Source of the DNA: Anaerolineae bacterium
GTDB taxonomy: Bacteria; Chloroflexota; Anaerolineae; B4-G1; DUEL01
DNA length: 57,402 bases
Assembly (NCBI GenBank): GCA_034435875.1
Contig: DAOTWL010000023.1
Location: 1-57,402 of the forward strand
Direction of reading: 5' to 3'
Part shown: one piece after another, positions 1 to 57,402 of the stretch
Position numbering within the stretch: position 1 is the stretch's first letter
Layout of the letters: the number at the start of each line of letters is the position of its first letter
The notes under the pieces: generated by a model
The model's input: only the letters and a program-made list of their open reading frames with translations
What the model was told of the DNA's origin: nothing
The model's database searches: none
Position numbers and translations under genes: made by a program

Positions 1-196
1 CACGGAGCGCAGCGGAGTGCCGTCCAACGCGACTCCGCTTCGCTGCGTCGCTGACTACGAACGCCTGGATGTTCGTAGTCAGGCACGGAGCGCAGCGGAG
101 TGCCGTGACGCGACTCCGCTTCGCTGCGTCGCTGACTACGAACGCCTGGATGTTCGTAGTCAGGCACGGAGCGCAGCGGAGTGCCACCGGAAAGCG
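1..196. repeat. REP/BIME-like array: ~35-nt hairpin units in alternating orientation, 81-bp period
   Basis: Units GTTCGTAGTCAG-GCAC-N13-GTGC-CG at 71-105 and 152-186, plus a partial unit at 1-22. They alternate with inverted GCGAC..GTCGC variants at 28-63 and 109-144. Same family as 6002-6035, 13417-13452, 22607-22641, 22771-22968 and 25618-25790. Confidence 0.85.
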
Positions 197-276
197 CGTC
201 TCCAACCAGGGTGGTACCGCGGAGCGTGCCCCTTCGTCCCTGGACGAAGGGGCATTTTCATTCCAGGAGGAGGAGA

Positions 277-1206
277 ATGGGCATCCAGCCAACACCGTAT
301 ATCTGGCACAACGGGAAGTTGGTCCCGTGGGAGGAAGCGCGCGTGCATGTGCTGACCCATGCCCTTCATTACGGCTCCAGCATCTTTGAGGGCATCCGGG
401 CCTACGGGACCCCACGCGGTCCGGCCGTCCTGGGCCTGGAGCCGCACGTACGCCGCCTCTTTGCGTCCTGTAAAATCTACCGCCTCGCCGTCCCCTACTC
501 GCCGGAGGAAATCGCTCAGGCCATCCTGGATACCGTTCGGGCCAACGGCCTCCGGGATTGCTACATCCGCCCCCTGGTCTTCCGGGGGATGGGAACGCTG
601 GCCCTGGACGGCCGCGAGTGCCCCACTGAGGTCATTATCGCCACCATAGAAATGGGGAAGTACCTGGGAGAAGAAGGCCTGCGCCGGGGCATTGATGTGG
701 TCATCACCTCCTGGCAGCGGATGGCCCCCAACACCTTCCCGGCGATGGCCAAGATCGGGGGGCAGTACATCAACTCCCAACTGATCGCAATGGAGGCCCA
801 CGACCGGGGGGCCGCCGAGGGGCTGGCCCTCAGCGTGGACGGGTACGTCAGCGAGGGGAGTGGGGAGAACATCTTTGTGGTCCGGGACGGCGTGCTCTAC
901 ACCCCCCCTCTCTACGCCTCCATCCTGCCCGGCATCACGCGCGGGTTCGTCTTCCAACTGGCCCGCGACCTGGGATACGAGGTGCGGGAGGAGCCCATCG
1001 CCCGCGAGATGCTCTATCTGGCCGACGAGATGTTCCTGACCGGGACCGCCGCCGAGCTCACCCCCGTCCGGAGCGTGGACGGGATTCTGGTCGGAAATGG
1101 GGAGCGGGGGCCCATTACGGCCCGTCTGCAGGAAGAGTTCTTCGCCATCGTGACCGGCCGGAAAGCGGACCGCTTCGGCTGGCTGACCTTCGTGGAGGGC
1201 AGATGA
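277..1206 (+). CDS. ilvE: branched-chain amino acid aminotransferase (class IV)
   Basis: ORF 181..1206 trimmed to ATG 277, which follows AGGAGG (265-273). Motifs HYGSSIFEGIRAY, ENIFVVRDGVLYTPP and ILPGITR. Confidence 0.9.
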   Translation: MGIQPTPYIWHNGKLVPWEEARVHVLTHALHYGSSIFEGIRAYGTPRGPAVLGLEPHVRRLFASCKIYRLAVPYSPEEIAQAILDTVRANGLRDCYIRPLVFRGMGTLALDGRECPTEVIIATIEMGKYLGEEGLRRGIDVVITSWQRMAPNTFPAMAKIGGQYINSQLIAMEAHDRGAAEGLALSVDGYVSEGSGENIFVVRDGVLYTPPLYASILPGITRGFVFQLARDLGYEVREEPIAREMLYLADEMFLTGTAAELTPVRSVDGILVGNGERGPITARLQEEFFAIVTGRKADRFGWLTFVEGR

Positions 1207-2105
1207 ACGTCGTAGAACTGGCCCCGGGCATTTTCCACCTCCAGGGCGGCTCCAATATGGGGCTGGTCGTCCGGGAGGGGAGGGGATTGCTGATAGACGC
1301 CGGTCTGGACGAGGATGCGGCCCGGCGGGCCCTCCGCTTCGCCGAAGGGGAGGGGGTCCAACTGGAGGCCGTCTTCCTCACCCACGCCCATGCCGACCAC
1401 CACGGCGGCGCCCACTTCCTCCAGCGGCGGCTGGGGGTCCCCCTCTACGCGCCGGCCCTGGAAGCCGCCATGATGGAGAACCCCGTCATGGAGCCGCTGT
1501 TTCTCTTCGGCGGCGCGGCGCCCATCCGGGAACTGCGCCAGAAGTTCACCATGGCCCCGCCCTGCCAGATTGCCCGCGTCGTGGACGCGGGGCCGCTGGA
1601 GGTGGGGCCGTTCCGGGTGGAGGTGGTGCCGCTGCCGGGCCATGCCCTCAACCAGGTGGGCGTCGCCGTGGGGGATGTCCTCTTCTGCGCCGACGCCGTC
1701 TTCCCGGCGGAGACGCTGGAGAAGCACCGGGTCATCTTCTGCGCCGATATGGATGCCGCGCTGGAGACGCTGGCGCGCCTGCCGGAGATGCCCTATGCCC
1801 GCTTCGCCCCGGGCCACGGCCCCGCCACCGCCACCGGGGACGAAATCCGGGGAATCTGCGCGGCCAACCGGGCCCGCCTGGAGGAAATCCGGGCGCGGGT
1901 TCGGGAGGCCCTGGCCGAACCCGCCGACACCGACGCGCTGGTCCGGCACGTCGCCGACGCCTACGGCCTGCGCCTGACCACCGCCACCGCCTTCTTCCTG
2001 GCCCGCGCCACCGTCCTGGCCGCCCTCTCCTCGCTGGAGCGCGCCGGGGAGGTGAGGGCCGGGGTAGAGGAGAACCGGCTGGTGTGGCGCAGAAGCGTAT
2101 GGTAA
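1203..2105 (+). CDS. MBL-fold metallo-hydrolase
   Basis: HAHADHHGG metal-binding motif. ATGA start/stop overlap with ilvE. Confidence 0.8.
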   Translation: MNVVELAPGIFHLQGGSNMGLVVREGRGLLIDAGLDEDAARRALRFAEGEGVQLEAVFLTHAHADHHGGAHFLQRRLGVPLYAPALEAAMMENPVMEPLFLFGGAAPIRELRQKFTMAPPCQIARVVDAGPLEVGPFRVEVVPLPGHALNQVGVAVGDVLFCADAVFPAETLEKHRVIFCADMDAALETLARLPEMPYARFAPGHGPATATGDEIRGICAANRARLEEIRARVREALAEPADTDALVRHVADAYGLRLTTATAFFLARATVLAALSSLERAGEVRAGVEENRLVWRRSVW

Positions 2106-2203
2106 AATTAAGCCACCGGAGCGGTTATCTGGGGATGTCCGGAGAGAGCGGTCTTTGCGATCAGACAAACCGCACCATTGCAGAGGGATGGAGGAGAGAC
2201 GAT

Positions 2204-2533
2204 ATGGCGGATTCCCTCTCCCTTGCCGAAATCCAGCGGGTGGCCCAGGAAATCGCGGAGAAATTCCGGCCCCGAAGGGTCATCCTTTTCGGCTCTCATG
2301 CCTACGGGACGCCGGACCCGGATAGCGACGTGGACCTGCTGATTGAAATGGAAACCCCTCTGCGCAGCGTAGAGCAGGCCGTTGCCATCCGGCAGGCGGT
2401 AGACTTTCCTTTTCCCACCGACCTGCTGGTGCGTACCCCTCAGCAGATCGCCGAACGAATCCGTATCGGAGACCCCTTCTTTATGGAAATCCTGTCCCGA
2501 GGCAAGGTCCTTTATGAAGCCGATCACGAGTGA
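2204..2533 (+). CDS. MNT-type nucleotidyltransferase (antitoxin of a HEPN-MNT pair)
   Basis: ATG 2204 follows GGAGGAG. Motif GSHAYGTPDPDSDVDLL (GS..DxD). Overlaps the downstream HEPN gene by 20 nt. Confidence 0.8.
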   Translation: MADSLSLAEIQRVAQEIAEKFRPRRVILFGSHAYGTPDPDSDVDLLIEMETPLRSVEQAVAIRQAVDFPFPTDLLVRTPQQIAERIRIGDPFFMEILSRGKVLYEADHE

Positions 2534-2888
2534 ATGGGTGGATAAAGCCGAACAGGATTACCGAGTGGCCGTTTTCCTGAAAGAATCCGGGCTCCCGGTC
2601 TACGACGCTGTTTGCTTTCACGCTCAGCAATCCGCCGAGAAGTTTCTTAAGGCCTGGTTGATAGAACAGGGGGTGGATTTCCCTCGTACTCATGACCTGG
2701 AAGTGCTGGCGAAACTGGCCCTGCCCTCTTTGCCGGACCTGCACCCTCTGCTGGACGCTCTGAGATTCTTGACCAGTTTTGTGGTGGAAGTCCGTTATCC
2801 GGGCTTTGCGGCCGAAGAGAATGATGCCAAGAAGTGCCAGGGGATCGCCGAACGGCTGCGAGACCTGGTGCTTCGAGCCCTATTCTGA
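2514..2888 (+). CDS. HEPN domain protein (toxin of a HEPN-MNT pair)
   Basis: 124-aa helical protein (QSAEKFLKAWL, RTHDLEVL) translationally coupled to the MNT gene. This is the typical HEPN/MNT arrangement. Confidence 0.75.
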   Translation: MKPITSEWVDKAEQDYRVAVFLKESGLPVYDAVCFHAQQSAEKFLKAWLIEQGVDFPRTHDLEVLAKLALPSLPDLHPLLDALRFLTSFVVEVRYPGFAAEENDAKKCQGIAERLRDLVLRALF

Positions 2889-3200
2889 GAGGGCAACAAG
2901 TTGGGGAGGAGAACACCCAATGGGAGTCATCAAACTGAGCGTTTATCTGGATGACCCTTTTATTCGCGAAAAGGCCCGCATCGCCGCTGCGCGGCGCGGC
3001 ATCTCCATCAGTACGTATGTGCTCCAGGCCCTTCGTGACCGGCTGGTCCGGGAGGGGCTGCTCCCGGAGGAGACAAACCCCCAAGAAGCGGCGCGGGCCT
3101 TAGATGCTCTGAGAACCCACATCGGACCCATCGGTATTCCGGTGTGCGCGCTCATTGAAGAGGGGCGTACCGAATACGCAGTACGCAATAGGAGGAGCCC

Positions 3201-5996
<2,796 letters not shown>

Positions 5997-6001
5997 ACCC
6001 G

Positions 6002-6035
6002 CTGGTAGTCAGCCACGAAGCGAAGCGGAGTGGCG
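6002..6035 (+). repeat. single REP unit (GCCAC..GTGGC stem variant)
   Basis: CTGGTAGTCAGCCACGAAGCGAAGCGGAGTGGCG directly after the leuS stop. Confidence 0.75.
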
Positions 6036-6070
6036 TCCAGGTGACGCCCAAGCGGAACAACAAGTGATAA

Positions 6071-6101
6071 CGTGCCAGGCACTTCCGAGGTGCCTGGCAC
6101 G
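6071..6101. terminator. bidirectional GC-rich hairpin between convergent genes
   Basis: CGTGCCAGGCAC-ttccgag-GTGCCTGGCACG, a perfect 12-bp stem followed by tcttcattt. Lies between the leuS end (5996) and the minus-strand gene end (6109). Confidence 0.6.
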
Positions 6102-6108
6102 TCTTCAT

Positions 6109-7056
6109 TTACTCCATCGTCCCGAAGCGGGTGAGGGCCACCGCGCCCAGCCCCGCGCAGGTGACCAGGAAGCCTCCCACCCAGCCCACACAGGGGATCA
6201 GCCCCAGCAGGTCGCTGAGCAGCGTCAGGAGTCCTGCGCCCAGCGCGGCGGTCCAGAACGGCGAGACAGCCCGGGAGGTGAGGTTCGGCATCAGCCGCTC
6301 GCCGATGACGATGCCGATCGCCAGCCAGCCGAAGAGGACAGCGACCACCAGGGCGATGGCGACCGCGACCCCCACCGGGGAGAGGCAGAGGGTGATGACG
6401 AGCCCGAGGGTGAGCAGGATGCCGACGACCAGCGTCAGCAGGCCCATGCCGAAGGTGGGAAGGGGCCGCTCCAGCGCGCTCCGGCCCACCCGCGCCGCCG
6501 CCCGGGGCCACAGCAGGGCCACCAGCCCGGCCAGTCCGGCCATCACCACCGCCCGCAGGAGAATCTCCACCCCCCGCAGAGCGACCTGGAACATCAGTGC
6601 GGGCAGTCCGTCCGAAGGGAAGTACGGGTAGGTGGGAATTCTCACCCACCACCAGTGCCACCAGGAGGGAGGGTTCACCAGTTGCTGGCCGCGCACGACG
6701 GCACCCGTTTCCCGCTCCAGCGTTCCCCCCAGGGTCACTACACTGCCCTCCACCCGAGCCGTCCTTCTCAAGAGCAGGTCGCCGCCGAAGGCCACGACGT
6801 CCCGCTCCACAGTGCCAGCGATTTCCACGTCGCCGCCCCAGGCCACCACACTGCCCTCTACCCGGCTATCCGCCTCAATCCGCACGTCGCCGCCGAAGAC
6901 AATGAGGTCTCCCGCCAGCGTCTGGCCGCTCTGAAGGGTGAAATCTCCCCAGACAATCTGGCCCGGCGGCTGTCCGTCCGAGGCAAAGGCCGGTGTGGCT
7001 ATCACCAGCATCGTCACAGCAATCAGAAGAGTTTGCAGAACGCGTGGGAATCGCAT
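6109..7056 (-). CDS. bactofilin-like beta-helical repeat domain fused to a polytopic membrane domain
   Basis: ORF 6109..7653 trimmed to ATG 7056, which follows GGAGGT. Signal/TM segment MRFPRVLQTLLIAVTMLVIATPAFA. Repeats GGDVRIEADSRVEGSVVAWGGDVEIAG..FGGDLLL, then 4-5 hydrophobic helices. Confidence 0.7.
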   Translation of the reverse strand: MRFPRVLQTLLIAVTMLVIATPAFASDGQPPGQIVWGDFTLQSGQTLAGDLIVFGGDVRIEADSRVEGSVVAWGGDVEIAGTVERDVVAFGGDLLLRRTARVEGSVVTLGGTLERETGAVVRGQQLVNPPSWWHWWWVRIPTYPYFPSDGLPALMFQVALRGVEILLRAVVMAGLAGLVALLWPRAAARVGRSALERPLPTFGMGLLTLVVGILLTLGLVITLCLSPVGVAVAIALVVAVLFGWLAIGIVIGERLMPNLTSRAVSPFWTAALGAGLLTLLSDLLGLIPCVGWVGGFLVTCAGLGAVALTRFGTME

Positions 7057-7127
7057 GGGAATACCTCCGTTATTCTCCTCACCCCTCCCCCGGCGGCGAA
7101 GGCGGCGGGGGTGGGGTGAGGAAATGC

Positions 7128-8006
7128 TTACTCCAACTCCAGCGTCACATTGCCGATCCCGGCGGTCAAGGTCACCTCCAGGGTTGCCCCGGCCTGCCCG
7201 TAGGCCGGATTGCGGTACACGCCCCCGGAGAGTTGCCAGTCGCCACGGGTCTGCACATTGCTCAGCCCGCCTTCCACCACCACCCGTACCCCCACATCCC
7301 GGGGGAAGCGGAGCGTCAGAGACCCAACGCCGGCCGTCACCTGGATCCGGGCAGAATCGGCCCAGGGACCGGTGAAATCCAGCATCAGGTTGCCGATCCC
7401 GCCCTCCACCTGAACATCCCGGGGGCTGGCGTAGCCGATTCCCCGGACCTCCACGTTGGCCGCCCCGGCGCGGAGCCGGAGCCAGTCCATCGGGACGGTG
7501 ATCGGCGCATCCCAGCGCACGACCATATCCGAGGCGCCGGTCTCCAGGGAGAAATCGGTCAGCGCCAGGCCGCCCAGGTCCAGCCGCCCCTTTGCCGCAC
7601 CGACCTGGAGTTTCAGACTCATCGGCACGCGGGGGGCCAGGGCGAGGTCCCATTCATTCTCCGCTCCGGGGCCGGGCATGCCCCGGGTGTCCGGCTGGGC
7701 GACCTTCAGGACCCCGTCTTTCCAGGTCACTTCGGGCTTCCATGCCGGGACGTTGGTCCGGAAGAGGCCGGAGAAGAGCAGGTCCGGCTCTCCGGCGGTT
7801 AACGTCAGTTCCCCCACGCCCAGGGTGATTTTCACCTGGGCGGCCGTCGTGCCCTCCAGAGGAATCTCCTCCCGGTACTCCTGCATCGGCCCGACCTCCA
7901 GAGTGGGCACGCCGGGCAGGGAAATGCCGGGGACCGTAATGGTGCATGCCAGACTGCTCAGCACCAGCAGGAACAGTACAGACCAGACGATTCTTTTCCG
8001 CATCAT
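7128..8006 (-). CDS. lipoprotein with toastrack-like (DUF2154/DUF4097-like) beta-rich domain
   Basis: Lipobox LSSLAC. Repetitive beta segments (LGVGELTLTAG, QVGAAKGRLDLGG, VTAGVGSLTLRF, LTAGIGNVTLELE). Confidence 0.6.
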   Translation of the reverse strand: MMRKRIVWSVLFLLVLSSLACTITVPGISLPGVPTLEVGPMQEYREEIPLEGTTAAQVKITLGVGELTLTAGEPDLLFSGLFRTNVPAWKPEVTWKDGVLKVAQPDTRGMPGPGAENEWDLALAPRVPMSLKLQVGAAKGRLDLGGLALTDFSLETGASDMVVRWDAPITVPMDWLRLRAGAANVEVRGIGYASPRDVQVEGGIGNLMLDFTGPWADSARIQVTAGVGSLTLRFPRDVGVRVVVEGGLSNVQTRGDWQLSGGVYRNPAYGQAGATLEVTLTAGIGNVTLELE

Positions 8007-8020
8007 CCCTCCTTCTCACT

Positions 8021-8069
8021 CACGTTTCACGTTTCACGTTTCACGTTTCACGTTTCTCTCTTCACGTTT
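8021..8069. repeat. heptanucleotide tandem repeat (CACGTTT)x5 plus 2 degenerate units
   Basis: cacgttt at 8021, 8028, 8035, 8042, 8049 and 8063. Fills the gap between the anti-sigma stop and the toastrack start. Confidence 0.9.
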
Positions 8070-8605
8070 CAGGAAGCCACCGGCTGCCAGCGGCGCAGCA
8101 GGCCCCACCACAGGCCCCCCAGAAGCAGCGCCGTCGTCAGGATGCAGAGGGCCAGCGGCAGGGTCTGGACGACCAGCGCGCCGGCCAGCAGGCCCAGGGA
8201 GTTCAAAAGCAGGCGGGCCGCCCCGAGAAGGTGTTCCAGCAGGACGCCCCCACTGTGGGAGAGGGCCACCAGGAAGCCCGCCCAGCCGGGCAATGTCCAG
8301 AGAATCGGGAGGAACCCGACGAAAAGGACAAGAGCGGTCCCCGCGGCCAGCGCCAGGCCACCGAAAACGGCGCGCCGCCGGGCCCGGCGCCGGTCCATCT
8401 GCGCCATCACCCGCCCGACGAACCCCGGCGGTGGGGAAAGGATCGGCGCATGGCGCAGGACTTCCTCGGCGGCCTGCAATTGCTCCCACCGGACCCGGCA
8501 GCGATCACAGGCCACCAGGTGAGCCTGCAGGGCCTGCCACTCTTCGTCCGGCAGTTCGCCATCCAGTGCTTTCATCATTTTTTCCAGAGCCGTTTCACAC
8601 TCCAT
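8069..8605 (-). CDS. anti-sigma factor (zf-HC2 type, membrane-anchored)
   Basis: Trimmed to ATG 8605. MECETALEKMMKALDGEL..HLVACDRCRVRWEQL, followed by TM helices. Overlaps the sigma gene end by 11 nt. Confidence 0.75.
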   Translation of the reverse strand: MECETALEKMMKALDGELPDEEWQALQAHLVACDRCRVRWEQLQAAEEVLRHAPILSPPPGFVGRVMAQMDRRRARRRAVFGGLALAAGTALVLFVGFLPILWTLPGWAGFLVALSHSGGVLLEHLLGAARLLLNSLGLLAGALVVQTLPLALCILTTALLLGGLWWGLLRRWQPVAS

Positions 8606-9191
8606 TTTCCCTACTCCGTATTCCGTACTCCGTACTCCGCACTCCGCATTCCCTACTCCCGGCTTCCTCCCCCAGCATCTGGGCCAGCGCCAGACGGGCA
8701 CGGTGGAGCCGGGATTTCACCGCGCTGACCGTGCTGCCCAGAATCTGGGCCATCTCTTCGTAGGAGCAATCGTACCAGTACCGCAGAGTAACCGCCGCCC
8801 GGTCCTCGGCGGGGAGGCGCATCAGCAATCGCTGGATTCGCTCCCGGGTCTCCCAGGCGACAACCGCATCGTCGGGGTTGGCGCCGACTCCTCCGAGGAT
8901 GAGTTCGTCATCCAGTACCAGGACGGGCCGACGGCGGCGGATGCGGTCCACGCAGTAGTGGGCCGTGATGGAGAGCAACCAGTTCCGGAAAGGACGGGCG
9001 GGGTCGTACTGGCTCAGGTTGCGGAAGGCCCGCAGAAAGGTCTCCTGAGCCGCGTCCTCCGCCTCCATCCGTTCCCCCAGCATCCGGTAGGCCAGGTTGT
9101 ACACCGGCGTCTGGTAGAGGTGGACCAGATGGGCGAAGGCGTCTGCATCTCCCTTTTGGGCTTGCTGGATCCAGGTTGCTTCGTCTATCAT
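8595..9191 (-). CDS. ECF-type RNA polymerase sigma-70 factor
   Basis: Region 2 (FAHLVHLYQTPVYNLAYRMLG..AEDAAQETFLRAF) and region 4 (SYEEMAQILGSTVSAVKSRLHRAR). Confidence 0.9.
   Translation of the reverse strand: MIDEATWIQQAQKGDADAFAHLVHLYQTPVYNLAYRMLGERMEAEDAAQETFLRAFRNLSQYDPARPFRNWLLSITAHYCVDRIRRRRPVLVLDDELILGGVGANPDDAVVAWETRERIQRLLMRLPAEDRAAVTLRYWYDCSYEEMAQILGSTVSAVKSRLHRARLALAQMLGEEAGSRECGVRSTEYGIRSRENGV
8612..8660. repeat. heptanucleotide tandem repeat (TACTCCG-like) x7
   Basis: tactccg tattccg tactccg tactccg cactccg cattccc tactccc. Lies inside the last ~22 codons of the sigma ORF. Confidence 0.9.
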
Positions 9192-9318
9192 CGGCTTCTG
9201 CTAATTATACGTCAGATGGTGCGAAAAGTTGCGGGCAACATGGCCCTTGATTTTACTCACATCTCTTTGGGTAGGACTGCGGAAAACCATGGTCGGCGTT
9301 GGGGGTGGCTCTGAGGAG

Positions 9319-9629
9319 GCCCGGACGTATTGCAGTTTAACAAATTATTTGGGCAATCGCCTGAGGTGGACTTTGCTCCCTCATCCCCCCCTTGCCCCCC
9401 CTCCCCCAGAAGCGGGGGAGAAGGGGGGTTTGAGGGCGGCGGCTTCGCCACCCTCACCCCACCCCTATACCCCTCCCCTCTCCCGCAAGTAGGAGAGGGA
9501 AGGGGCCGGGGGAGGGGTGAGGTCCCCGCCGCCGAAGGCGAGCGGGAGAGGGGCCGGGGGTGAGGCGGGATGAGGGCGAGTCGCAGTTGATTGCCCAAAT
9601 AATTTTTCCAGTTGCAAAACGTCCGGGCT
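9319..9629. mobile_element. MITE-like element: ~45-bp terminal inverted repeats around G-rich palindromes
   Basis: Left arm GCCCGGACGTATTGCAG..AAATTATTTGGGCAATC (9319-9358). Right arm GATTGCCCAAATAATTT..GCAAAACGTCCGGGC (9589-9629). No ORF. Interior consists of GGGGAGGGGTGAGG-type hairpins. Confidence 0.6.
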
Positions 9630-9735
9630 CAGAAAACGAAGCCCTTTCAGGCTATGGAGACCCCCAACAAGCCGGATTTCAGCCCCCGAAGGGGGCTTCG
9701 CCACTGAGCCCGACGGTTTACCGTCGGGCCATCAA

Positions 9736-9795
9736 TTGACAAGACTTGACTTGACAAGACCCGGTTCTTGAGTACACTTTGAACACGTCAAGAAC
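9736..9795 (+). promoter_or_regulatory. direct repeats TTGACAAGAC x2 plus an 8-bp inverted repeat upstream of the Amt-like gene; candidate promoter/operator
   Basis: TTGACAAGAC at 9736 and 9751, with TTGAC at 9746. Possible -35 TTGACA (9751) and -10 TACACT (9773). GTTCTTGA(9764)-N16-TCAAGAAC(9795). Confidence 0.4.
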
Positions 9796-11080
9796 TATGA
9801 ACACTGAAATCGGATTCTCACTGATACTGGGTTATCTGCTCCCGGTCGGTTTCCTCCTGCTGGCGTGGGGCGGGATAGAGACGGAGCGGGCGCGACGGGC
9901 CGCCGTTCAGGGACTGCTGACCCTGGCGCTGGCGGCGGTCGGCTACTTCGCCACCGGTTTCGCCTTCCACCTGGGCGGCGCCGCCGTCTTCTCAGACCGG
10001 CCCGGGCTGGGCGGGCTGGATAGCATCTGGTCGCCTCTGGACCGAGCCCGGGGGCTGGGATGGGGCGTCATCGGGCTGAAGGGGTTCTTCCTGGGCCAGG
10101 GCGCGGATACCCCTCAGGCGCTGGCCCTCTTCGCTACGTATCTTCCTGTCGCTGCGACGGCCGTCCTGATCCCGGCGATGGCCCTCTTCGGGCGGGCGCG
10201 GGGCGGCTGGGTGGCCCTGCTGGGGCTGCTGACCGGGGCCCTCATCTTCCCGCTGGCCGCCTGTTGGGTCTGGGGCGGCGGGTGGCTGGCGAGCATGGGC
10301 CAGACCCTGGCGCGCGGCCACGGGGCGGTGGACTACGCCGGCAGCGGGGTCGTCTACCTGCTGGGCGGGATGGTCGCCTGGGGCGCGCTGGCGGCCCTGG
10401 GGCGTGAACCGCCGAAGGAGGGCCCTGCCGAGATGCCCCCGGCTCACTTCCCCCTGCTGGCCAACCTGGGGGCCTTTCTGATGGCAGTGGGCTGGCTGGG
10501 ATGGTCGCTGGGCATCCCCTTCCACGCTGACGGGGCGCGCCTGGACGCCGGACGGGTCGCCGTCAACGGCCTGCTGGCCCTCGCTGGGGCCACACTGACT
10601 TCTCTTCTCTACTGCTGGCTCGCTCTGGGACATGACGACCCTCTGATGGTGGCGCGCGGCGCGGTGGGAGGACTGGTCGCCATATCGGCGGGCGCGCCGT
10701 TTCTCCCTCCCTGGGCCGCGTTGGGGGTCGGCGCTGGGGCCGGACTGCTGGTCCCGCCGGGCGTCTATCTGGTGGACCGGGTTCTGCGGTGGGCCGATGG
10801 GCCGGCGTCGGTGGCGACGGCGGCCCTCCCCGGGCTCTGGGGGCTGGTGGCAGTGGCCCTCTTTGCGGATGGGCGCTGGGGGCAGGGCTGGAACGGCGTC
10901 GGGGCGGAAATGTACCGCACCGTGATCGGGCAGGGGGTCAGCGGCTTCTTTGTGGTCCCGGGATTCCTCGGCGACGGCCCGGGCCAGGCAGTGGCCCAGG
11001 TGGTGGCGGCCGTGGCCCTGAGCCTGTGGGGTTTCCTGGGGGGATGGCTGACGATGACCGTTGCCCGTCGGCGAAGGTAG
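9779..11080 (+). CDS. Amt/Rh-family ammonium-transporter-like membrane protein (divergent)
   Basis: AVDYAGSGVVYLLGGMVAW matches the Amt signature D-[FYW]-AG-[GS]. About 11 TM segments. Start is TTG 9779 or ATG 9797. Confidence 0.7.
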   Translation: MNTSRTMNTEIGFSLILGYLLPVGFLLLAWGGIETERARRAAVQGLLTLALAAVGYFATGFAFHLGGAAVFSDRPGLGGLDSIWSPLDRARGLGWGVIGLKGFFLGQGADTPQALALFATYLPVAATAVLIPAMALFGRARGGWVALLGLLTGALIFPLAACWVWGGGWLASMGQTLARGHGAVDYAGSGVVYLLGGMVAWGALAALGREPPKEGPAEMPPAHFPLLANLGAFLMAVGWLGWSLGIPFHADGARLDAGRVAVNGLLALAGATLTSLLYCWLALGHDDPLMVARGAVGGLVAISAGAPFLPPWAALGVGAGAGLLVPPGVYLVDRVLRWADGPASVATAALPGLWGLVAVALFADGRWGQGWNGVGAEMYRTVIGQGVSGFFVVPGFLGDGPGQAVAQVVAAVALSLWGFLGGWLTMTVARRRR

Positions 11081-11175
11081 CGGTTCCCGCCGGAAGTCGC
11101 GGTGGTGCGGCGGCGGCCCGAAGGGCCGCCGCCGCACCGTTTCTCATCGCACCCAATCTCTGCAGGCCCCCACCG

Positions 11176-13089
11176 CTACGGCGTCGGCGTCGGGGTCGGG
11201 GTGTCGGTCGGCGTCGGAGAAGGGGTCGGCGTGGGCGTCGGCGTGGCGGTGGGAGTGGGCGTCGGCGTGGCGGTAGGAGTGGGCGTCGGTGTCGGCGAGG
11301 GTGTCGGCGTGGGCGTCGGGGTCGGCGTACGGGTAGCGGTGGGAGTGCTGGTTGGTGTTGGTGTGGGCCAATCCCCAATCCGCTGCCACCAGACCTTCAG
11401 CAGGGCCCTTCCGGTCGCCTCGTAATACTCCACCATCAGCCGACGGGCCCCGTTCAACAGCAGGTCCACCGTGTAGACCCTGCTGGCATCGCTGGGGTGC
11501 CATTCATCCAGTACCGGCGTATTGTCCACGAATATCCGCACTCCATCGTCGGCCTGGGCGAAGAGGCGATAGCGGGCCGGTTCAAAGGTCACCTGACGGG
11601 TCCAGCGGGCGGAGAAGTTATCCGCCGGAAGGCCCCAGGCCGGCGAGCCCGTGCCCCAATCAAAATCCAGGGCCCGGTCGTTGCGCACCAGGACGGGATT
11701 CCCGCTCAGGTTGGGGTTGGACCAGTACTCCCCTTTCCAGTCGGGGTAGGACGGGGAGGCGATTTTCTCCCACCATACCTGAATGCGCGCCTCGCCGGTG
11801 TTCTCATAGTACTCCACCCGCAGACTGTGGGTCCCCTGCACCAGGGCGTAGTCCACCGTGATTTCGCGAGCACTCCCATCGTGCCAGGAGTCCAGGATCA
11901 ACCGGTCGTCCACCCATAGGCGCGCGCCGTCGTCCACAATCACGTGGAAGCGGTAGGTGGCTCCTTCAAAGAGGTACGTACGCGTCCAGCGGGCAGAGAA
12001 GCCGTTGGCCGGGACGGCGGGCGCGGGGGAGCCGGCCCCCCAGTTAAAGGAGATATTCTCGTCGTTCCGCACCAGCACCGGGTTGCCGCTCAGGGTCCGG
12101 TTGGGCCAGTACTCCCCTTTCCAGTCCGGGTATGCCGTCAGTTTCTCCCACCAGACCTGGATGATGGCGCCGCCCACGTGTTCGTAGTATTCTACGCGCA
12201 GGGTATGGGAGCCCGCCGCGATTTTGTAATCGGCCGTCACCTCTCGCTGAGCCCCGTCCTGCCAGGCATCCAGAACCAGGGTGGTGTCCACGTAGATGCG
12301 CACCCCGTCGTCTACAATGGCGTGGAAGCGATACAGGCCGGCCTCAAACGCCAGTGTGCGGGTCCAGCGGACGGAGAAGTTATCGGCGGGGAGGCCGGAA
12401 GCCGGCGCGCCGGCGCCCCAGTTGAACCGGATTTCGGCGTCGTTCCGGACCAGCGCCGGAGGGCCGGCCAGTGAGATGTTGGCGAAGTACTCCCCGCGCC
12501 AGGCGGCGGGCGGGGTGGTGGGCCGGGGAGTCGGCCTTGGGGTAGGGGTCGGGGTTGGAGGGGGCGGGGTGGCCGTTGCCGTCGCGGTGGGCGCAGGGGG
12601 AGGCGACGGAGTGGCGGTGTCGGTGGGAACGGGGGTGGGGGTTTCCGTCACGACGATGTGGAGAGAGGCCCTCACTGCCGTTCCGGTCGTGGCGGACCAC
12701 ACGGCAAGAGGGAAGGCTCCTGGCTCCACTCCGGCATCCAGAGGTACTACGAAGGCCGCCGTGAACCGACCGTCCACCCCCACTGCGGCGGAGGCCAGGG
12801 CGGTGCGCCGACCGTCCGGCCCCTCCCGGCCGACGAAGACGGTGTCCCCCGGCTTCCAGCCCTCGCCGTTTACGGTGACCGGGGAGCCAGGGGCGGCGGT
12901 ATCTACGGCCAGCCGGATAGATGGGGTGGCCTGGGGCGGTGGGGGGGTGGGGAAGAGTCCCTGGCGGCTGGTCAGAATGGCTGCGCCGAGGATGCACAGC
13001 GCCAGGAGAATGAGAGAGATGCCCAAAAGTGCGACGATCACCGAGCGGGATTGTGGACTGTTGCCCAACATTTTGTTCACGTCTTTCAT
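11176..13089 (-). CDS. membrane-anchored protein with three tandem PA14 domains and Pro/Thr-rich linkers
   Basis: [33 protein letters not shown]...L..W..EYYE..G...Q.WW occurs three times. N-terminal TM segment and C-terminal (PT)n tail. Confidence 0.8.
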
Positions 13090-13117
13090 CGCGTTTACCC
13101 CCTGACAAAACCCTGAT

Positions 13118-13240
13118 AATTTCAGGACTTACGCAGTTCACCCGTAGGACCGGCTTTTCAGCCCGTCCGGACCACTTCTCAGCCCGTCTGGACGGCCTGG
13201 AAAGGCCATCCTACAGGGCAAGTGCGTAACTCCTGAATTT
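13118..13240. repeat. ~31-bp imperfect inverted repeats enclosing GC hairpins (MITE-like or structured leader)
   Basis: AATTTCAGGACTTACGCAGTTCACCCGTAGG ... CCTACAGGGCAAGTGCGTAACTCCTGAATTT. Interior contains GGCTTTTCAGCC and CCTGGAAAGG hairpins. Confidence 0.6.
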
Positions 13241-13345
13241 GTTGGCTTAACCGCATGACGTCCAGAAAGGGCAAAGGGTTCCCTGTCGGATCGTTACGGG
13301 TCCTGACTGGATAAAGGTGATGAAGGGATACTCAATGGCATCTCC

Positions 13346-13392
13346 AGTGTACCCCACCCTGTGCCCGCCGTCTACTGTAAATTCTTACAGGT
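13346..13392 (-). promoter_or_regulatory. copy 3 of the lux-box-like dyad plus promoter cassette
   Basis: Minus strand reads ACCTGTAAGAATTTACAGTA (13392-13373), overlapping TAGACG (13374-13369), 17 nt, then TACACT (13351-13346). About 90% identical to 52648-52710. Confidence 0.5.
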
Positions 13393-13416
13393 ATATGCCG
13401 TTTGGGCCCTTCTAAA

Positions 13417-13452
13417 CGCCACTCCGCTGCGCTCCGTGGCTGACTATGAGCG
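13417..13452 (-). repeat. single REP unit (GCCAC..GTGGC variant, inverted)
   Basis: Reverse complement reads CGCTCATAGTCAGCCACGGAGCGCAGCGGAGTGGCG. Confidence 0.75.
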
Positions 13453-13520
13453 CTTTGACTCCACTTGTGGCATTTTTCGTAACTACCTACGCCAGGGGCT
13501 AAAAGCCCAATGCTAACATT

Positions 13521-13612
13521 TGCCCCCACCCCCTTTATCCCCCCTCCCCCATTGCTGCGCTTGGGGGAGGGGGTTGGGGAGAGGGGAGGGGCCGGGGGAG
13601 GGGTGAGGCCAG
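13521..13612. repeat. G-rich palindromic repeat block (GGGGAGGGGTGAGG family)
   Basis: CCCCCACCCCCTTTATCCCCCCTCCCCC..GGGGGAGGGGGTTGGGGAGAGGGGAGGGGCCGGGGGAGGGGTGAGG. Same family at 9375-9575, 19915-20240, 21021-21088 and 47156-47200. Confidence 0.7.
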
Positions 13613-13778
13613 CGCGCCGAAAAAGTGGGCATCCCAGCCACCGGGGGGAGGTAGTTACCATTTTTCAGACATGCTCTAAGGCAAGGGTTTCGTCATCCGT
13701 TGATGCCTGCCGTCCACTGGTTGCCTCAATTATAGGCAAAACCCCTTGCCTTATCCACACTGAATTCACAGCCCGCGT

Positions 13779-13806
13779 TTGCAATTCCGGCCGAACGCGG
13801 TAAAAT
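13779..13806 (+). promoter_or_regulatory. candidate sigma70-type promoter of folC
   Basis: TTGCAA, 16 nt, TAAAAT. The RBS CAGGAGA and ATG 13829 follow. Confidence 0.45.
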
Positions 13807-13828
13807 GTTTTCTTTGACAGGAGAACCC

Positions 13829-15187
13829 ATGACCTACCGGGAAGCGATAGAATACCTTCACAGCCTGACCGATTACGAGAAACGGCGGATTGAACGCTAT
13901 TCGCCCCAGACGCTGGACCTTTCCCGCGTGGAGCGGCTGCTGGATATGGTGGGGAACCCCCACCGCCTCTACCCGTCCGTCCACGTCGCCGGGACGAAGG
14001 GGAAGGGCTCCACTTCGGCGATGATAGAGTCGGTCCTGCGCGCGGCCGGGTACCGCACCGGCTTCTACACCTCCCCCCACCTCCACACCTTCCGCGAGCG
14101 CATCCGCATCGGCGCCGACCTGATTTCCCGCGAAGAGGTCGTCTCGCTGGTGGAGGAATTCCGCCCGCTCATCGCCCGCATCCCCGGCATCACCACCTTT
14201 GAGGCCATTACCGCCATCGCCTTCACCTACTTCGCCCGCCAGAAGATAGCCGTCCTGGTGGCCGAGGTCGGCCTGGGCGGACGGCTGGACGCCACCAACG
14301 TCCTCCGTCCGGAAGTGGCGGTCATCACTTCTCTCAGCCTGGACCACACCTATCTGCTGGGCAACACCCTGCCGGAGATTGCGGCGGAGAAGGCCGGGAT
14401 TATCAAGGACGGTGTCCCCGTCGTCACCGCGCCGCAGCGCCCGGAGGCGCTGGCCGTGATAGAGGAGACGGCGCGCGCCCGCCATGCCCCCCTCACCGTG
14501 GTGGGACGGGACTGGGTCTGGGAGCCCGGCCCCTTTGACCTGAAGGGGCAGTCCTTCACTTTTCGCCGGGGCGCAAGCTTCATCTTGCGCTCCGATTTAG
14601 AGGGGGATTACTGGATACCGCTATTGGGCCGTCACCAACTGGAAAACGGGGCCACGGCCCTGGCCGCGCTCCAGATTCTCCTGGAACGGGGCTTCCGCCT
14701 CTCCCGCGCGGCGGCTCAGGAGGGGTTGAAAAACGTGCAGTGGCCGGGGCGGCTGGAAATCCTCAGCACCGACCCGCTGGTGGTGGTGGACTGTGCCCAT
14801 AACCCGTACTCCACCGAAGTCCTGCGGGAATCGCTCCGGGAGTGGTTTCCGGGCCGCCGCTGGGTGCTCATCTTCGGTGCGTCGGCGGATAAGGACATCC
14901 CCGGGATGCTGCGGGCGCTTCTGCCGATGACCGACTACCTCATCGTCACCCGCTCCGACCACCCCCGCTCCGCCACCCCGGTGGAACTGGCGGACATGGC
15001 CGCGTCGGTCGGCGGCGGGGCGGAGATTGCCGTCAACATCCGGCGCGCGCTCCAGCGGGCCCTGACGCTCCTGAAGCCGGATACCGGCATCCTGGTCACC
15101 GGCTCCATCTTCCTGGTCGCCGAGGCCCGGGAGGAATGGGCCGAACACAACGGCCAACCCGTCCCCGAAAACGACCGGACGGATTAG
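13829..15187 (+). CDS. folC: folylpolyglutamate synthase / dihydrofolate synthase
   Basis: [12 protein letters not shown]-loop and Mur-ligase-family layout. ATG 13829 follows CAGGAGA. Confidence 0.9.
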
Positions 15188-15193
15188 ACGGAT

Positions 15194-15221
15194 CACGGAG
15201 TACGCAGTACGGAGTATGAAG
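15194..15221. repeat. heptanucleotide tandem repeat (TACGGAG-like) x4
   Basis: cacggag tacgcag tacggag tatgaag, between the folC stop and lon. Confidence 0.8.
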
Positions 15222-15335
15222 ATGAACCGCGATTGGGGGGAATGGTGGACACAAATGGGCTGGTCGCCGCCCGGGTTTTTCCCGTATTTTGACCAGGAAG
15301 AAGAGGAATACCCCGAGGAGCAGACGGAGGAAATC

Positions 15336-17807
15336 ATGGAGGGGCCGCTCCTGCCCCTGCGGGACATGGTCTTTTTCCCGCGCATGGTCGCCCCACTGGT
15401 GGTGGCGCGGCCGGAGTCTATGGAAGCGGTGGAGACGGCGCTGGAACTGGATGAGCCCCTCATCGCCGTCGCCCAGCGGGACCCTCAGGTGGAAGATGTC
15501 GGGCCGGAAGACCTCTACAACTTCGGCACCGACATCATCATCGGGCGCATGCTCCGCATGCCCGATGGCACCCTCAGCATCCTGGCCCAGGGCCATCAGC
15601 GGGTGCAGATTCTGGAATACGTCCACCTGGAGCCGTATATCCGCGTCCGCGCCATGCCCATCGTGGAGCCCACCGAGCGCTCCCGGATGACCGAAGCGCT
15701 GATGCGGGCCGTCCTCAACCTCTTTGAGCGCGTCGTCCAGTTGAGCCACAACCTGCCCGAAGACCTCTACGTCTTCGCGCTGAACATCCGGGAGCCGGGC
15801 TGGCTGGCGGACCTCATCGCCCAGAGCCTCAACCTGGATACCGCGCAGCGGCAGGAAGTCCTGGAGACGCTGGACCCCACCGCCCGTCTGCAACGGGTCA
15901 ACTTCCTGCTGGCGAAAGAACTGGACGTGCTGGAACTGGAAGACAAAATCCACTCCCAGGTTCAGCAGGAGATGGACCGCTCTCAGCGGGAGTACTTCCT
16001 GCGGGAGCAGATGAAGGCCATCCAGACGGAACTGGGGGAGACGGATACCTTCACCCGGGAGATTAACGGGTTACGGGAGCGGATAGAACAGGCCCCGTTC
16101 CCGCCGGAGGTGCGCGCCCAGGCGGAGCGGGAACTGGCCCGCCTGGCCGCAATGCCCCCCATGGCCCCCGACGTCGGCATCATCCGCACCTACCTGGACT
16201 GGCTACTGGAACTGCCCTGGGCCGAGGAGACGGAGGACAACCTGGACCTGAACCATGTCGCCGAGGTGCTGGAGTCGTCCCACTACGGCCTGCCGAAGGC
16301 CAAAGAGCGCATCCTGGAATACATCGCGGTCAAGAAACTGGCCCCGGAGAAGATGCGCAGCCCGATTCTCTGCTTCGTGGGCCCTCCGGGGACGGGTAAG
16401 ACCAGCCTGGGGCAGGCCATCGCCAAAGCCCTGGGGCGGAACTTCGTCCGGGTGAGCCTGGGTGGGGTGCGGGACGAGGCGGAGATTCGGGGGCACCGCC
16501 GGACATACATCGGCGCCCTTCCGGGCCGCATCATCCAGACCATGCGGCGCGCCAAAACGATTAACCCCGTCTTTATGCTGGACGAGGTGGACAAACTGGG
16601 GCTGGACTTCCGGGGTGACCCGGCGGCGGCGCTCCTGGAGGTGTTGGACCCGGAGCAGAACCACGCCTTCTCCGACCACTACCTGGAGGTGCCGTACAAC
16701 CTCTCCAAGGTCTTTTTCATCACCACAGCCAACACGCTGGACCCAATTCCTCCGGCGCTGCGGGACCGGATGGAGGTGATAGAGTTTCCGTCCTACGTGG
16801 AGGAGGAGAAACTGGAGATCGCCCGTCGGTTTCTCATCCCCCGGCAGATAGAGGAGAACGGGTTGAACGGGCACCCTGTCACCTTCACCGACGGGGCGCT
16901 GCGGCGCATCATCCGGGAGTACACCTACGAGGGCGGGGTGCGCAACCTGGAGCGGGAGATTGCCAACATTTGCCGCAAGGCGGCGCGGCGGCTGGCGGAG
17001 GGGAAGAAGCCGCTGACCCGGGTGACGCCCGCCGACCTGCCCCGCTACCTGGGCCCGCCCCGCTACCCGCGCGACGAGGCGGAGGAGAAGGACGAGGTCG
17101 GGCTGGCCATGGGGCTGGCCTGGACGGAGGCGGGCGGCGACCTGATGCCGGTGGAGGTCGCCCTGATGCCCGGCAAGGGCAACCTGACCCTCACCGGCCA
17201 ACTGGGCGAGGTGATGCAGGAATCAGCCCAGGCGGCGCTCAGTTACGCCCGTTCCCGCGCCAAAGACCTGGGCGTGGCGCCGGACGTCTTTGAGAAGACG
17301 GACATCCACATCCACCTGCCGGAGGGGGCCATCCCGAAGGACGGCCCGTCGGCGGGCATCACCATGGCGACGGCCCTCATCTCCGCCCTCACCCACCGCC
17401 CCGTCCGGCGGAAGGTCGCGATGACGGGCGAAATCACCCTGCGGGGGCGGGTCCTGCCCGTCGGCGGCATCAAGGAGAAACTGCTGGCGGCCCACCGGGC
17501 CGGGATGAAAGAGGTGGTCATCCCCAAACGGAATCAGCCGGACCTGGTGGAGATTCCCCGCAAGGTGACGCGGGAACTGAAGGTGCGGATGGTGGAGCGG
17601 ATGGACGAGGTGCTGGAGGTGGCGCTGCTGCCGCCGCAACCGCAGGAGGCGCAGACTTCGGCCCAGCCGAAGGCCCACCGGCCCCGCCGGTCGCGGGCCC
17701 GCAAAGGCGAGCGGGTGTCGCCGGAGGCCGGGCCGCCTCCGGCGCCCGGCCCCGCCGGCGCAAACCCGCCAGGTAGCGCAAGATTTCATCTTGCGCCACG
17801 ACAATGA
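15336..17807 (+). CDS. lon: ATP-dependent Lon protease
   Basis: [11 protein letters not shown]-terminal domain, GPPGTGKTS Walker A, and [15 protein letters not shown] catalytic Ser motif. ATG 15336 follows GGAGGA; the alternative start is 15216. Confidence 0.92.
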
Positions 17808-18630
17808 CCGCCGGCACCGGCACCCCGGAATCTATCTCCACCACCGTTCCGTCCGCCCGGAAGTACATGCCAGTGGATTGCCCCCCGTCCAGATTGAGCG
17901 CCACATCCACGTCCAGGTCTGATCCCAGCAGCCAGCGGGCCAGGGCGTGGAGCGAGAAAAAGCCGTCCCGCGCGACGATGAACAGAATCCGTCCGTGGCG
18001 GTCCTGCGCCACCACCGTCCGGCGGGCCGTGCGGCCATCGTCGGCATCGGGGGGAAACCCCAGGACTCCCCCTGGCCGGACCAGCACCGGGAAGGACTGT
18101 ACGGCCTCCACCAGAACCTCTGTGGGGTCGTAGGGACGGGCCACCAGCCAGCGGACCTCCACCCTCCCGCCGGGGAGAACGGCGAACATCCCCCCGAAGC
18201 CCGAATAGGAAGTCCCGTAGACCCGCCCGCCGCTGACCAGGAGGCCGGTGGCGAGATACTCCGGCGTGAAGTACCCCCCGTTGACCACCAGCAGCGGCGA
18301 CTCCCCGGCCGCCCTCAGCGCGGAAGCCCACTCCGACACCCGTCGCCCCTCCCCGGGGGTATAAAGGACGCGGAAGCGGACCCGCTCCGGGTCCAGCCGT
18401 ACCAGCGTCACCCGTTCGGTGCTTCCCCCTTCCGGCGTCACCCGCATCCGGCGGATTTCGGCCCCGTCTCCTACCTCCAGCCAGCCCGTATCGGGCGGCT
18501 CCGGGGTGGGAGTGGGCAGCAGGGTCGGGGTCGCCGTCGGGGTGGGTGTGGGCGTCGGGGCGGGGAGAAGCCCACAGGCCAGAGAGAACACCAGCAAGAA
18601 CGTCGCTACAGCGACCAGGCGATACGGCAT
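17518..18630 (-). CDS. phosphodiester glycosidase (DUF2233-like) lipoprotein with a long low-complexity C-terminal tail
   Basis: Lipobox LVFSLAC, then a PT linker. [22 protein letters not shown] pattern. The stop only comes at 17518, inside lon. Confidence 0.65.
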
Positions 18631-18650
18631 TGGGGCACCCTCTTCAGGAT

Positions 18651-18707
18651 GGGACGCGGATGAAACATCCGCGTTCATCTGCGTTTATCTGCGTTTATCC
18701 GCGTCCC
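18651..18707. repeat. decanucleotide tandem repeat x4 bracketed by a 10-bp inverted repeat
   Basis: GGGACGCGGA-tgaaaca-TCCGCGTTCA TCTGCGTTTA TCTGCGTTTA TCCGCGTCCC. Confidence 0.85.
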
Positions 18708-18796
18708 GCCAAAAAGTATGCCCCTAAAACGGGTTTTGGTCAAGGGGGGATTGCCGATTGGGGATTCTGGGTTATAATTTTCAGGGAGGAGCGAAT

Positions 18797-19432
18797 ATGG
18801 AAATCGTCTGGTACGGACTGAACTGCTTCCGGTTGACGGAGCGGGGAATGGCGACCGTCGTCACCGACCCCTACGGGCCGGAGGTCGGGCTGACCCTCCC
18901 CCGCCCCAAGGCCGACATTGTCACCGTCAGCCGGGACGTCCCGGAGTGTAACCACACCCGCGCGGTGCGGGGGCCGTTCCGGGTGCTGGATACCCCCGGT
19001 GAGTACGAAATCGGCGGCGTCTTCATCACTGCCATCCCCGCCTACGCCGATAAGAAGAAAAGCACCCTGAGCACTATCTTCCACTTTGATTACGACGGCC
19101 TGACCGTCTGCCACCTGGGCCACCTGGGGCAGGTGCCGACCCAACCGCAGGTAGAGGCGCTGGGGACGGTGGACCTTCTGCTCATCCCGGTCGGCGGGGA
19201 CGGCGGATTGACCCCTGCCGAGGCGTCGGAGGTCATCAGCCTGCTGGAGCCGGCCATCGTGGTGCCAATGTGGTACAAAATCCCCGGCCTGACCCTCTCG
19301 CTGGGGACGCTTAACCGGTTCCTCAAGCAGATGGGGGTGGAAAAAGCGGAGGCCCGGGATTCCCTCAAGGTCAACAAGGGGAACCTACCCCAGGAGACGG
19401 AGGTCATCGTCCTGGCACCGAAGCGGGAGTGA
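18797..19432 (+). CDS. MBL-fold metallo-hydrolase (UPF0173-like)
   Basis: ATG 18797 follows GGGAGGA. MEIVWYGLNCFRL..DIVTVS. Candidate promoter TTGCCG-16-TATAAT at 18751-18778. Confidence 0.75.
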   Translation: MEIVWYGLNCFRLTERGMATVVTDPYGPEVGLTLPRPKADIVTVSRDVPECNHTRAVRGPFRVLDTPGEYEIGGVFITAIPAYADKKKSTLSTIFHFDYDGLTVCHLGHLGQVPTQPQVEALGTVDLLLIPVGGDGGLTPAEASEVISLLEPAIVVPMWYKIPGLTLSLGTLNRFLKQMGVEKAEARDSLKVNKGNLPQETEVIVLAPKRE

Positions 19433-19461
19433 GCACTTCTCTCTGAAGGAGAAGCGGCCAG

Positions 19462-19855
19462 ATGAGTACGGTGTTGATAGAGAAAGTAGCGGAGTATCTG
19501 AAAGATTTGCCCTACGAATTGCAATGGCGGTAGCACTGCATTGAATCGTGGTAAGGCGTAGGGCGGGCTTTCAGCCCGCCATATTTGGGGACAGCCTGGA
19601 AAGGCTGTCCCACATCGGGGGGTTCTCGCACCGGTTAGAGCGCGGCCACGATTTCCTGCAGACCTACCGCAATGGCAAGTATTAGAGTTTACCCGTGCTC
19701 TTACGCTCTCGGTTCCCCGTGGTGTTCCTGGGAGGCAGTTGTTGCGCTTTGCGGGAGCAATCCCGCCTGACGATGTGGAGTTGATCCGTCAAGCCATAGA
19801 GCATGGTTGTGAGCGAGTGGATGGGGAGGGTTCATTTTTCAACCGAAATGGGTGA
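19462..19855 (+). pseudogene. small antitoxin-like gene interrupted by a ~120-bp hairpin block
   Basis: MSTVLIEKVAEYLKDLPYELQWR* (19462-19533). It resumes in another frame as ..DLPQWQVLEFTRAL..LLRFAGAIPPDDVELIRQAIEHGCERVD.. and ends at TGA 19855. Confidence 0.5.
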
Positions 19856-20255
19856 CACTTTTGGAGAGCGTTAAAAATTCGCACTAAAGAAAAAATCACT
19901 GCTGATACTGGCAGGAGGCCGATTTTGCCCTCACCCCCCTTATCTCCCCTCCCCCATCGCTGCGCTTGGGGGAGGGGGAGGCCGCAGGGAGGCCGATTTC
20001 CCATCGGCGCTTCGGGCGGCGGGAGGTGAAGAGCCCAATCCAGCCTTAAGTTAACGCTGATGGGGGGGAGGGGGTGGGGCGGGTTTTGCGGCGGCCTTCG
20101 GCCGCCGCAAAACCCCTTCCTACCTCCCCCTCCCCCTCTCCCCAACCTCGTTCGGGAGAGGGGGAGGGGCCAGGGGAGGGGGTGAGGCCTCTGCCGCCGA
20201 AAGCGAGCGGGAGAGGGGCCAGGGGTGAGATGGAGTGAGGGCAAAAAGTGTCACC
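19851..20255. mobile_element. MITE-like block bounded by inverted repeats GGTGACACTTTTGG / CAAAAAGTGTCACC
   Basis: Arms at 19851-19864 and 20242-20255. The interior is entirely G-rich palindromic repeats with no credible ORF. Confidence 0.5.
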
Positions 20256-20359
20256 AATTGTGAACCATCCCAGGATTCGGATTCATTATCCGCATGTTCA
20301 GCCGACGGCTTCTAACCCATGATGCGTACATCTCTGTGGAGCACCATCAGGAGGGAGCG

Positions 20360-21001
20360 ATGACACCGGAAGAACTGGTCCAGAAATTGCACTGGCTGGG
20401 GCACGATAGTTTCCGCCTGGACGGGCCCCCGGTGGTCTACTTTGACCCCTGGAAACTGAGCGGAAAGCCGCCGGTGGCGGATCTGGTCCTGGTGACCCAC
20501 GAACACTTTGACCATTGTTCGCCGGAGGACGTGGCGAGGGTGAGCGGGCCGAATACGGTCATCCTGGCGGGCGGCAACGCGGCCGGACAACTGCGGGGCG
20601 CCCGCGCCGTCCGCCCCGGCGACCGGGTAACAGTGGCGGGGGTGGAGGTGGAAGCGGTCCCGGCCTACAACGTCAACAAATTTCGCGCCCCGGGCCAGCC
20701 CTTCCACCCCAGAAACGCCGGGCATGTGGGCTACGTGGTCACCGTGGAGGGGGTGCGGCTCTACTTCGCCGGAGATACCGACGCCATCCCCGAGATGGCC
20801 CAAATCGCCTGCGACGTGGCCCTCCTGCCCGTGAGCGGGACCTACGTGATGACGGTGGAGGAGGCCGTGGAGGCGGCCCGGACGCTGAATCCGGCCATCG
20901 TCGTCCCCATGCACTACGGGGCCGGCATCGGCACGCCGCAAGACGGGGACCGGTTCGCCGCTCTCTACCCGGGCCGCACGGTGTTGTGGCGCGCAATGTA
21001 G
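20360..21001 (+). CDS. MBL-fold metallo-hydrolase
   Basis: ATG 20360 follows AGGAGGGA. LVLVTHEHFDH motif. Confidence 0.75.
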   Translation: MTPEELVQKLHWLGHDSFRLDGPPVVYFDPWKLSGKPPVADLVLVTHEHFDHCSPEDVARVSGPNTVILAGGNAAGQLRGARAVRPGDRVTVAGVEVEAVPAYNVNKFRAPGQPFHPRNAGHVGYVVTVEGVRLYFAGDTDAIPEMAQIACDVALLPVSGTYVMTVEEAVEAARTLNPAIVVPMHYGAGIGTPQDGDRFAALYPGRTVLWRAM

Positions 21002-21020
21002 GGCAAGGCTTTCCCCTACG

Positions 21021-21200
21021 GCCTCACCCCTCCCCCTCTCCCGAACCCCGTTCGGGAGAGGGGAGGGGGTCAGGGGGTGGGGTGAGGCCCAGGCAGGGCT
21101 TGCCCCTGCCCCATACCGGGCAACCGCAAGGGTCGCCCCGGCGCGCCCCTGCCCGTCGAGGGCAATCCCGAGGGGGCAACCGCAAGGATTACCCCTACGC
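21021..21200. repeat. nested palindromic repeats filling an intergenic region
   Basis: CCTCACCCCTCCCCCTCTCCCGAAC/GTTCGGGAGAGGGGAGGGGG..GGTGAGG (21021-21088), GGCAGGGCTTGCCCCTGCC, and GGGCAACCGCAAGGGTCGCCC. Confidence 0.75.
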
Positions 21201-21215
21201 TGTTACGGAGGTACA

Positions 21216-21491
21216 ATGAGCGATGCGGAAATGCCGGTGACGGCCGAGGCTGCCGTCCCTCCGGTGGAGCCTCGCCGGAAGCGACGCCGCCGGGGGCAGA
21301 TCACTGTTTTTCCCAACTGGTGTAAGGGGTGCGGCCTCTGCGTCGCCTTTTGTCCGATGAAAGTCCTGGAGCAGAACGAGGACGGGCGGGTCATCGTGGC
21401 CTACCCGGAGAAATGCACCGCCTGCCGCTGGTGCGAGTTGCACTGCCCGGACTTCGCCATCTTCGTCACCGAGGTGGAGGGGGAGGAATGA
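21216..21491 (+). CDS. korD: 2-oxoacid:ferredoxin oxidoreductase delta subunit (2x[4Fe-4S] ferredoxin domain)
   Basis: CKGCGLCVAFCP and CTACRWCELHCP cluster motifs. ATGA overlap with the next gene. Confidence 0.75.
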   Translation: MSDAEMPVTAEAAVPPVEPRRKRRRRGQITVFPNWCKGCGLCVAFCPMKVLEQNEDGRVIVAYPEKCTACRWCELHCPDFAIFVTEVEGEE

Positions 21492-22603
21492 GCGCCGTTC
21501 TGATGCAAGGAGACGAGGCCTGTGCGGAAGGTGCCATCGCCGCCGGATGCACCTTCTTCGCCGGATACCCCATTACCCCGGCCACCGAAATCGCCGAGCA
21601 CATGGCCCGCCGTCTGCCCCAGGTAGGCGGCGTCTTCATCCAGATGGAGGACGAGATTGCCTCCATCTCGGCGGTCATCGGCGCGGCGGTGGGCGGGGCC
21701 AAAGCGATGACCGCCACCTCCGGTCCCGGCTTCAGCCTGATGCAGGAGAACATCGGCTACGCGGCTATGGCCGAAATCCCCTGCGTCATCGTGGACGTCC
21801 AGCGGCTGGGCCCCTCCACCGGTCGCCCCACCAGCCCGGCCCAGGGAGACGTGATGCAGGCCCGCTGGGGCACCCACGGCGACCACCCCGTCATCGCCCT
21901 CTCCCCTTCGTCGGTGCGGGAGACCTTTGACCTCACCGTGGCGGCGTTCAACTTCGCCGAGAAGTACCGGACGCCGGTCATCCTGTTGATGGACGAGGTG
22001 ATCGGTCACATGCGGGAGGGGGTGGAACTCCCCGACCCCGCGACCATAGAGCGCGTGGACCGGGCGGAGACGCTGGTCCCGCCGGAGTGGTACAAGCCCT
22101 ACGAGAACCTTCCTTCGGACGTCCCGCCGCTGATCCCCTTCGGGCGGGGGTACCGCTACCACATCACCGGCCTGCACCACGACGAGCGGGGCTATCCGAC
22201 CGAGCGGCCCGATGAAATCGGCCCCTGGCTGGAACGGATTTTCCGCAAAATCCAGCGCAACCTTTCCGACATCCTGCTCTACGAAGAGGACGGGGCAGAG
22301 GACGCGCGGACGCTGGTGGTCGCCTACGGCGCGGCGGCCCGCTCGGCCCGCCACGCGGTGCGGATTGCCCGGCAGCGGGGCCGCAAGGTGGGCTTTCTGA
22401 AGTTGCAGACCATCTGGCCCTTCCCGGAGGAAGTCGTGGAACTGGCGGCTCGCCGCGCCCGTCGGGTCATCGTCCCCGAACTGAATCTGGGCCAACTGGC
22501 GCTGGAGGTGGAGCGGGTCGTCGGTCGGGACCGGGTGCGGCGGGTTAACCGGGCCGACGGCGAGATGATCAAGCCCTCCGACATTCTGGCGGCTATGGCG
22601 TGA
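21488..22603 (+). CDS. korA: 2-oxoacid:ferredoxin oxidoreductase alpha subunit
   Basis: MQGDEACAEGAIAAGCTFFAGYPITPATEI and MEDEIASISAVIGA. 371 aa. Confidence 0.85.
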   Translation: MSAVLMQGDEACAEGAIAAGCTFFAGYPITPATEIAEHMARRLPQVGGVFIQMEDEIASISAVIGAAVGGAKAMTATSGPGFSLMQENIGYAAMAEIPCVIVDVQRLGPSTGRPTSPAQGDVMQARWGTHGDHPVIALSPSSVRETFDLTVAAFNFAEKYRTPVILLMDEVIGHMREGVELPDPATIERVDRAETLVPPEWYKPYENLPSDVPPLIPFGRGYRYHITGLHHDERGYPTERPDEIGPWLERIFRKIQRNLSDILLYEEDGAEDARTLVVAYGAAARSARHAVRIARQRGRKVGFLKLQTIWPFPEEVVELAARRARRVIVPELNLGQLALEVERVVGRDRVRRVNRADGEMIKPSDILAAMA

Positions 22604-22606
22604 TCC

Positions 22607-22641
22607 GTTCGTAGTGAGGCACGGAGCGCAGCGGAGTGCCG
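22607..22641 (+). repeat. single REP unit
   Basis: GTTCGTAGTGAGGCACGGAGCGCAGCGGAGTGCCG, beginning 4 nt after the korA stop. Confidence 0.8.
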
Positions 22642-22674
22642 TATCCTGCTCCGTGCGACCTGCGACCCTGCGAC

Positions 22675-23937
22675 ATGCACATCGGCATTGACTACACCGC
22701 CGCCATCCAGCAGCGGGCGGGAATCGGGAGATATACCCGAGAACTGGTCGGCGCGCTGCTCCGGCTGACCGTTCGAAGTCGGGCACAAAGCGACAGCGGA
22801 GTGCCGGTTCGTAGCCAGGCACGAAGCGATAGCGGAGTGCCGGTTCGTAGTGAGGCACGAAGCGATAGCGGAGTGCCGTACCCGGAAGAGGACTACCGCT
22901 ATACCCTCTTCGCGGCCGCCGGCCGTCCGTTCGTTCGTAGTCAGGCACGAAGCGATAGCGGAGTGCCGTTCGTCCCATCCGTCCGCCTCCGCTTCCTGCC
23001 CATCAGCGACGAGTGGGCCGCCCGCCTCTGGCATCGGGCCCGCCTGCCCATCCCGGTGGAGGTCTTCACGGGCCCGGTGGACCTCTTCTACTCCCCGGAC
23101 TTCGTCCTTCCCCCCACCCGGCCGCGCACCCGGACCCTGCTCACGGTCCACGACCTCTCCTTCCTGCACTACCCGGACCACTTCGTCCCCAAACTGGTGC
23201 GGTATCTGGAGCGGGTGGTGCCGGCGTCGGTGGCCCGGGCCGACCGGGTGCTGGCGGATTCGGAGGCCACCCGCGCCGACCTGATCCGCCTGCTGGGGAC
23301 GCCGCCGGAGAAGGTGGAGGTGCTCTACAGCGGGGTGGACGCCCGCTTCCGCCCGGAGCCGGAACCCGGAGAACGGGAACGGTTGCGGGCCCGCTACGGC
23401 CTGGACCGGCCCTACGTCCTCTCCGTGGGCACGCTCCAGCCGCGCAAGAACTACGTCCGGCTCATCCGCGCCTTTGCCCGCCTCCCGGATACCGGACGGG
23501 TGCTGGTCATCGCCGGCGGCCGGGGCTGGCTCTACGCGTCGGTCCTGGAGGAGGCGGCCCGTCATCCCGACCGGGTGCGGGTCCTGGGGTTTGTGGAGGA
23601 TGAGGACCTGCCCGCCCTCTACCGGGAGGCGGACCTCTTCGTTTTCCCGTCGTTCTACGAGGGGTTCGGGTTGCCGGTTCTGGAGGCGATGGCCTGCGGG
23701 GTGCCAGTGGTCTGCTCGGGGGTTTCCAGTTTGCCGGAGGTGGCGGGGGACGCGGCGCTCCTGGTGGACCCGGAGGACGAAGAAGGGCTGAGTCGGGCCA
23801 TGCAGCGGGCGCTGGAGGATGAGGAACTGCGGGGGGAGATGACGGTGCGAGGGCTGGCGCGCGCCGCTCTGTTCACCTGGGAGCGGGCCGCGCGGCAGTT
23901 GCTGAGGGTCATAGGGGAACGGGCCGGGCGCTTCTGA
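22675..23937 (+). CDS. GT-B fold glycosyltransferase (family 1/4) carrying in-frame REP insertions
   Basis: MHIGIDYTAAIQQRAGIGRYTREL N-terminus. C-terminal domain FPSFYEGFGLPVLEAMACGVPVV (E-x7-E region). Confidence 0.85.
   Translation: MHIGIDYTAAIQQRAGIGRYTRELVGALLRLTVRSRAQSDSGVPVRSQARSDSGVPVRSEARSDSGVPYPEEDYRYTLFAAAGRPFVRSQARSDSGVPFVPSVRLRFLPISDEWAARLWHRARLPIPVEVFTGPVDLFYSPDFVLPPTRPRTRTLLTVHDLSFLHYPDHFVPKLVRYLERVVPASVARADRVLADSEATRADLIRLLGTPPEKVEVLYSGVDARFRPEPEPGERERLRARYGLDRPYVLSVGTLQPRKNYVRLIRAFARLPDTGRVLVIAGGRGWLYASVLEEAARHPDRVRVLGFVEDEDLPALYREADLFVFPSFYEGFGLPVLEAMACGVPVVCSGVSSLPEVAGDAALLVDPEDEEGLSRAMQRALEDEELRGEMTVRGLARAALFTWERAARQLLRVIGERAGRF
22771..22878 (+). repeat. three abutting 36-nt REP units inside the GT4 ORF
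   Basis: Units at 22771, 22807 and 22843 (GTTCG[AT]AG..GGCAC..GTGCCG), translated as VRSRAQSDSGVP/VRSQARSDSGVP/VRSEARSDSGVP. Confidence 0.9.
22933..22968 (+). repeat. fourth 36-nt REP unit inside the GT4 ORF
   Basis: GTTCGTAGTCAGGCACGAAGCGATAGCGGAGTGCCG, translated as VRSQARSDSGVP. Confidence 0.9.
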
Positions 23938-23950
23938 AAGTGCCCGGCCC
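23921..23950. terminator. hairpin between convergent genes; the GT4 stop codon lies in the loop
   Basis: GGGCCGGGC-gcttctgaaagt-GCCCGGCCC, followed by gttcttctc. Confidence 0.5.
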
Positions 23951-23957
23951 GTTCTTC

Positions 23958-24779
23958 TCACCCCAGCATCCGCCGGATGGTCTCCGCCAGACGCTCCACC
24001 TCAAAGGGTTTGCGGATGACCTCCGACACACCGGCCCGGCGGACGCGATCCACTTCCTGGTCCTCGCCGTAGCCGGTGAAGGCGATCACTTTCACGTCGG
24101 GGTTCTGCTGCCGCAGCGCCTCCACCAGCGCCGCACCGCCCATCCCCGGCATCACCACGTCGGTGAGGACCAGGTCCACCTGTTCGGCGGCGTACACTTC
24201 CAGTGCCTCCCGCCCGTCTGCCGCCTCCAGCACCCGGTAGCCCAACTGTTCCAGCACTTTCCGCCCCGCCGCCCGCAGCGCCGGATGGTCCTCCACCAGC
24301 AGAATCATCTCCCCGCGACCGGTGGGCAGGGGGACTTCAGCCGTCGGCCCCAGCGCGGGCGCCTCCTCCGCCACCGCGGGCAGGTAGACCCGGAAGGTCG
24401 TCCCTTTCCCCACCTCCGTCTCCACGCCGATGTGGCCGCCGTGCTGCTGGACGATGCCGTAAACCTGCGCCAGTCCCAGCCCCGTCCCCACGCCCCGGGG
24501 CTTGGTGGTGAAGAACGGCTCAAAGATGTGGGGCAGTACCTCCGGCGGGATGCCCGTACCCGTATCGGCGACCTCTATGCAGACCCACTCCCCGGGCCCC
24601 ATCCCCATCAGTGGCGGCCTCTTCTCCGGCCCCACCGTCAACCGGGAAAGGCCGAGACGAATCTCCCCACCCTCCGGCATCGCGTCCCGCGCGTTGAGGA
24701 CTATGTTGACCACCGCCTGCCGCAGGCGGGTCGGGTCGGCCTGAACGGTGAAGGGCCCCGCCCTGGCCACCAGGCGCAA
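23958..24779 (-). CDS. hybrid histidine-kinase fragment: HATPase_c plus receiver domain, with no HisKA or sensor
   Basis: VQADPTRLRQAVVNIVLNARDAM (N-box), DTGTGIP, GTGLGLA, then REC (ILLVEDHP..LVLTDVVMPGMGG). The frame is closed by TGA ~75 nt upstream. The only start is TTG. Confidence 0.6.
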   Translation of the reverse strand: MRLVARAGPFTVQADPTRLRQAVVNIVLNARDAMPEGGEIRLGLSRLTVGPEKRPPLMGMGPGEWVCIEVADTGTGIPPEVLPHIFEPFFTTKPRGVGTGLGLAQVYGIVQQHGGHIGVETEVGKGTTFRVYLPAVAEEAPALGPTAEVPLPTGRGEMILLVEDHPALRAAGRKVLEQLGYRVLEAADGREALEVYAAEQVDLVLTDVVMPGMGGAALVEALRQQNPDVKVIAFTGYGEDQEVDRVRRAGVSEVIRKPFEVERLAETIRRMLG

Positions 24780-25026
24780 CCGGATGGTCTCCGGAGTGGT
24801 AGAAGCCGCAGATGTGGGAGGCGGGAGGGAAGCGGGGGGTAAAGGATTCAGCCATCTGACTTCTGGTCATTACGCCCCTTTGTTTACGGACGGGATAAAG
24901 CCCGTCCGCCGGCCCCGGTTGGAGGGGCCGGGATTGAGAATAACTTTTTTTCATTATACCACTTTACAGATAAAAGCAAACGGTGCGGGGGTGTGGGGCG
25001 TCTTCTCCCACCGCAGAGGGCGCAGT

Positions 25027-26622
25027 TCACCTCGCCGCCTCCGCCTGTGGGCCGACACGGCCCGACCGCCCCCACACCCGGAGCGTATACCCCCACGGGA
25101 TGAGATACGTCGTCGCCACGGCCATCAGGGTGATGCCCAGGGCGTTCCCCCAGTTGGCCAGATGGGGAATCCAGAACCAGACGAAGCCGTAGACCACGTA
25201 GGAGAAGACCACCGTCAGGCTGAAGAGGCCGGCCTGGAGCGGGGCCTCCGGGCGGGGGAAGAGGGCCGCCAGCGCCACCGCCCAGGTGACGTACCAGGGC
25301 TGGAACCACGGGGTGGCGAAGAGCAGGAGGAAGAGCATCAGATCAAAGGCGTGGCGGAGGACGGCCCCAGGACGCGCCCAGGTCCGGGCCAGTTGGAGGA
25401 TGAAGGCGACGGCGAAGGCGCCCAGCGCGGCCGACTGGGCCATCCTCCCGGCGGCCATTTCGTTCAGCCCGACCAGTCGCAGGGTGAGAGAGAGAACGGC
25501 GGGGAGGGAGTGGGTGAGGAGGCCGGAGCGGGTGGAAAGGTTGGTCAGCGCGTCCAGCGGTCGCGGCAGAGAGAGGTACGCCAGCGCCACCAGCGCGAGG
25601 CTGAGCATTACGGTTGCCAGTAAGCGACGCAGCGAAGCGGAGTCGCGCTGGACCGTTCGTAGTAAGCGACGCAGCGAAGCGGAGTCGCGTTGGACGGCAC
25701 TCCGCTGCGCTTCGTGCCTGACTACGAACGTTGGTGGTAAGCGACGGGGAGAAGCGGAGTCGCGTTGACAGCACTCCCCCGCGCTTCGGGCCCAGGCCGG
25801 CAGGAACAGCGGCAGGAGGGGCACCATCGGGATTTTGACCAGAAAGGAGAGGGTGAGGGCCGCCGTCATCCCCAACGGGCGGCGCCGTTCCCAGAAATAG
25901 ATGCCCAGGAGAGCGAAGGCCATCATCGCCGCGTCGTTGTGGCCGTTGGCGGCGAATTCGTAGAGGACCAGCGGGTTCCAGGCGAAGAAGGCCAGTCCCG
26001 CCGGGGCCAGGTCGGGCTGGCGGCGGCGCAGGACGGCGTAAATCAGCAACGTCTGGGCCAGGTAGGCCGCAATAGCGACGCCCTTAAATCCCAGGAGGTT
26101 CAGCGCCAGGCTCTCCCGCCCCAACACGCCCACCACCAGGGCGCTGATCCAGGTCCATAGGGGGCCGTAGTTGGAAGGAGCCATAAGGTAGGCAGAGTAG
26201 CGGGCGAAGGCCGTATCCGGCAGATGCCCCGGCGGGACCACCAGCGGGTTCTCCCGGTAATAGAACAGTTCCTCCCCATGGGTGACGTAGTCCACCACAT
26301 CCCCCGCGCCGACGGGATAGGTGAGGCTCACCAGCAGTGCCAGCGTCAGGCCGCAGAGGAGAATCAGGGCCGGGGAGACCTGCCGGGGATGGCGGCGGCA
26401 GGTCCGGTAGACCAGAGCGTAGAGGCCGAAGAGGAGCAGGAAGGTCACCAGGAAAGCCAGGGCCGGTAAAGGCTCCCGCCGGGCAATCTCCGGGAAACTG
26501 ATGGGGGTGCGCGCGACGTGGGCGAACAGGGAATAGGGCAGGACCAGCCCGAAGAGGTAAAGGAGGAAAGAGGCCGCGAAGGCGGCGAATATCACCGCTG
26601 GCGGACGGAGACCGGATTTCAT
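25027..26622 (-). CDS. polytopic GT-C-like glycosyltransferase (DUF2029-like) carrying in-frame REP insertions
   Basis: More than 12 hydrophobic segments. YPVGAGDVVDY, NGHNDAAMMAF, and PWFQPWYVTW near the C-terminus. ATGA overlap with the polyprenyl synthase gene. Confidence 0.6.
   Translation of the reverse strand: MKSGLRPPAVIFAAFAASFLLYLFGLVLPYSLFAHVARTPISFPEIARREPLPALAFLVTFLLLFGLYALVYRTCRRHPRQVSPALILLCGLTLALLVSLTYPVGAGDVVDYVTHGEELFYYRENPLVVPPGHLPDTAFARYSAYLMAPSNYGPLWTWISALVVGVLGRESLALNLLGFKGVAIAAYLAQTLLIYAVLRRRQPDLAPAGLAFFAWNPLVLYEFAANGHNDAAMMAFALLGIYFWERRRPLGMTAALTLSFLVKIPMVPLLPLFLPAWARSAGECCQRDSASPRRLPPTFVVRHEAQRSAVQRDSASLRRLLRTVQRDSASLRRLLATVMLSLALVALAYLSLPRPLDALTNLSTRSGLLTHSLPAVLSLTLRLVGLNEMAAGRMAQSAALGAFAVAFILQLARTWARPGAVLRHAFDLMLFLLLFATPWFQPWYVTWAVALAALFPRPEAPLQAGLFSLTVVFSYVVYGFVWFWIPHLANWGNALGITLMAVATTYLIPWGYTLRVWGRSGRVGPQAEAAR
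25618..25790. repeat. 4-5 REP units (mixed orientation) inside the GT-C-like ORF
   Basis: AGTAAGCGACGCAGCGAAGCGGAGTCGCG twice, then CGGCACTCCGCTGCGCTTCGTGCCTGACTACGAACG, GGTAAGCGACGGGGAGAAGCGGAGTCGCG and a partial unit. Translated as QRDSASLRRLL.. / FVVRHEAQRSAV. Confidence 0.85.
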
Positions 26623-27644
26623 CGCTCCCGGAAAGCCAGTTGCCGGACCAGGTCAGCCAGGGCATCGGCGGCGGGACCGCTCAGGCCGGCCTCCCGCAGG
26701 GTCTGGAGCGCGCGGTCGGCCTCCTCCAGCACCCGGGCCTGAGCGGCCTCCCGCGCTCCGGAGCGGTTCAGGAGGAGCATCGCGGCCTGTAGATGGTCCG
26801 AAGAGCAGGCCACATCAGGGAGAAGATGCCGGAGATGGGGCTCGCGGCCCAGGGCGTAGAGGACGGGGAACGTCTTCTTGCCGCGCCGGAGGTCGGAGCC
26901 TACCGGCTTTCCGGTGACGGCGGGGTCACCCCAGATGCCCAGGATGTCGTCCTGAATCTGGAAGGCGATCCCGGCGTGGTAGCCAAAGGCCCGCAGGCGC
27001 CCGAGCACATCGGCGGGGGCGCCCGCGATCAGGGCTCCCAGTTCGCAGGCCGCCGAGAGCAACTCCGCCGTCTTGCGGGCGACCATGAACAGGTAGTCCT
27101 CAACAGAGACGCCGTCCTCCTCCTCAAAGCGCAGGTCCAGAAACTGCCCCTCGGTGAGGCGCAGGCAGGCCGTCAGGAGAATTTGGAGGGCGGAAAGGAC
27201 GGTTGCCGGGGGCACGGCCCGGTCTATCAGCCGGAAGAGGGCCAGCTGGGCCAGGGTGAAGAGAGTATCCCCAGCGTTCAGCGCCTGGGGCACTCCCCAG
27301 ACCGACCAGACGGTGGGCCGGCCGCGCCGGGTACTGTCGCCGTCCTCAATATCGTCGTGGATGAGGGAGAAGTTGTGGATCAGTTCCACGGCGGCGGCAG
27401 CGGGCAGGGCCTGCTCCCATTCCCCGCCGCAGGCTTCGCAGCAGAGGAGGCAGAGGACGGGGCGGATGCGCTTGCCGGTGGGCTGAGGGCCGAGGATGGG
27501 CCGGAATTCCCGGTCCTGCCAACCCAGGTGGTAGCGGAGCATGCCGTACAGGTCGCCGAGGCGGTGTTCCGGGGCCGCCACGACGGCCTGCATCTCCGCC
27601 TCCAGCGCGGGGAGGTAGCGGCGTAGGTGTTCCTGAAACGTCAT
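26619..27644 (-). CDS. polyprenyl diphosphate synthase (trans-isoprenyl type)
   Basis: First DDxxD region LIHDDIEDGDSTRRGRPT. Second region FQIQDDILG. Confidence 0.88.
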   Translation of the reverse strand: MTFQEHLRRYLPALEAEMQAVVAAPEHRLGDLYGMLRYHLGWQDREFRPILGPQPTGKRIRPVLCLLCCEACGGEWEQALPAAAAVELIHNFSLIHDDIEDGDSTRRGRPTVWSVWGVPQALNAGDTLFTLAQLALFRLIDRAVPPATVLSALQILLTACLRLTEGQFLDLRFEEEDGVSVEDYLFMVARKTAELLSAACELGALIAGAPADVLGRLRAFGYHAGIAFQIQDDILGIWGDPAVTGKPVGSDLRRGKKTFPVLYALGREPHLRHLLPDVACSSDHLQAAMLLLNRSGAREAAQARVLEEADRALQTLREAGLSGPAADALADLVRQLAFRER

Positions 27645-27663
27645 CCTTCGGGCCCCCGTCGCG

Positions 27664-28965
27664 CTAATAACTCAAAGAAGCAGGACGCAGGAAAGATGGG
27701 CATCCTGCTTCCTGCATCCCGCATCCACTCCCGAGGATGCGCCAGATTTCCCGCAGGGTCGGGCGTTTGCCGTAGATGAGCAACCCCATCCGGAAGAGTT
27801 TGGCCCCGAACCAGAGCGCGGCCGGAATGGAGAGGAGCAGGGCACCGATGCTCCCGGCGACATCCACCCAGGGCACCTCCCCCAGTGGGACGCGCAGCAT
27901 CATCATCGTCGGCGCGGTAAGGGGGAAGAAACTGAGGGCCCGGGCCAGCGGCGCGTTCGGGTTGATCATCACGAAACTGGCCAGCATATAGGGGATGACG
28001 GCGATGAAGGAGAAAATGCCCGCCAGTTGCTGGCTCTCCCGCATCGTCGTCCCCAGCGCGCCCACACCCGCCATCAGGACAGCGTAGAGCAGATAACCCA
28101 GGAGATAGTAGACCACACCCAGGACGAAGACCCGCGCGGGGATGCCAATACGGCCCACCATGGCCAGGAGGCTCGCCATGCCGCCGGTGAAGCCCCAGGC
28201 GCTCGCCAGCCAGATGAGCACCTGGGTCAGCCCCACCGCGCCCAGACCCAGCACTTTCCCGGCCATCAGTTCGGTGGGGCGGACCGAGGAGATGATAATT
28301 TCCATGATACGGTTCTCCTTCTCCTCGGCGACGCTCTGGAGGAGGTAGCCGGAGGAGGAGAAAATGGTCATAATCAGGAAGACGGCCAGGAGGTAGGGGA
28401 CCAGGAAATTAAAAAACGTCCCCCCGCCTCGCTCCTGGCCCGTGCCGGAGATGATGCGGGATTGGAGCCTCTCCAGCGGGTCGGCAGCGCGGCGCCCGAA
28501 GGCCGGGTCCACCCGGCCCGCCAGCAGGTGGGTGATCAGAAAGTTTCGCACCCGCTCCGAATCCGCCAGCGCGGCCTCGCCGAAACTCTCTCGCGTCAAC
28601 GCGGTGACCTCTCCCGTCTCCAGGTAATCCTCGCTGATGACCCGCACAGCCTGGAGTTCGTCAGTGCGCAGCGCGGCTTCCGCCGCTTCCTGGCTCTCGT
28701 AGAGGATAAAGGACTCCTGGTACTCCGGCAGGATGGGGGTAAAGTACCCGGAGCGGTCCACGACGCCGATGGGCTTGCGGCCCACGTCAAACTGCCGCTC
28801 CAGCCAGTCCGCCCCAGCGTCGCCCCGGGGCAGCAGGAGCGCGGTGAGCACCAGGCCGATCACTCCCAGCGCCGGGACGATGGCCGTCATAATGATGAAT
28901 CCGGTCCGGCGGACGTTGGTCAGGTACTCATGCCGGGCGATGGTCCAGATTTTGCGCCAGTTCAT
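27664..28965 (-). CDS. ABC-2 type transporter permease (NatB-like)
   Basis: MNWRKIWTIARHEYLTNVRRTGF, then a large extracytoplasmic loop and 5 C-terminal TM helices. AGGAGGA lies before the ATG. Confidence 0.8.
   Translation of the reverse strand: MNWRKIWTIARHEYLTNVRRTGFIIMTAIVPALGVIGLVLTALLLPRGDAGADWLERQFDVGRKPIGVVDRSGYFTPILPEYQESFILYESQEAAEAALRTDELQAVRVISEDYLETGEVTALTRESFGEAALADSERVRNFLITHLLAGRVDPAFGRRAADPLERLQSRIISGTGQERGGGTFFNFLVPYLLAVFLIMTIFSSSGYLLQSVAEEKENRIMEIIISSVRPTELMAGKVLGLGAVGLTQVLIWLASAWGFTGGMASLLAMVGRIGIPARVFVLGVVYYLLGYLLYAVLMAGVGALGTTMRESQQLAGIFSFIAVIPYMLASFVMINPNAPLARALSFFPLTAPTMMMLRVPLGEVPWVDVAGSIGALLLSIPAALWFGAKLFRMGLLIYGKRPTLREIWRILGSGCGMQEAGCPSFLRPASLSY
27679..27730. repeat. 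short GCAGGA/TCCTGC heptamer hairpin (mini version of 51848-51988)
   Basis: AGCAGGACGCAGGA-aagatgggca-TCCTGCTTCCTGC, followed by atcccgcatcc. Overlaps the last codons of the permease ORF. Confidence 0.7.
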
Positions 28966-29470
28966 AGAATCCTCCTGTAGCCCACGATGAATCTTGCGCT
29001 ACGGTAACCACCTGGATGAAAATCTCCTCCAGCGGCACCGGGGCAACCTCAAAGGCCTGGACGTCCACGCCCCGGTCCACCAGGGCCCGGAGAACGTCGC
29101 GCGGGGCGGTCCCTTCGGCCAGGGAGAGGTCGTAGGCACCGTCTTTGGGCTCTATGGCGACGACGCCAGGCAGGCCAGCGGGGAGTTCCGGCGCCCGCAC
29201 CCGGATCGTATGGGGGGCAAATTGCCGCTTGATGTCCGCCAGTGGGCCGTAGAGGACCGACCGTCCCCGGTTGACCAGCAGGATGCGGTCGCAGAGGACC
29301 TCCACCAGGTTCATCTGGTGGGTGCTGAGGACGACGGTCTTCCCCTCCCGGCGCAGGTCGGCGATGACCCCCCTTGACCCGTTCCCCGTTGACCGGGTCC
29401 AGCCCCTGGAATGGCTCATCCAGGAAGACCAGGTCGGGATTGTGGTGAGGTTTTGAACCTGAAGAATCAT
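28928..29470 (-). pseudogene. ABC transporter ATP-binding gene remnant (internal deletion plus homopolymer frameshift)
   Basis: MILQVQNLT joins directly to an out-of-frame HNPDLVFLDEPFQGLDPVNGERVKG. A C6/G6 run at 29368-29373 shifts back to VIADLRREGKTVVLSTHQM... Walker A, Q-loop and signature motif are absent. Confidence 0.75.
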
Positions 29471-29482
29471 AGGACCCCTTGG

Positions 29483-29514
29483 GGAATGACCGAATGACAG
29501 AATGAGCAATAACG
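29483..29514. repeat. octanucleotide tandem repeat (GAATGAC-like) x4
   Basis: gaatgacc gaatgaca gaatgagc aataacgg, upstream of the ATPase remnant. Confidence 0.7.
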
Positions 29515-29608
29515 GGTTTTCACCGCAGAGGCGCGAAGGACACAGAGAGTCGGAACCGTTTCCGGCGCGCTCATATGAGGGTCAACCGGCGCCAATGGGT
29601 TTATCTGC

Positions 29609-30355
29609 CTACGGCGTCGGCGTCAGCGGGACGATGGTCACGGGCACCGTGGGCGGAGGCGGAGCGGGCGTCGGGGTCGGAGTCGCGATGGCCGGAACAA
29701 AGACGACGGCCCGAAAGCCGAAACTTTTGATAAAACCCTCCAGAAAAGAGCGAGCGTTCCGGTCCGCCGTCTCCAGGATGCCGTCGGCCAGGGCGGCCCG
29801 GAGGATTTCCTGCTCCGCTGCCTGCCGCGCGGCCGTCTCCAGGTCCGGCTTCAGCCCGAAAACCCCTGTCTCCCGGTCGTAAACGAAGGTCTTCTCGTTG
29901 TCCAGCCGGACGACGAAGACTTCCGCCGGAGGTAGAGTCAGCACCACCTGGTCATCGGCTGTCACCTTCACGTCTCCCTCCTGGACTTTCTCCAGGTCCA
30001 CGCCGGCGATGACCTGCCCATGGGCGACCAGAAGAAGTTTATCGCCGAAGAGGAAGGCCAGCGCTCCCTGCCCGGATTCGGCGGTGATGACCTTCTCAAC
30101 GGTGTAGACGACGGTTTCCAGCCGGCGGAGGCTCCGCACCTCCCGTACGATGGTCGCCGGACTGGGACGGATGGTGGGGGTGGGGTGGAGAAGTTCCCCC
30201 ACTTCCCGTTCCAGCGTCTCCCGGGCTTCTCCCAGCGGGTTCAGGCGCGCCCGAATATCCGGCGCCAGCCAGATGACCAGCGCGATCAGGGCGATCAGGA
30301 GCAGAACAATCACGGCAGTTGCACATCCGGAGCGAGAAGTCATGGTGTCCTCCAT
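29609..30355 (-). CDS. DUF4230-like membrane-anchored protein
   Basis: N-terminal TM segment. LETVVYTVEKVI..LLLVAHGQVIAGVDLEKV pattern. PT-rich C-terminus. Confidence 0.65.
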   Translation of the reverse strand: MEDTMTSRSGCATAVIVLLLIALIALVIWLAPDIRARLNPLGEARETLEREVGELLHPTPTIRPSPATIVREVRSLRRLETVVYTVEKVITAESGQGALAFLFGDKLLLVAHGQVIAGVDLEKVQEGDVKVTADDQVVLTLPPAEVFVVRLDNEKTFVYDRETGVFGLKPDLETAARQAAEQEILRAALADGILETADRNARSFLEGFIKSFGFRAVVFVPAIATPTPTPAPPPPTVPVTIVPLTPTP

Positions 30356-30437
30356 TTGTTGTCAACAACCGGTTCCGCACATATCCGCAGGGTGGGTGAA
30401 TTGTAACACGATTTATGCCTTGTGCAACATGCTCCAT

Positions 30438-30466
30438 TTGCCAAATCCCCCAAGTTGTGCTATAAC
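30438..30466 (+). promoter_or_regulatory. candidate sigma70-type promoter of the BMP-family binding-protein gene
   Basis: TTGCCA, 17 nt, TATAAC. A ~110-nt leader precedes AAGGAGGA and ATG 30586. Confidence 0.45.
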
Positions 30467-30585
30467 AAAAACGCATCCATTTTCCGAAAGGAGGTGACCC
30501 CTGGCTCAATTCTGCCACCATCAGCCGTTCTCTTCCGATTTCCCTGTCGATTGACCCACCCATCTTACCGAAGGAGGAAAGTGCC

Positions 30586-31785
30586 ATGTCCAAGCGTCTC
30601 TGGACTTCCCTCGTGCTCACTATTGTCATCGCCATGCTGCTGGTTGCCTGCCAGCCCAAAGCGACCCCCACCCCTGAGGGCCCCCAGTTGGGGAAACTGA
30701 AGGCCTGCTTCATCTACGTCGGCCCCATCGGCGACATCGGCTGGACCCACGCCCACGACCAGGGGCGCAAGATCGTGGAGGAGGCATTCCCCTGGCTGGA
30801 GACCGCCTACGCCGAGTCGGTGCCGGAGGCGGACGTGGAGCGGTTCCTGGACCGCTTCATCGTGGAGGAGAAGTGCGACGTTGTCTTCACCACCAGTTTC
30901 GGCTTCATGGATGGGACCCTGGCGGCGGCCCAGAAGTACCCGGATAAAATCTTCTTCCACTGCTCCGGCTACAAGCGGGCCCCCAACATGGGCACCTACA
31001 TGGCCGACTTCTACCAGGTCTACTACCTGAACGGGCTGATGGCCGGCGCGCTGACCAAGAGCGGCAAGGTGGGCTACGTGGCCGCCCATCCCATCCCGGA
31101 GGTGGTCCGCCACATCAACGCCTTCACCCTGGGCGTCCGGGAGGTGAACCCCAACGCCACGGTGGACGTCCGCTGGCTCTTCTCCTGGTACGACCCGGCC
31201 AAGGCCCGTCAGGCGGCCGAGGCGCTCATCGCCGAAGGGGTGGACGTCCTGGCCTTCACCGAGGACTCCCCCACCGTGGTGCAGGTGGCAGAGGAGTACA
31301 TGGACAAAGGGCAGCCCGTCTACGCCTTCGGCCACTACAGCCCGATGGCCCAGTTCGGCCCCAATTCTCTGGTCAGCGGCCAGTTGGTCCACTGGGAGCG
31401 CATCTACGAGGACATCCTGATGAAGGTCTACCTGGGCATCTACAACAACAAGAACCTGGAGAATGTGGACTACTGGTACATTCTGGGCCAGAAGGGAGTG
31501 GAGCTGGGAGGCGACTTCGGGGTCCCCATCAGCCCCAAGTTTGAAGAACCGCTCAAGGCCGTGAAGGTCACGGACCCGCTTCTGGGCGAGATCAGCGTCT
31601 ACGACCTGGTCTTCAAGCGGCTGGAGCAGATGACCGACCCGGCCGTCCTCTTTGATCCCTTCACCGGCCCCATTAAGGACCAGGCGGGCCAGGAGCGGGT
31701 GAAGCCGGGCCAGCGGCTCAGCCTCTTTGAACTGACCACGATTGACTGGTTCGTGGAAGGCAATATCGGCGAGTTGCCTCGCTGA
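30586..31785 (+). CDS. BMP-family (PnrA/Med-like) ABC substrate-binding lipoprotein
   Basis: Lipobox LLVAC. ACFIYVGPIGDIGWTHAHD and GYVAAHPIPEVVRHINAFTLG. Confidence 0.8.
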   Translation: MSKRLWTSLVLTIVIAMLLVACQPKATPTPEGPQLGKLKACFIYVGPIGDIGWTHAHDQGRKIVEEAFPWLETAYAESVPEADVERFLDRFIVEEKCDVVFTTSFGFMDGTLAAAQKYPDKIFFHCSGYKRAPNMGTYMADFYQVYYLNGLMAGALTKSGKVGYVAAHPIPEVVRHINAFTLGVREVNPNATVDVRWLFSWYDPAKARQAAEALIAEGVDVLAFTEDSPTVVQVAEEYMDKGQPVYAFGHYSPMAQFGPNSLVSGQLVHWERIYEDILMKVYLGIYNNKNLENVDYWYILGQKGVELGGDFGVPISPKFEEPLKAVKVTDPLLGEISVYDLVFKRLEQMTDPAVLFDPFTGPIKDQAGQERVKPGQRLSLFELTTIDWFVEGNIGELPR

Positions 31786-31850
31786 TCCACCGGAGAATCC
31801 TCCCCCAGGCAAAAACCTGGGGGAGGATTCGCGAACGGCAGGAGTGAATC

Positions 31851-32513
31851 GTGGCGTTGCTCTTTCTGGATACGGCTGACATCAATGAGGTCCGTCAGGC
31901 GGCGGCCTGGGGGATTCTGGACGGCGTCACCACCAACCCGACGCTGATGATGCGGGCCGGCACCGCCGACCTGAAGGCCACCACGCTGGAGATTGTGGAC
32001 ATCGTCCGGGGACCGGTCAGCGCCGAGGTCATTTCCACGGATGCCCCAGGGATGGTCGCCGAGGCGCGGGAGATTCTGGACTGGTCGGAGCATGTCTTCG
32101 TCAAAATCCCGTGCACGGTGGAGGGGTTGAAGGCGATGCGGGAGATTTCCCGCTGGCCCAACGGGCGGATCAACGCGACGCTCATCTTCTCCCCCGTTCA
32201 GGCCTACCTGGCCGCCAAGGCCGGCGCGACGTATGCTTCCATCTTCGTCGGGCGGATGGACGATGCCGGCCTGGACGGGATGGGGGTGGTCCGCCAGACG
32301 CGGGCGATTTTTGACCGCTACGGGTTCCCCTGCCGGGTGCTGGCCGCCAGTATCCGGCATCCGGCCCACGTGGTGGAGGCCCTGCTGGCCGGCGCCGACA
32401 TCATCACTGTCCCCTTCGGCGTCCTCCAGCAGATGGTCCGCAGTCCGTTCACCGATGTCGGCCTGGAGCGCTTCCTGGCCGACTGGCGGAAGGTGGCGGG
32501 GTCGGCAAAATAG
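31851..32513 (+). CDS. tal: transaldolase / fructose-6-phosphate aldolase family (short type)
   Basis: GTG start. LFLDTADINEV, GVTTNPTL, and VKIPCTVEGLKA (Schiff-base Lys). Confidence 0.88.
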   Translation: MALLFLDTADINEVRQAAAWGILDGVTTNPTLMMRAGTADLKATTLEIVDIVRGPVSAEVISTDAPGMVAEAREILDWSEHVFVKIPCTVEGLKAMREISRWPNGRINATLIFSPVQAYLAAKAGATYASIFVGRMDDAGLDGMGVVRQTRAIFDRYGFPCRVLAASIRHPAHVVEALLAGADIITVPFGVLQQMVRSPFTDVGLERFLADWRKVAGSAK

Positions 32514-32544
32514 GGCCTGGAGGCCGTCCGTGCCCCTGCCCCAA

Positions 32545-33312
32545 ATGGTCTCCATCCGGGATGTGCAGGTGGAGAGCCGCCGGGTGCGCACCTTCGTCCT
32601 GGATATGGCGCTCCCGGAGGCCCGGCCGGGGCAGTTTGTCATGCTCTGGCTCCCCGGCGTGGATGAAAAGCCCATCTCCATTGCCCACCCTGCTCCGCTG
32701 ACGCTCACCGTCGCCCGCGTTGGCCCGTTCACTACCGCGCTCCACCGGGTCCGGGACGGGGATAAAGTGGGGGTGCGCGGGCCGTTCGGCCGGGGGTTCC
32801 ACCTCCATCCGGACCGCCCCGCCCTGCTGATCGGCGGCGGCTACGGCGTGGCTCCGCTCTATTTTCTGGCCTGCCATGCCGTCCGGCAGGAAATACCCAC
32901 AACGGTCGTCGTGGGCGCCCGACGGGCCAACGACCTTATCTACGTGGAGCGCTTCCAGGCCCTGGGGGTGGAACTGGTGGTCGCCACCGACGATGGCTCC
33001 GCCGGGGAGCGGGGGACGGCTGTAGCCGCGGCGCTGAAGGCGGCGCGGCGCAGCCCGCCCCCTGCCGTCTATGCCTGCGGACCAGAACCGATGCTGGTGG
33101 CCGTCCTGCGCCTCTGCCAGGAGTACTCCCTGCCCGGCCAGTTGAGCGTGGAGCGGTATATGAAGTGCGGCTTCGGCATCTGCGGACAGTGCGCGCTGGA
33201 TGGGATGCTGGTCTGCCTGGATGGTCCCGTCTTCCCGGTGGAGCAACTGGCCGCCCTGACGGAGTTCGGCCGTTTCCGCCGCAATCCCACTGGCCGCCGG
33301 ATGCCGGTGTGA
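32545..33312 (+). CDS. PyrK-like FAD/[2Fe-2S] electron-transfer subunit
   Basis: ATG 32545 (alternative GTG 32530). [21 protein letters not shown], and C-terminal [10 protein letters not shown] cluster motif. No pyrD is adjacent. Confidence 0.7.
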
Positions 33313-33348
33313 TTTTCTCACCCGGAGACACAAAGACACAAAAGACGG

Positions 33349-33387
33349 GGCCTGGAGGCGGCGGCCGAAGGCCGCCGCCTCCAGGCC
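33349..33387 (+). terminator. GC-rich hairpin after the PyrK-like gene
   Basis: GGCCTGGAGGCGGCGGCC-gaa-GGCCGCCGCCTCCAGGCC, a perfect 18-bp stem. Confidence 0.6.
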
Positions 33388-33420
33388 CTCCCTCCAGGCC
33401 CCTTTTCCCTCCGCGCATTT

Positions 33421-33449
33421 TTGCAACCTCGCCCGTGGTATGGTATAAT
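33421..33449 (+). promoter_or_regulatory. near-consensus sigma70 promoter with extended -10
   Basis: TTGCAA, 17 nt (ending TGG), TATAAT. About 40 nt upstream of ATG 33492. Confidence 0.6.
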
Positions 33450-33491
33450 TTCCCCAAATACCGGTCGGATTCGCCTGCGGAGGAAGCAAGC

Positions 33492-34649
33492 ATGAGAATC
33501 GGAGTTCTGACTGGAGGGGGCGACGTCCCTGGACTGAATCCCTGCATCAAGGCACTGGTCTATCGGGCCGTGGATGAAGGCCACGAGGTGGTCGGCATCC
33601 GCCGGGGATGGGCCGGACTCCTCTACTACAACCCCGACGACCCATCTCCCCAGCCGGAGAACGCGATCCCCCTGGATAAGGCCATTGTCCGGACCATTGA
33701 CCGGACCGGCGGCACGTTTCTCCACACGTCCCGCACCAATCCCAGCCGGGTGGCGCCGGATAAGGCCCCGGCGTTCCTGAATCCGGAGCAGTTCCCGGTG
33801 GATAAAAACGGGACCGTGGACTTCACCTCCCACGTCCTGCGGGTACTGGAACACCTCAAGATAGACGTCCTGGTGCCCATCGGCGGTGAGGACACCCTGG
33901 GGTATGCGGCCCGAATCCATCGTGAGGGCTTTCCTATCGTTAGCATCCCCAAGACGATGGATAACGACGTCTTCGGTACCGACTACTGCATCGGCTTCTC
34001 CACCGCCGTTACCCGCAGTGTCCGCTTTATCCACCAACTCCGCTCCACCGCCGGCTCCCATGAACGCATCTGCGTGGTGGAACTCTTCGGCCGTCACTCC
34101 GGCGAGACCTCTCTGATCGCCGCCTATCTGGCCGGAGCCGACCGGGCTATCATCTCGGAAGTCCCCTTTGACATTGAGAAACTGGCCCGTCTGCTGATCA
34201 AGGACAAGTACGAGAACCCCAGCCGCTATGCCATCCTGACTATCTCCGAAGGGGCGCGCGAGATCGGGAAAGACGTCATCCAGTCCGGCGTCCCCGATCC
34301 CTACGGCCACAAGAAACTGGGCGGCATCGGTGCCGTGACCGCCAAGCGGCTGGAGCAGATGACCGGCGAGGGGACAATGTGCCAGGAACTGGCCTACCTG
34401 ATGCGCTCCGGCGAGCCCGACGCGCTGGACATTATGGTCGCCGTCAACTTCGCCAATACCGCGATGGACCTGATCCAGGAGAAGAAGTTCGGCCGGATGG
34501 TGGCCCTGCGGGAAGGACGGTACACCGATGTAGGTGCCGAATCGCCGACGCTGGGAGTCAAGCATGTGGATGTCCGGGCGCTGTACGATGTGGACGAGTA
34601 TCGCCCCAAAGTGATGCACGTTCACGGGAAGCCGATGTTTTTGTACTGA
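33492..34649 (+). CDS. pfp: 6-phosphofructokinase, PPi-dependent-type signature
   Basis: [19 protein letters not shown] (Asp at the E. coli PfkA-104 equivalent) and PKTMDND (Lys at the 124 equivalent). Confidence 0.8.
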
Positions 34650-34686
34650 AGCGTGAAACGTGAAGCATGAAGCGTGACGTGAAACG
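34647..34686. repeat. heptanucleotide tandem repeat (GTGAAAC/GTGAAGC) x6
   Basis: tgaagcg tgaaacg tgaagca tgaagcg tgacg tgaaacg, between the two pfk genes. Reverse complement of the 8021-8069 unit. Confidence 0.85.
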
Positions 34687-34709
34687 GGAGCAGAGGCGGG
34701 GAGGTGGAG

Positions 34710-35681
34710 ATGAAGCGGGTCGCGGTGCTGACCAGCGGCGGTGATGGGCCGGGGCTGAACCCCTGCATCCGCGCAGTGACCCGGATGGCCATCCATCTGG
34801 GGGCGGAGGTGATCGGAGTCCGGCGGGGATACCTGGGCCTGATCAACGGCGAGGTGGTGGAACTGGACCGGCGGGCCGTCGGGGGGATTATGGGCTACGG
34901 CGGCACCTTCCTGGGCACCGCCCGCTGTCCGGAATTCCAGACGGAGAAGGGACGCCGGGAGGCGCTGCGCACCCTCAACCGGCTGGACATAGACGGCCTG
35001 GTGGTCATCGGCGGCAATGGCTCCCTCACCGGCGCGCTGGAACTGCACCGCATGGGCTTCCCCGTCGTCGGCGTCCCCGCGACCATTGACAACGATGTGA
35101 ACGGCACCGACATCGCCATCGGCGTGGACACCGCGCTGAATACCATCCTGGACGCCATAGACCGCATCAAAGATACGGCCTCCTCCCACAACCGGGCCTT
35201 TCTGATTGAGACAATGGGGCGCAACTGCGGCTATCTGGCCCTGGCCAGCGGGGTGGCCGGCGGCGCCGAACAGGTGCTCATTCCGGAAGTGGAGACCCCG
35301 ATGGAGGAGGTCGCGCGGGTCATCGGCGACACGTATGTGCGAGGGAAGGCGCATTGCATCATCATCGTCGCCGAGGGGTGGAAGCCGGGCACCCAGGCTC
35401 TGGTGGACTATCTGAACAGCCGTCGGGAGGAACTGGGGTTTGAGATCCGCCTGACGGTCCTGGGACACATCCAGCGGGGCGGGCGGCCATCGGCCTTTGA
35501 CCGGCTGCTGGCAACCCGCCTGGGGGCGGCTGCCGCCGAGGCGTTGATCCGGGGGGAGCGCGGCGTGATGGTGGGGTGGCGCCACGACCGGGCCGTCACC
35601 ACACCGCTGGAGGAAGCGGTCGCGTTCTGCAAAGAGATCAATCTGGAACTCTGGAAACTGGCGGCGGTGATGGAAGTGTGA
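34710..35681 (+). CDS. pfkA: ATP-dependent 6-phosphofructokinase
   Basis: AVLTSGGDGPGLNP, GGNGS (Gly104 type), PATIDND, MGRNCGYLAL, GHIQRGG. Confidence 0.9.
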   Translation: MKRVAVLTSGGDGPGLNPCIRAVTRMAIHLGAEVIGVRRGYLGLINGEVVELDRRAVGGIMGYGGTFLGTARCPEFQTEKGRREALRTLNRLDIDGLVVIGGNGSLTGALELHRMGFPVVGVPATIDNDVNGTDIAIGVDTALNTILDAIDRIKDTASSHNRAFLIETMGRNCGYLALASGVAGGAEQVLIPEVETPMEEVARVIGDTYVRGKAHCIIIVAEGWKPGTQALVDYLNSRREELGFEIRLTVLGHIQRGGRPSAFDRLLATRLGAAAAEALIRGERGVMVGWRHDRAVTTPLEEAVAFCKEINLELWKLAAVMEV

Positions 35682-35701
35682 CTGCCGCCTGCTTCGGCAT
35701 A

Positions 35702-35743
35702 AACGGGCCGGGCACCTTGAGAAGTGCCTGGCCCGTTTTTTTT
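35702..35743. terminator. bidirectional intrinsic terminator
   Basis: AACGGGCCGGGCAC-cttgagaa-GTGCCTGGCCCGTT followed by T8. Preceded by AAA, so it is usable from the convergent DUF58 gene too. Confidence 0.75.
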
Positions 35744-36989
35744 ATCCGCCGCTGCTCAGGGCCACCGTCAGGTCAGCGCCGCAGGCTACCCGCAGGACGG
35801 GCACCCGCAGCGCGCGCAGCGCCGCCGCCAGTTCCTCCGTCCCGGGCGGGCCGCCGAAGGTGGCCGCGTCCAGCAGGACCACCACCGGCCGCAGCCCCCG
35901 GCGGACCAGTTGGTCTGCGGCCACCGCGACCTCCCGTCGGGTGGAGGGGGTAATCAGGACAACCGTGCTCCCGCGCGGGAGGTGGCGGGCCTGGACGCCC
36001 AGGAGTGCCGAAAAGGAGAGGTCGCCGTCGGCCCGAACCAGGGCCAGCGCCTCCAGCATCTTCCGCAGTTGCCGCCCGCCCCGGTCCGGCGGAAGGACCG
36101 TGAGCCCGGCCCCCTGGCAGACCAGCCCCACCGCCCGTCCCCGCCGCAGGAAGTACCGCCCCACCGAGGCGGCAATCGTCACCGCGTATTCTTCTGTGGA
36201 AGGCGGCAGGGTGACGGGGCCGAAGGGCCGCCAGAGGAGTTCGTCCGCCGGAGCGGCCGGGATGGAGGGAAGGGCGTGGTGGACGGCGCGCTCGGCGTCC
36301 ACGAACATCCAGACCTCCGCCAGGGGGTCCAGTTCAAACTCTTTGACGATGAGCCGGTCCCGGCGGGCCGTGCTGGGCCAGTGGATGCGGTTCAGGGGGT
36401 CGCCGGGGGCGTACTCCCGCACGCCGGCGGCGTTGGGGGTGATCTGGTGGGTCCGGCGGCGCAGCGCCTCCCCGCCGGGCAGGAGCCCCGGCGGCGAGGG
36501 GAACGACCGTACCTCCACCGTCATCGGGTAGACGACCAGGGTGGCCGTGGGGGGGAACTCTCGCCGGACCGGGAAGAGGCCGAAGGGGTCGCCGGAGCGG
36601 ATTTCGGTGGGGCCCAGGGGGAAGACGCCCCGCTGAGTTAAACGGAGACGCGCCCAATAGGGGTAAGCACTTTGCCCGCGAAGCATTGTTAATACCCGCG
36701 AGCTCCTTGTAACAGCAAGGGGCGACCGATCACGCACTTCCACCCACCATCGCGTCATACGGCCGGTGTTTTTAACTTCAAATCGCTCCTCAAGAATCTG
36801 CCCAACTTGAGCCCGGAAAATACGCGTCCGGCGACACACTTCTATTCCGCGCAATGCTGTCGCCGACCAGATGCGGCTGACCAGCAGGACCAGCGCCCAG
36901 AGATAGGTCAGATGGGCGTAGAGGGGGTTGCCGGTGAGGCCCAGGGCGAGGGCGCTGGCGGCGAAGAGTCCCAGGATGAGCCAGAGCAT
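35742..36989 (-). CDS. DUF58 domain protein (MoxR-associated, vWA-like)
   Basis: Two N-terminal TM helices. REYAPGDPLNRIHWPSTARRDRLIVKEFE motif. Confidence 0.8.
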   Translation of the reverse strand: MLWLILGLFAASALALGLTGNPLYAHLTYLWALVLLVSRIWSATALRGIEVCRRTRIFRAQVGQILEERFEVKNTGRMTRWWVEVRDRSPLAVTRSSRVLTMLRGQSAYPYWARLRLTQRGVFPLGPTEIRSGDPFGLFPVRREFPPTATLVVYPMTVEVRSFPSPPGLLPGGEALRRRTHQITPNAAGVREYAPGDPLNRIHWPSTARRDRLIVKEFELDPLAEVWMFVDAERAVHHALPSIPAAPADELLWRPFGPVTLPPSTEEYAVTIAASVGRYFLRRGRAVGLVCQGAGLTVLPPDRGGRQLRKMLEALALVRADGDLSFSALLGVQARHLPRGSTVVLITPSTRREVAVAADQLVRRGLRPVVVLLDAATFGGPPGTEELAAALRALRVPVLRVACGADLTVALSSGG

Positions 36990-36990
36990 A

Positions 36991-37046
36991 GCCGGAAGCC
37001 GATAGCCGTTAGCCGGTAGCCGATAGTCGGGAGTCGGTTGTCGGGA
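36991..37046. repeat. heptanucleotide tandem repeat (GCCGATA-like) x8
   Basis: gccggaa gccgata gccgtta gccggta gccgata gtcggga gtcggtt gtcggga. Spans the moxR-DUF58 junction and the last ~12 codons of moxR. Confidence 0.9.
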
Positions 37047-37986
37047 GGACGTCGCCGCCGGGGACGGGAACCTGGCGGAGGATTTCTTCCACCATCTCCT
37101 CGGCGGTCACGTCCCGCATCCGGGCCGTGGGGCCGATAATGACCCGGTGGCCCAGGGCCGGGAGGGCCAGCGCCTTCACGTCGTCCGGGAGGACGAAGTC
37201 CCGCCCGTGGATAGCCGCGCGGGCCTGCCCGGCCCGGTAGAGGGTGAGGCTCCCGCGCGGGCTGGCCCCCAGGTAGATGTCGGGGTATTCTCGGGTACGG
37301 CGGGTCAGTTCCACGATGTACCGCTTCACCGCCGGCGCCACATAGACGGCCCGGATGGCCTCCTGGGCCTGCAGCAACTCCTCCACCGAGGCCACCGTCT
37401 CCAGTTCCTCTATCGGATGACGGTACTGCTGGCGCTCCAGGATGCGCACTTCGTCCTCCACCGCCGGGTAGCCCAGGCGGATACGCAGGAAGAAGCGGTC
37501 CAGTTGCGCCTCCGGCAGGGGGAAGGTGCCCTCGTACTCAATGGGGTTCTGGGTTGCCAGCACCATGAAGGGGCGGGGGAGGGGCCGGGTGACGCCGTCC
37601 ACGGTGACCTGGCGCTCCTCCATGGCCTCCAGGAGCGCCGCCTGGGTCTTGGGCGTGGCCCGGTTGATCTCGTCGGCCAGGACGATCTGGGCCATGATGG
37701 GGCCGGGGCGGAACTCAAACTGACGGGTGGCCTGGTTATAGATGGAGACGCCGGTGACGTCGCTGGGGAGCATGTCGGGGGTGAACTGAATGCGGCTGAA
37801 GGAGCAACCCAGCGAGCGGGCGATACTCCGGGCCAGCATAGTCTTGCCGGTGCCGGGGACGTCCTCAATGAGCAGGTGGCCCTGGCAGAGGAGGCCGATG
37901 ACCACCAGTTCCACCACCTCCCGCTTGCCGACGATCACCCGCTCCACGTTGGCGATGAGCCGTTCGGCGAAGGATTGGACGGACAT
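37009..37986 (-). CDS. MoxR-family AAA+ ATPase
   Basis: [12 protein letters not shown] Walker [10 protein letters not shown] Walker [23 protein letters not shown]. Confidence 0.92.
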
Positions 37987-37989
37987 AGA

Positions 37990-38028
37990 GAATCGGGGAA
38001 TCGGGGAATCGGAGAATCGGAGAATGAA
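37990..38028. repeat. octanucleotide tandem repeat (AATCGGGG/AATCGGAG) x4-5
   Basis: gaatcggg gaatcggg gaatcgga gaatcgga gaatgaaa, immediately upstream of moxR. Confidence 0.85.
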
Positions 38029-38087
38029 AAGGGGGACGGCCTGCCCGCAGACCGCCCCCCCTTTGTTGACAGCAGGATGACCTCCGA

Positions 38088-39116
38088 TCAGCGTTTGATG
38101 GTCCGCATTCGGGGATCCAGGGCATCCCGCAGAGCATCACCGACCAGATTCCAGGCGAGGACAAACAGTACCAGTGCTAAGCCAGGCCATACCACGATAT
38201 ACCAGTAATCCGCCAGACTGGTAATCCAGTTGCGGGCGAAACTCAGCAACTGCCCCCAGTCTGCATATCCGATTTCCACCCCGATTCCCAGAAAGGCCAA
38301 GGCAGCAAAGCTCAGTACGTAAGAACCGATGTCCATTGATGCCACCACGAGGGTGGGGAAAATCGCGTTCGGCACAATATGGCGGAACAGAATTCGGTAA
38401 TCTCGGGCTCCCACAGCGCGCGCTGCCAGTACGTATTCGCGCTCTTTAAGGGAAAGGATGTCCCCCCGGATTAACCGGGCATAGCCCATCCAGCCGAACC
38501 CGATGAGAGCGATCATTGCCGGATAGATGCTTTTGCCAAAACGGGGGACCAGGATAGTAGCCAGAATCAACGCGGCCATTAAGAATGGCAAGGTCAAGAA
38601 AACATCCACGATACGCATCAAGATATTATCCACCACCCCACCGTAATATGCGGCGATAGAGCCCAGCAGGACACCGATAATCAGAGTGGCCAGGGTAATC
38701 GTGATACCGACCCGGAAGGCCGTCCGGGTCCCCCAGATAACCCCATAGAAGATATCCCACTGACCGCTGGCCGTGCCTAAAAGGTGAACCCAATGGTCAG
38801 TTTTCATCACCCATTTCCACCAAAAAGGGAGAGGTGGTGGGTTCCGTTTCCATTCTGAGCCCATTGGGCGGGGATCCGGACTGAAGCCGTCTCTGGGAAT
38901 CCGATAGGGGTCTCTGGGGTTGACAGGCGGTGCAATCACAGGAGCGGCAATGGCTACGATAATGAATATTGCGAGCAGAATCAGACCCATAATCGCGGCG
39001 GGTGTGGTGATTAAGGCCCGCAAGGCGCGATAATTATCCGGGCCTAATAGCCGTTCCAGCCAACCAAGTTCCCGCAAAGGGGGGAATTCTGAAATCTGCA
39101 CTGACCGGTTTTCCAT
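38088..39116 (-). CDS. peptide/nickel ABC transporter permease (OppC/DppC-like)
   Basis: ATG 39116 follows GAGGAGG (the ORF-track start 39122 is TTG). EAA-loop region [23 protein letters not shown]. Confidence 0.88.
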
Positions 39117-39140
39117 TTGCAAGGAGCCTCCTCAGCAAAC

Positions 39141-40205
39141 TTATCCGAAACGTACGCGTGGGTCAATCACCGCATAGAGGATATCCACAACCAAATTTGC
39201 CAGAATCAGGATCGTCCCGTTAAACAGGGCGAACCCCAATACAGTCACAACGTCCAATTGAATAGCCGCTTGAGCCGCGGCGGAACCGATACCCGGATAA
39301 TTGAAAACCGTCTCAGTAATCACCACCCCGCCCAGCAGGCCGGCGACCATCAGTCCCGCAAGGGTAACGACCGGGATCAGGGCATTCGGGCGGGCATGGC
39401 GATTAATCACCAGTCGCTCGGGTAGCCCTTTGGCGCGAGCGGTCCGAACATAATCCTGTCCCAGAACTTCCAGCATAGAGGAGCGAGTGACTCGCAACAG
39501 AAGGGCCCAATTGAGGTAGGAAAGGGTCATCACCGGCAGGATGAGATGCTTTAATGCATCCCAGAAGATATCAAACCGTAGATTCAGCAGGGCGTCTATC
39601 GTGTACATATGAGTATACTGGCGGAACTGGTCTGAGTTGACGATGGCCGAGGCCCAATCCGATAAACGGCCAGGTGGGAACCATCGCAACTTGGCATAGA
39701 AAATCATCAAGACCAGCAGGCCGAAAACGAAGGTAGGGAAAGACCATCCAATGATGCTGAAGACACGCGCCACCTGATCAAAAAAACGGTTATGCCGCAC
39801 CGCCGACTGGACTCCCAGCCAGATGCCCACGCCTATGATCGGCACAACGGCCCAAAGGGCCAGTTCTGCCGTTGCGGGGAAGCGCTGTGCGATGAGTTTG
39901 GCCACTGGCTGAGAGCCCACGCGAGAATAACCCAAATCGCCCCGAAGGATACCCCCCACGCGCTGGCCTGTGACCGGGTCTATACGGCCTACCAGCCAGT
40001 ACCAGTACTGAACATAAATGGGCTTGTCCAGTCCATATCTTTTGATAATGCCTTCTACAGCCCCTTCGGTGTGGGGGATCTCCCGGACATAGAGAGCCGA
40101 CCGCTCCACCGGACTGAGAAACTGCAAGAGCCCAAAAATAATCACGGTCACACCAAACAGCAAAACCGGCAACAGCAGCAGCCGACGGACAATATAAGCA
40201 GTCAT
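39141..40205 (-). CDS. peptide/nickel ABC transporter permease (OppB/DppB-like)
   Basis: MTAYIVRRLLLLPVLLFGVTVIIF. DYVRTARAKGLPERLVINRHARPNALIPV. Confidence 0.9.
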   Translation of the reverse strand: MTAYIVRRLLLLPVLLFGVTVIIFGLLQFLSPVERSALYVREIPHTEGAVEGIIKRYGLDKPIYVQYWYWLVGRIDPVTGQRVGGILRGDLGYSRVGSQPVAKLIAQRFPATAELALWAVVPIIGVGIWLGVQSAVRHNRFFDQVARVFSIIGWSFPTFVFGLLVLMIFYAKLRWFPPGRLSDWASAIVNSDQFRQYTHMYTIDALLNLRFDIFWDALKHLILPVMTLSYLNWALLLRVTRSSMLEVLGQDYVRTARAKGLPERLVINRHARPNALIPVVTLAGLMVAGLLGGVVITETVFNYPGIGSAAAQAAIQLDVVTVLGFALFNGTILILANLVVDILYAVIDPRVRFG

Positions 40206-40280
40206 CAGATCTCCTCAACCTCAGTTCAGGAAAGTGAGGGGCAGGGGTGACAAGCACCCCTGCCCCAAAGGCAAGCCGTG

Positions 40281-42350
40281 CTATTTCTCGGAGAGAGCGT
40301 AGAAATACTGGCCCGGATAGATGGGGTTGTAGTACCACCCCTGGACCCAGCGCTGTTCGTAGCGGCGGCCCGTCGCCACGGCCAGGATGATGTGCGGAGT
40401 CAGGTCGTAAACTTTCTGGTTGAGTTCCTTGTAGATGGCATCCCGCTTGGCCGGATCCGTCTCCATCACGCCCTGGTTGATCAGCGCCTGGAACTCGGCG
40501 ACCGCATCCGCTGGCAGGCTCTGCCGGCGCCCATAGGTGCCGGTCAGATAAGGCACATACCAGTTATGCGGGTCGTGGATGTCCTCCAGCCAGCCGCTGA
40601 TAAACAGCGGCAGGGTCCGGGCCCGCTGGTTGCGCAGGAATGTCGGCCAGGGCAGACCCACGATCTCCACCTGGAACTTCTCGTTCACCTGGGAGAGGTT
40701 GGAGGCCAGAATTTCGGCAACGGTCTGCCGGACCACATTGCCCGTGTTGTAGGCCACCTGCATCCGGAAGCCGACGTTCCAGACGTCATCCTCGTCCTCA
40801 CCCGCCGGGATGCCATCTTTGTCCAGGTCGGCCAGTTTGAACTCCTCGGCGCACTTCTCCGGATCGTAGGAGTAGTGCGGGCCCTGGGGATCATAGCCGA
40901 TCATCCCTGGCAAAGCCAGCCCTGTGGACTGAACCCCTTCACCGACCAGAGCGTCCTGGATGTAGGTATCCCAGTCAAAGCAGTAGTTGAACGCGCGGCG
41001 GATGTGGAGATCGGAGAAGAAGTCCGGCGGGATACCGTTTCCATCCAGTTTGCCGCTCCCGACAAACGGGTTCCCGCCTTCGGGTACGTTGATGTGGAAG
41101 TTGAAGAAGACGTCAGTCCGGGAGATGGTCGGGAAGCCGATGTAGAGGCGGAAGGGACCCTCGCCCACGACTTCGCAGTCAAAGTCGCTTTTCTCGCTAT
41201 TCCATACGCATTTCTCCCCGACCATCGGGTCCACCTGGCTGACATCTTGCCGGTTCACAGCCACCCAGTCGGCATCGCCAGCCTGGAACATTGCGAAGCG
41301 GGTGCCCCACTCGTCCACCTTCTTGATGACCACCCGCTCCAGCTTGGCTGGACCGGTCGGGCCACCCTCCCAGGCCGGCTCGGTGCGCCAGTAGTTGTCA
41401 TTGCGCACCAGGACGATTTCCTGGCCCGGCGTCCAGTGGTCCAGTTTGAAGGGCCCGGTGCCGTTGGCGATGGGGGTGAAGGGGTCGTTCTCCGAAGCCA
41501 TCCCGTAGTAGTTGGCCCATGTATCGCAGGAACCATCCCAGCCACCCTTCTCTATCACCCATTCCTTGTCCATCACGGACCCCCAGGTCTGGGCAATGGT
41601 GGCGAGGAACGGACCCCACGGCTGGTTCAGCTGAAAGGTGACCGTACCGGCAGCATCATCGGCCACGATCCGCGCTTTCACTGCTTCGCAGACGCCCTGC
41701 AGGATGGCGGGATCCACGGCCTTCATCGCCTCGGTGTTGTCGTACAGTTCACCGGGGGCAGCGGCCAGTTCCTCCTCGGAGATACCATCCTGAATGGCCT
41801 CCAGGCCCAGTTGCTGCGCGACTTCCACCACCACGGCGATGTCGTCAACACCGACTCCGAAGAACGGCTCGGTCAGCAGCCACTGGGGGGAATGGGTACC
41901 ACCCTGCAGAAGCCCTCTCTGGAAGGAGTAAGCCACGTCCTCCGGGGTCAGATCACCCCCCTCGTGGAACTTGACCCCTTTGCGGATGGTGAAGGTGTAG
42001 GTCTTCCCATCCTCGGAGACCGTCCATTCGGTCGCCAGTTGGGGGATGAACTCGTTCACATTCCCCTTCTTGTAGAAGATGAGCGTCTCATAGATGTTCT
42101 GCAGGATTTCACCACCCGCCGTCTCGTAGGCCAGCGCCGGGTCCAGCGTCTCCGGTTCGCCGAAGGTCGCCACGACATAGGTGGTGGGGTCCTTGGACGT
42201 AAACTCTTTGGGCGGAAGCGGCGTCGGGGTCACCACCACTTCCTTTGGCACTTCCACCGTGACCGTCACAGTAGTTGGCTTGCAGGAGGTGACCAGCAGC
42301 GCGGCCAGCACGGCCAGGATGGCCAGTATAGACCACTTTCTAGCGATCAT
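40281..42350 (-). CDS. ABC substrate-binding lipoprotein, family 5 (peptide/nickel)
   Basis: ATG 42350 follows GGAGGAGG. Lipobox LLVTSC. LDPALAYETAGGEILQNIYETL. Confidence 0.88.
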   Translation of the reverse strand: MIARKWSILAILAVLAALLVTSCKPTTVTVTVEVPKEVVVTPTPLPPKEFTSKDPTTYVVATFGEPETLDPALAYETAGGEILQNIYETLIFYKKGNVNEFIPQLATEWTVSEDGKTYTFTIRKGVKFHEGGDLTPEDVAYSFQRGLLQGGTHSPQWLLTEPFFGVGVDDIAVVVEVAQQLGLEAIQDGISEEELAAAPGELYDNTEAMKAVDPAILQGVCEAVKARIVADDAAGTVTFQLNQPWGPFLATIAQTWGSVMDKEWVIEKGGWDGSCDTWANYYGMASENDPFTPIANGTGPFKLDHWTPGQEIVLVRNDNYWRTEPAWEGGPTGPAKLERVVIKKVDEWGTRFAMFQAGDADWVAVNRQDVSQVDPMVGEKCVWNSEKSDFDCEVVGEGPFRLYIGFPTISRTDVFFNFHINVPEGGNPFVGSGKLDGNGIPPDFFSDLHIRRAFNYCFDWDTYIQDALVGEGVQSTGLALPGMIGYDPQGPHYSYDPEKCAEEFKLADLDKDGIPAGEDEDDVWNVGFRMQVAYNTGNVVRQTVAEILASNLSQVNEKFQVEIVGLPWPTFLRNQRARTLPLFISGWLEDIHDPHNWYVPYLTGTYGRRQSLPADAVAEFQALINQGVMETDPAKRDAIYKELNQKVYDLTPHIILAVATGRRYEQRWVQGWYYNPIYPGQYFYALSEK

Positions 42351-42613
42351 CTTCCTCCTCCTTAAGAAATGGTATAAGGGTTGATGCATTGAAACACTGG
42401 AAAGGGACGGTTCATCCGTTCGTCAGCCTATAGGCATCACCTCCTTCCAAATGGAAAGCACTATGGTTTTGGGATATCAAAGCTCTCTACTCCGCCACTC
42501 ATCAAGCTCTTGAGGTCTGTATCGGCTAAAGGCACGGGTAAACGGATTCAACGCCAGACCCAGTTATCTCCAGGGTCGCCGTCTCCAGCAGAGCCCGATG
42601 GAAAAGCTCTCCA

Positions 42614-43600
42614 TCACACCCTGTAGCAGGCCACCCAGTGGCCTGGCTTCACCTCCCGGTACTCCGGTTCCGCCTCGTAGCAGACATCCATCGCCACCGG
42701 ACAGCGGGTGTTGAAGTTGCAGCCCTTCGGTGGATTGGCTGGGCTGGGGATTTCCCCTTTGAGGATAATCCGCTGCCGCTTCTCTTCCACCTCCGGGTCG
42801 GGCACCGGCACCGCGCTCATCAGTGCCTGGGTGTATGGATGGAGCGGGTTCAGATAAATCTCATCCCGGTCGGCCAGTTCCACAATCTTGCCCAGGTACA
42901 TCACCGCCATCCGGTCACTGATGTGGCGGACCATGCTCAGGTCGTGGGCGATGAAGAGATAGGTGAGCCCGAACTGCTCCTGGAGTTCCTCCAGCAGGTT
43001 GACCACCTGAGCCTGGATGGAAACATCCAGCGAGGAGATGGGCTCATCGCAGACGATCAGGTCGGGGTTGAGGGCGAGCGCGCGGGCGATGCCGATGCGC
43101 TGCCGCTGACCGCCGGAAAACTCGTGGGGGTAGCGGTTCACAAAGTACGGGTTCAGCCCGACCACCCGCAGCAATTCCTGCACCCGCTCTTCCTTCTCCT
43201 TGCCTCGGGCGACGCCGTGGACTTCCAGCGGCTCAGCGATGATGGCCCCCACGGTCATTCGGGGGTTCAGGGAGGCGTAGGGATCCTGGAAGATAATCTG
43301 CATCCGGCGGCGCATCCGGCGCAGTTCGTTTCCTTTCAGTTTCAGGATGTCCACCCCGTCAAAGATGATTTCGCCGGAGGTCGGTTCGTAGAGGCGCAGG
43401 ATGGTGCGCCCGACGGTGGTCTTGCCGCAGCCGGTCTCGCCCACCAGCCCCAGCGTCTCGCCCTTATAAATGTCAAAACTGACATCGTCCACCGCTTTGA
43501 CGTCACCAATATGCCGCTGGAAAATGACCCCACGGGTGATGGGGAAGTACTTCTTGAGGTGAATGACCCGAACCAGGGGAACACGTTCGGCGGCCATCAT
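42614..43600 (-). CDS. peptide ABC transporter ATP-binding protein (OppF/DppF-like)
   Basis: GETGCGKTT Walker [27 protein letters not shown] overlap with the upstream ATPase gene. Confidence 0.9.
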
Positions 43601-44589
43601 CGGCTTCTCCCTGCAAGTTCTTCCCAGCGCCAGCATGCGACCAGATGATTCGCTCCGTCCGCCTCTTTGAGAGACGGCCGCTCTTCCGCACACCGGTCCA
43701 CCGCATATGTGCAGCGGGGGACGAAGGGACAGCCCGGCGGCAGGTCAATCAGGTCGGGCGGGAGGCCGGGAATGGAGATCAGTTTGGTCCCCGGCGCCTC
43801 GTCCAGCCGGGGCAGCGACCCCAGGAGGCCTATCGTGTAGGGGTGGCGGGGCCGCTTGTAAATATCTTTAACATGGCCCCGTTCAATGATGAATCCCGCA
43901 TACATCACGTTAATCCGCTGGGCCAGGCGGGCGACCACACCCAGGTCGTGGGTGATCCACATCACGGCCATCCCCAGTTGCTCCTGAAGCCGCTTCACCA
44001 AGTCAATAATCTGCGCCTGGATGGTAACATCCAGCGCGGTGGTGGGCTCGTCGGCAATGAGGAGTTTGGGGTTGCAAGAGAGGGCCATTGCAATCATCGC
44101 TCGCTGGCGCATCCCTCCGGAGAACTGGTGGGGATAATCGTCCAGGCGGGTTTTCGCCTCCGGGATGCCCACCATCGTCAGCAGTTCCTCGGCCCGCTCC
44201 CGGGCCTGCTTATCGTCCATCCCCTGGTGGAGTTTCAGGGCTTCCATAATCTGGAAGCCGATGGTGAAGACGGGGTTGAAGGAGGTCATCGGGTCCTGGA
44301 AGACCATCGCAATCTCCGCCCCGCGCACGTGGTGCATCTCGGCCTCGCTCAGTTGCATCAGGTCGCGCCCGTCAAACCAGACCTCGCCGCCCTCAATCTT
44401 CCCCGGGGGGCTGGGGATGAGGCGCATGATGGAAAGGGCGTGGACGCTCTTGCCGCATCCGCTCTCGCCGACCACGCCCAGAATCTCTCCCTCCTCCATT
44501 GTGTAGGAGATTCCGTTGACGGCATGGACGACCCCGTCCTGGGTGTAGAAACGGGTGACCAGGTTTCTGACGTCCATCAAGATGGCCAT
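43597..44589 (-). CDS. peptide ABC transporter ATP-binding protein (OppD/DppD-like)
   Basis: GESGCGKS Walker [28 protein letters not shown]. Confidence 0.9.
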
Positions 44590-44619
44590 AAAGACTCCTT
44601 GTTTAGAAGTATAATCCGG

Positions 44620-44871
44620 TTATGCAACCCGCATCAACAGAAGGTCATACCGCCACAGCGGCAGGCTGCCCGAAGCGAAGAACGGGGCGGCAAAAATGGG
44701 TTCAAAGGAGTATCTGGGATGGGGGGTTGGGTGAGGGTGCCAGGCAGGAGAGATGGGAAAGGATAGGGCGGCAACGCGCCGGATCAGTCGCCGCCATACG
44801 CGCGGAAGCGGCCGTGCGTGGCCCCAGCGATCTTGCAGAGATTGAGCGATCAGAATATCCAGCGCGTCCAT
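44620..44871 (-). CDS. hypothetical small protein downstream of the ECF sigma gene (possible anti-sigma remnant)
   Basis: 83-aa ORF starting 16 nt after the sigma stop. No clear RBS and no recognisable motif. Confidence 0.2.
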   Translation of the reverse strand: MDALDILIAQSLQDRWGHARPLPRVWRRLIRRVAALSFPISPAWHPHPTPHPRYSFEPIFAAPFFASGSLPLWRYDLLLMRVA

Positions 44872-44887
44872 TTATCTCGGTACCGGC

Positions 44888-45481
44888 TTACGTCAACTCA
44901 TACACTACACCGCGCCGCGGATGCCACTCCAGCAGGTGTTCTTTCAACGCCTCCCGGCCGTAGTGGAGTCGGGACTTGACGGTCCCCTCCGGCACTTCCA
45001 GAATTTCGGCAATCTCTTTCAGGCTCAGGCCTTCCAGATAGTAGAGTACAATCACGACCTGCTGAGGGAGGGGAAGGGCGCGGATGGCCTGCCGGACCTT
45101 CTCCTGGATTTCCCGCTCCTCCACCGTCCCTTCCACTTGGAAAGGGGCGGTCCAGCGCTCTACCAGTTTGCCCAGCAGGGCGGACCAGCGGTGCTGGTGG
45201 TTCACCCAATCGCAGCTCAGGTTAATGGCCACCCGATAAAGCCAGGGGCCCACGGGAGCGTCTGTACGGAGACGGTCAGCGTGGGTAAGAAGCCGAATAA
45301 AGCTTTCCTGGAGGATGTCTTCAGCGGCCCCCTGGTCCCGGGTAATCGCCAGGGCGGTGCGGAAAATCGGGGTTTTGTACCTCTCGTATAACTCGGCCAG
45401 GGCCGCTGTTTCTCCCCGACGCAACCGGGCAACCAGCACACCGTCCGGGACAGCTGATTGATCGGAAGTTTGAGACTCCAT
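44888..45481 (-). CDS. ECF-type RNA polymerase sigma-70 factor
   Basis: Trimmed to ATG 45481. LAELYERYKTPIFRTALAITRDQGAAEDILQESFIRL and LSLKEIAEILEVPEGTVKSRLHYGR. Confidence 0.88.
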   Translation of the reverse strand: MESQTSDQSAVPDGVLVARLRRGETAALAELYERYKTPIFRTALAITRDQGAAEDILQESFIRLLTHADRLRTDAPVGPWLYRVAINLSCDWVNHQHRWSALLGKLVERWTAPFQVEGTVEEREIQEKVRQAIRALPLPQQVVIVLYYLEGLSLKEIAEILEVPEGTVKSRLHYGREALKEHLLEWHPRRGVVYELT

Positions 45482-45616
45482 AAATAATACCGCGTTGAGA
45501 GGCAAAAGGTTCAAATTAGCGGAGTCGTAGCAGTCCAAGTATACCACACCTTAATGAACGGCGCAAACGGCGAGCAGATGGCGAATCGTTACCATGTCTA
45601 AACCTCAATGCGAAAC

Positions 45617-45645
45617 TTGACAACCCGCCCCGGTAGGGGTATACT
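45617..45645 (+). promoter_or_regulatory. consensus-like sigma70 promoter of the sugar ABC operon
   Basis: TTGACA, 17 nt, TATACT. A ~150-nt leader with hairpins CCCTGG..CCAGGG and GGAGG..CCTCC follows. Confidence 0.6.
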
Positions 45646-45800
45646 ATTTCTGCCCCTGGATGTCCCAGCCCCAGGGTGTTCTCAGAGGCCTGGGTTCCCG
45701 AAAGGAGGTGGTGTCCATACACGGAGAAAGCCTCCCTGACTTCTACATTACTCCTATATTATCCTCAACGTCCCCAGTTGTTACTCAAAGAGGAGTAACC

Positions 45801-47069
45801 ATGTCCCGCAGAACTGTCTGGTCTATGCTGAGCATTGTTGTGGTGCTGGCGTTGCTCATGGTCGCCTGCAGGCCCACGCCCACCGCCACCCCCACGAAGA
45901 AACAACTGGAAATCTTCTCCTGGTGGACGACGGGCGGCGAGGCGGCCGGTCTCCTGAAACTCTTTGAACTCTACAACCAGAAGTTCCCGGATGTGGAGAT
46001 CATCAACGCCACTGTCGCCGGTGGGGCTGGCTTTGAGGCCAAGCCCGCGCTGAAGGCCCGCATGCTGGGCGGCGACCCGCCGGACTCCTTCCAGGTGCAT
46101 ATGGGCCACGAACTCATTGACACCTGGGTCACCACCGGCTATATGGAGCCGCTGGATGACCTCTACAAGCAAGAGGGCTGGGAGTCCGTCTTCCCCAAGG
46201 GCGTGCTGGAGATTGTCTCCTATGATGGCCACTACTGGTCGGTCCCCGTCAACATCCACCGCTCCAACGTCCTCTGGTACAACAAGAAGGTCTTTGAGGC
46301 CAACGGCTGGAAGCCCCCGGCGACCTTTGAAGAGTTCTTCGCCCTGGCGGAGCAGATGAAGGCCAAAGGCATCACCCCGCTGGCCCTGGGCGACGTGGGC
46401 ATCTGGGCCTCCACCCACCTCTTTGAGGTCATCCTGGCCGGCACCATGGGCCCGGAGAAGTACAAGGGACTCTGGACCGGCCAGACCGACTGGAACGGCC
46501 CGGAGGTCAAGCAGGCCCTGGAGACAATGGCGAAGATGCTGGAGTACGCCAACCCCGACCACTCCGCCCTCTCCTGGGATCAGGCCAACGACCTGGTGAT
46601 CCAGGGCAAAGCCGGAATGACCATTATGGGCGACTGGGTGGATGCTGACAACCTGGCGAAGGGCTTTGCCGATTCCGGCTGGGCCTCCCCGCCGGGGACA
46701 AAGGGCATTTTCATCGCCCTTTCCGACACCTTTGGTCTGCCCAAGGGCGCTCCGCACCGGGAGCAGGCGATTGAGTGGCTGCGGATTTGCGGCTCCAAGG
46801 CCGGTCAGGAGGCCTTCAACCCGCTCAAGGGCTCCATCTGCGCCCGCAACGACTGCGACCCGAACCTCTTCGGTCCCTACCTGAAGACGGCCATGCAGGA
46901 CTGGGCGAAGGATGCCATCGTGCCCAGCCTGGCCCATGGCGCAGCGGCCTCCGAGGCCTGGGTGACGAAGATCAACGACGTGATGACGGCCTTCGTCACC
47001 GACAAGGATGTGGCCAAGGCGCAGGCCGGTCTGGCTCAGGCCTGCAAGGATGCCGGGGTCTGCAAATAG
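45801..47069 (+). CDS. sugar ABC transporter substrate-binding lipoprotein (family 1)
   Basis: ATG 45801 follows AGGAG. Lipobox LMVAC. LEIFSWWTTGGEAAGL and WYNKKVFEANGW. Confidence 0.85.
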   Translation: MSRRTVWSMLSIVVVLALLMVACRPTPTATPTKKQLEIFSWWTTGGEAAGLLKLFELYNQKFPDVEIINATVAGGAGFEAKPALKARMLGGDPPDSFQVHMGHELIDTWVTTGYMEPLDDLYKQEGWESVFPKGVLEIVSYDGHYWSVPVNIHRSNVLWYNKKVFEANGWKPPATFEEFFALAEQMKAKGITPLALGDVGIWASTHLFEVILAGTMGPEKYKGLWTGQTDWNGPEVKQALETMAKMLEYANPDHSALSWDQANDLVIQGKAGMTIMGDWVDADNLAKGFADSGWASPPGTKGIFIALSDTFGLPKGAPHREQAIEWLRICGSKAGQEAFNPLKGSICARNDCDPNLFGPYLKTAMQDWAKDAIVPSLAHGAAASEAWVTKINDVMTAFVTDKDVAKAQAGLAQACKDAGVCK

Positions 47070-47086
47070 GCGCCCCGGGCCCCGAT

Positions 47087-47119
47087 GCGGCGGGGCGGCC
47101 CTCCGGGCCGCCCCGCCGC
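47087..47119 (+). terminator. GC-rich hairpin after the binding-protein gene (likely attenuator within the operon)
   Basis: GCGGCGGGGCGGCC-ctcc-GGGCCGCCCCGCCGC, followed by agactatttt. Confidence 0.55.
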
Positions 47120-47379
47120 AGACTATTTTGGCTACCCAGAAACTCGTTCGTCGGGCCTCACCCCTCCCTCGCCGCCTTCGCCGCTGGGGATGGGGTGAGG
47201 TTGACGCTCGGCGCAAAGCGCCCAGGCAGGCCGATTTCCAATCGGCGCGACTGAAAGTCAGCCTCTTTGGGCCTTCGGCCAGGTCCCTTCACTCCGTTCG
47301 CAACCAGGGCGGCCTGCGTTAGACGCCCATTTCTGCCCGCCGTGAACCCTTCTTCGCCGCAGGAGGTACATAAACAGGT

Positions 47380-48366
47380 ATGCGCCGCATATCGTGGGAC
47401 CGGATCATCTCCGTTCTGCTCATCCTCCCTTCCATCCTGGCGGTCGCCGTCTTCGTCTACGGCTTCATCGCCTGGAGCGGATGGGTCTCCCTCTCCAACT
47501 GGGACGGCCTGCGCCCCGACCTCTCCTGGGCCGGCTTCGTCAACTACGCCAAACTCTTCGCCACCCCTCGCTTCCAGATTGACCTGCGCAACACCATCGT
47601 GTTCACCGTCCTTTTCCTGGGCACCTGTATCGTCCTGGGACTGGGGGTGGCCATTCTGCTGGACCAGGGCATTCGCGGAGAGAACTTTTTCCGCAGTCTG
47701 TTTTTGTTCCCGATGGCCATCTCGTTCGTCGTCACCGGGGTCACCTGGCGCTGGCTCCTGGCCCCCGGCGACCCGGCGACGGGCCGTCTGACCGGCATCA
47801 ACGTCCTCTTGAACGCCGTCGGCCTCCCCCTCTCCCAGTGGTACACCGACCCCACCGTCATCCACATCCAGCCCACCAGCGCGGTCGGGCAGTTTCTGCA
47901 TCAGGTCGGGTTGGGCGTCCTGACGACTCCCAACTTCGGCCTGCCGGTGGCGATGATCTCCATTGTGATCGCCGCCACCTGGCAGATGTCCGGCTACGTG
48001 ATGGCGATGTATCTGGCCGGACTGCGGGGGATTCCGGAGGAACTGCGGGAAGCGGCCCGGGTGGACGGCGCCAGCGAGTGGGAGGTCTACCGGCACATCG
48101 TCTTCCCCCTCCTGCGTCCGGTCACGCTGAGCGTCGTCATCGTCCTGGGCCACATCTCGCTGAAGATTTTTGACCTGGTGGCCGCGATGAGCAAGAAGGG
48201 GCCCGGCTTCGCCACCGACGTGCCAGCCTACTTTATGTTTGAAACCACTTTCCAGGGTGACCACTATTCTCAGGGGGCCTCTATTGCCATATTCCTGCTG
48301 GTCACCGTCAGCCTCCTGGTGGTCCCCTACCTGGTTTACAGCATCCGTCGGGAGGCCGAACTATGA
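47380..48366 (+). CDS. sugar ABC transporter permease (MalF/UgpA-like)
   Basis: Six TM segments. EAA loop EELREAARVDGASEWEVYRHIVFPLLRP. Confidence 0.88.
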   Translation: MRRISWDRIISVLLILPSILAVAVFVYGFIAWSGWVSLSNWDGLRPDLSWAGFVNYAKLFATPRFQIDLRNTIVFTVLFLGTCIVLGLGVAILLDQGIRGENFFRSLFLFPMAISFVVTGVTWRWLLAPGDPATGRLTGINVLLNAVGLPLSQWYTDPTVIHIQPTSAVGQFLHQVGLGVLTTPNFGLPVAMISIVIAATWQMSGYVMAMYLAGLRGIPEELREAARVDGASEWEVYRHIVFPLLRPVTLSVVIVLGHISLKIFDLVAAMSKKGPGFATDVPAYFMFETTFQGDHYSQGASIAIFLLVTVSLLVVPYLVYSIRREAEL

Positions 48367-49259
48367 AGGCGGCGTGGCGGAACTGGCTCATCCGACACGG
48401 CGGCCGGGCGGGTATCTACCTGGCCCTGCTGGCCGTCAGCGCGTTCTACCTCCTCCCCGTCTACGTGCTGGTAGTGACCAGCCTGAAGCCCTATGCCGAG
48501 GCCAATCTGGCCGGGATGTGGCATCTCCCCTCCGCCCCCAGCCTGGAGAGTTTCCTGCGCGCTTTTGAGCAATTACGGCCCCACTTTCGCAACAGTTTTT
48601 ACCTGACTATCCCGGCGACGCTGCTCTCGTCGCTCCTGGGTTCGGTCAACGGGTACGTTCTCTCCAAGTGGCGCTTCCGGGGGTCGGAAGTCCTCTTCCC
48701 CATCATGCTGTTCGGGATGTTCATCCCGTACCAGAGCATCCTCATCCCTCTGGTACAGGTCCTGCAGAGGGTCAACGCGGCCGCGGACGCGCTGCACATC
48801 CCGACCGCGCTGCGGTGGCTGGTGCCGGGGTACGGTTCCATCACCGGCCTGGCCTTCGTCCACATCGTCTACGGTATCCCCATCACCACGCTGATTTTCC
48901 GCAACTATTACGCGACGGTCCCCAACGAACTGGTGGAAGCCGCCAAAATTGACGGCGCCAACATCTTCAAAGTCTATCGCTGGGTCCTCTTCCCTCTCTC
49001 CATGCCGGCCTTCGCGGTGGTGATGATCTGGCAGTTCACCTCCATCTGGAACGAGTTTCTCTTCGCCGTCATCCTCACCCAGAACCCGGCCATCCGCCCG
49101 GTGACGGTGGCCCTCTACAACCTGGCGGGAAGTTACATCGTGGAGTGGAACGTCCAGATGGCCGGGGCACTCCTGGCCGCGCTGCCGACCCTGCTGGTCT
49201 ACATTTTCCTGGGGCGCTTCTTTATGCGGGGGCTCCTGGCCGGGGCGCTGAAGGGGTGA
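48363..49259 (+). CDS. sugar ABC transporter permease (MalG/UgpE-like)
   Basis: ATGA overlap with the preceding gene. ELVEAAKIDGANIFKVYRWVLFPLSMP. Confidence 0.88.
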   Translation: MKAAWRNWLIRHGGRAGIYLALLAVSAFYLLPVYVLVVTSLKPYAEANLAGMWHLPSAPSLESFLRAFEQLRPHFRNSFYLTIPATLLSSLLGSVNGYVLSKWRFRGSEVLFPIMLFGMFIPYQSILIPLVQVLQRVNAAADALHIPTALRWLVPGYGSITGLAFVHIVYGIPITTLIFRNYYATVPNELVEAAKIDGANIFKVYRWVLFPLSMPAFAVVMIWQFTSIWNEFLFAVILTQNPAIRPVTVALYNLAGSYIVEWNVQMAGALLAALPTLLVYIFLGRFFMRGLLAGALKG

Positions 49260-49266
49260 TCTCTGC

Positions 49267-50391
49267 ATGCTGGTCCTTCCACTCCGCTGGCTCCTCTTCG
49301 GTCTGTTTCTGACCGTTGCCGCAGCCATCCTCCTGGCCCTCTGGCTGGACCGCCGCCGCGCCGGGCGGCGCGCGGCGGAGACCTTCGCCGACGCCACCCT
49401 CCACGCCGTCCTGGAGCACGCCCCCTTCGGCTGGGTCGTCCTGGAGAGCGCAGAACGGTACGTCTACGCCAACGAGTACGCCCGCCATCTGCTGGACCTG
49501 AAGGCCCCCGCCGGCCCCGTCCCGGCCGTGGAATGGGGATTCCACCTGGACGACGACCGCGCCGACGTCCGGCGGGGCCGGGCTCCTGAGGGCCGCTACC
49601 GCGTCCTCCGCCTCCCCTCCGGCCGGGCCGTCCGCTGGTGGCTGATGTCCGGCCGACGGTGGGACTATCTCTTCCTGCTGGACGTCACTTCCCAGTACGA
49701 GGCCGAAGAGGCCCGTACCCAACTCTTCGCCGGCCTCTCCCACGAACTGCGCACCCCGGTGGGCGCCATCCTCACCCATCTGGAAGTCCTCCGCCTGCCC
49801 GACATCCCCGAAGCGACCAAAGCCCAATCCCTGCAACTGCTGCGGGCGGAGACCCGGCGGCTGGCCCGCATGGTCCATCTGATGCTGGAACTGGGCCGCC
49901 TGGAGACCTCCCCGGAGATAGACCGACGCCCGATAGACCTGGTGGACCTGGTGGAGCGGGCCATATCCACCCTGGCCTCCCCGTCAGAAGAACGGGGCAT
50001 CCGCTTCTCCCTGGAAGCCGATTCTCCTCTCCCCACCGTCTGGGGGGACCCAGACCGGCTGATGCAGGTCTTCCTGAACCTGCTGGATAACGTCCTCAAA
50101 CACTGCCGTCCGGGCGACCGCGCCACCGTCCTCCTCCGGCGGACGGGGGACGGCGTCCTCTGTGTGATTCGGGACACCGGACCGGGCATTCCGGCGGAAC
50201 ATTTGCCGCACCTCACCCGTCGTTTCTATCGGGCGGCGAAGCAGGAGGTAGAAGGGAGCGGGCTGGGCCTGGCGCTGGTGGAGGAGATTCTCCGCCGCCA
50301 CGGGAGCCGCCTGGAGATTTCCAGCCAAACCGAGGGAGAGACCGGGACATGCGTACAATTCGTCCTGCCGACCATGCCTTCCAGATTGTGA
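49267..50391 (+). CDS. sensor histidine kinase (HisKA plus HATPase_c)
   Basis: N-terminal TM segment. H-box FAGLSHELRTPVGAI. NLLDNVLKH, DTGPGIP, GSGLGLALV. Confidence 0.88.
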   Translation: MLVLPLRWLLFGLFLTVAAAILLALWLDRRRAGRRAAETFADATLHAVLEHAPFGWVVLESAERYVYANEYARHLLDLKAPAGPVPAVEWGFHLDDDRADVRRGRAPEGRYRVLRLPSGRAVRWWLMSGRRWDYLFLLDVTSQYEAEEARTQLFAGLSHELRTPVGAILTHLEVLRLPDIPEATKAQSLQLLRAETRRLARMVHLMLELGRLETSPEIDRRPIDLVDLVERAISTLASPSEERGIRFSLEADSPLPTVWGDPDRLMQVFLNLLDNVLKHCRPGDRATVLLRRTGDGVLCVIRDTGPGIPAEHLPHLTRRFYRAAKQEVEGSGLGLALVEEILRRHGSRLEISSQTEGETGTCVQFVLPTMPSRL

Positions 50392-51848
50392 CCCCCTTCC
50401 TTCGTCGCTGGGGGTGGCTTCTGGGGTTGCTGTTGGCGCTTCTGGCCTGCGCGCTGATTCCCGTCCCCGGCTACGTCATCATTGCGCCGGGAGGGAACAC
50501 CCCCCTCATCCCTGTCGCGCTGGGCCCGCAGATGCGGCTGGACCCGCCCTTCGCCCGCCCCGGCGACGAAGTCCGCCTCCACGTCACCGACCGTACCCCC
50601 TGGACCCACGTCCTTCTGGCCGTGAACGGCGTCGCCCTCCACCCGGAGTCCTGGGAATCCGGCCCGGGCGGACAGTGGACCTGGACGTTCCACCTGGCCC
50701 TCCCCACCGGCCCGTCGGAAATCGTCTTCTACCACAGTTGCGACACCGGCTGTCGGGAGCGGGGACGGATGATGCTGGGCGAGCCGCCGTCTCCCTCCTC
50801 CGCCCCGCTGCCCACCAAACTGGGGCTGGTCTTCCCCCACCCGGACCGGGACTGGCACGGGCGCAGCGGCTGGGCGGTGGAGGTCACCTACGTCCGGCGG
50901 GCCCAGGAGCCCGGCTGGGGGGTAGACGACCTGGCCGCGAAGGTGTACCGGCATCGGGCGAAGGGGTTGCGGGTGCTGGTGCGGGTGGACTACGACTACA
51001 ACCAGTCCATCCCGCCGACCGGCGACTATCTGGCCCTGGCGGAGTATCTGGACTACCTGGCGCGCCTGGCCCGGGACGACCGTCTCCGGGAAGTCTACGG
51101 CTACGTCCTGGGGAGCAGTTACAACGGCCTGGACCAGAACGCGCTGGCCCCCGACCGTCCGGTGACCCCGGAGTGGTATGCCCGGGTCTTCAACGGCTAC
51201 GGCGAACCCGTCCACCACACCGACAACGCCGTCCAGGTGATGCGGGCCGAAAATCCCCACGTCCGGGTGCTGGTGGGACCGGTCCGGCCCTGGAACACCG
51301 ACCAGGACGGCCTCCACAAGTACCGCGTGGATGCGCCCTGGCTCAACTACATGAACACCCTGGTGCGCGAGGTGGACGAATCGGCCCGGGCGAAGGCCGC
51401 CGCTGGGATCCCCCTGGCCGCCCCGGACGGCTTTGCCGTCCAGGCTCCAGGCCGCCCGGATGCCCCTGAACTGGGCGGGTCCGGCTCCGCAGAGCCTCAG
51501 ACCGACCTCCGGCGGCCGGAATGGAAGGGCGCCCAGGCCGGCTTCCGCGTCTATCGGGAGTGGCTGGACATCATCAACGCCTACCCGTCCACGCGGGGGC
51601 TCCCCGTCTACATCACCTCGGCCAACACCTTCATTCCGGCGGTGGGCGTCCCTCCGGCCCAGAATTATCCCCGGGGCTGGCTCCGTTCGGCCTTGGCGGT
51701 GGTGAACGGCGAGCCTCAGATTCAGGCCCTCTGCTGGTTTCTGGACGACCTGCCCGGGGACACCCAGTGGGAGAACTTCAGCCTGACCCGCCGTCGGGGC
51801 CGCCTGGTGGACGCGGCGGAGGAGTTTGAGGAACTGCTGAAAAGATAG
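50349..51848 (+). CDS. membrane-anchored hypothetical protein, possibly with a glycoside-hydrolase-like TIM-barrel domain
   Basis: TM segment WGWLLGLLLALLACALI, an Ig-like segment, then alternating beta/alpha pattern (GLRVLVRVDYDYNQ, YVLGSSYNG, RVLVGPVRPWN, PVYITSANTF). An in-frame GTG at 50388 gives a GTGA overlap with the kinase stop. Confidence 0.5.
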   Translation: MRTIRPADHAFQIVTPFLRRWGWLLGLLLALLACALIPVPGYVIIAPGGNTPLIPVALGPQMRLDPPFARPGDEVRLHVTDRTPWTHVLLAVNGVALHPESWESGPGGQWTWTFHLALPTGPSEIVFYHSCDTGCRERGRMMLGEPPSPSSAPLPTKLGLVFPHPDRDWHGRSGWAVEVTYVRRAQEPGWGVDDLAAKVYRHRAKGLRVLVRVDYDYNQSIPPTGDYLALAEYLDYLARLARDDRLREVYGYVLGSSYNGLDQNALAPDRPVTPEWYARVFNGYGEPVHHTDNAVQVMRAENPHVRVLVGPVRPWNTDQDGLHKYRVDAPWLNYMNTLVREVDESARAKAAAGIPLAAPDGFAVQAPGRPDAPELGGSGSAEPQTDLRRPEWKGAQAGFRVYREWLDIINAYPSTRGLPVYITSANTFIPAVGVPPAQNYPRGWLRSALAVVNGEPQIQALCWFLDDLPGDTQWENFSLTRRRGRLVDAAEEFEELLKR

Positions 51849-51988
51849 CAGGAAGCAGGAAGTAGGGAGCAGGAAGTAGGAAGTAGGAAGGAAAGATGCA
51901 AGACCTTTTTCCCATCCTGCGTCCTGCATCCTCCGTCCTGCATCCTGCGTCCTGCATCCTGCGTCCTGCATCCATCCCGCATCTTGCG
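51848..51988. repeat. two opposed heptamer-repeat blocks forming a long imperfect hairpin
   Basis: (GCAGGAA/GTAGGAA)x6 at 51848-51889 and (CATCCTG/CGTCCTG)x8-10 at 51912-51988. Each arm unit pairs with its opposite unit at 6 of 7 positions. Confidence 0.9.
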
Positions 51989-51990
51989 CC

Positions 51991-52614
51991 ATGAAGATCC
52001 GGGTTCTGCTGGCCGATGACCATCCCACCCTGCGGCTGGGGCTGCGGGTCCTGCTGGACCGGGAGCCGGATATAGAAGTGGTGGCCGAGGCCGAAAGTGG
52101 GGAGGAGGCCCTGGCGAAGATTCTGGCCCTTCAGCCCGAGGTGGCGGTGCTGGATTGCCAGTTGCCGGGCCTTTCGGGGCCGGCGGTGGCCCGGGAGCTC
52201 CAACGGCGGGGCCTGCCGGTACGGATACTGGCCCTCAGCGCGTACCGGTATGAACACTACATCTGGGGGATGCTGGAGGCCGGGGCGGTGGGCTACCTCC
52301 TAAAGGAGGAGGCACCGGAGGCCATAGTGGCCACCATCCGGTCGGCCGTGCAGGGCGGGATGTACTTCAGCCCCGGTGTAGCGGACCTGGTAAAGGCCCT
52401 GCTGGAAGGCAGAGGCCCGGTGCAGCTGACGAAGCGGGAGCGGGAGGTGTTACGGCTGATGGCGGAGGGGCTGAGCAACAAAGAGATTGCCGTCCGGCTG
52501 GGGGTTTCCGAGCGCACGGCGGCCTTCCACGTGAGCAACGTCCTCCAGAAACTGGGTGCGGCCTCCCGGACCGAGGCGGTGGTGAGGGCGAAGGAGCGGG
52601 GGATGATCGGGTGA
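51991..52614 (+). CDS. NarL/FixJ-family response regulator (REC plus LuxR-type HTH)
   Basis: [20 protein letters not shown] receiver domain. [44 protein letters not shown]. Confidence 0.92.
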
Positions 52615-52623
52615 GGGGGCCAT

Positions 52624-52694
52624 ACCTGTCAATTCTTACAGGTCGCGACCTGTAAGAATTTACAGTAGACAGCGGGCACAGGATGGGTTATACT
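52624..52694 (+). promoter_or_regulatory. copy 1 of the lux-box-like dyads plus conserved promoter cassette
   Basis: ACCTGTCAATTCTTACAGGT (52624-43) and ACCTGTAAGAATTTACAGTA (52648-67). TAGACA (52666-71), 17 nt, TATACT (52689-94). AGGAGG at 52729 and ATG at 52741. Confidence 0.6.
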
Positions 52695-52740
52695 GGAGAT
52701 GCCACCGGTGGAAGGCTGGTGAATAAGCAGGAGGTGCACA

Positions 52741-54303
52741 ATGCACAGGATCAGGCTTCCCTTGGCATTCACTTTGGCCATCACGGCCATGTGGCTCATG
52801 GCTATGATTGCCTACGCAGTGGATCACGGCAGCTGGCCGCAGCGATCGGTGTCTATGCTGACGGCCCAAAGCCCGAAAACGCCGCGTCCCCTCACGTTGA
52901 AGGAAGCCTATCAGTTGCTGCAGGCTCATGTTAGAAAGCTTCCCGAGGAGGCCGTCATCACCGCGCTTCAGAGCGTTGATGTGCCCGGAGACACGGCCGA
53001 TGCCGGCCAGGACGGCCGCCGTAGGGGATGGTTGGGAACGCTTCGGATCCCTGAAGCACAGATCATTGTCCGGGTGGTCGACGGAAGCCTGGTAGACTCG
53101 GTGACGCAACTCCTATCTATAGCATCCCCCGCCCTCCCCGCACCCCTCGTGGATTCACCCGAGGCGCTGCATCGGGTTCGATCTACCGATCCAAACTTCG
53201 GCCCTGCGGAGGACGCGAAAGGCCGGGGCTTCCACTTTCTCCTGAGCGCAGATGAGTCAGGATCGGCTCGCATAGAAGTTGTAGGAGCGATCGGAACACG
53301 GCGAAGCAAAGTCCTGGTGGATGCTCAATCCGGCCGCATCCTCGCCACTCAATCTTACACATGGGGCAAGGAGGGAGGCATCCTGTACTCTGCGGATGGG
53401 GGACGAACCTGGCATACCAGCACCCTGCGTGGGCGGATGGTCAAGGCCATCGCCACGGACCCCCTGGATGACCACGTGGGTTACGCCGTCGCTCCGGATA
53501 CAGCGGGTATCCTTCTTTTCCGTACCCAAGACAGCGGCAGGAGTTGGGAGGAATGGGGCCATTTGCCCTTGGATGCCGGGGATTGGCCTTTTGACATCGT
53601 GGTGATCCGAAACGGCGAAGGACACCGAACCTGGTTTCTTGGAACCTGGACCGGCGTTTGGCAATCCCCGGATGGGCGATCCTGGACCCATATGGCCAGT
53701 GGGCCGACCGGACCAATCCAGTGGCTCGCCCGGCTGAAATCGGGAAGCGGGGATCGGGTGCTGGCCAGCATGACGGCCGGTCCGAATCGCGGGCTCTATA
53801 TCTGGGACGGCCGGCAGTGGAGATGGGCCGCCCGTGGTCGTTATCGGCTCTCCCCTTCATCCGACGAAAGCAGCGTGCTGGCCCTCAATGAGGAGTCCCC
53901 CCGCCAGGCACTGCTTATATCTATAGGAGCAGAACTGCCGATGCACGTACCTGCTCCCATCCTGGATGCCGCCGGAAACTTCCAGCAGGAGAATCGGTGG
54001 CTCGTTCGCTCTCCGATGGGCGGCGTCGGGCTATATCAGAAGGACAAAGGGACTATCAAATGGACATTACCCGGGCCCATCGCCAGCCTTTCCCTCTCCC
54101 CTGCCTTCCCAACCGATGGAGTAGTGCTGGCCGGCGGGTTTCGCAGCGGGATCTTCCGCAGCACGGATGGTGGTCAGCATTGGGAACAGGTGTTGGCGCA
54201 GCCCTCCACCGTGATCCCTGGAAGCGACGAAATCTACGAGATTGTCTTCCTTTCCCCAACTAATGTGCTGGCTATTCAAGGAGGGAGGACAACATGGCAA
54301 TGA
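52741..54303 (+). CDS. secreted or membrane-anchored BNR/sialidase-like beta-propeller protein
   Basis: N-terminal hydrophobic segment. BNR-type repeats SADGGRTW, TQDSGRSW, SPDGRSW and STDGGQHW. Confidence 0.7.
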   Translation: MHRIRLPLAFTLAITAMWLMAMIAYAVDHGSWPQRSVSMLTAQSPKTPRPLTLKEAYQLLQAHVRKLPEEAVITALQSVDVPGDTADAGQDGRRRGWLGTLRIPEAQIIVRVVDGSLVDSVTQLLSIASPALPAPLVDSPEALHRVRSTDPNFGPAEDAKGRGFHFLLSADESGSARIEVVGAIGTRRSKVLVDAQSGRILATQSYTWGKEGGILYSADGGRTWHTSTLRGRMVKAIATDPLDDHVGYAVAPDTAGILLFRTQDSGRSWEEWGHLPLDAGDWPFDIVVIRNGEGHRTWFLGTWTGVWQSPDGRSWTHMASGPTGPIQWLARLKSGSGDRVLASMTAGPNRGLYIWDGRQWRWAARGRYRLSPSSDESSVLALNEESPRQALLISIGAELPMHVPAPILDAAGNFQQENRWLVRSPMGGVGLYQKDKGTIKWTLPGPIASLSLSPAFPTDGVVLAGGFRSGIFRSTDGGQHWEQVLAQPSTVIPGSDEIYEIVFLSPTNVLAIQGGRTTWQ

Positions 54304-54821
54304 TCTGGAAGAACCCAGTGAGGCGCATCCTTCTGATCCTCGGCACGGCAGCGGCTTTCGGAGTGCTGAGCTCCATCGCCATCCCGGTCTGGGCTGGACA
54401 TTATGCGGGATGGTTTACCGGCTACGCCATGGGCAATCGCTATGGAGGAGCCGGGGTGGAGCTCCGACAAGGCCATTTCGCCAATCACTATTATCGCTGG
54501 TGTCCGAACGATCCGGCAGCCTGGTGGACCTGGGGGACTCGCATTGACACGGATAGCCCCATTCGTCAGAGCACTCAATCCGGGGGGAGCATTTACTATA
54601 GCACCTTCTACCTGGAGGACGTGGGGGATCCCAGCTGTTCCATGGGAAATTACTGGGTGGACATCTACTTTGGACGCTGGGAGAACAGACCGCCTTCGGA
54701 TCCGAATTACTGCTACTGCTCCGGAGTGCCCAGCCCCGGATTCTGCTATGCTGCAAGCGCAAATTCCTGTTCTGACGCCATAAACTTTGGCCGGCAGTAC
54801 CGGGGATATACAGGGCCGTAG
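54294..54821 (+). CDS. secreted Cys-rich protein, 3D/DPBB-like domain
   Basis: Signal peptide ILLILGTAAAFGVLSSIAIPVWA. YLEDVGDPSCSMGNYWVDIYFG resembles the 3D-domain Asp motif. The alternative ATG 54300 gives an ATGA overlap. Confidence 0.5.
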   Translation: MAMIWKNPVRRILLILGTAAAFGVLSSIAIPVWAGHYAGWFTGYAMGNRYGGAGVELRQGHFANHYYRWCPNDPAAWWTWGTRIDTDSPIRQSTQSGGSIYYSTFYLEDVGDPSCSMGNYWVDIYFGRWENRPPSDPNYCYCSGVPSPGFCYAASANSCSDAINFGRQYRGYTGP

Positions 54822-54897
54822 GGGCTAGAGGTAGCGGCCGGACGCTGCAGAAGCGTCTGGCCGCTACGTCCCAGGCTCGTTAAACCGATCGTCTGTT

Positions 54898-55689
54898 ATG
54901 AGGGAAAGCACGATGTACCGCTCACTGCGGATATTCGTCAACGTCCTGCTTAGTTTATGGCTTTTTGCCTGTACGTTGCAGGCTACTCAGGTGCCCTCTC
55001 CGACCCAGACGTCCTTACCCCCTTCACCGACGGTAGGACTTCCCCAACCTTCTCCTACTTTGGCCAAGACATCCTTAACTCCCTCTCCCGCTGTGGGAAC
55101 ACCCGATTGGTATTCGCTGTTGCCGCCCATCCCGGAACCTGCTCCAACCCCTGAGCAACTTTGGCCCTCCATTCCCCCACCCACCCCGGAGCCTCGGCAA
55201 ATCCTGGGCGGTGGAACCATCGACGATGGGCCCTTCACCTTCACCCTTTGGGTAATCCGAGACCCAGCCTTCAGCCACAACCCTGCGACCCCCTCGTTAT
55301 ACAGCGACATCGAGGGCATGGGAATCCACGGGATGTGGGTGTACAACGCAAAAGAGACCCTCATTGGGCCTGTTGATGAATACTGGGGGCTTCCCTTTCC
55401 CAAAGACCTGTCCTTGGTCCTCCCTGGCGGATATGCTCGCCCGCTCCCCACGATGGAACACCCACTGCTGGAGCCGGGTTGGGGCGGCGGGGGAGAGCGC
55501 GGAATTTTTATATCCCCTCGGAGTCGTTCCACGGGTTTAGTGAAAGTGGGCTTTTTCCTGATCACCCCGAAAGGCCCCTATGGGGCCTGTATTCAATTCA
55601 AGCTCACGCCGGACCTCAAAAGTATCGATCCTGCGACCATCACTCTGGATCATCTGCCGTGCGGCGAATTCGCTGCTTCAGCCCCTTAA
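54898..55689 (+). CDS. hypothetical lipoprotein with a Pro/Ser/Thr-rich linker
   Basis: Lipobox LWLFAC and low-complexity PSPT linker. No recognisable domain. Confidence 0.55.
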   Translation: MRESTMYRSLRIFVNVLLSLWLFACTLQATQVPSPTQTSLPPSPTVGLPQPSPTLAKTSLTPSPAVGTPDWYSLLPPIPEPAPTPEQLWPSIPPPTPEPRQILGGGTIDDGPFTFTLWVIRDPAFSHNPATPSLYSDIEGMGIHGMWVYNAKETLIGPVDEYWGLPFPKDLSLVLPGGYARPLPTMEHPLLEPGWGGGGERGIFISPRSRSTGLVKVGFFLITPKGPYGACIQFKLTPDLKSIDPATITLDHLPCGEFAASAP

Positions 55690-55700
55690 TACCGCGCCGG

Positions 55701-55910
55701 GAGCTCACAGCCCGCTGGAGCCAGTGGACGGAGCGGGAACGGGAGATGTTGCGGTGGATGGCCCAGGGGTTGAGCAACCAGGAGACCGCCCGGGAGCTCG
55801 GCCTGGCCGTCCGGACGGTGGATTTTCACGTGGGGAACGTCCTGCAGAAGTGGGGAGTGATCTCGCGGCTGGAAGCGGTGCTCTGGGCAAAGGCGCACGG
55901 GTTCCTGTGA
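55701..55910 (+). pseudogene. LuxR-type HTH remnant (no receiver or ligand domain)
   Basis: ELTARWSQWTEREREMLRWMAQGLSNQETARELGLAVRTVDFHVGNVLQKWGVISRLEAVLWAKAHGFL aligns with the C-terminus of the 51991-52614 protein. Its upstream part overlaps the lipoprotein gene in another frame. Confidence 0.55.
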
Positions 55911-55980
55911 CCTGTAGGTTCCTACAGGTCCGAACCCGGTAATTTTCACAGTAGACAGCGGCCACAGGATGGGTTATACT
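55910..55980 (+). promoter_or_regulatory. copy 2 of the lux-box-like dyad plus conserved promoter cassette
   Basis: ACCTGTAGGTTCCTACAGGT (55910-29, 9-bp perfect arms). TAGACA (55952-57), 17 nt, TATACT (55975-80). 55948-56006 differs from 52662-52720 at only 2 positions. Confidence 0.6.
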
Positions 55981-56029
55981 GGAGATGCCACCGGCGGAAG
56001 GCTGGGGGGAGTATCACAAGCCATAGGAG

Positions 56030-56420
56030 GTAAGGAACTGTCTTCCACCAGCGGGCAAGCCAAATAGAAATCCAGCAGGCCACCGCCACCAGGGGCGTCC
56101 AGGTATCCCCGGCCTCTGCCCGCTGGAAACGAGGCCAGCCTAATTCCTCCTTGCGGAAACGGAGGGGTGGCTCTACCGGCCCGCGGTGGACGTAAGCCTC
56201 CCAGATGGTTTGGGCTGTTACCGTGATCCCAGAGGGCCCGATGGCCGGGGGCAACCAGGCCAGCCAGAGTGGCTCAGGAGGCTGGGAACGCTCCTGATGA
56301 ATGCCGGCGCGAACCACGTCGTGGGCCAGATCACCGGCTCGGCGCTCAAGCAGGCCCTTCTAGCGTTCCAGGCGCACCCGACCATAGGCTTCGTCTTCTT
56401 TCCGGAACAATGACGAAGGG
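56030..56420 (-). pseudogene. DDE transposase C-terminal remnant (IS701/IS4-like)
   Basis: ..VRLER*KGLLERRAGDLAHDVVRAGIHQ..TIWEAYVHRGPVEPPLRFRKEELGWPRFQRAEAGDTWTPLVAVACWISIWLARW. In-frame TAG at 56360-56362. The N-terminal two-thirds is missing. Confidence 0.45.
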
Positions 56421-56459
56421 GCGTTAACGCTGACGACCACGGTGACCCCAGAGTGTACC

Positions 56460-56491
56460 GGCCCGGAGACAAAATCTCCGGGCCGTTTTTT
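56460..56491 (+). terminator. intrinsic-terminator-like hairpin with T-run
   Basis: GGCCCGGAGA-caaaa-TCTCCGGGCC-g-TTTTTT, adjacent to the 3' end of the DedA gene. Confidence 0.55.
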
Positions 56492-57143
56492 ACCGCCCCA
56501 GCAGGCGCAGGATAGCCTCTATGCTGTAGTACCCGGCCAGGGCAAAGGCGATGTTTTTGATGATTTTCCCGGCCGCACAACTGGTCAGAAACTTCCACAC
56601 CGGGAAGCGAAGCGCGCCCGCAATCATCCCGCCCACGTCAAAGACGGGATTGGGGATGACCGCCAGGACGAAGATAACCCAGACCCCCCAGCGGCGCATC
56701 CAGCCCTGGATGCGGCCATAGATGGGGCGGTCGGAGACCAGGGTCTGGCCGCTGTAGCCCAGCAGGTAGCCCGAAAGTTCCCCCAGCGCCTGCCCGATGC
56801 CGGCCACAATCCCCACCAGCCAGGGGTTGAAGACGCCCCCCAGCACCGAACTGACCGCCAGGCCGGGGATAGGCAGGATGATGGTGGCGTTGCTGAGCAG
56901 CCCGACCAGAAAGACCGCCGCGTAGCCGTAGGCCGCCAGTTCCTGGAGCCGGTCCCGGAAGTAGACCGCCGCCGCCAGCGCGCCAACGATGATGACACCG
57001 GTCAGCACCTGCACCGCGCGCAGGTGAGCCGGAGAGGGAGTTTTGGTTTCTAACCGCAAAGGACGCAACGGGCGCGAAAAGTTTTCCCCCTTTGCGTCCT
57101 CTACGTCCTCTGCGGTGAAAAATACAGCCTTCATCGGATTCAC
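56490..57143 (-). CDS. DedA/VTT-family membrane protein
   Basis: LLSNATIILPIPGLAVSSVLGG and GELSGYLLGY. GTG start at 57143 overlaps the upstream stop (GTGA); the alternative is ATG 57134. Confidence 0.75.
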   Translation of the reverse strand: MNPMKAVFFTAEDVEDAKGENFSRPLRPLRLETKTPSPAHLRAVQVLTGVIIVGALAAAVYFRDRLQELAAYGYAAVFLVGLLSNATIILPIPGLAVSSVLGGVFNPWLVGIVAGIGQALGELSGYLLGYSGQTLVSDRPIYGRIQGWMRRWGVWVIFVLAVIPNPVFDVGGMIAGALRFPVWKFLTSCAAGKIIKNIAFALAGYYSIEAILRLLGR

Positions 57144-57402
57144 CGGGGGATGGGGGCGCCGAGACGAACGACGCGTCGCTCCGGCGGCGCGCCCCGGGTA
57201 GCGTTGCAGCAGTCCACCACCCGCCGCGCCGTCCGGACCACCCGCGCGTAATCCACCGACCGGTGCCCGGTCACGATGACGACACAGTCGGCGGATGCCA
57301 GTGCCTCATCGGTCAGGGGCACCGATTCCAGCGTACAGTTGAGCCGGTAGAAGACGTCCCCGCCGACGGTGAAGCGGGGGATGTAGGGGTCGTGATAGCG
57401 GA
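57140..57402 (-). CDS. nucleotide-sugar (UDP-glucose/GDP-mannose family) dehydrogenase, C-terminal part; 5' end lies outside the window
   Basis: ..RYHDPYIPRFTVGGDVFYRLNCTLESVPLTDEALASADCVVIVTGHRSVDY.., the typical C-terminal domain. The ORF is open to the window edge. Confidence 0.7.
   Translation of the reverse strand, partial: RYHDPYIPRFTVGGDVFYRLNCTLESVPLTDEALASADCVVIVTGHRSVDYARVVRTARRVVDCCNATRGAPPERRVVRLGAPIPR

Follow-up and report, generated by a model that had tools for sequence, protein, structure and literature searches.

Tandem arrays with a period of seven nucleotides, less often eight or ten, lie at gene boundaries throughout a 57,402-nt stretch of DNA (the window, whose numbering is used below) from a hot-spring Chloroflexota bacterium, and they raise the question of where such arrays come from and what they do for the genes that they separate. 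Bacterial repeats of this kind go back in the literature to 1990, when Mazel et al. reportedly described the STRR heptanucleotides of heterocystous cyanobacteria, and by 2007 it had been noticed that heptamers are in excess of repeats with other periods. The searchable literature contains no agreed origin or function for them, only a guess at slippage and ideas of regulation put forward without tests (PMC4692102, PMC4679880). The genus studied here offers a natural experiment, ranging from array-rich genomes with many cassettes built around a PF05635 gene to array-poor relatives with only a decayed cassette, and single junctions can be caught empty, occupied, swapped or decaying. Repeat units common to solo arrays and to the arms of these cassettes provide a testable lead on the origin of heptamer repeats.

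Methods

The source genome (G000) is a 3.19-Mb Thermoflexales MAG of 399 contigs, and its gene coordinates were obtained with a crude codon-usage gene caller. Tandem repeats were called with TRF, and the expected number of period-7 rows came from simulating these contigs with a 3rd-order Markov model. Units were considered shared between arrays only on an exact match, evaluated against a letter-shuffled null; by our own estimate, one-mismatch matches would more often than not be due to chance.

Heptamer arrays across the genome

Tandem arrays of period 7 make up the main class of repeats in the source genome, with 443 merged arrays of at least three copies; the 470 TRF rows of this period and copy number exceed the 20 simulated ones about 23-fold. 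They are mostly intergenic (342 of 443, or 77%, against about 16% non-coding DNA; binomial p ~ 1e−175), unlike arrays of periods 6, 9 and 12, which are mostly coding. A first-pass annotation of the window had reported period-7 arrays, some of 8 or 10 nt, at gene boundaries and had proposed cataloguing them genome-wide: TRF recovers them at the places it gave, except for the degenerate run at 3168–3192, together with three loci missing from its list (22654–22678, 27700–27726 and the inverted pair 51847–51890/51913–51973), and the 443 arrays, 77% of them intergenic, constitute that catalogue. About 100 canonical units are in use; 49 arrays are built from AAACGTG, and the top 12 families make up roughly half of all period-7 arrays. 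The 80 arrays of the GTGAAAC family occur in both orientations and have no flanks in common, identical composite repeat modules are found at unrelated loci, and arrays are present inside ribosomal-protein operons. Most arrays are solo, and those pairs that neighbour each other are inverted in 14 of 43 cases. Tandem units, excess, intergenic position and recurring families together place the arrays in the descriptive class of STRR-like repeats, or long heptamer SSRs; an Rfam search of the whole window returned no match at gathering score.

Typically, an array reaches from the stop codon of one gene to the Shine-Dalgarno (SD) site of the next. The upstream stop lies a median 7 nt away and the downstream start a median 17 nt, and in 124 of 315 cases the array is in direct contact with the stop codon. 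Given the lengths of the spacers, arrays are over-represented between co-directional genes and about 2-fold under-represented between divergent ones (chi-square p = 2.5e−5). Their ends adjoin the SD or start codon in both array orientations, with the SD motif inside the array itself in only 14 of 90 start-proximal cases. The flanking genes have unrelated functions, and both ORFs beside an array stay intact in congeners with differing copy numbers. Contingency (phase-variation) SSRs are a poor description of such arrays, which lie between stop and SD, neither inside an ORF nor in a promoter spacer.

In the first-pass annotation, each recurring family kept one orientation relative to transcription. 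This is true of the four examples in the window and moderately so of ACGGAGT genome-wide, which is sense-biased (16 vs. 4, p = 0.012), but it breaks down for GTGAAAC, with 18 sense vs. 18 antisense arrays when exact units are counted and 29 vs. 28 when one mismatch is allowed. Across all families, strand asymmetry is weak but real (p = 0.004). Of the two genome-wide biases that the annotation proposed to look for, the positional one is pronounced (77% intergenic), while that of strand is weak overall and absent from the GTGAAAC family.

Junctions of the window and their turnover

The gap between the stop of an anti-sigma gene and the GGAGG/ATG of a toast-rack-domain gene (7128–8006) is filled by a solo array at 8020–8071 on the minus strand, (AAACGTG)x7.4 in gene sense and (TCACGTT)x7.4 on the plus strand (TRF), and the anti-sigma TGA (8069–8071) sits inside its first unit. 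Each of the 7 congeners in which both flanks were found has an orthologous array, with about 1 to 7 copies and drifting units. Another solo array on the minus strand, 8599–8659, separates the ECF sigma domain from the start codon of the anti-sigma gene (ATG at 8605) and reads (CGGAGTA/GGGAGTA)x7.4 in gene sense (TRF: (TCCGTAC)x7.4 at 8608–8659). Because this unit is stop-free in every frame, the sigma ORF (8595–9191) reads through the array, which adds about 29 residues to its end, Sigma70_r4_2 ending at residue 169 of the 198 in its product; the congener counterparts measure 57–155 nt and use varied units (e.g., CTACTCC, CTTCCGG). Solo arrays are unstructured as RNA according to folding z-scores, including these two (z = −1.7 at 8020–8071 and z = +0.7 at 8599–8659).

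On the plus strand, the short array (ACGGAGT)x3.1 (15195–15216, TRF) runs into the ATG of lon, and its GGAG is the SD motif of that gene. The murF–lon junction retains ACGGAGT/ACGGAAT in two to three copies in G002, G005, G006, G008, G011, and G012, and unrelated sequence takes the place of the array in G007, G010, and G013. Two phosphofructokinase genes are separated by the solo array (TGAAACG/TGAAGCG)x6 (34647–34686, plus strand, TRF), whose first unit is the upstream TGA stop and which is followed by the SD and ATG. At this junction GTGAAAC is found at 4–11 copies in G001, G005, and G008, and another unit, (ATCGCNN)n, in G002, G006, G011, and G012, while G003 has a 21-nt gap with no array and no GTGAAAC-like seed. 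The MoxR-to-DUF58 junction carries an array at 36988–37047 on the minus strand, (CGGCTAN)n in gene sense (TRF: (ATAGCCG)x5.6 and a variant), whose upstream part (37012–37047) supplies the final 12 codons of MoxR and whose end adjoins the DUF58 start codon; its copy number differs among G003, G005, G008, G011, and G012. The octamer array (CGATTCYC)x4.8 in gene sense (37988–38025, minus strand, TRF), also unstructured as RNA, ends 1 nt before the MoxR ATG. Its counterpart in G003 is one copy only (agagaatc), and its octamer is the arm of a PF05635 cassette in G001.

A gene-less inverted arm pair at 51847–51973 (plus strand, TRF), composed of (AGCAGGA)x6.3, a 22-nt loop and (CATCCTG)x8.7, fills the gap between the gene at 50349–51848 and a response-regulator gene. 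It folds into a single long stem with a mismatch at every 7th position (as RNA, −75.1 kcal/mol, z = −8.0). The same arm family occupies this junction in G001, G002, G008, and G012, a different arm pair (ACGGAGT/ACTCCGT) is found in G005 and G011, and the junction of G006 is empty (16 nt). Its unit GCATCCT is also that of an arm of a cassette of the source genome on contig C145. The same unit forms a short array at 27700–27726 (minus strand; (GCATCCT)x3.9 on the plus strand, TRF), within a crude gene call (27664–28965) and about 36 nt from the 5′ end of that call. With complementary AGCAGGA-like sequence just upstream on the plus strand, this array is probably a small arm pair.

Two further short arrays match cassette arms of G005: (TGCGACC)x3.4 (22654–22678, plus strand, TRF), upstream of a GT4 glycosyltransferase gene, has the unit of a (CCTGCGA)x16 arm, and the octamer array at 29484–29505 (minus strand; (GAATGACA)x2.8 on the plus strand, TRF) is a rotation of a (CAGAATGA)x6.9 arm. 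The decamer array (CATCCGCGTT)x3.9 (18666–18704, no strand assigned, TRF), in the gap before the gene at 18797, has a counterpart of only about 1–2 copies in G008. A degenerate heptamer run of about three copies (TACCGAA TACGCAG TACGCAA; 3168–3192, plus strand), read by eye and below the TRF score threshold, stands directly before the AGGAGG and ATG of leuS.

In 36 of 55 junction comparisons with congeners (65%), at most one copy of the unit of the source genome was found. A single junction may hold the same unit at 1–11 copies, another unit, or nothing, and the genes that flank swapped or empty junctions are about 90% identical between close relatives. The copy-number variation observed is between species and stepwise at orthologous junctions. 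Heptamer arrays are fast-changing and dispensable.

PF05635 cassettes

PF05635 (“23S rRNA intervening-sequence protein”, an Avd-like four-helix bundle) has 14 matches in the source genome, 13 of them above the Pfam cut-off. Arrays of 7- or 8-nt units, mostly inverted, lie on both sides of 8 of the 14 genes, and three more are array-flanked at contig ends; when arrays are strictly demanded on both sides, 7 of 11 assessable PF05635 genes have them, compared with 2% of other genes (Fisher p = 7.5e−10). In other species, including members of Kiritimatiellota and Verrucomicrobiota, both sides carry arrays at 18 of 24 assessable loci, a sample biased to one subfamily and to Chloroflexota because it was retrieved with a single protein query (the paralogs of the source genome are only 26–29% identical, too divergent for a profile). 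Flanking arrays were found at 20 of 20 PF05635 loci of G001, G005, and G016.

All cassettes examined sit between protein-coding genes, with the PF05635 ORF as their sole ORF, and no target-site duplication was seen at cassette sites. Seven of 8 cassettes have arms that pair (−24 to −153 kcal/mol), and this mutual pairing appears in the MFE fold of the whole cassette; the arms of cassette C228 are direct, not inverted. A G·U wobble test on the arms gave similar sense and antisense duplex energies of mixed sign and no strand preference, and thus no evidence of RNA-level selection on arm pairing. A strict purine-arm-first rule, followed by eye in about 6 of 7 gene-bearing cassettes, was abandoned with a ratio of 5 to 3 in gene-less pairs.

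Cassette site C is empty in G002, G003, G005, and G011 (31–37 nt, no array), intact in G006 with an arm unit that differs from that of the source genome, and reduced in G012 to two decayed arms and about 30 nt of the ORF. At site B, the PF05635 gene of G002 has decayed to a pseudogene, and its arms number about 2 copies. The cassette thus demonstrably decays into a gene-less arm pair.

Units shared by solo arrays and cassette arms

The exact unit of cassette arms from other genomes occurs in 90 of 421 solo arrays, ten times the null of 8.3 (p < 0.0005), and 8 of the 11 arrays of the window carry an exact cassette-arm unit. The number of PF05635 genes correlates with the (AAACGTG)3 load across 41 genomes (Spearman 0.67, uncorrected for phylogeny, with array-rich genomes assembling worse). 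Array density falls from 18.3 per 100 kb in the source genome to 5.0 in G002, which has no intact PF05635, and 1.7 in G013, and PF05635-poor congeners have 4–11 times fewer arrays. A lineage-specific slippage preference acting on arms and solo arrays alike could be a common cause of the shared units and the correlation in load.

At the junctions of the window itself, no PF05635 gene was found in any congener examined, so that the link of these arrays to the cassettes consists of shared units and a genome-level correlation, not of direct descent. GTGAAAC, the commonest family, flanks no intact cassette in the source genome; the nearest cases are a (TGAAACG)x16 array next to a fragment resembling PF05635 in G001 and, in G016, arms of (GTTTCAG)n. 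Array turnover between congeners, inverted arm pairs and units common to cassette arms were all absent from the first-pass account.

Origin of the arrays

On balance, we favour the view that the arrays are slippage-prone, STRR-like repeats from a pool common to IVS-like cassettes, mostly neutral and occasionally co-opted. They would be simple-sequence repeats that evolve fast, mostly with a period of 7 and sometimes of 8 or 10, whose insertion or expansion would be confined to the untranslated gap between stop and SD, the sole place where a compact operon tolerates them. Copy number would be altered by replication slippage or unequal exchange, and units would drift and then homogenise within each array. 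The unit families would represent a genus-wide pool, common to solo arrays and inverted cassette arms, and no independent local inventions; for GTGAAAC, an origin from local seeds is contradicted by 80 arrays without common flanks, by both orientations and by the seedless empty site in G003. Loss of the ORF by internal deletion would turn a cassette into a gene-less arm pair such as 51847–51973, and solo arrays (8020–8071, 34647–34686) would probably be one arm each, or offshoots that the pool gave rise to through slippage. The genes on either side would mostly experience them as neutral, unstructured spacers, some of them co-opted, with GGAG units acting as ribosome-binding sites, TGA units as stop codons, and stop-free units being translated as C-terminal tails. 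The long hairpin of paired arms is a predicted and likely RNase III or terminator site.

The arrays could instead be pure polymerase-slippage microsatellites without a causal tie to PF05635, in which case cassette arms would be one more intergenic substrate turning repeat-like, and shared units would reflect sequence-dependent slippage or tolerance. This takes up the proposal of Mrazek, in the form quoted in PMC4692102, that heptamers expand where selection allows, as a property of the replication machinery. Stepwise copy-number differences at orthologous junctions speak for it, the single-copy counterpart of the 37988 octamer in G003 fits growth in place from local sequence, and most arrays are solo, with no cassette at any window junction in any congener and none intact beside GTGAAAC in the source genome. 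The differing arm units of the orthologous cassettes in the source genome and G006 likewise suggest that arms evolve like any array. However, slippage alone leaves unexplained the 80 arrays of one family without common flanks, the identical composite modules at unrelated loci, and the empty junction without a seed for the unit that its relatives carry there. It is also at odds with a PF05635 association that is very strong and extends across phyla, with the observed decay of cassettes to gene-less arm pairs, and with exact unit sharing at ten times the null, and we regard it as possible but unlikely.

Heptamer arrays can be mistaken for regulatory elements. A function as cis-acting RNA, in which a single-strand RNA-binding protein (S1, cold-shock or CsrA-like) would bind them and tune downstream translation, follows a proposal made for the TAACTGA repeats of Beggiatoaceae (PMC4679880). 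Array ends right at the SD and start codon in either orientation, the single-stranded state of solo arrays, the sense bias of ACGGAGT-type units (16 to 4), which supply GGAG, the murF–lon array kept in six congeners and the weak overall strand asymmetry (p = 0.004) are compatible with such a role. Nevertheless, GTGAAAC has no orientation preference (18:18, 29:28), although one would be expected of an RNA-binding site. Different units or none are found at one junction in close relatives, despite flanking genes of about 90% identity, the unit families number about 100, the SD motif lies within only 14 of 90 start-proximal arrays, and the neighbouring genes are functionally unrelated, all of which make this role improbable.

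PF05635 resembles Avd, an accessory protein of diversity-generating retroelements (DGRs; PMC10053308), and its closest PDB relatives, 2GSC and 2RLD, were deposited with five chains each, which might point to synthesis of the arrays by a reverse-transcriptase or telomerase-like activity working with PF05635. Neither the source genome nor 12 of 13 congeners yielded a PF00078 reverse transcriptase in a search in which control genomes score, and the cassettes contain the PF05635 ORF only, unlike a DGR, in which a reverse transcriptase and a template/variable repeat pair adjoin the Avd gene; such an origin is effectively refuted for the genus and highly implausible. That the arrays are artefacts of assembling a fragmented metagenome bin (399 contigs, with 24 contig ends in arrays against 13.9 expected, a weak 1.7-fold excess, and an N-gap inside an array in one congener) is practically inconceivable, because related arrays recur at these junctions in many genomes that were assembled independently, one of them in 30 contigs, and arrays lie inside contigs with intact genes on either side. 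As a proxy for instability, the mild over-representation at contig ends is weak. The arrays may help to break metagenome assemblies, and as the sigma-factor and MoxR tails illustrate, they also inflate or falsely extend ORF calls.

Relation to known repeats

The closest parallel had been seen in the cyanobacterial STRR. The likeness is real in that both are tandem heptamers, dispersed over many intergenic sites and within operons, length-variable and drawn from a limited set of recurring families; it does not extend to the units or the host, Thermoflexales (Chloroflexota) instead of a cyanobacterium, and the families found here are far more numerous (about 100). The STRR units CCCCAGT and CAACAGT have no exact match among the arrays, TTGGTCA matches only 4 of them, and STRR in the strict sense, defined by a cyanobacterial host and the units STRR1–3, does not apply. 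A link to PF05635 cassettes is not known to be part of the STRR description. STRR have also been noted in Calothrix PCC 7601 (PMC4692102).

In the summary given in PMC4692102, Mrazek et al. (2007) found heptamers over-represented among the SSRs of high-GC bacteria that are not host-restricted. Rehm et al. (2015) described GGGAATC arrays in Xanthomonas and GGGGAYT arrays in Nostoc; heptamer arrays of this kind are about 90% intergenic, mostly between co-directional genes and nearly equally on both strands, include many inverted pairs (70–75 in Xanthomonas), differ in length between species and are transcribed (PMC4692102). Intergenic position, co-directional gaps, use of both strands, inverted pairs and interspecies length variation are all shared by the arrays studied here. 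Xanthomonas, however, has essentially one G-rich, quadruplex-capable unit, in contrast to many units, most of them unable to form G4; its array positions are largely conserved between two species, whereas here the unit is missing from 65% of junctions in a congener, and no link to a gene family was reported (PMC4692102), unlike the tie to PF05635. It is suggestive that the PF05635 structure 2GSC comes from Xanthomonas campestris.

The TAACTGA direct repeats described by MacGregor (2015) in intergenic regions of marine Beggiatoaceae, cyanobacteria and Bacteroidetes (PMC4679880) are similar in lying a few nucleotides before start codons, including those of ribosomal-protein operons, and in their patchy distribution with no evident transfer mechanism. 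That system has a single unit in strongly direct orientation at 2–6 copies, for which a translational regulator was proposed (PMC4679880), whereas the source genome uses many units and has its main family in both orientations. Neither TAACTGA, which is absent, nor GGGAATC is among the units used by its arrays.

The cassettes (about 450–630 nt) recall the intervening sequence (IVS) in the 23S rRNA gene of Coxiella burnetii, which measures 428–444 nt and carries an S23p ORF (PMC4990558): in both, complementary termini form a long stem with the PF05635/S23p ORF in the loop, and both are sporadic and regarded as selfish (PMC4990558). In contrast to the 23S rRNA IVS, which occupy helix 25 or 45 and have unique inverted repeats, the cassettes lie between cistrons and have stems made of tandem 7- or 8-nt units. 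More speculatively, a widespread selfish element, of the same kind as ORF-carrying 23S rRNA IVS, would have PF05635 cassettes as its gene-bearing form, and bacterial heptamer arrays (STRRs, the Xanthomonas and Beggiatoa repeats, and those of the source genome) would largely be its gene-less arms and their slippage-grown offspring; a PF05635 pentamer would recognise or stabilise the arms, so that its loss, as in G002, lets arrays decay. We offer this extension tentatively and consider it doubtful.

As small, non-coding, intergenic, multi-copy and sometimes hairpin-forming sequences, the arrays also have features of REP/BIME and MITE elements. Solo arrays differ from these in having no conserved flanks, terminal inverted repeats or target duplications, their identity residing in the tandem unit, and a MITE- or REP-like element was ruled out for the GTGAAAC family, given 80 arrays without shared flanks, with no target-site duplication at cassette sites either. 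As a separate observation, a REP family is also present in the source genome.

Genome-wide distribution of heptanucleotide arrays

Tandem arrays were searched with Tandem Repeats Finder (TRF) in the metagenome-assembled genome whose contig C23 is the window (G000; 3.19 Mb, 399 contigs, 64.8% GC), for which an in-house caller based on codon usage supplied the gene coordinates (2811 genes; 83.6% of the sequence coding). Period 7 was by far the most frequent tandem period among TRF rows with ≥ 3 copies (470 rows; periods 6 and 8 gave 198 and 164), and 20 period-7 rows were obtained when these contigs were simulated with a 3rd-order Markov model. Once merged, 443 period-7 arrays remained, 342 of them lying mostly in intergenic DNA according to our gene caller, by which arrays of periods 6, 9, and 12 were mostly coding. 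Arrays with two flanking genes lay between co-directional (239), divergent (26), or convergent (16) genes; relative to spacer length, co-directional junctions were enriched and divergent promoter regions two-fold depleted (p = 2.5e−5). Arrays span the gap from one gene's end to the next gene's start: the median distance was 7 nt from the stop codon and 17 nt to the start, with 124 of 315 arrays touching the stop. Neighbouring genes include those of ribosomal proteins S10, L22, S19, S13, L24, and L10 as well as gatC, which places arrays within highly expressed operons. Contig ends of G000 fall within arrays 1.7 times more often than expected.

Within the window, TRF recovered the arrays that had been read by eye: (TCACGTT)×7.4 at 8020–8071, (TCCGTAC)×7.4 at 8608–8659, (ACGGAGT)×3.1 at 15195–15216, (TGAAACG)×6 at 34647–34686, (ATAGCCG)×5.6 plus a variant at 36988–37047, octamers at 37988–38025 and 29484–29505, and a decamer at 18666–18704. 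The array listed at 3168–3192 is a degenerate run of ~3 copies that stays under the TRF threshold, and the list omitted arrays at 22654 and 27700 and an inverted pair at 51847–51973. Several arrays contribute to neighbouring genes. In the anti-sigma gene and the first phosphofructokinase (PFK) gene, the TGA stop belongs to a GTGAAAC unit, and the ACGGAGT array directly reaches the lon ATG and provides its GGAG. The MoxR ORF (37009–37986, reverse strand) terminates 12 codons into an array, gaining 12 residues, and the ECF sigma ORF (8595–9191, reverse strand) continues through a stop-free (CGGAGTA)n array, which adds ~29 residues, and stops 10 nt past the anti-sigma ATG. Among congeners, the sigma junction arrays span 57–155 nt and differ by non-multiples of 3, hence the ECF sigma tail must differ in frame or length from one species to another.

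A separate G/C-rich palindromic family, ccctcaccccTCCCCC...GGGGGaggggtgagg, adjoins several arrays (window 13520–13610; G000 contig C261:5551–5700) and also occurs as insertions at congener junctions (loci L010, L012, and L062); part of it was scored by TRF as (GGGGGAG)n, which inflates the AGGGGGG family count. The GC content of the window falls to 56–60% at ~38–46 kb, and a 520-aa ORF at 52741–54303 was missed by the gene caller; these regions may be foreign DNA, unrelated to the arrays.

Orientation of the unit families

The first-pass annotation proposed that the two unit families recurring in the window keep one orientation relative to transcription. This is true of the four cases in the window but not of the genome, where GTGAAAC arrays are split 18:18 between sense and antisense (exact units) or 29:28 (one mismatch allowed). 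ACGGAGT-type arrays did show a sense bias (16:4, p = 0.012), the strand asymmetry summed over 72 families was 122 vs. a null of 97.8 ± 8.4 (p = 0.004), and purine-rich arrays tended toward the upstream stop (rho = −0.24). The 80 GTGAAAC-family arrays, in both orientations, have an end abutting the downstream GGAGG/ATG, apart from which no common flanking sequence was found around them.

Turnover and folding of arrays

Orthologous junctions were compared with 13 congeners (Lon amino acid identity 86–97%). The PFK-PFK junction (34647) carries 4–11 copies of GTGAAAC in G000, G001, G005, and G008, (ATCGCNN)n in G002, G006, G011, and G012, unrelated sequence in G007 and G013, and no array in G003, where the gap is 21 nt (TAA-caggagggggg-ATG). 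At this junction in G012 (locus L017), a (TCGCTTA)n array contains an N-run, after which the end of the upstream gene appears a second time; here the array caused a gap in assembly or scaffolding. Junction 8020 has a CACGTTT-family array in 7/7 congeners with both flanks, with ~1 copy (G006) to ~7 and drifting units. Junction 51847 is empty (16 nt) in G006, bears the arm pair AGCAGGA/TCCTGCA in five genomes, and a different pair, ACGGAGT/ACTCCGT, in G005 and G011; at 37988, G003 has just one copy of the octamer. In 55 junction comparisons, the G000 unit was present in ≥ 3 copies in 7, 2 copies in 12, and ≤ 1 copy in 36, and the spacers of G002 were shorter by a median of 37 nt. The motif (AAACGTG)3 was found in 12/13 congeners (range 0–258 matches; reversed control 0), with a maximum of 459 in another genus of the same family. 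This turnover indicates that arrays are dispensable and short-lived at the genus scale, which argues against a conserved regulatory role.

No excess of structure over shuffles was seen for solo arrays folded as sense RNA (z between −1.9 and +1.3). The pair at 51841–51990 gave a fold of −75 kcal/mol (z = −8.0) with every seventh position mismatched. An inverted arrangement was found in only 14 of the 43 pairs of neighbouring arrays in G000, so most arrays are single.

Arrays flanking PF05635 genes

G000 has 14 matches to PF05635 (23S_rRNA_IVP), 13 of them above the cut-off. Eight of these genes are enclosed by 7- or 8-nt arrays (~3 to 16 copies) with a unit specific to each cassette, and three more, at contig ends, are array-flanked. 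Under a strict both-sides criterion, 7 of 11 assessable PF05635 genes were flanked vs. 47 of 2315 others (Fisher p = 7.5e−10). The arms are complementary in 7/8 cassettes (−24 to −153 kcal/mol), pairing mutually in the whole-cassette fold, and direct in one; since sense and antisense energies are alike, the pairing could act as RNA or DNA. In a cross-species sample (single-protein scan, one genome per species; 34 PF05635 loci in at least 10 contexts), the 24 loci uncut by contig ends had short-period arrays on both sides in 18 cases, on one side in 5, and on neither in 1. Represented among them are a Pontiella isolate (Kiritimatiellota) and a Terrimicrobiaceae MAG. In one subfamily, the arms retain an octamer with a GCAAGT core across protein identities of 92% down to 64%, and the subfamily occupies one shared junction in 8 genomes (G000 and 7 other species). 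Flanking arrays were also present at 20/20 PF05635 loci retrieved from G001, G005, and G016.

One cassette protein shares 92% identity with a protein of a Thermoflexales MAG, which assigns the organism to Chloroflexota, Anaerolineae, Thermoflexales. Among PDB entries, the nearest relatives are 2GSC and 2RLD, both deposited as five chains. A single recent burst is ruled out by the 26–29% identity of the G000 paralogs. PF05635 has been described as Avd-like (PMC10053308); a role as DGR components is ruled out, as no reverse transcriptase (PF00078) was found in G000 or in 12/13 congeners.

Insertion and decay of cassettes

At site C (C261:18481–19114), the full 634-nt cassette of G000 lies exactly between a stop codon and TTGGAGG. 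The site is empty in G002, G003, G005, and G011 (31–37 nt from stop through Shine-Dalgarno (SD) to ATG, without array), has the orthologous gene flanked by another arm unit, (TAATCCC)n, in G006, and has shrunk in G012 to 154 nt, comprising only two decayed arms and the final ~30 nt of the ORF. At site B, G002 (which scored zero for PF05635) has a decayed PF05635 pseudogene with ~2-copy arms. These decay states show that gene-less arm pairs can arise from cassettes. Site A is empty in G002 and G003, holds a cassette with one arm of ~30 copies in G011, and an unrelated two-gene insert in G005 and G006, which its translation suggests to be a nucleotidyltransferase/HEPN pair. The stop-to-SD gap is thus a general landing site for small inserts, and several kinds of small selfish module seem to share the cassette junctions as hot spots. 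At the G000 cassette gaps C261:8071–8579 and 13421–14049, congeners have other small inserts (L050, L051, and L053), and G003 has what looks like an antitoxin/PIN pair beside a cassette remnant.

Repeat units common to arrays and cassettes

Among 421 solo intergenic arrays of G000, 90 had a unit identical (exact, any rotation or strand) to a cassette-arm unit of other genomes, vs. 8.3 for letter-shuffled units (p < 0.0005). At the family level sharing was 18/126 (null 2.8), with G000's own arms 64 (null 6.6), and in the window 8/11 arrays matched. PF05635 count and AAACGTG load were correlated (Spearman 0.67 for the full set of 41 genomes, 0.67 within and 0.51 outside the genus, phylogenetically uncorrected). 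G000, with 14 PF05635 matches, has 18.3 7/8-nt arrays per 100 kb (0.82% of its DNA); G002, with no intact gene, 5.0 (0.15%); and G013, with one fragment, 1.7 (0.06%). No cassette was found at the window junctions in any congener compared, and no intact G000 cassette is flanked by the main family, GTGAAAC.

Published work already describes heptamers that are in excess, intergenic, present on both strands, arranged in inverted pairs, and variable in length (PMC4692102), heptamers near start codons in operons (PMC4679880), and 23S rRNA elements with a stem and an S23p ORF excised by RNase III (PMC4990558); in the literature searched, no paper linked PF05635 to heptamer arrays, and the one mentioning PF05635 does so in a DGR context. 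Our conclusion is that these repeats are STRR-like and prone to slippage, that only the untranslated junction tolerates them, and that they are mostly neutral for neighbouring genes, with occasional co-option as SD, stop codon, or protein tail; they form part of a pool of repeats on which IVS-like PF05635 cassettes also draw. Solo arrays may descend from cassette arms, or one slippage regime may have shaped both.

Independent slippage cannot generate the composite modules seen repeatedly at unrelated loci: (CTGACSA)n(CTACCGG)n at four, and a second module of ~300 nt in two copies (C159:1–322 and C254:182–421) upstream of unrelated genes. In the latter, (ACAGACC)n and (GGTCTGT)n form an arm pair, followed by a unique ~70-nt spacer (copies ~90% identical) with a promoter-like TTTCCC...TATGAT, then (GATGCAG)n, SD, and ATG; the whole resembles a portable unit of terminator, promoter, and leader assembled around arrays. 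A family of ~200-aa ORFs (G000 C227:34–609 and C298:7822–8121; G001 C459) aligns with PF05635 only over its central ~50 residues and may represent divergent or fused relatives of the cassette protein; one of them in G001 lies immediately downstream of a (TGAAACG)×16 array.

Follow-up and report, generated by a model that had tools for sequence, protein, structure and literature searches.

GTAG-tagged REP units inserted in frame and in variable copy number in a GT4 glycosyltransferase gene of an uncultivated Chloroflexota lineage

The DNA analysed here (the window) is a stretch of 57,402 nucleotides from an Anaerolineae bacterium. It contains about 14 units of a short palindromic repeat in four clusters, and four of these units lie in frame within a gene for a GT4 glycosyltransferase. 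The original prediction had described these four; a fifth unit in the leader and four more in a neighbouring gene were observed in addition. The features are as follows, with coordinates in the window:

22607..22640, + strand: fifth REP unit, with a 13-nt loop, in the 71-nt leader between the POR-alpha stop codon (22603) and ATG 22675
22675..23937, + strand: coding sequence of the GT4 (GT-B fold) glycosyltransferase that hosts the repeats, 420 aa (Pfam, AF2, Foldseek, 120 orthologues)
22771..22806, + strand: REP unit 1, encoding VRSRAQSDSGVP, GTAG degenerated to GAAG; site A, the alpha1-beta2 connection
22807..22842, + strand: REP unit 2, encoding VRSQARSDSGVP; site A
22843..22878, + strand: REP unit 3, encoding VRSEARSDSGVP; site A
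22933..22968, + strand: REP unit 4, encoding VRSQARSDSGVP; site B, the variable loop after beta2
25613..25763, units oriented +, +, -, + on the window strand: four REP units with GCGAC and GGCAC stems, in frame in an MptA_B/GT87-like gene
1..185, no strand assigned: extragenic REP cluster at the contig end, alternating in orientation and stem type (GGCAC, GCGAC), BIME-like

The host gene starts at ATG 22675 and ends with the stop codon at 23937. Its product matches Glycos_transf_1 (PF00534, 7e-40) and Glyco_transf_4 (PF13439, 6e-11), and the two GT-B domains and the E-x7-E motif that define the GT4 class were found by Pfam, motif inspection, AF2 and Foldseek. The motif reads E329-x7-E337, and both glutamates are invariant in an alignment of 120 orthologues. 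The reading frame indeed continues beyond the repeats through the E-x7-E region, as had been claimed. The AF2 model, which is based on the 120-sequence alignment, has a GT-B fold with a pLDDT of 90.2 and a pTM of 0.89. Its top Foldseek matches are MshA, GlgM, sucrose-phosphate synthase (SPS), PglA, WaaG, BshA and PimB', with a probability of 1.00 for MshA, GlgM, PglA, WaaG and BshA. Nearby are genes for a polyprenyl synthase and for a GT-C protein of the MptA_B family, a neighbourhood that suggests envelope glycoconjugate synthesis as the predicted role. No record was returned when the window protein, read from ATG 22675, was looked up by exact match, although the cluster listing has it as P0125.

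The translation runs in the order MHIGIDYTAAIQQRAGIGRYTRELVGALLRL-T-VRSRAQSDSGVP-VRSQARSDSGVP-VRSEARSDSGVP-YPEEDYRYTLFAAAGRPF-VRSQARSDSGVP-FVPS... Tandem Repeats Finder reports 3.0 copies of period 36 at 22771-22878 (90% matches, score 174). A pattern search detected units with 0-1 mismatch at 22807-22842, 22843-22878 and 22933-22968, where 0 were expected from 100 shuffles; unit 1 is more diverged (4 mismatches), and a gap of 54 nt (22879-22932) separates units 3 and 4. Both searches agree with the predicted arrangement of three abutting 36-nt units followed by a fourth, and translation of the ORF agrees with the peptides that had been assigned to them. Each unit in the GT4 gene encodes a peptide of the form VRS(R/Q/E)A(Q/R)SDSGVP, and the predicted junction peptides of the repeat tract in the window protein include SDSGVPYPEEDYR, SDSGVPFVPSVR and SQARSDSGVPVR. 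Six-frame reading of the unit gave four frames without stops (VRSQARSDSGVP, FVVRHEAIAECR, RHSAIASCLTTN, ALRYRFVPDYEP), again as stated before, and two with stops. Readings of the tract as a CRISPR array, an intein or an intron were ruled out, since no spacers separate the abutting units, the unit length is 36 nt and copies are scattered in both orientations. A protein search with the 48-aa REP-encoded peptide for other REP-decorated proteins gave no scoring match.

A start codon downstream of the repeats was considered as well, and could be dismissed: residues 1-31 make up the Gly-rich N-terminus that is conserved in the family, and no other part of the N-domain is more conserved. Residues D6, Y7, T8, A9, A10, Q13 and G16-Y20 are invariant in a 22-sequence alignment, and the invariance of this N-terminus is only partial across the 120 orthologues. 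In the AF2 model, helix alpha1 is predicted to extend into REP unit 1. The ten-residue blocks that overlap the inserts have pLDDT values of 60, 53 and 54 (residues 41-70) and 58 (residues 91-100) and are modelled as coil outside the confident GT-B core; the inserts probably lie at the surface.

The closest repeat-free orthologues are 371-395 aa long and share about 80% identity across their whole length; they read ALLRL-PE(A/S)(R/Q)EAGH-RYTLFAAAGGQAVPADLPP(S/F)PAVRF, with a short alpha1-beta2 connection and a short loop after beta2. One of them, L115, reads ALLRL-PESQEAGH-RYTLFAAAGGQAVPADLPPFPAVRF, and L198 and L199 are similar. In the DNA alignment the flanks on both sides of sites A and B are conserved, and REP-free versions of both loops are present among seven aligned alleles and 120 orthologous proteins. 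Judged by this alignment, the units are insertions relative to the orthologues, located at two loops. At site B, the net gain over the REP-less alleles is only ~6 codons and not a clean 36 nt, so that the old loop must in part have been replaced or have diverged beforehand. In distant orthologues the loop after beta2 is hypervariable and in some cases contains unrelated in-frame repeats, which marks it as permissive; frameshift-prone repeats with 7-nt and 8-nt units also occur in these loops of distant orthologues.

Within the window's own 90% cluster, alleles that are about 88-97% identical over aligned positions form the following series:

Window allele: 3 units at site A, 1 unit at site B
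P0123 / L114: 2 units at site A, 1 unit at site B
P0001, P0124 / L001: 2 units separated by TCG at site A, 1 unit at site B
P0126 / L112 and the independent Logan assembly L113: none at site A, 2 units separated by TCC at site B
L115, L198, L199: none at site A, none at site B

The tract is thus variable between strains, as had been suspected, and the reading frame is retained in every variant, in line with the claim that a 36-nt unit keeps the frame at any copy number. By dS, L115 (no REP) is closer to the window than L112 (two units). When metagenomes were scanned with the protein minus its repeats, the sole close match among those listed was already in the set, and no new alleles were obtained. 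The series is drawn from MAGs assembled from short reads, and one end of the contig falls within a REP cluster, which could point to an artefact of assembly or sequencing. We give this explanation hardly any credence, since insertions at matching sites are present in four independent assemblies from different projects (the window, L001, L114 and L112/L113) and the array, at 108 nt, does not reach the length of a typical read. Copy-number differences between such MAGs could in part be due to assembly collapse, but the 3-nt spacers and the 0+2 allele are not explicable in this way.

The original prediction had left it undecided whether the enzyme tolerates the extra residues or the gene is silently dead. 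Pairwise Nei-Gojobori comparison over 346 gap-free core codons gave dN/dS values of 0.07-0.19 among three insert-sharing alleles vs 0.16-0.20 among REP-less alleles, estimates that come from few MAG-derived alleles and are averages across lineages, part of which are older than the insertions. As the three alleles all share inserts, their divergence accumulated after insertion. In the repeat-bearing N-terminal domain, the window and L001 differ by 13 synonymous changes and 1 non-synonymous change. A recently inactivated pseudogene, in which the ORF survives only by virtue of the 36-nt length and the four stop-free frames of the unit, would be helped by the fact that slippage of 36-nt units is automatically frame-preserving. 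However, selection after insertion, with ratios no higher than in REP-less alleles, is not expected of such a gene; neither are two independent 39-nt spacings and two separate sites, all in frame, when extragenic arrays favour 38 and 40 nt, nor the intact catalytic glutamates and Gly-rich loop. Inactivation is therefore very improbable. The dN/dS values, the frame-keeping variants and the predicted fold together favour a functional gene under purifying selection in which the inserts are tolerated. Translation through the repeats in vivo is what this selection would imply, and the encoded peptide is probably neutral.

The repeat itself consists of the head GTTCGTAG, a spacer of 3-4 nt, a G+C-rich stem of 5 bp and a loop of 13-14 nt, 34-36 nt in total, and is thus a stem-loop within the 20-40 nt size range of REPs. 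There are three stem types (GGCAC/GTGCC, GCCAC/GTGGC and GCGAC/GTCGC). When seeds were picked on the 5' arm alone and the 3' arm was disregarded, 142 of 165 seeds across the three stem types had an exactly complementary 3' arm, which indicates that the hairpin is maintained by compensatory change. One end of the unit carries GTAG, which is retained in 201/206 extragenic and 13/17 intragenic units (as counted with at most one mismatch allowed in the head). The repeats are dispersed and mostly intergenic: 216 of the 235 catalogued units lie outside confirmed ORFs, and the intragenic share is ~8% (19/235). When one genome per species was scanned with GTTCGTAGTNAGSSACGNAGCG, at least 110 loci were obtained from other genomes. 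The MAGs concerned carry the labels Anaerolineae/Thermoflexus (Chloroflexota), Armatimonadota (with Fervidibacter among them), Planctomycetia, Verrucomicrobia and Hydrogenedentes. The family thus recurs, its ~34-nt sequence hardly altered, in MAGs that bear the labels of at least five phyla.

Units are organised in clusters and inverted dimers of the REPIN or BIME kind, with 59 inverted neighbour pairs (44 tail-to-tail, 15 head-to-head). Most of these pairs (51/59) are heterotypic and join a GGCAC unit to a GCCAC or GCGAC unit. Between units of the same orientation, spacing within ORFs is 36, 39 or 90 nt and a multiple of 3 in all eight cases; outside ORFs this holds for only 6 of 36, and 38 and 40 nt are commonest. 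The 36/39-nt periodicity is thus a property of the surviving intragenic copies and not of the family. By structure, GTAG tag, dispersal and dimer organisation, the repeat is a GTAG-tagged REP. The name REP that the units had been given is supported to this extent. A literature search for the head GTTCGTAG returned unrelated primer sequences only.

RAYT genes were searched for in the window and in about 800 kb of REP-bearing loci (8-kb blocks of other genomes), a sample that gives the searches little power. A tblastn search with an approximate E. coli RAYT sequence found nothing better than E=0.9, a six-frame scan for HUH and Tyr motifs gave 0 matches, and the ORFs between paired REP clusters are unrelated. 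One weak RAYT match at 2434-2577 was rejected; it lies inside a nucleotidyltransferase/HEPN gene pair, assigned by motifs in the ORF translations only. The units may have arrived through single-strand transposition of the RAYT type, or they may be the result of recombination with, or copying of, the nearby leader unit. A purely local origin, in which leader or intergenic units were copied by recombination, gene conversion or template switching and then multiplied by slippage with no RAYT-type transposition, is a possibility that we take seriously but consider less likely than not. It would agree with three REP clusters lying within 3.2 kb (22607-25763), with the abutting 36-nt array, which is the expected product of slippage, and with the lack of a RAYT in the searched sequence. 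All GT4 units are moreover of the 14-nt-loop variant (GAAGCGAYAGCGGA) and the loop of the leader unit has 13 nt, which points to one founder amplified within the gene. The same difference in loop length, together with that in sequence, means that the leader unit is not the direct donor. Dispersal of the family within and across genomes requires some mobility mechanism, and the absence of a RAYT means little when this genome is sampled over 57 kb.

The units in the leader and in the neighbouring gene affect annotation. The leader unit contains a spurious GTG start (22636) that is used in one annotation (P0123); in L112, which has no leader, stop and start codons overlap (TGATG). The gene for the MptA_B/GT87-like membrane protein is on the minus strand (25027-26622), and its units add 36 residues compared to the L112 orthologue, in other stop-free frames (QRDSASLRRLL..., VVRHEAQRSAV). 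The product of that orthologue is annotated as PF26314 and has a weak GT87 match; in the GT-C-like protein of the window the insertion suppresses Pfam detection. Two polytopic membrane proteins from other Chloroflexota MAGs (L007, L023) have two to three in-frame units at differing positions.

Inside the GT4 gene, parts of the unit have fared differently. The stem is retained in 12/12 GT4 units across the alleles; loops and heads vary. Of the intragenic units that were detected, 4/17 have lost the GTAG tag (GAAG, GGAG twice, GCAG; each in a GT4 allele), vs 5/206 extragenic units, and a further tag-decayed unit (GGAA in L114) escaped the detector. In the reading frame an Arg codon ends with the T of GTAG, so that three of the tag changes are synonymous. 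Synonymous GTAG decay is expected of immobilised passengers under protein constraint; the fit is suggestive only, given that the copies are not independent.

The perfect stems amid variable loops and heads could also be read as a sign of co-option, either of the hydrophilic loops, which would tune the enzyme (e.g. through membrane or partner interaction), or of the hairpins, which would act in regulation (mRNA stability, pausing, a REP-binding protein). That two envelope-glycosylation genes within 3 kb both have units, and that distant orthologues carry other in-frame repeats in these loops, would be in keeping with a function. Yet most orthologues have no insert, unit number differs among near-identical strains, and the tag decays at synonymous positions as in passive passengers. 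An Rfam scan of 22400-23200 found no family, a promoter and terminator scan of the same region found no promoter-like or terminator-like site, and the stability of the 5-bp stems is low (-5.8 kcal/mol, z-score -1.5). Co-option is thus unlikely. We would give similarly little weight to a more far-reaching reading, in which a single GTAG element of several phyla (Chloroflexota, Armatimonadota, Planctomycetota, Verrucomicrobiota, Hydrogenedentota), either horizontally spreading or very ancient and with strict heterotypic (Y/Z-like) dimers, preferentially seeds in-frame, copy-number-variable loops in envelope glycosylation enzymes (GT4 and GT-C-like membrane proteins) of the window lineage, the variation serving to diversify or tune them. 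Were it true, the enzymes would use the loop variation and not merely tolerate it.

Taken as a whole, we consider it highly probable that dispersed GTAG REPs colonised two connections of the N-domain, where they are tolerated while their copy number drifts in frame. The REPs, which are dispersed through this Chloroflexota (Anaerolineae/Thermoflexia) genome, would have entered the alpha1-beta2 connection and the variable loop after beta2 in the N-terminal Rossmann domain of the GT4 enzyme. Copies would have survived due to a stop-free frame, insert lengths that are multiples of three and a hydrophilic peptide (VRSQARSDSGVP), which the model shows as coil of low confidence, apart from the confident GT-B core; translation of the enzyme could thus run through the repeats, and purifying selection would continue. 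Subsequent drift in copy number from strain to strain (3+1, 2+1, 0+2, 0+0) would most likely be the result of slippage or unequal recombination between units, with only in-frame outcomes persisting.

The natural series 0+0, 0+2, 2+1, 3+1 suggests that a GT-B enzyme has room for as many as 48 REP-encoded residues behind helix alpha1 and strand beta2, without selection being detectably relaxed. It may thus be of use for finding permissive loops in the engineering of GT4 enzymes, and for studying the spread of REPs in little-studied phyla.

Several known systems resemble the repeats described here. In E. coli BIMEs, Y and Z stem types alternate within dimers, and the heterotypic pairs of the present family resemble this organisation. 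Contingency or VNTR loci share the strain-variable copy number, and glycosyltransferases are a classic host class for them; in contrast to such loci, the window unit is not specific to one locus but belongs to a dispersed REP family, and as a multiple of three it changes the length of a loop without on/off switching. The classical case of intragenic repeats are the Rickettsia palindromic elements (RPEs), reportedly described by Ogata and colleagues in 2000 as selfish elements in frame in protein-coding genes. RPEs are tolerated because the fold is not disrupted, and their host genes stay functional; RPE-1 is about 100-150 bp long and occurs as single-copy insertions. The likeness is one of behaviour only (palindromic, in frame, tolerated, functional host gene). 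The window units are 36 nt long, form a tandem array plus a single copy in strain-variable number and have no sequence relationship to RPEs, and thus do not belong to them.

The closest counterpart is the set of GTAG REPs described by Di Nocera et al. (2013, PMC3733652), who also cite the Rickettsia RPEs. Their families GTAG-1 to GTAG-24 are found in Proteobacteria, Cyanobacteria, Chloroflexi and the PVC group, and include intragenic units. GTAG and CGTC units were reported within known genes of several species, where dimers encode 20-30 residues and clusters 43-82, and the authors argue that intragenic inserts occupy flexible linkers or loops (PMC3733652). The window unit agrees with these REPs in the terminal GTAG and the stem-loop (5-bp stem and 13-14-nt loop, compared to published values of 5-13 bp and 2-20 nt), in high copy number, in a mostly extragenic location, in head-to-head and tail-to-tail dimers and clusters, and in having some in-frame intragenic units, which here encode 12-48 residues. 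The assignment is to these REPs as a group and is based on structure and description. The window family differs in that no RAYT was found for it (window and about 800 kb of REP-bearing loci), and in that it is shared by MAGs of several phyla, which is wider than the multi-species sharing in PMC3733652. Intragenic GTAG REPs are thus already known, from that work as well as by analogy with the Rickettsia RPEs, and neither a new kind of element nor a new mechanism is described here. What is new is the allelic series, the evidence for unrelaxed selection on the host gene and a REP sequence common to MAGs of several phyla, so that the locus is a further, well-resolved case of intragenic REPs, in an uncultivated lineage of the Chloroflexota.

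The four REP units inside the GT4 gene (window 22771-22968) were compared with those in the alleles of close relatives (L001, L114 and L112). Some of the intragenic units have lost the GTAG tag, which has been replaced by GAAG, GGAG or GCAG through synonymous changes within an Arg codon. Their 5-bp stems are still perfect. All GT4 units carry the 14-nt variant of the loop; in the extragenic units of this genome the loop is 13 nt long.

Further REP units lie upstream of the GT4 gene and in a neighbouring gene:

Window 22607-22640: fifth REP unit, in the leader of the GT4 gene, a stretch of 71 nt that runs from the POR-alpha stop (22603) to the ATG at 22675
Window 25613-25763: four REP units of mixed orientation, in frame in gene 25027-26622 (minus strand) for an MptA_B/GT87-like polytopic membrane protein

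The leader is absent from L112, in which the POR-alpha stop and the GT4 start overlap (TGATG), and the REP-containing spacer of the window thus parts two genes that overlap in that relative. The number of leader units differs by strain, with one in the window, about 1.5 in L001 and three (+,-,+) in L114. The unit in the leader also supplies a false start, GTG 22636, which was adopted in the annotation of the L114 protein (P0123; MPYPAPCDLRPCDMHIG...). A TGCGACC-like repeat is found immediately 5' of the GT4 start (window 22654-22678). In the membrane-protein gene, the REP insert makes the product 36 residues longer than its counterpart in L112. No Pfam model matched the REP-bearing protein; the product of the L112 orthologue gave a weak GT87 match.

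Two distant GT4 orthologues contain in-frame arrays of other repeats (L196 1679-1796 and L197 2209-2312):

CAACCAG x 16.9: heptanucleotide array, loop after beta2
TGCAAACT x 9.5: octanucleotide array, in the other orthologue, C-domain loop

The heptanucleotide array occupies the same loop after beta2 that holds a REP unit in the window GT4. Because slippage of 7- or 8-nt units would break the frame, these orthologues could be phase-variable glycosyltransferases in Chloroflexota.

The window itself contains numerous 7-8-nt tandem repeats, mostly at or near gene boundaries, and a pair of overlapping ORFs that, judged by motifs alone, is likely an MNT/HEPN toxin-antitoxin pair:

Window 8020-8071, 27700-27726, 34647-34686, 36988-37047, 37988-38025, 51847-51890, 51913-51973: tandem repeats with units TCACGTT, GCATCCT, TGAAACG, ATAGCCG, GAGAATCG, AGCAGGA and CATCCTG
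Window 2084-2888: nucleotidyltransferase-like (GSHAYGTPDPDSDVDLLIE motif) and HEPN-like ORFs

Among the matches listed (L002-L111), the ~34-nt unit recurs with unchanged head and loop motifs. The MAGs that carry it bear the labels of five or more phyla and come from hot springs, groundwater, lakes and brine. Such a host range is unusually broad for a single REP sequence. It may reflect mis-binning, but several of these MAGs hold many REP-bearing contigs, some >100 kb. The contig of the window starts partway through a REP unit (1-22), and the assembly therefore probably broke at a REP array.

Across all loci, 51 of the 59 inverted REP pairs are heterotypic, combining GGCAC with either GCCAC or GCGAC. 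Examples of inverted pairs are:

L004 4128-4208 and L006 2928-3003: loci in other genomes
Window 1-185: contig start

Any cross-pairing between the two units of a heterotypic pair would therefore contain a mismatch, and the own hairpin of each unit is perfect. This heterotypic dimer pattern amounts to a Y/Z-like rule.

Follow-up and report, generated by a model that had tools for sequence, protein, structure and literature searches.

Rickettsia palindromic elements (RPEs) are selfish palindromic repeats that reportedly lie in frame within protein genes, where they are translated as extra peptides of functional proteins and are absent from orthologues. RPE-1 insertions are comparatively long (about 100-150 bp) and occur in AT-rich reduced genomes. 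The GTAG-headed repeats of E. coli and Pseudomonas, described as REPs, BIMEs or REPINs and associated with RAYT tyrosine transposases, are units of about 35 nt in which GTAG precedes a GC-rich hairpin. They are mostly extragenic, reach high copy number, and form clusters as well as head-to-head and tail-to-tail dimers; in BIMEs, the Y and Z stem types alternate within arrays. GTAG/CGTC REPs have also been found wholly within the coding sequences of known proteins, either single, as dimers or clustered, with DNA metabolism genes among the hosts, with clusters in Thauera and R. conorii that encode 43-82 aa, and with the surviving insertions interpreted as the tolerated ones (Di Nocera et al. 2013, BMC Genomics 14:522; PMC3733652).

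The window considered here is the whole analysed stretch of 57,402 nt from a hot-spring Chloroflexota bacterium of a Thermoflexales-like lineage. The in-frame REP array in one of its genes, which encodes a GT-C-type glycosyltransferase, adds one more case to a phenomenon known in other bacteria. It resembles RPEs in being a selfish palindromic repeat that is presumably translated as extra peptide, and differs in that its units are short, would multiply locally into arrays, and sit in the genome of a GC-rich thermophile. In comparison with the REPs of PMC3733652, units again lie wholly within ORFs, a DNA metabolism gene (here gyrA) is again among the hosts, and the same conclusion of tolerance is reached; the REP family and the phylum are different, and a series of orthologues is available for a single site, with whole-codon gain, loss and decay in the loop of a transmembrane enzyme. 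Intragenic REPs are hereby extended to the Thermoflexales-like lineage and to transmembrane glycosyltransferases, and the site offers a natural series of a selfish repeat turning into protein sequence, with at least 12 length states, units of mixed age and whole-codon bookkeeping.

The REP family

The repeat is present far beyond chance in the window: its head, TTCGTAGT, occurs 11 times versus 0.37 expected (none of 100 shuffles reached 11), and its loop motif 19 times versus 6.6 expected. In total, 16 units are distributed among seven sites over 57 kb. Each unit spans 35-36 nt, with a 5-bp stem and a conserved loop of 13-14 nt that reads G[A/G]AGCGNAGCGGA, or GCAGCGAAGCGGA in the GCGAC-stem type. 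Stems are perfectly Watson-Crick paired in 228 of 302 units and fall into three covarying types, and TCGT is found at the position of the TCGTAG head in 195 of 302 units from related contigs. Neighbouring units are arranged tail to tail in 99 pairs, head to head in 29 and head to tail in 61. The family occurs on more than 120 metagenome contigs among the matches listed, and in contigs of related populations its words reach depths of 100-1000x versus 4-9x for the flanks.

With a short stem-loop unit, a GTAG head, high dispersed copy number, dimers and clusters, stem types that alternate within arrays and a mainly extragenic location, the repeat belongs with the GTAG-type REPs and REPINs. It differs from the classical members in its stem of only 5 bp and its strongly conserved 13-14-nt loop, both atypical for them, in having at least 13% of its clusters in frame in ORFs, and in its Chloroflexota (Thermoflexales-like) host. 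A CRISPR-like array was rejected, given that neighbouring units touch with no spacer between them and that the repeat is dispersed and found in either orientation. An Rfam scan of the whole window matched no family; the unit is not a described RNA. With E. coli RayT as the tblastn query, the best E in the window and 1.35 Mb of related loci was 1.6, and screens for HUH/Tyr motifs and for REP-flanked ORFs found no RAYT, the only REP-flanked small ORF not being a Y1 transposase. Because no RAYT was found in these sequences, any mobilisation mechanism is putative.

Outside the GT-C gene, the following REP-related features are present in the window:

28-186, both orientations: BIME-like array of four REP units upstream of an aminotransferase-like ORF, alternating in orientation and stem type with an 81-nt period
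6001-6035, plus strand: single REP unit with GCCAC/GTGGC stem, between convergent ORFs
13417-13451, minus strand: single intergenic REP unit with GCCAC/GTGGC stem
22607-22641, plus strand: intergenic REP unit, past the stop of the upstream gene (22603) and ahead of the GT4 start
22675-23937, plus strand: GT4 glycosyltransferase gene with in-frame REPs (Glycos_transf_1, E = 7.5e-40)
22771-22878, plus strand: GT4 site A, three exact head-to-tail 36-nt units of the 14-nt loop variant, in frame (TRF period 36, 3.0 copies)
22933-22968, plus strand: GT4 site B, a single in-frame 36-nt unit

The host gene and its operon partner

The gene that carries the main array and the gene directly upstream of it are as follows:

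25027-26622, minus strand: polytopic GT-C-fold membrane protein of the PF26314 family, GT87/PimE-like (homologues, alignment, AF2, Foldseek, dN/dS)
26619-27644, minus strand: trans-type polyprenyl diphosphate synthase (PF00348, E = 1e-67; the nearest NCBIfam models are IdsB/GGPP synthase-like)

The host ORF encodes 531 aa, including the peptide quoted in the preliminary description, and an exact look-up of this protein in public assemblies returned no record. It has 163 homologues, and the family alignment presents many invariant residues, including the motifs GAGDVVDY, NGHND and PWFQPWY; G105, A106, G107, D108, V110, D111, Y112 and E117 are all invariant. Since a PDB sequence search with the family profile matched no chain, a fold comparison was needed. 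The AF2 model (pLDDT 84, pTM 0.87) presents a GT-C fold, and Foldseek relates it to PIGU, PimE, ALG6, AglB and ArnT with a probability of 1.00 and TM-scores of 0.34-0.59.

The Pfam GT87 profile (PF09594) does not match the window protein, probably because the REP insert interrupts the GT87 domain. With the insert removed, the protein reaches 24.4 bits, just under the cut-off of 25, and the orthologue P0022 scores 27.8 bits; precomputed annotations of the homologues list PF26314 with or without PF09594. The multi-helix fold and an acidic motif in a predicted large outer loop are shared with GT87/PimE-type enzymes. The ORF encodes a real polytopic protein with a GT-C fold, GT87/PimE-like, and is intact and functional as far as sequence comparison can tell. 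It departs from those enzymes in the probably split GT87 domain and in being paired with a trans-type polyprenyl synthase.

The GT-C gene is translationally coupled to the synthase, whose stop codon shares letters with its start codon (ATGA), and which lies directly upstream of it in 20 related loci among L001-L023. This conserved operon linkage is the one line of support for a putative polyprenyl-phosphate-sugar-dependent transferase activity.

The preliminary description had proposed a GT-C-like host in a polyprenyl-linked glycan neighbourhood, with a second REP-bearing glycosyltransferase nearby. The first proposal is borne out by the Foldseek structures and by the GT87 and PF26314 matches of orthologues, and the last by the GT4 gene, which lies about 1.1 kb away with four in-frame units. 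As for the neighbourhood, the pairing of synthase and GT-C gene is conserved, but the synthase is a trans-type short-chain enzyme rather than a cis-type undecaprenyl-PP synthase.

Composition and topology of the insert

Five in-frame, GTAG-headed 35-nt units of two stem types, in orientations + + - + -, are directly observed in the ORF at 25613-25803:

25613-25647, plus strand: U1, a 42-nt tandem copy of U2 with GCGAC/GTCGC stem and a degraded head (GCCAGT)
25655-25689, plus strand: U2, GCGAC/GTCGC stem, GTTCGTAGTAAGCGAC...GTCGCG
25695-25729, minus strand: U3, GGCAC/GTGCC stem, perfect match to the consensus GTTCGTAGTCAGGCACGAAGCGCAGCGGAGTGCCG
about 25730-25764 (core 25741-25763), plus strand: U4, GCGAC/GTCGC stem, head GTTGGTGG, two core mismatches
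core 25770-25792, minus strand: U5, degenerate, four core mismatches

U5 is probably the oldest unit, paired with U4. U2 and U3 form an inverted pair (REPIN) with 37-nt arms that are 81% complementary. The REP-derived residues are approximately 277-338, a net gain of about 43-48 codons over REP-free orthologues. This agrees with the earlier view that four to five mixed units encode the middle of the protein, with five units now counted (the last one degenerate), and hydrophobic helices do resume on both sides.

Low AF2 pLDDT is restricted to residues 298-312 within the insert, and the GT-C fold around it is confident. Lysine and arginine account for 19 of 66 residues in the loops assigned to the inner side, which include the insert, versus 10 of 156 in the outer loops. 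These positive-inside counts suggest that the insert forms an Arg-rich loop facing the cytoplasm, across the membrane from the conserved acidic motif GAGDVVDY, which they place in the first large extracytoplasmic loop. By this predicted topology, the loop is cytoplasmic rather than surface-exposed. Judging from the open frame, the insert would be translated into an additional loop of the protein. For a related gene, metatranscriptome contigs extend over the two halves, with the array not spanned; a search of sequencing runs found none that contains the window genome, the best share of words being 0.18.

Variation among orthologues

The anchors LLPLFLLA and LAYLSLP, searched in three frames independently, delimit the loop. 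REP-free relatives, which retain the same conserved motifs, have 66-81 nt (22-27 codons) between the anchors, and two further ones have 102 nt without REP sequence. The eight genome loci with REP-derived sequence span 96-210 nt in six different lengths, all multiples of three, a direct observation of a conserved frame. Insert-bearing loops of the nearest relatives (76-92% identical) measure 29-82 codons, with units that differ in number and decay, and database orthologues present at least 12 length states from 29 to 82 aa; repeat numbers may be collapsed in short-read assemblies. Across the orthologues, the loop holds from zero to more than six units, always in frame. The pair ARSEARSAAECRQRDSASLRRLLP is common to several species at the same offset, is duplicated in L001, and is reduced or degenerate in L006, L002 and L004. 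In one MAG, the contig breaks off at this loop, within an in-frame array of three or more 78-nt repeats. This directly observed series, with the insert absent in REP-free relatives and variable in the nearest ones, strongly supports the proposal of a tolerated or variable loop.

Whether the insertion inactivated or split the gene, the ORF staying open merely through the scarcity of stops in GC-rich DNA, was also considered. About 73% of random 12-codon frames are stop-free at 65% G+C (an estimate from base composition), and in the window an ATG (M339) follows the array. However, the post-array ATG is absent in orthologues, the same frame is kept in eight of eight REP-bearing loci across six insert lengths, and invariant motifs are retained. 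Purifying selection was measured directly: in the eight REP-bearing species, the N-terminal and the C-terminal half alike have a dN/dS of 0.11-0.22, so the GT-C gene is not a pseudogene. A pseudogene is therefore highly improbable, and this reading may be regarded as largely refuted. By sequence, the insert brings no stop or frameshift, is absent in orthologues, and sits in a gene that is under purifying selection.

An assembly artefact, in which reads from REPs were mis-joined into the GT-C gene, has a very slim chance of being correct. Public contigs of related populations do break exactly at the array, where REP words are hundreds to thousands deep beside flanks of 4-9x, and two contigs of one MAG end in it. 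Yet the same codon position is occupied in eight or more genomes that were assembled independently and in at least 19 database proteins of differing origin, and decayed units carry species-specific substitutions.

The explanation we favour, and consider probable, is that REPINs inserted into a loop that tolerates them, and that the array has since expanded and contracted under selection that keeps the frame. The GTAG-headed REP family is established in the Thermoflexales-like lineage of Chloroflexota, often as inverted pairs (REPINs) and BIME-like arrays. The ancestor of those species whose GT-C proteins are at least about 76% identical would have received one such pair at the point of the GT-C gene that encodes a short Arg-rich loop joining two transmembrane helices. 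Since then, units would have been gained by local duplication, lost by deletion and decayed by point mutation; mobilisation and duplication are the steps that we infer. Selection on the enzyme would purge variants other than those of whole codon numbers, and the survivors may be translated as a disordered or helix-extending loop rich in Arg, Ser and Ala, with the enzyme still functional. In in-frame clusters, head-to-tail spacing is a multiple of three in six of six neighbour pairs, versus 17 of 55 elsewhere.

A REP unit has four to five of its six frames stop-free because the genome is 65% G+C: about 4.4 of six are expected by our own calculation, and the GTAG head is itself a stop in one frame. 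The idea that the unit evolved for openness in all frames was rejected accordingly.

Alternatively, the insert may be domesticated, as an mRNA structure that tunes translation or stability, as a variable cytoplasmic loop with a part in regulation or interaction, or as a contingency locus whose unit number would change within populations. The mRNA strand at 25600-25800 (minus) folds at -95.4 kcal/mol (z = -4.2) into a long REPIN hairpin, the site is occupied throughout a clade with dS up to 0.3-0.8, unit number varies between almost all species, and two glycosyltransferase genes are hit within about 3 kb, with further GT-C-like or polytopic hosts known. Nevertheless, units decay in place in L002, L004 and L006, as would happen if the insert were not under selection; the encoded peptide, its frame and its orientation are not conserved across species; REP-free relatives share the conserved motifs; and unrelated genes are hosts too, such as gyrA and a radical-SAM enzyme. 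We thus regard a functional insert as unlikely, and the insert itself as presumably neutral.

Hosts across the repeat family

In the metagenome sample of the REP family, 127 clusters could be classified; at least 17 of them are in-frame parts of long ORFs, and the other 110 were not so called. The codon-usage classifier errs on the strict side: the GT4 sites, where flanks are short or carry other REPs, escaped it, hence the share of 13% is a lower bound. A rough estimate from frame-openness alone, assuming a coding density of about 88%, would put about 60% of surviving clusters within genes. Given that in-frame clusters are a minority by comparison, the insertion-site preference suggested earlier is not needed.

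The related metagenome contigs place in-frame units in gyrA, a radical-SAM/SPASM enzyme, a flavoprotein and several polytopic membrane proteins, and several of the other hosts are GT-C-like or polytopic. Approximately five to six of 11 host families are polytopic or glycan-related. For the enrichment in envelope genes raised in the preliminary description, this share is suggestive only, gyrA, the radical-SAM/SPASM enzyme and the flavoprotein being hosts as well. The excess of polytopic and glycan hosts could mean that the insert is not purely neutral. A stronger version would have REP arrays repeatedly fixed in coding regions of this thermophilic lineage, above all in loops by the transmembrane helices of GT-C and other polytopic envelope proteins, with whole-codon expansion and contraction. 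Rather than tolerated junk, they would be a lineage-specific source of disordered loops rich in Arg, or would tune the expression of envelope-glycan enzymes as mRNA structures within the ORF; we consider this unlikely. If the excess holds in complete genomes, it would inform which protein architectures tolerate repeat-derived insertions.

The GT4 gene varies as well, its orthologue in L003 having no REP and that in L006 having two, at site B only. At the GT-C locus, MAG contigs break within the gene at the array, which also appears to mask GT87 for Pfam; such genes are therefore easily mis-annotated as hypothetical or fragmentary.

REP array in the GT-C gene

In the GT-C gene (ORF 25027..26622 (-), encoding a polytopic membrane protein of 531 aa), the stretch between about 25613 and 25803 is made up of five copies of a REP unit of approximately 35 nt. 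The unit has the consensus GTTCGTAGTCA-GGCAC-GAAGCGCAGCGGA-GTGCC-G, i.e., a GTAG head, a G+C-rich 5-bp stem and a conserved loop of 13 nt (14 nt in a variant). The copies in the window are presented below.

Table. REP units in the window
25613-25647 (+): GT-C gene, U1; stem GCGAC/GTCGC, tandem copy of U2 at 42 nt
25655-25689 (+): GT-C gene, U2; stem GCGAC/GTCGC
25695-25729 (-): GT-C gene, U3; stem GGCAC/GTGCC, perfect match to the consensus
about 25730-25764 (+): GT-C gene, U4; stem GCGAC/GTCGC
25770-25792 (-): GT-C gene, core of U5; degenerate
22771-22878 (+): GT4 gene, site A; three exact 36-nt repeats, in frame
22933-22968 (+): GT4 gene, site B; one unit, in frame
28-186 (both strands): four-unit array alternating in type and orientation, 81-nt period
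6001-6035 (+), 13417-13451 (-) and 22607-22641 (+): units of the same family as those in the GT-C gene

U2 pairs with U3 in inverted orientation, with arms of 37 nt, and the computed mRNA fold at the array is strong (-95.4 kcal/mol, z = -4.2). In the window (64.6% G+C) there are 11 occurrences of the head octamer TTCGTAGT, where 0.37 would be expected. Given this excess and the position of the units, the in-frame REPs noted in a GT-C-like gene by the preliminary description, whose quoted peptide is present in the product, are confirmed in all particulars: five units, mixed in orientation and stem type.

The family was sampled in 120 metagenome contigs found with a degenerate REP pattern, with units anchored on the loop only. 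Among the matches listed, stems are perfectly complementary in 228 of 302 units, almost all belong to three types (GCCAC/GTGGC, GGCAC/GTGCC and GCGAC/GTCGC), and mixed pairings are rare, a clear covariation of the stem positions. Neighbouring units, again among the matches listed, are most commonly arranged tail-to-tail or head-to-head. In hot-spring metagenomes the depth of REP words runs into the hundreds to thousands, against 4-9x for the flanking gene. No Rfam family matches the unit. Its features are those that define GTAG-type REPs, BIMEs and REPINs; of the cognate RAYT transposase that would complete the set, the window and 1.35 Mb of related loci yielded none.

In the BIME-like array at 28-186, which is cut by the window edge, GGCAC-type (+) units alternate with GCGAC-type (-) units at a period of strictly 81 nt. 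The N-terminus of the ORF downstream (MGIQPTPYIWHNGKLVPWEEARVHV...) is presumably that of a branched-chain aminotransferase.

Variation among GT-C orthologues

Two conserved peptide anchors flanking the REP loop, …LLPLFLLA and LAYLSLP…, were each located independently, in all three frames, in every genome locus. In REP-free relatives they lie 66-81 nt apart, or 102 nt in two more that likewise lack REP sequence. In the eight species-level genomes that carry REP-derived sequence, the interval measures 96, 96, 114, 162, 165, 195, 201 and 210 nt, and in every locus examined both anchors share one frame. Database proteins have 29 to about 82 residues in this interval, giving at least 12 length classes overall.

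At the DNA level, an inverted REP pair at an identical offset (translated as ARSEARSAAECRQRDSASLRRLLP) is common to several species. With the provision that unit counts from short-read MAGs may be collapsed, the related locus L001 has two copies of this pair, L003 a single, partly decayed pair, L006 one unit only, L002 one degenerate unit only, and L004 only remnants plus other sequence, while in the window a fresh pair (U3/U2) and the duplicated unit U1 stand beside an old degenerate pair (U5/U4). In one Thermoflexales MAG, the orthologue is split exactly at the array: one contig (L014) breaks off in a run of at least three 78-nt REP-pair repeats, all in frame, and the next (L019) begins within the last unit. 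Public contigs from related populations similarly end at 25570-25613 and begin again at about 25783.

In pairwise comparisons of the eight REP-bearing species (dS 0.26-0.79), dN/dS is 0.13-0.20 in the N-terminal half and 0.11-0.22 in the C-terminal half. These values show purifying selection on both flanks throughout the existence of the array, which rules out the reading of the gene as a pseudogene; the host is a genuine, working gene. Since unit number and decay state differ between orthologues and the frame is always kept, the comparison bears out the earlier proposal of a tolerated or variable loop.

The location of this loop was derived from the helices of the AlphaFold model, assuming the usual GT-C layout (N-terminus inside, acidic motif in a large outer loop). 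Lys and Arg account for 19 of 66 residues in inner-side loops and 10 of 156 in outer-side loops, so the positive-inside rule assigns the REP loop to the inner side. In REP-free relatives the loop amounts to a short turn rich in Arg (AARRRxxG…); the REP-encoded segment, with 13 K+R and 5 D+E, has a composition that fits the same side, and its ends prolong the flanking helices in the model. If the topology is correct, the insert would lie on the face opposite the conserved acidic motif, presumably the active site, and would not be surface-exposed.

Host protein and neighbouring genes

Homologues of the GT-C protein number 163, from MAGs of Chloroflexota (Thermoflexales, Anaerolineae); every one carries PF26314, some additionally GT87, and the alignment has numerous invariant residues, including GAGDVVDY, NGHND and PWFQPWY. 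There is no PDB match at the sequence level. In the AlphaFold model (pLDDT 84, pTM 0.87), pLDDT below 50 inside the insert is limited to residues 298-312, and Foldseek matches it with probability 1.00 to the GT-C structures PIGU, PimE, ALG6, AglB, ArnT and GPI mannosyltransferase I. As encoded, the window protein gives no Pfam hit. With the REP-derived residues removed, GT87 scores 24.4 bits (cut-off 25), and a REP-free orthologue scores 27.8 bits. Given the return of this near-threshold match, the insert appears to mask the GT87 domain and to hide the family from routine annotation.

The ATG of the GT-C gene overlaps the stop of a polyprenyl synthase gene (ATGA, 26619-26622). This synthase (PF00348, closest to IdsB/GGPP synthases) lies directly upstream in 20 related loci among L001-L023, down to 47% identity. 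The two genes form a conserved unit, and this pairing points to a functional connection of a trans-prenyl synthase with a GT87-like enzyme. The synthase is trans-type, not a cis-type undecaprenyl-PP synthase as the wording "polyprenyl-linked glycan" of the preliminary description could imply.

In the GT4 gene (22675..23937 (+)), all copies have the 14-nt loop (GAAGCGATAGCGGA), making the unit exactly 36 nt, whereas the GT-C copies have a 13-nt loop, 35-nt units and variable spacers. The 14-nt loop occurs in 43 of 302 units in related contigs, among the matches listed. The window has three units at site A and one at site B, L006 none at A and two at B, and L003 none at either; all GT4 units in the window and two syntenic loci are read in the frame VRSQARS…. 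In this the GT4 orthologues behave as those of the GT-C gene do. Just ahead of the GT4 start codon is one of the heptanucleotide tandem arrays listed below (TGCGACC x3.4), matched by a similar one at this position in L003.

Reading frame and insertion preference

Stops occur in just one or two of the six frames of a REP unit, arising from the TAG of the GTAG head and from a reverse-strand TGA in the GTAGTCAGG variant, which is missing from the GTAGTAAGC variant. Given that, by our calculation, about 73% of random frames of 12 codons contain no stop at 65% G+C, this openness is unremarkable. What truly limits intragenic REPs is length. Among the matches listed, head-to-tail spacing is divisible by three in 6/6 cases within in-frame clusters (39 or 42 nt), against 17/55 (mode 43 nt) for clusters not called in frame by a codon-usage classifier. 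Together with the exact 36-nt GT4 period, these values indicate that intragenic arrays are a filtered subset of the family's output.

The classifier (codon log-odds, trained on the window's long high-GC3 ORFs) was applied to the window and metagenome contigs. Among the matches listed, at least 17 of 127 classifiable clusters are in frame in long ORFs, coding on both sides; this is a lower bound, since the GT4 sites were missed. Two are further orthologues of the GT-C gene. The other hosts are presented below.

Table. Other in-frame hosts
PMT_2-type GT-C protein: three contigs
DUF2298/Chlor_Arch_YYY membrane protein: 1590 aa
Two unnamed polytopic membrane proteins: array between transmembrane segments
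Heparinase II/III-like protein
Radical-SAM/SPASM enzyme
FMN-reductase/SCP2 protein
DNA gyrase subunit A (metagenome contig L101, Ga0071330_1054677, 1540-1640): three tandem units (TARSEARSEAEGRPARSEARGEAEGRPARSEARSEAECRP) separating the N-terminal domain from the C-terminal beta-propeller
One small unknown protein

In-frame REPs hence also occur outside glycan enzymes. Polytopic membrane or glycan-related proteins account, among the matches listed, for about 5-6 of the 11 host families, a share that is suggestive but statistically soft, as is therefore the enrichment in envelope genes raised earlier; gyrase, the radical-SAM enzyme and others are also hosts. If frame and openness alone decided, we estimate, assuming about 88% coding density, that genes would hold about 60% of the clusters that survive. 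The observed in-frame minority speaks for continuing selection against most in-frame insertions, and makes the insertion-site preference initially proposed unnecessary.

Classic in-frame palindromic elements are the RPEs of Rickettsia. The catalogue of GTAG and CGTC REPs compiled by Di Nocera et al. 2013 (PMC3733652) spans prokaryotes, Chloroflexi included, and has REPs lying wholly within ORFs of known proteins, where dimers encode 20-30 aa and clusters 43-82 aa. Many of the host genes serve DNA replication and repair, and the authors argued that inactivating insertions are purged. The GT-C case is alike in kind to both, although the lineage and host protein are new, and its added value lies in the well-resolved orthologue series.

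Other repeats

Short heptanucleotide tandem arrays (e.g., TCACGTT x7.4, TCCGTAC x7.4, CATCCTG x8.7 and AGCAGGA x6.3), which we take to resemble the STRR heptamer repeats of cyanobacteria, are located at 8020-8071, 8599-8659, 22654-22678, 27700-27726, 34647-34686, 36988-37047, 51847-51890 and 51913-51973. A 12-nt/30-nt tandem repeat (CGGCGTCGGCGT x12.5) at 11179-11343, the 3' end of the 637-aa ORF 11176-13089 (-), probably encodes a Thr/Pro-rich tail, and ORF 29609-30355 (-) has a similar TPTP-rich C-terminus.

Follow-up and report, generated by a model that had tools for sequence, protein, structure and literature searches.

The window, as we call the whole 57,402-nucleotide stretch of DNA analysed here, is a contig from a metagenome-assembled genome (MAG) of an uncultured hot-spring member of the Thermoflexales (Chloroflexota). 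On its plus strand, a histidine kinase gene (49267–50391; HisKA and HATPase_c by Pfam) heads a conserved block. It is followed by a gene for a conserved 499-aa protein with an N-terminal hydrophobic segment (50349–51848), for which Pfam gave no match, and by the gene for a NarL/FixJ-family response regulator (51991–52614). The three-gene block is syntenic in related loci L002, L006, L007, L009, L016 and L018, and orthologues of the middle protein, 498–534 aa long, occupy the same place in L002, L006, L007, L009 and L016. The regulator combines a receiver (REC) with a GerE/LuxR_C helix-turn-helix (HTH) domain (Pfam Response_reg, 1.1e-22; GerE, 2.5e-23) and is the candidate binder of the sites described below. 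Its best PDB matches are NarL (1a04, 6.6e-37) and then VraR, DesR and DevR, while the HTH alone also matches RhlR, CviR, SdiA and LasR. In its translation we recognise the DD pair, an Asp that is presumably the phospho-acceptor (VAVLDCQ), and conserved Ser and Lys; the recognition helix includes SERTAAFH.

The regulator gene ends with TGA at 52612–52614, and after a gap of 9 nt there are two 20-bp dyads separated by CGCG. The distal dyad, ACCTGTCAATTCTTACAGGT (52624–52643), has a CTG-N10-CAG core. The proximal dyad, ACCTGTAAGAATTTACAGTA (52648–52667), overlaps the −35 element of a promoter with its last 2 nt; we describe this register as a dyad that ends one base before the −35, with a 2-nt overlap of it. 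Their centres are predicted at −67.5 and −43.5 if, as we assume, transcription starts at G52701. Each dyad consists of two inverted 7-bp half-sites with 2 bp between them (7-2-7), for example CTGTAAG-AA-TTTACAG (52650–52665) here, CTGTAGG-TT-CCTACAG (55912–55927) in a second cassette copy of the window, and CTGTGGA-AA-TCCACAG in L009 and L010. With at most one mismatch allowed, ACCTGT-N8-ACAGKT gave six strand-matches at four sites in the window against 0.18 expected, a count that none of 100 shuffles reached. The sequence-only reading had drawn attention to a near-perfect palindrome of about 40 bp, and such an inverted repeat is present (52626–52645 against 52646–52665, 95% complementary, no gap). 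We do not give it a separate meaning and reject it as a feature of its own, because two similar palindromes placed side by side necessarily make one longer palindrome. Centre to centre, the dyads are 23–24 bp apart, and the distal one is present in most related copies. This spacing is a non-integral number of helical turns, a point against the explanation that we prefer below.

The proximal dyad leads into a plus-strand sigma-70-type promoter, TAGACA-17 nt-TATACT (52666–52694), with its −35 at 52666–52671 and its −10 at 52689–52694. The proposal of a near-consensus promoter overlapped by the second dyad holds up: 10 of 12 positions agree with the consensus and the spacer is 17 nt. In a promoter scan of 49000–57402, this promoter and that of the second cassette copy were the only plus-strand sigma-70-like sites to reach 10/12, and its 43-nt core occurs three times in the window against 0 expected. 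The −35 departs from the consensus at position 2 (T to A), and the departure is conserved. It reads TAGACR in nearly all listed copies, the exceptions being TAGCCA (L016) and GTGACA (L009 and L010), whereas other promoter-like sites in these genomes carry TTGACA, as at window position 45617.

From a start at about G52701, the predicted 5′ leader (52701–52740, plus strand) would contain a 5′-proximal stem-loop, CACCGGT/GCTGGTG (52703–52721), found by RNA folding, and a Shine-Dalgarno sequence, AGGAGG (52729–52734), ahead of the ATG at 52741. For all 16 leaders that we folded, a hairpin is predicted that starts no more than a few nt from the putative 5′ end, with a different stem sequence in L005, L015, L016 and L018. 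Stem-loops at the 5′ terminus are known as stabilisers, for example in the E. coli ompA and B. subtilis aprE leaders. The hairpins here are like these in lying a few nt from the (here predicted) 5′ end of mRNAs for abundant secreted proteins and differ from them in that stem length is not constant among copies (5 to 12 bp). The leader stem-loop probably stabilises the mRNA.

The first gene after the cassette (52741–54303, plus strand) encodes a 520-aa BNR/Asp-box (sortilin-like) propeller protein. That it is secreted, as had been suggested, agrees with an N-terminus resembling a signal peptide, and that it is a propeller agrees with the Asp-box motif (SxDxGxxW), present four times; Pfam matches to BNR/Sortilin fall short of the curated cut-offs. 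The family is confined to this lineage (19 homologues, 37–84% identity). Overlapping the stop of the propeller gene is the start of the second operon gene (54294–54821, plus strand), whose 175-aa product is rich in Cys and has a hydrophobic N-terminal segment. Third in the module is a gene (54898–55689, plus strand) for a 263-aa Pro-rich protein with an N-terminal signal or anchor. Neither of the two has a Pfam match.

Two further cassette copies lie in the window, which brings the number to three. Copy 2 (55910–56006, plus strand) comes directly after a second response-regulator gene, here a remnant (55722–55910, plus strand) that holds only the GerE HTH, with helix AVRTVDFHVGNVLQKW, and is without a credible start codon. 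The remnant is 60% identical to the regulator C-terminus (tblastn), and its region is 83% identical to the 3′ end and cassette of the full-length L018 regulator gene (blastn). It was absent from the sequence-only reading. Its TGA overlaps the distal dyad of copy 2, ACCTGTAGGTTCCTACAGGT (55910–55929), which is perfect and differs from that of copy 1 in its inner sequence. The proximal dyad (55934–55953) is degenerate, CCG replacing CTG. A promoter (TAGACA at 55952–55957, 17 nt, TATACT at 55975–55980) and a leader follow. There is a GGAGG at 56026–56030 but no ORF after it, and copy 2 looks like a decayed module.

Copy 3 (13331–13392, minus strand) retains the proximal dyad only (13392–13373), with a promoter (TAGACG at 13374–13369, 17 nt, TACACT at 13351–13346) and a shortened leader, GGAGATGCCATTGAGTATC. 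It matches copy 1 over 57 nt at 93% identity, with sharp edges. After a 5′ UTR of about 250 nt comes a gene (11176–13089, minus strand) whose 637-aa product is secreted or anchored and has three PA14 domains (Pfam PA14, 3.6e-60). We considered a simple inversion between copies 1 and 3 as the origin of the displaced PA14-amt-ECF-LeuRS block. It is not established: the PA14 gene of L016 has no cassette before it, and homology stops inside the coding sequence. All coordinates given earlier for the two dyads, the promoter and the two further copies agree with the sequence. The cassette thus does recur at both places, but not as a whole, since the proximal dyad is degenerate in copy 2 and only a single dyad is present in copy 3.

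Recurrence and variation of the cassette in related loci

Searched with a profile, the window and 11 related loci together yielded 20 strong copies of the cassette. In a scan of 185,579 species-representative genomes, pattern matches were confined to two MAGs, at one or two per MAG. A literature search returned no earlier description of the cassette for Chloroflexi or Thermoflexus, and Rfam at gathering thresholds gave no match over the whole window, the leader and palindrome belonging to no known RNA family.

In the window, the dyad-plus-promoter unit lies twice directly 3′ of a REC+GerE gene or a truncated GerE-only copy, and the same order is seen in L001, L005, L009, L010, L012, L014, L016 and L018. 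The cassette follows the orthologous response-regulator gene in L001 (82% identity), L005 (91%), L016 (65%) and L018 (63%), and other response-regulator or GerE genes in L009, L010, L012 and L014. Its position directly after a REC+LuxR-HTH regulator gene, pointed out earlier for a single site, is therefore confirmed both in the window and in related loci. This gene-to-site linkage is not universal, because no cassette comes directly after the regulator orthologues of L002–L004 (86% identity) and L007. Window copy 3 and the L009 copy at 5589 have no GerE gene upstream.

Almost every copy of the cassette has CTG-N10-CAG immediately next to the −35, window copy 2 having its CCG instead. The same arrangement appeared when the dyads played no part in the retrieval: in five metagenome loci retrieved by the −10/leader string alone, all six copies have CTG-N10-CAG abutting TAGACA. 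In our alignment A2, the proximal dyad arms, the −35, the −10 and positions +1 to +14 are invariant or nearly so, whereas the 17-nt spacer between −35 and −10 differs between clades. The register of dyad to TAGACA is fixed in all but two listed copies, its numbering as −43.5 or −44.5 assuming the predicted start site. Where only one dyad is present (window copy 3, L011 and L016), the register is the same.

Half-sites take the form CTGT(A/C/G)(A/G)(A/G). The distal dyad occurs in symmetric variants, CTGT-AGG..CCT-ACAG and its counterparts with GGA..TCC, CAA..TTG and AAA..TTT; a change in one arm is matched in the other, as one would expect of a site for a dimeric protein. In L009–L014, the GerE gene is followed by a canonical terminator before the dyads begin, which indicates that the dyads are untranscribed from upstream and are not themselves the terminator.

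The dyad variant is tracked by residue x of the motif RTVxFH in the upstream GerE gene. Ala, Ser or Gly at x goes with CAA/AAG, Asp with AGG and Glu with GGA, a pairing that fits 11 of 11 pairs inspected, in five groups. It is also found between paralogues with otherwise different helices, namely the L010 response regulator and the L010 truncated copy. We infer that the pairing of an acidic residue with a G/C-rich inner triplet makes chemical sense. The correlation could also come from co-duplication of adjacent DNA and not from function.

Cassette copies point the same way as the downstream signal-peptide ORF wherever sequence exists, and the ORFs callable after cassettes nearly all have a signal-peptide-like N-terminus, in keeping with the suggestion of secreted products. 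In relatives, the cassette heads genes for an amidase, a TPR protein and Cys-rich orphans. Pfam, applied to ten cassette-driven proteins, found only BNR/sortilin (weak), PA14, Amidase_6 and TPR, and most of the ten are without a family; no single biochemical theme emerged among them.

Likeness to characterised operators

A response regulator that binds inverted repeats beside a −35 is a textbook mechanism. Among experimentally characterised architectures, the closest to our cassette, itself known from sequence alone, is that of the E. coli NarL promoters. NarL binds a 16-bp site in which two heptamers, 2 bp apart, form an inverted repeat, hence 7-2-7 (PMC7419079). One site abutting the −35 at −43.5 suffices at yeaR-yoaG, as seen by cryo-EM, while ogt has tandem sites at −44.5 and −77.5 and is also activated from an engineered site at −67.5 (PMC7419079, PMC10853779). 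The two systems share a REC + GerE-type HTH regulator and 7-2-7 sites, one abutting the −35 and a second upstream. They differ in the half-site, which is TACYYMT for NarL and CTGTnnn here; the cassette dyads would thus be sites of a different family member, not NarL's. Further differences are the distance between sites (33 bp at ogt, 23–24 bp here), the HisKA-type kinase, the thermophilic Chloroflexota host and the duplication of the whole cassette as a unit.

The dyads had also been called lux-box-like, which is correct for geometry and arm sequence and not for family membership. All cassette dyads keep ACCTGT..ACAGGT or CTG-N10-CAG, as lux-type boxes do, while their inner positions vary between modules. 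The V. fischeri lux box is centred at −42.5. Like the las/rhl/tra boxes, which are likewise operators of LuxR-type quorum-sensing receptors, it resembles our sites in being a 20-bp CTG-N10-CAG dyad and in its class-II-like position just upstream of the −35, and its binding protein shares the GerE/LuxR_C DNA-binding family with the regulators linked to our sites. The perfect dyad of copy 2 is identical to the V. fischeri lux box, ACCTGTAGGATCGTACAGGT (PMC4444344), at 18 of 20 positions. The linked regulators that we inspected are all Response_reg proteins or truncated GerE-only copies and thus have a receiver, not an autoinducer-binding domain (PF03472). Pfam searches of the scanned window ORFs and the fetched loci lists found no LuxI-type synthase, Autoind_bind or AHL-receptor domain.

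Proposed mechanism and competing explanations

We consider it probable, from the arrangement and covariation of sequence, that the dyads are operators of the adjacent NarL-family regulator and its truncated paralogues, which would activate a variable island of secreted-protein genes. The compound control cassette would comprise two 20-bp operator sites and a sigma-70-type promoter. Dimers of the regulator encoded upstream would bind the dyads, presumably once the HisKA kinase of the same operon has phosphorylated it; in other modules, a paralogue or a truncated copy reduced to GerE would take its place. Positioned near −43.5 and −67.5, the dimers may recruit RNA polymerase or make its binding more stable, on the model of NarL at the E. 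coli promoters yeaR and ogt, and the conserved sub-consensus −35 fits such a dependence on an activator. The transcript is predicted to begin a few bases before the conserved stem-loop and to encode secreted proteins: the BNR propeller and the two Cys/Pro-rich proteins at cassette 1, and the PA14 protein at copy 3. Duplication of the cassette together with 3′ pieces of regulator genes would give tandem modules and hence a strain-variable island. The sequence-only reading had spoken of a small regulon of secreted proteins. The secreted products stand, but tandem modules in a strain-variable island, with several specificity classes, describe the set better. NarL-family regulators usually pair with HisKA_3 kinases. 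The partner kinase here is HisKA (PF00512), which we count against the explanation that we prefer.

If confirmed, this would be one of the earliest sets of regulator, operator and promoter to be defined in the Thermoflexales and, more widely, in the uncultured thermophilic Anaerolineae, whose transcription signals are almost unknown. The promoter consensus, the probable activator site and the leader element could then serve as reusable genetic parts, and the dyad variants with their single-residue helix changes would offer a compact test bed for how GerE/LuxR-type HTH domains read DNA. A strain-variable secreted set under two-component control (BNR propeller, PA14, amidase and Cys-rich orphans) may be relevant to surface or cell-to-cell interactions in hot-spring mats.

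We read the regulator as a probable activator rather than a repressor. A promoter with 10 of 12 consensus positions and an optimal 17-nt spacer might need no activator, and its proximal dyad overlaps the −35 by 2 nt. The same protein at the same sites could then repress, or switch between repression and activation: dimers at the −35 and upstream would occlude sigma region 4 and the alpha-CTD at a strong constitutive promoter until a signal arrives, and LuxR-type proteins whose box overlaps elements of the core promoter can act as repressors (PMC4444344). We find this unlikely. Designs for LuxR repression place the box between −35 and −10 (PMC4444344), which is not the case here. The centre predicted here, −43.5, precedes the −35, as is classical for activators and true of NarL at ogt and yeaR; nearly all listed copies moreover retain the non-consensus A as second base of the −35. 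Somewhat more unlikely still is an unlinked factor, be it another GerE/LuxR-type protein or a dimeric regulator of some unrelated kind, for which the adjacency to response-regulator genes would merely reflect segmental duplication of the island. Such a factor would accommodate the copies that lack an upstream GerE gene (window copy 3 and L009:5589), the L002–L004 orthologues that lack a cassette, and the GerE 'solos', which look like truncated duplication remnants. However, the association of regulator and cassette recurs over response-regulator lineages down to 63% identity, and 7-2-7 with CTG-N10-CAG is the geometry of GerE-type HTH dimers. Linkage alone could give the residue-to-dyad correlation, but the correlation holds for the L010 paralogues despite their otherwise different helices.

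There are two further readings. One, which we regard as improbable, takes the palindrome as a nucleic-acid structure, either a terminator or stabiliser of the regulator mRNA or a cruciform-prone hot spot of recombination or breakage. As RNA it could pair perfectly over 13 bp as part of a longer hairpin (MFE −27.7 kcal/mol for 52600–52690), but the fold z-score is only −1.96 and no U-tract follows. In favour of the reading, the window has no canonical terminator between the regulator stop and the dyads. A terminator scan nevertheless found no intrinsic terminator at 52615–52700, where a G+C-rich hairpin with a U-tract was sought; the dyad hairpin has an A+T-rich middle, and AGTAGACAGC comes after it. 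With no U-tract, nothing in the scan and a separate, true terminator before the dyads in L009–L014, we reject the terminator reading. Breakage would agree with the different island content of strains and with homology that ends near the middle of the dyad in L006 (at ACCTGTCAGAATG, before AACC) and L016 (at ACCTGTAGAAAG, before TGATTG), although these are the only two such cases seen; the double palindrome is a by-product of adjacent similar palindromes, and single-dyad copies hold their register to the −35. The other reading, that the cassette belongs to a mobile element as IS or MITE termini or as an outward-facing mobile promoter, seems to us highly improbable. Against the sharp repeat edges (57 nt between copies 1 and 3) and the DDE transposase genes in the islands of L001 and L007 must be set the one or two pattern matches per MAG, in two MAGs, and the orientation of copies with the downstream signal-peptide ORF. 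The contigs of the BNR homologues L020–L022, whose upstream context is limited to 26–119 nt, do start that close to the gene, as if a repeat had broken the assembly. Yet not one of the 20 profile hits lies at an IS-element end or flanks a transposase as a terminal repeat, and in the loci inspected we saw no paired inverted cassette copies around a transposase gene. Nor do three copies in the window and one or two pattern matches per MAG resemble the many dispersed short elements, with target-site duplications, that a MITE would give. We therefore reject the IS/MITE reading, and the location of copies mainly at IS termini, which the sequence-only reading had named as evidence against itself, is not what these hits show.

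The activator explanation may be carried further, to a possibility that we hold as speculative and doubtful. Operator, promoter, hairpin, ribosome-binding site and signal-peptide start might together be a portable 'expression head' from which, along with 3′ fragments of response-regulator genes, tandem modules are built. Each regulator paralogue or GerE-only remnant would then have diversified in step with its own dyad variant, A/S/G, D or E in the helix facing CAA, AGG or GGA as inner triplet, and the outcome would be insulated regulatory channels or a cascade. Long palindromes formed where dyads adjoin would serve as breakpoints, and inverted cassettes would mediate rearrangements that swap secreted-protein genes under two-component control. 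The island would be hypervariable, and some of its secreted proteins would possibly be cell-wall-active.

The cassette and its setting in the window

The response-regulator gene (51991-52614, + strand; stop TGA) is followed after 9 nt by a distal dyad, ACCTGTCAATTCTTACAGGT (52624-52643), a CGCG linker and a proximal dyad, ACCTGTAAGAATTTACAGTA (52648-52667). A + strand promoter (-35 TAGACA, 52666-52671; 17-nt spacer; -10 TATACT, 52689-52694) comes next, and AGGAGG (52729-52734) and an ATG at 52741 lie downstream. The window sequence agrees exactly with a previous sequence-only reading on the placement of these elements. The near-perfect palindrome of ~40 bp described there is present as well, with 95% complementary arms (52626-52645 and 52646-52665), and is the automatic outcome of two similar palindromes set side by side. 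Allowing at most one mismatch, the dyad pattern gave 6 strand-matches at 4 sites in the window against 0.18 expected, a count equalled by 0 of 100 shuffles. The cassette does recur as had been claimed: a 43-nt promoter core, with no copies expected, was found three times (52662-52704 and 55948-55990 on the + strand, 13336-13378 on the - strand). In a consensus scan of 49000-57402, the two cassette promoters were the only 10/12 sigma-70-like sites on the + strand. A near-consensus promoter-like site, TTGACA-17-TATACT, was also seen at 45617-45645, upstream of an ABC-transporter solute-binding protein gene and at the left edge of a block syntenic with L002 and L016, two of the loci (L001-L022) fetched from related genomes and metagenomes.

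The regulator has Response_reg and GerE domains (Pfam), and its nearest solved structures are NarL, VraR, ChrA, DesR and DevR. Its gene is the last of a block that also has ABC transporter genes of the sugar type, a HisKA (PF00512) kinase with a weak PAS match (49267-50391) and a conserved membrane-anchored protein of 499 aa with no known function (50349-51848). This protein, a possible co-sensor, is always encoded between the kinase and the regulator. The usual partners of NarL-family regulators are HisKA_3 kinases; the operon kinase here is not HisKA_3. Downstream, cassette 1 is followed by genes for three proteins: one of 520 aa, which has a signal peptide and four Asp-box motifs (BNR/Sortilin Pfam matches below cut-off), a Cys-rich one of 175 aa and a Pro-rich one of 263 aa.

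Cassette 2 (55910-56006, +), itself almost intact, begins where a GerE-type frame (55722-55910, +; helix AVRTVDFHVGNVLQKW) reaches its stop codon. This frame lacks a credible start and is 83% identical in DNA to the 3' end of the full-length L018 regulator. No ORF follows the ribosome-binding site of cassette 2, so this module looks decayed; transcription from its promoter may yield a non-coding or vestigial RNA. A strong + strand terminator is located about 450 nt beyond (56459-56495). Cassette 3 (13392-13331, -) retains the proximal dyad only and shares a sharp-edged homology of 57 nt at 93% with cassette 1. It lies ~250 nt upstream of the gene for a 637-aa triple-PA14 protein and is divergent from a Mur-ligase gene.

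The spacer between the 499-aa gene and the regulator start contains opposed heptamer arrays, (AGCAGGA)x6 and (CATCCTG/CGTCCTG)x8.7 (51847-51973), which fold as a single long hairpin (RNA MFE -75 kcal/mol, z = -8.4) with no Rfam match. Judged by eye, with folding confined to the window's spacer, the equivalent spacers of L001/L006/L007, L002, L005, L016, L018 and L009 also hold self-complementary repeats, of differing sequence; thus structure is conserved and sequence is not. The hairpin is probably an intercistronic attenuator or a processing/stability element setting regulator dosage. In L001 and L006, an insertion of ~300 nt (about 9720-10000) separates hairpin and regulator start; a unit that it carries twice, with the end ...CCCCCAAATATAAACTTGACGGGC[CT]ACT, resembles a small repeat element. 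Numerous genes are split in the assembly concerned (GCA_017880035.1), which also repeats the whole locus in tandem.

Recurrence and conservation in relatives

Loci were fetched around orthologues and paralogues of the regulator, whose closest homologues come from Thermoflexales/Anaerolineae MAGs and hot-spring metagenomes, and species-representative genomes and JGI metagenomes were scanned with DNA patterns. A profile built from cassette copies gave 20 strong matches in the window and 11 further non-redundant loci, none of them at an IS-element end. The species-representative scan had pattern matches in only two MAGs, 1-2 in each. With so few copies per MAG and none at IS ends, the cassette does not map mainly to IS termini, the outcome that the sequence-only reading had set against its own proposal.

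Five metagenome loci were retrieved with TAYACTGGAGATGCCACCGG alone, a query holding neither dyads nor -35; in all six of their copies, CTG-N10-CAG ends one base before TAGACA. Aligning 15 copies shows near or full invariance of the proximal dyad arms, both promoter hexamers (-35 and -10) and the ~14 nt that follow the -10. The 17-nt spacer is clade-specific: the window's clade has GCGGGCACAGGATGGGT-like spacers and the CSMAG_2462 clade GTCGCTCCATTTCTGG-like ones. The dyads are spaced 23-24 bp centre to centre. Nearly all copies listed have TAGACR as their -35. L016 departs from this with TAGCCA, and L009 and L010 each have a single copy with GTGACA. Promoter-like sites elsewhere in this DNA, unrelated to the cassette, have TTGACA, which suggests that the cassette -35 is deliberately sub-optimal.

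Directly after the -10, a conserved string, GGAGATGCCACCGG, pairs with CCGGTGAGTATC as a stem-loop that begins within a few nt of the predicted 5' end. This hairpin was predicted in 16 of 16 leaders folded (z-scores of -2.8 and -3.5 in the CSMAG clade), and its stem sequence differs in L016, L018, L005 and L015. Cassette 3 has its inner stem deleted; by eye, GAUGC/GUAUC could still pair. We infer that the leader hairpin would serve as a 5' stabiliser.

Contigs carrying BNR homologues (L020 1-120 and 3541-3640, L021, L022) leave just 26-119 nt before the gene, as though assembly had broken off at a repeat. L020 uses a different repeated head twice, with dyad TAGGGATTTCCCTG abutting TTGACA and one of the two copies at a GerE gene end; a lower-GC relative may thus have the same architecture with another operator sequence.

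Nature of the dyads and their putative regulator

Could the dyads instead form an RNA structure, such as the terminator of the GerE-type gene? In L009-L014 a canonical hairpin-plus-T-run terminator lies between that gene and the dyads, which places the dyads in untranscribed spacer and rules out this role. The window palindrome lacks a following U-tract, and its fold barely beats shuffles (z = -1.96). The distal dyad exists in symmetric variants (CTGT-AGG..CCT-ACAG, CTGT-GGA..TCC-ACAG, CTGT-CAA..TTG-ACAG and CTGT-AAA..TTT-ACAG), with both arms altered in concert. On sequence grounds, the dyads are best read as a protein site rather than an RNA structure.

Their 16-bp cores have a 7-2-7 form (e.g. 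CTGTAGG-TT-CCTACAG), an arrangement that accommodates a NarL dimer (PMC7419079). If transcription starts at G52701, at the usual distance of 7 nt from the -10, the dyads are centred at -43.5 and -67.5, positions where NarL activates: a NarL dimer at -43.5 activates yeaR, as seen by cryo-EM (PMC10853779), and at the ogt promoter, whose tandem 7-2-7 sites are centred at -44.5 and -77.5, a site relocated to -67.5 activates too (PMC7419079). The V. fischeri lux box, given correctly in the sequence-only reading, is ACCTGTAGGATCGTACAGGT (PMC4444344), and cassette 2 is identical to it in 18 of 20 positions. However, the cassette-linked regulators have receiver domains rather than autoinducer-binding domains, so the element is lux-box-like in DNA geometry and is not a quorum-sensing operator. 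The isolated HTH scores alike against GerE, NarL, VraR, RhlR, CviR and SdiA, as one shared fold would lead one to expect.

A REC+GerE gene, or a truncated copy of one, lies immediately upstream of the cassette twice in the window, three times in L001, twice in L010, at two of three copies in L009, and in L005, L012, L014, L016 and L018. There are counter-examples to strict linkage: regulator orthologues in L002-L004 (86% identity) have an ammonium-transporter gene directly next and no cassette, L007 has no cassette immediately after the regulator, and upstream of cassette 3 and of L009:5589 there is no GerE gene. Residue x of the helix motif RTVxFH, aligned by eye to the NarL K188 position, tracks the inner dyad triplet, with no exception among the pairs available: A, S or G with CAA/AAG (window regulator, L005, L009 regulator, L014), D with AGG (window remnant, L018 regulator, L009 truncated copy) and E with GGA (L010 regulator and truncated copy, L011, L012, L016 half-site). 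Cognate regulator-operator pairs would be expected to show this match. Alternatively, linkage alone could explain it, since the gene end adjoins the dyad and both duplicate together.

The analysis supports the proposed reading, a GerE/NarL-type operator-promoter cassette dedicated to a small and variable group of secreted proteins. Confidence is high that a transcription-factor operator is joined to a promoter in this element, moderate that the adjacent regulator family binds it, and moderate to low that the regulator activates. A literature search found no prior description of the cassette; the element itself is undescribed, though of a well-known kind. The support so far is anecdotal for its more unusual aspects, namely co-diversification of regulator and operator variants, duplication as modules and, possibly, rearrangement at palindromes.

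Island structure and possible rearrangement

The DNA downstream of the regulator is different in every relative. L002-L004 have nothing there, L001 has small ORFs and GerE fragments along with a DDE transposase, and L016 encodes a cytochrome and a PA14 protein; L009 packs three cassettes into 4 kb, and L010 has two modules. Where an ORF could be called, cassette-driven products have signal-peptide-like N-termini, mostly without a Pfam family (one Amidase_6 and one TPR protein). GerE-only ORFs resemble 5'-truncated regulator copies; those of L001 are near-identical to the regulator C-terminus, and a 111-aa protein in L010 begins with a receiver-domain end. The picture that emerges is of tandem duplication of units, each comprising the 3' part of the regulator gene, operator, promoter, leader and signal peptide, with varying cargo.

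In L016 and L002, a block of PA14, ammonium transporter, ECF sigma and LeuRS genes sits right next to the regulator island. The window has this block inverted and ~39 kb from the island (3182-13392 vs 45612-52619), with a cassette at each junction (copies 3 and 1). Displacement by a rearrangement involving cassette copies is possible at most, since the PA14 gene of L016 has no cassette. In two cases only, cassette homology ends near a dyad centre, at L006 10636-10650 (ACCTGTCAGAATG|AACCATCC) and at L016 about 12470-12495 (ACCTGTAGAAAG|TGATTG), and palindrome-associated breakage or recombination may have occurred there. After the break in L006 lies an unrelated TTGACA-17-TATAAT promoter.
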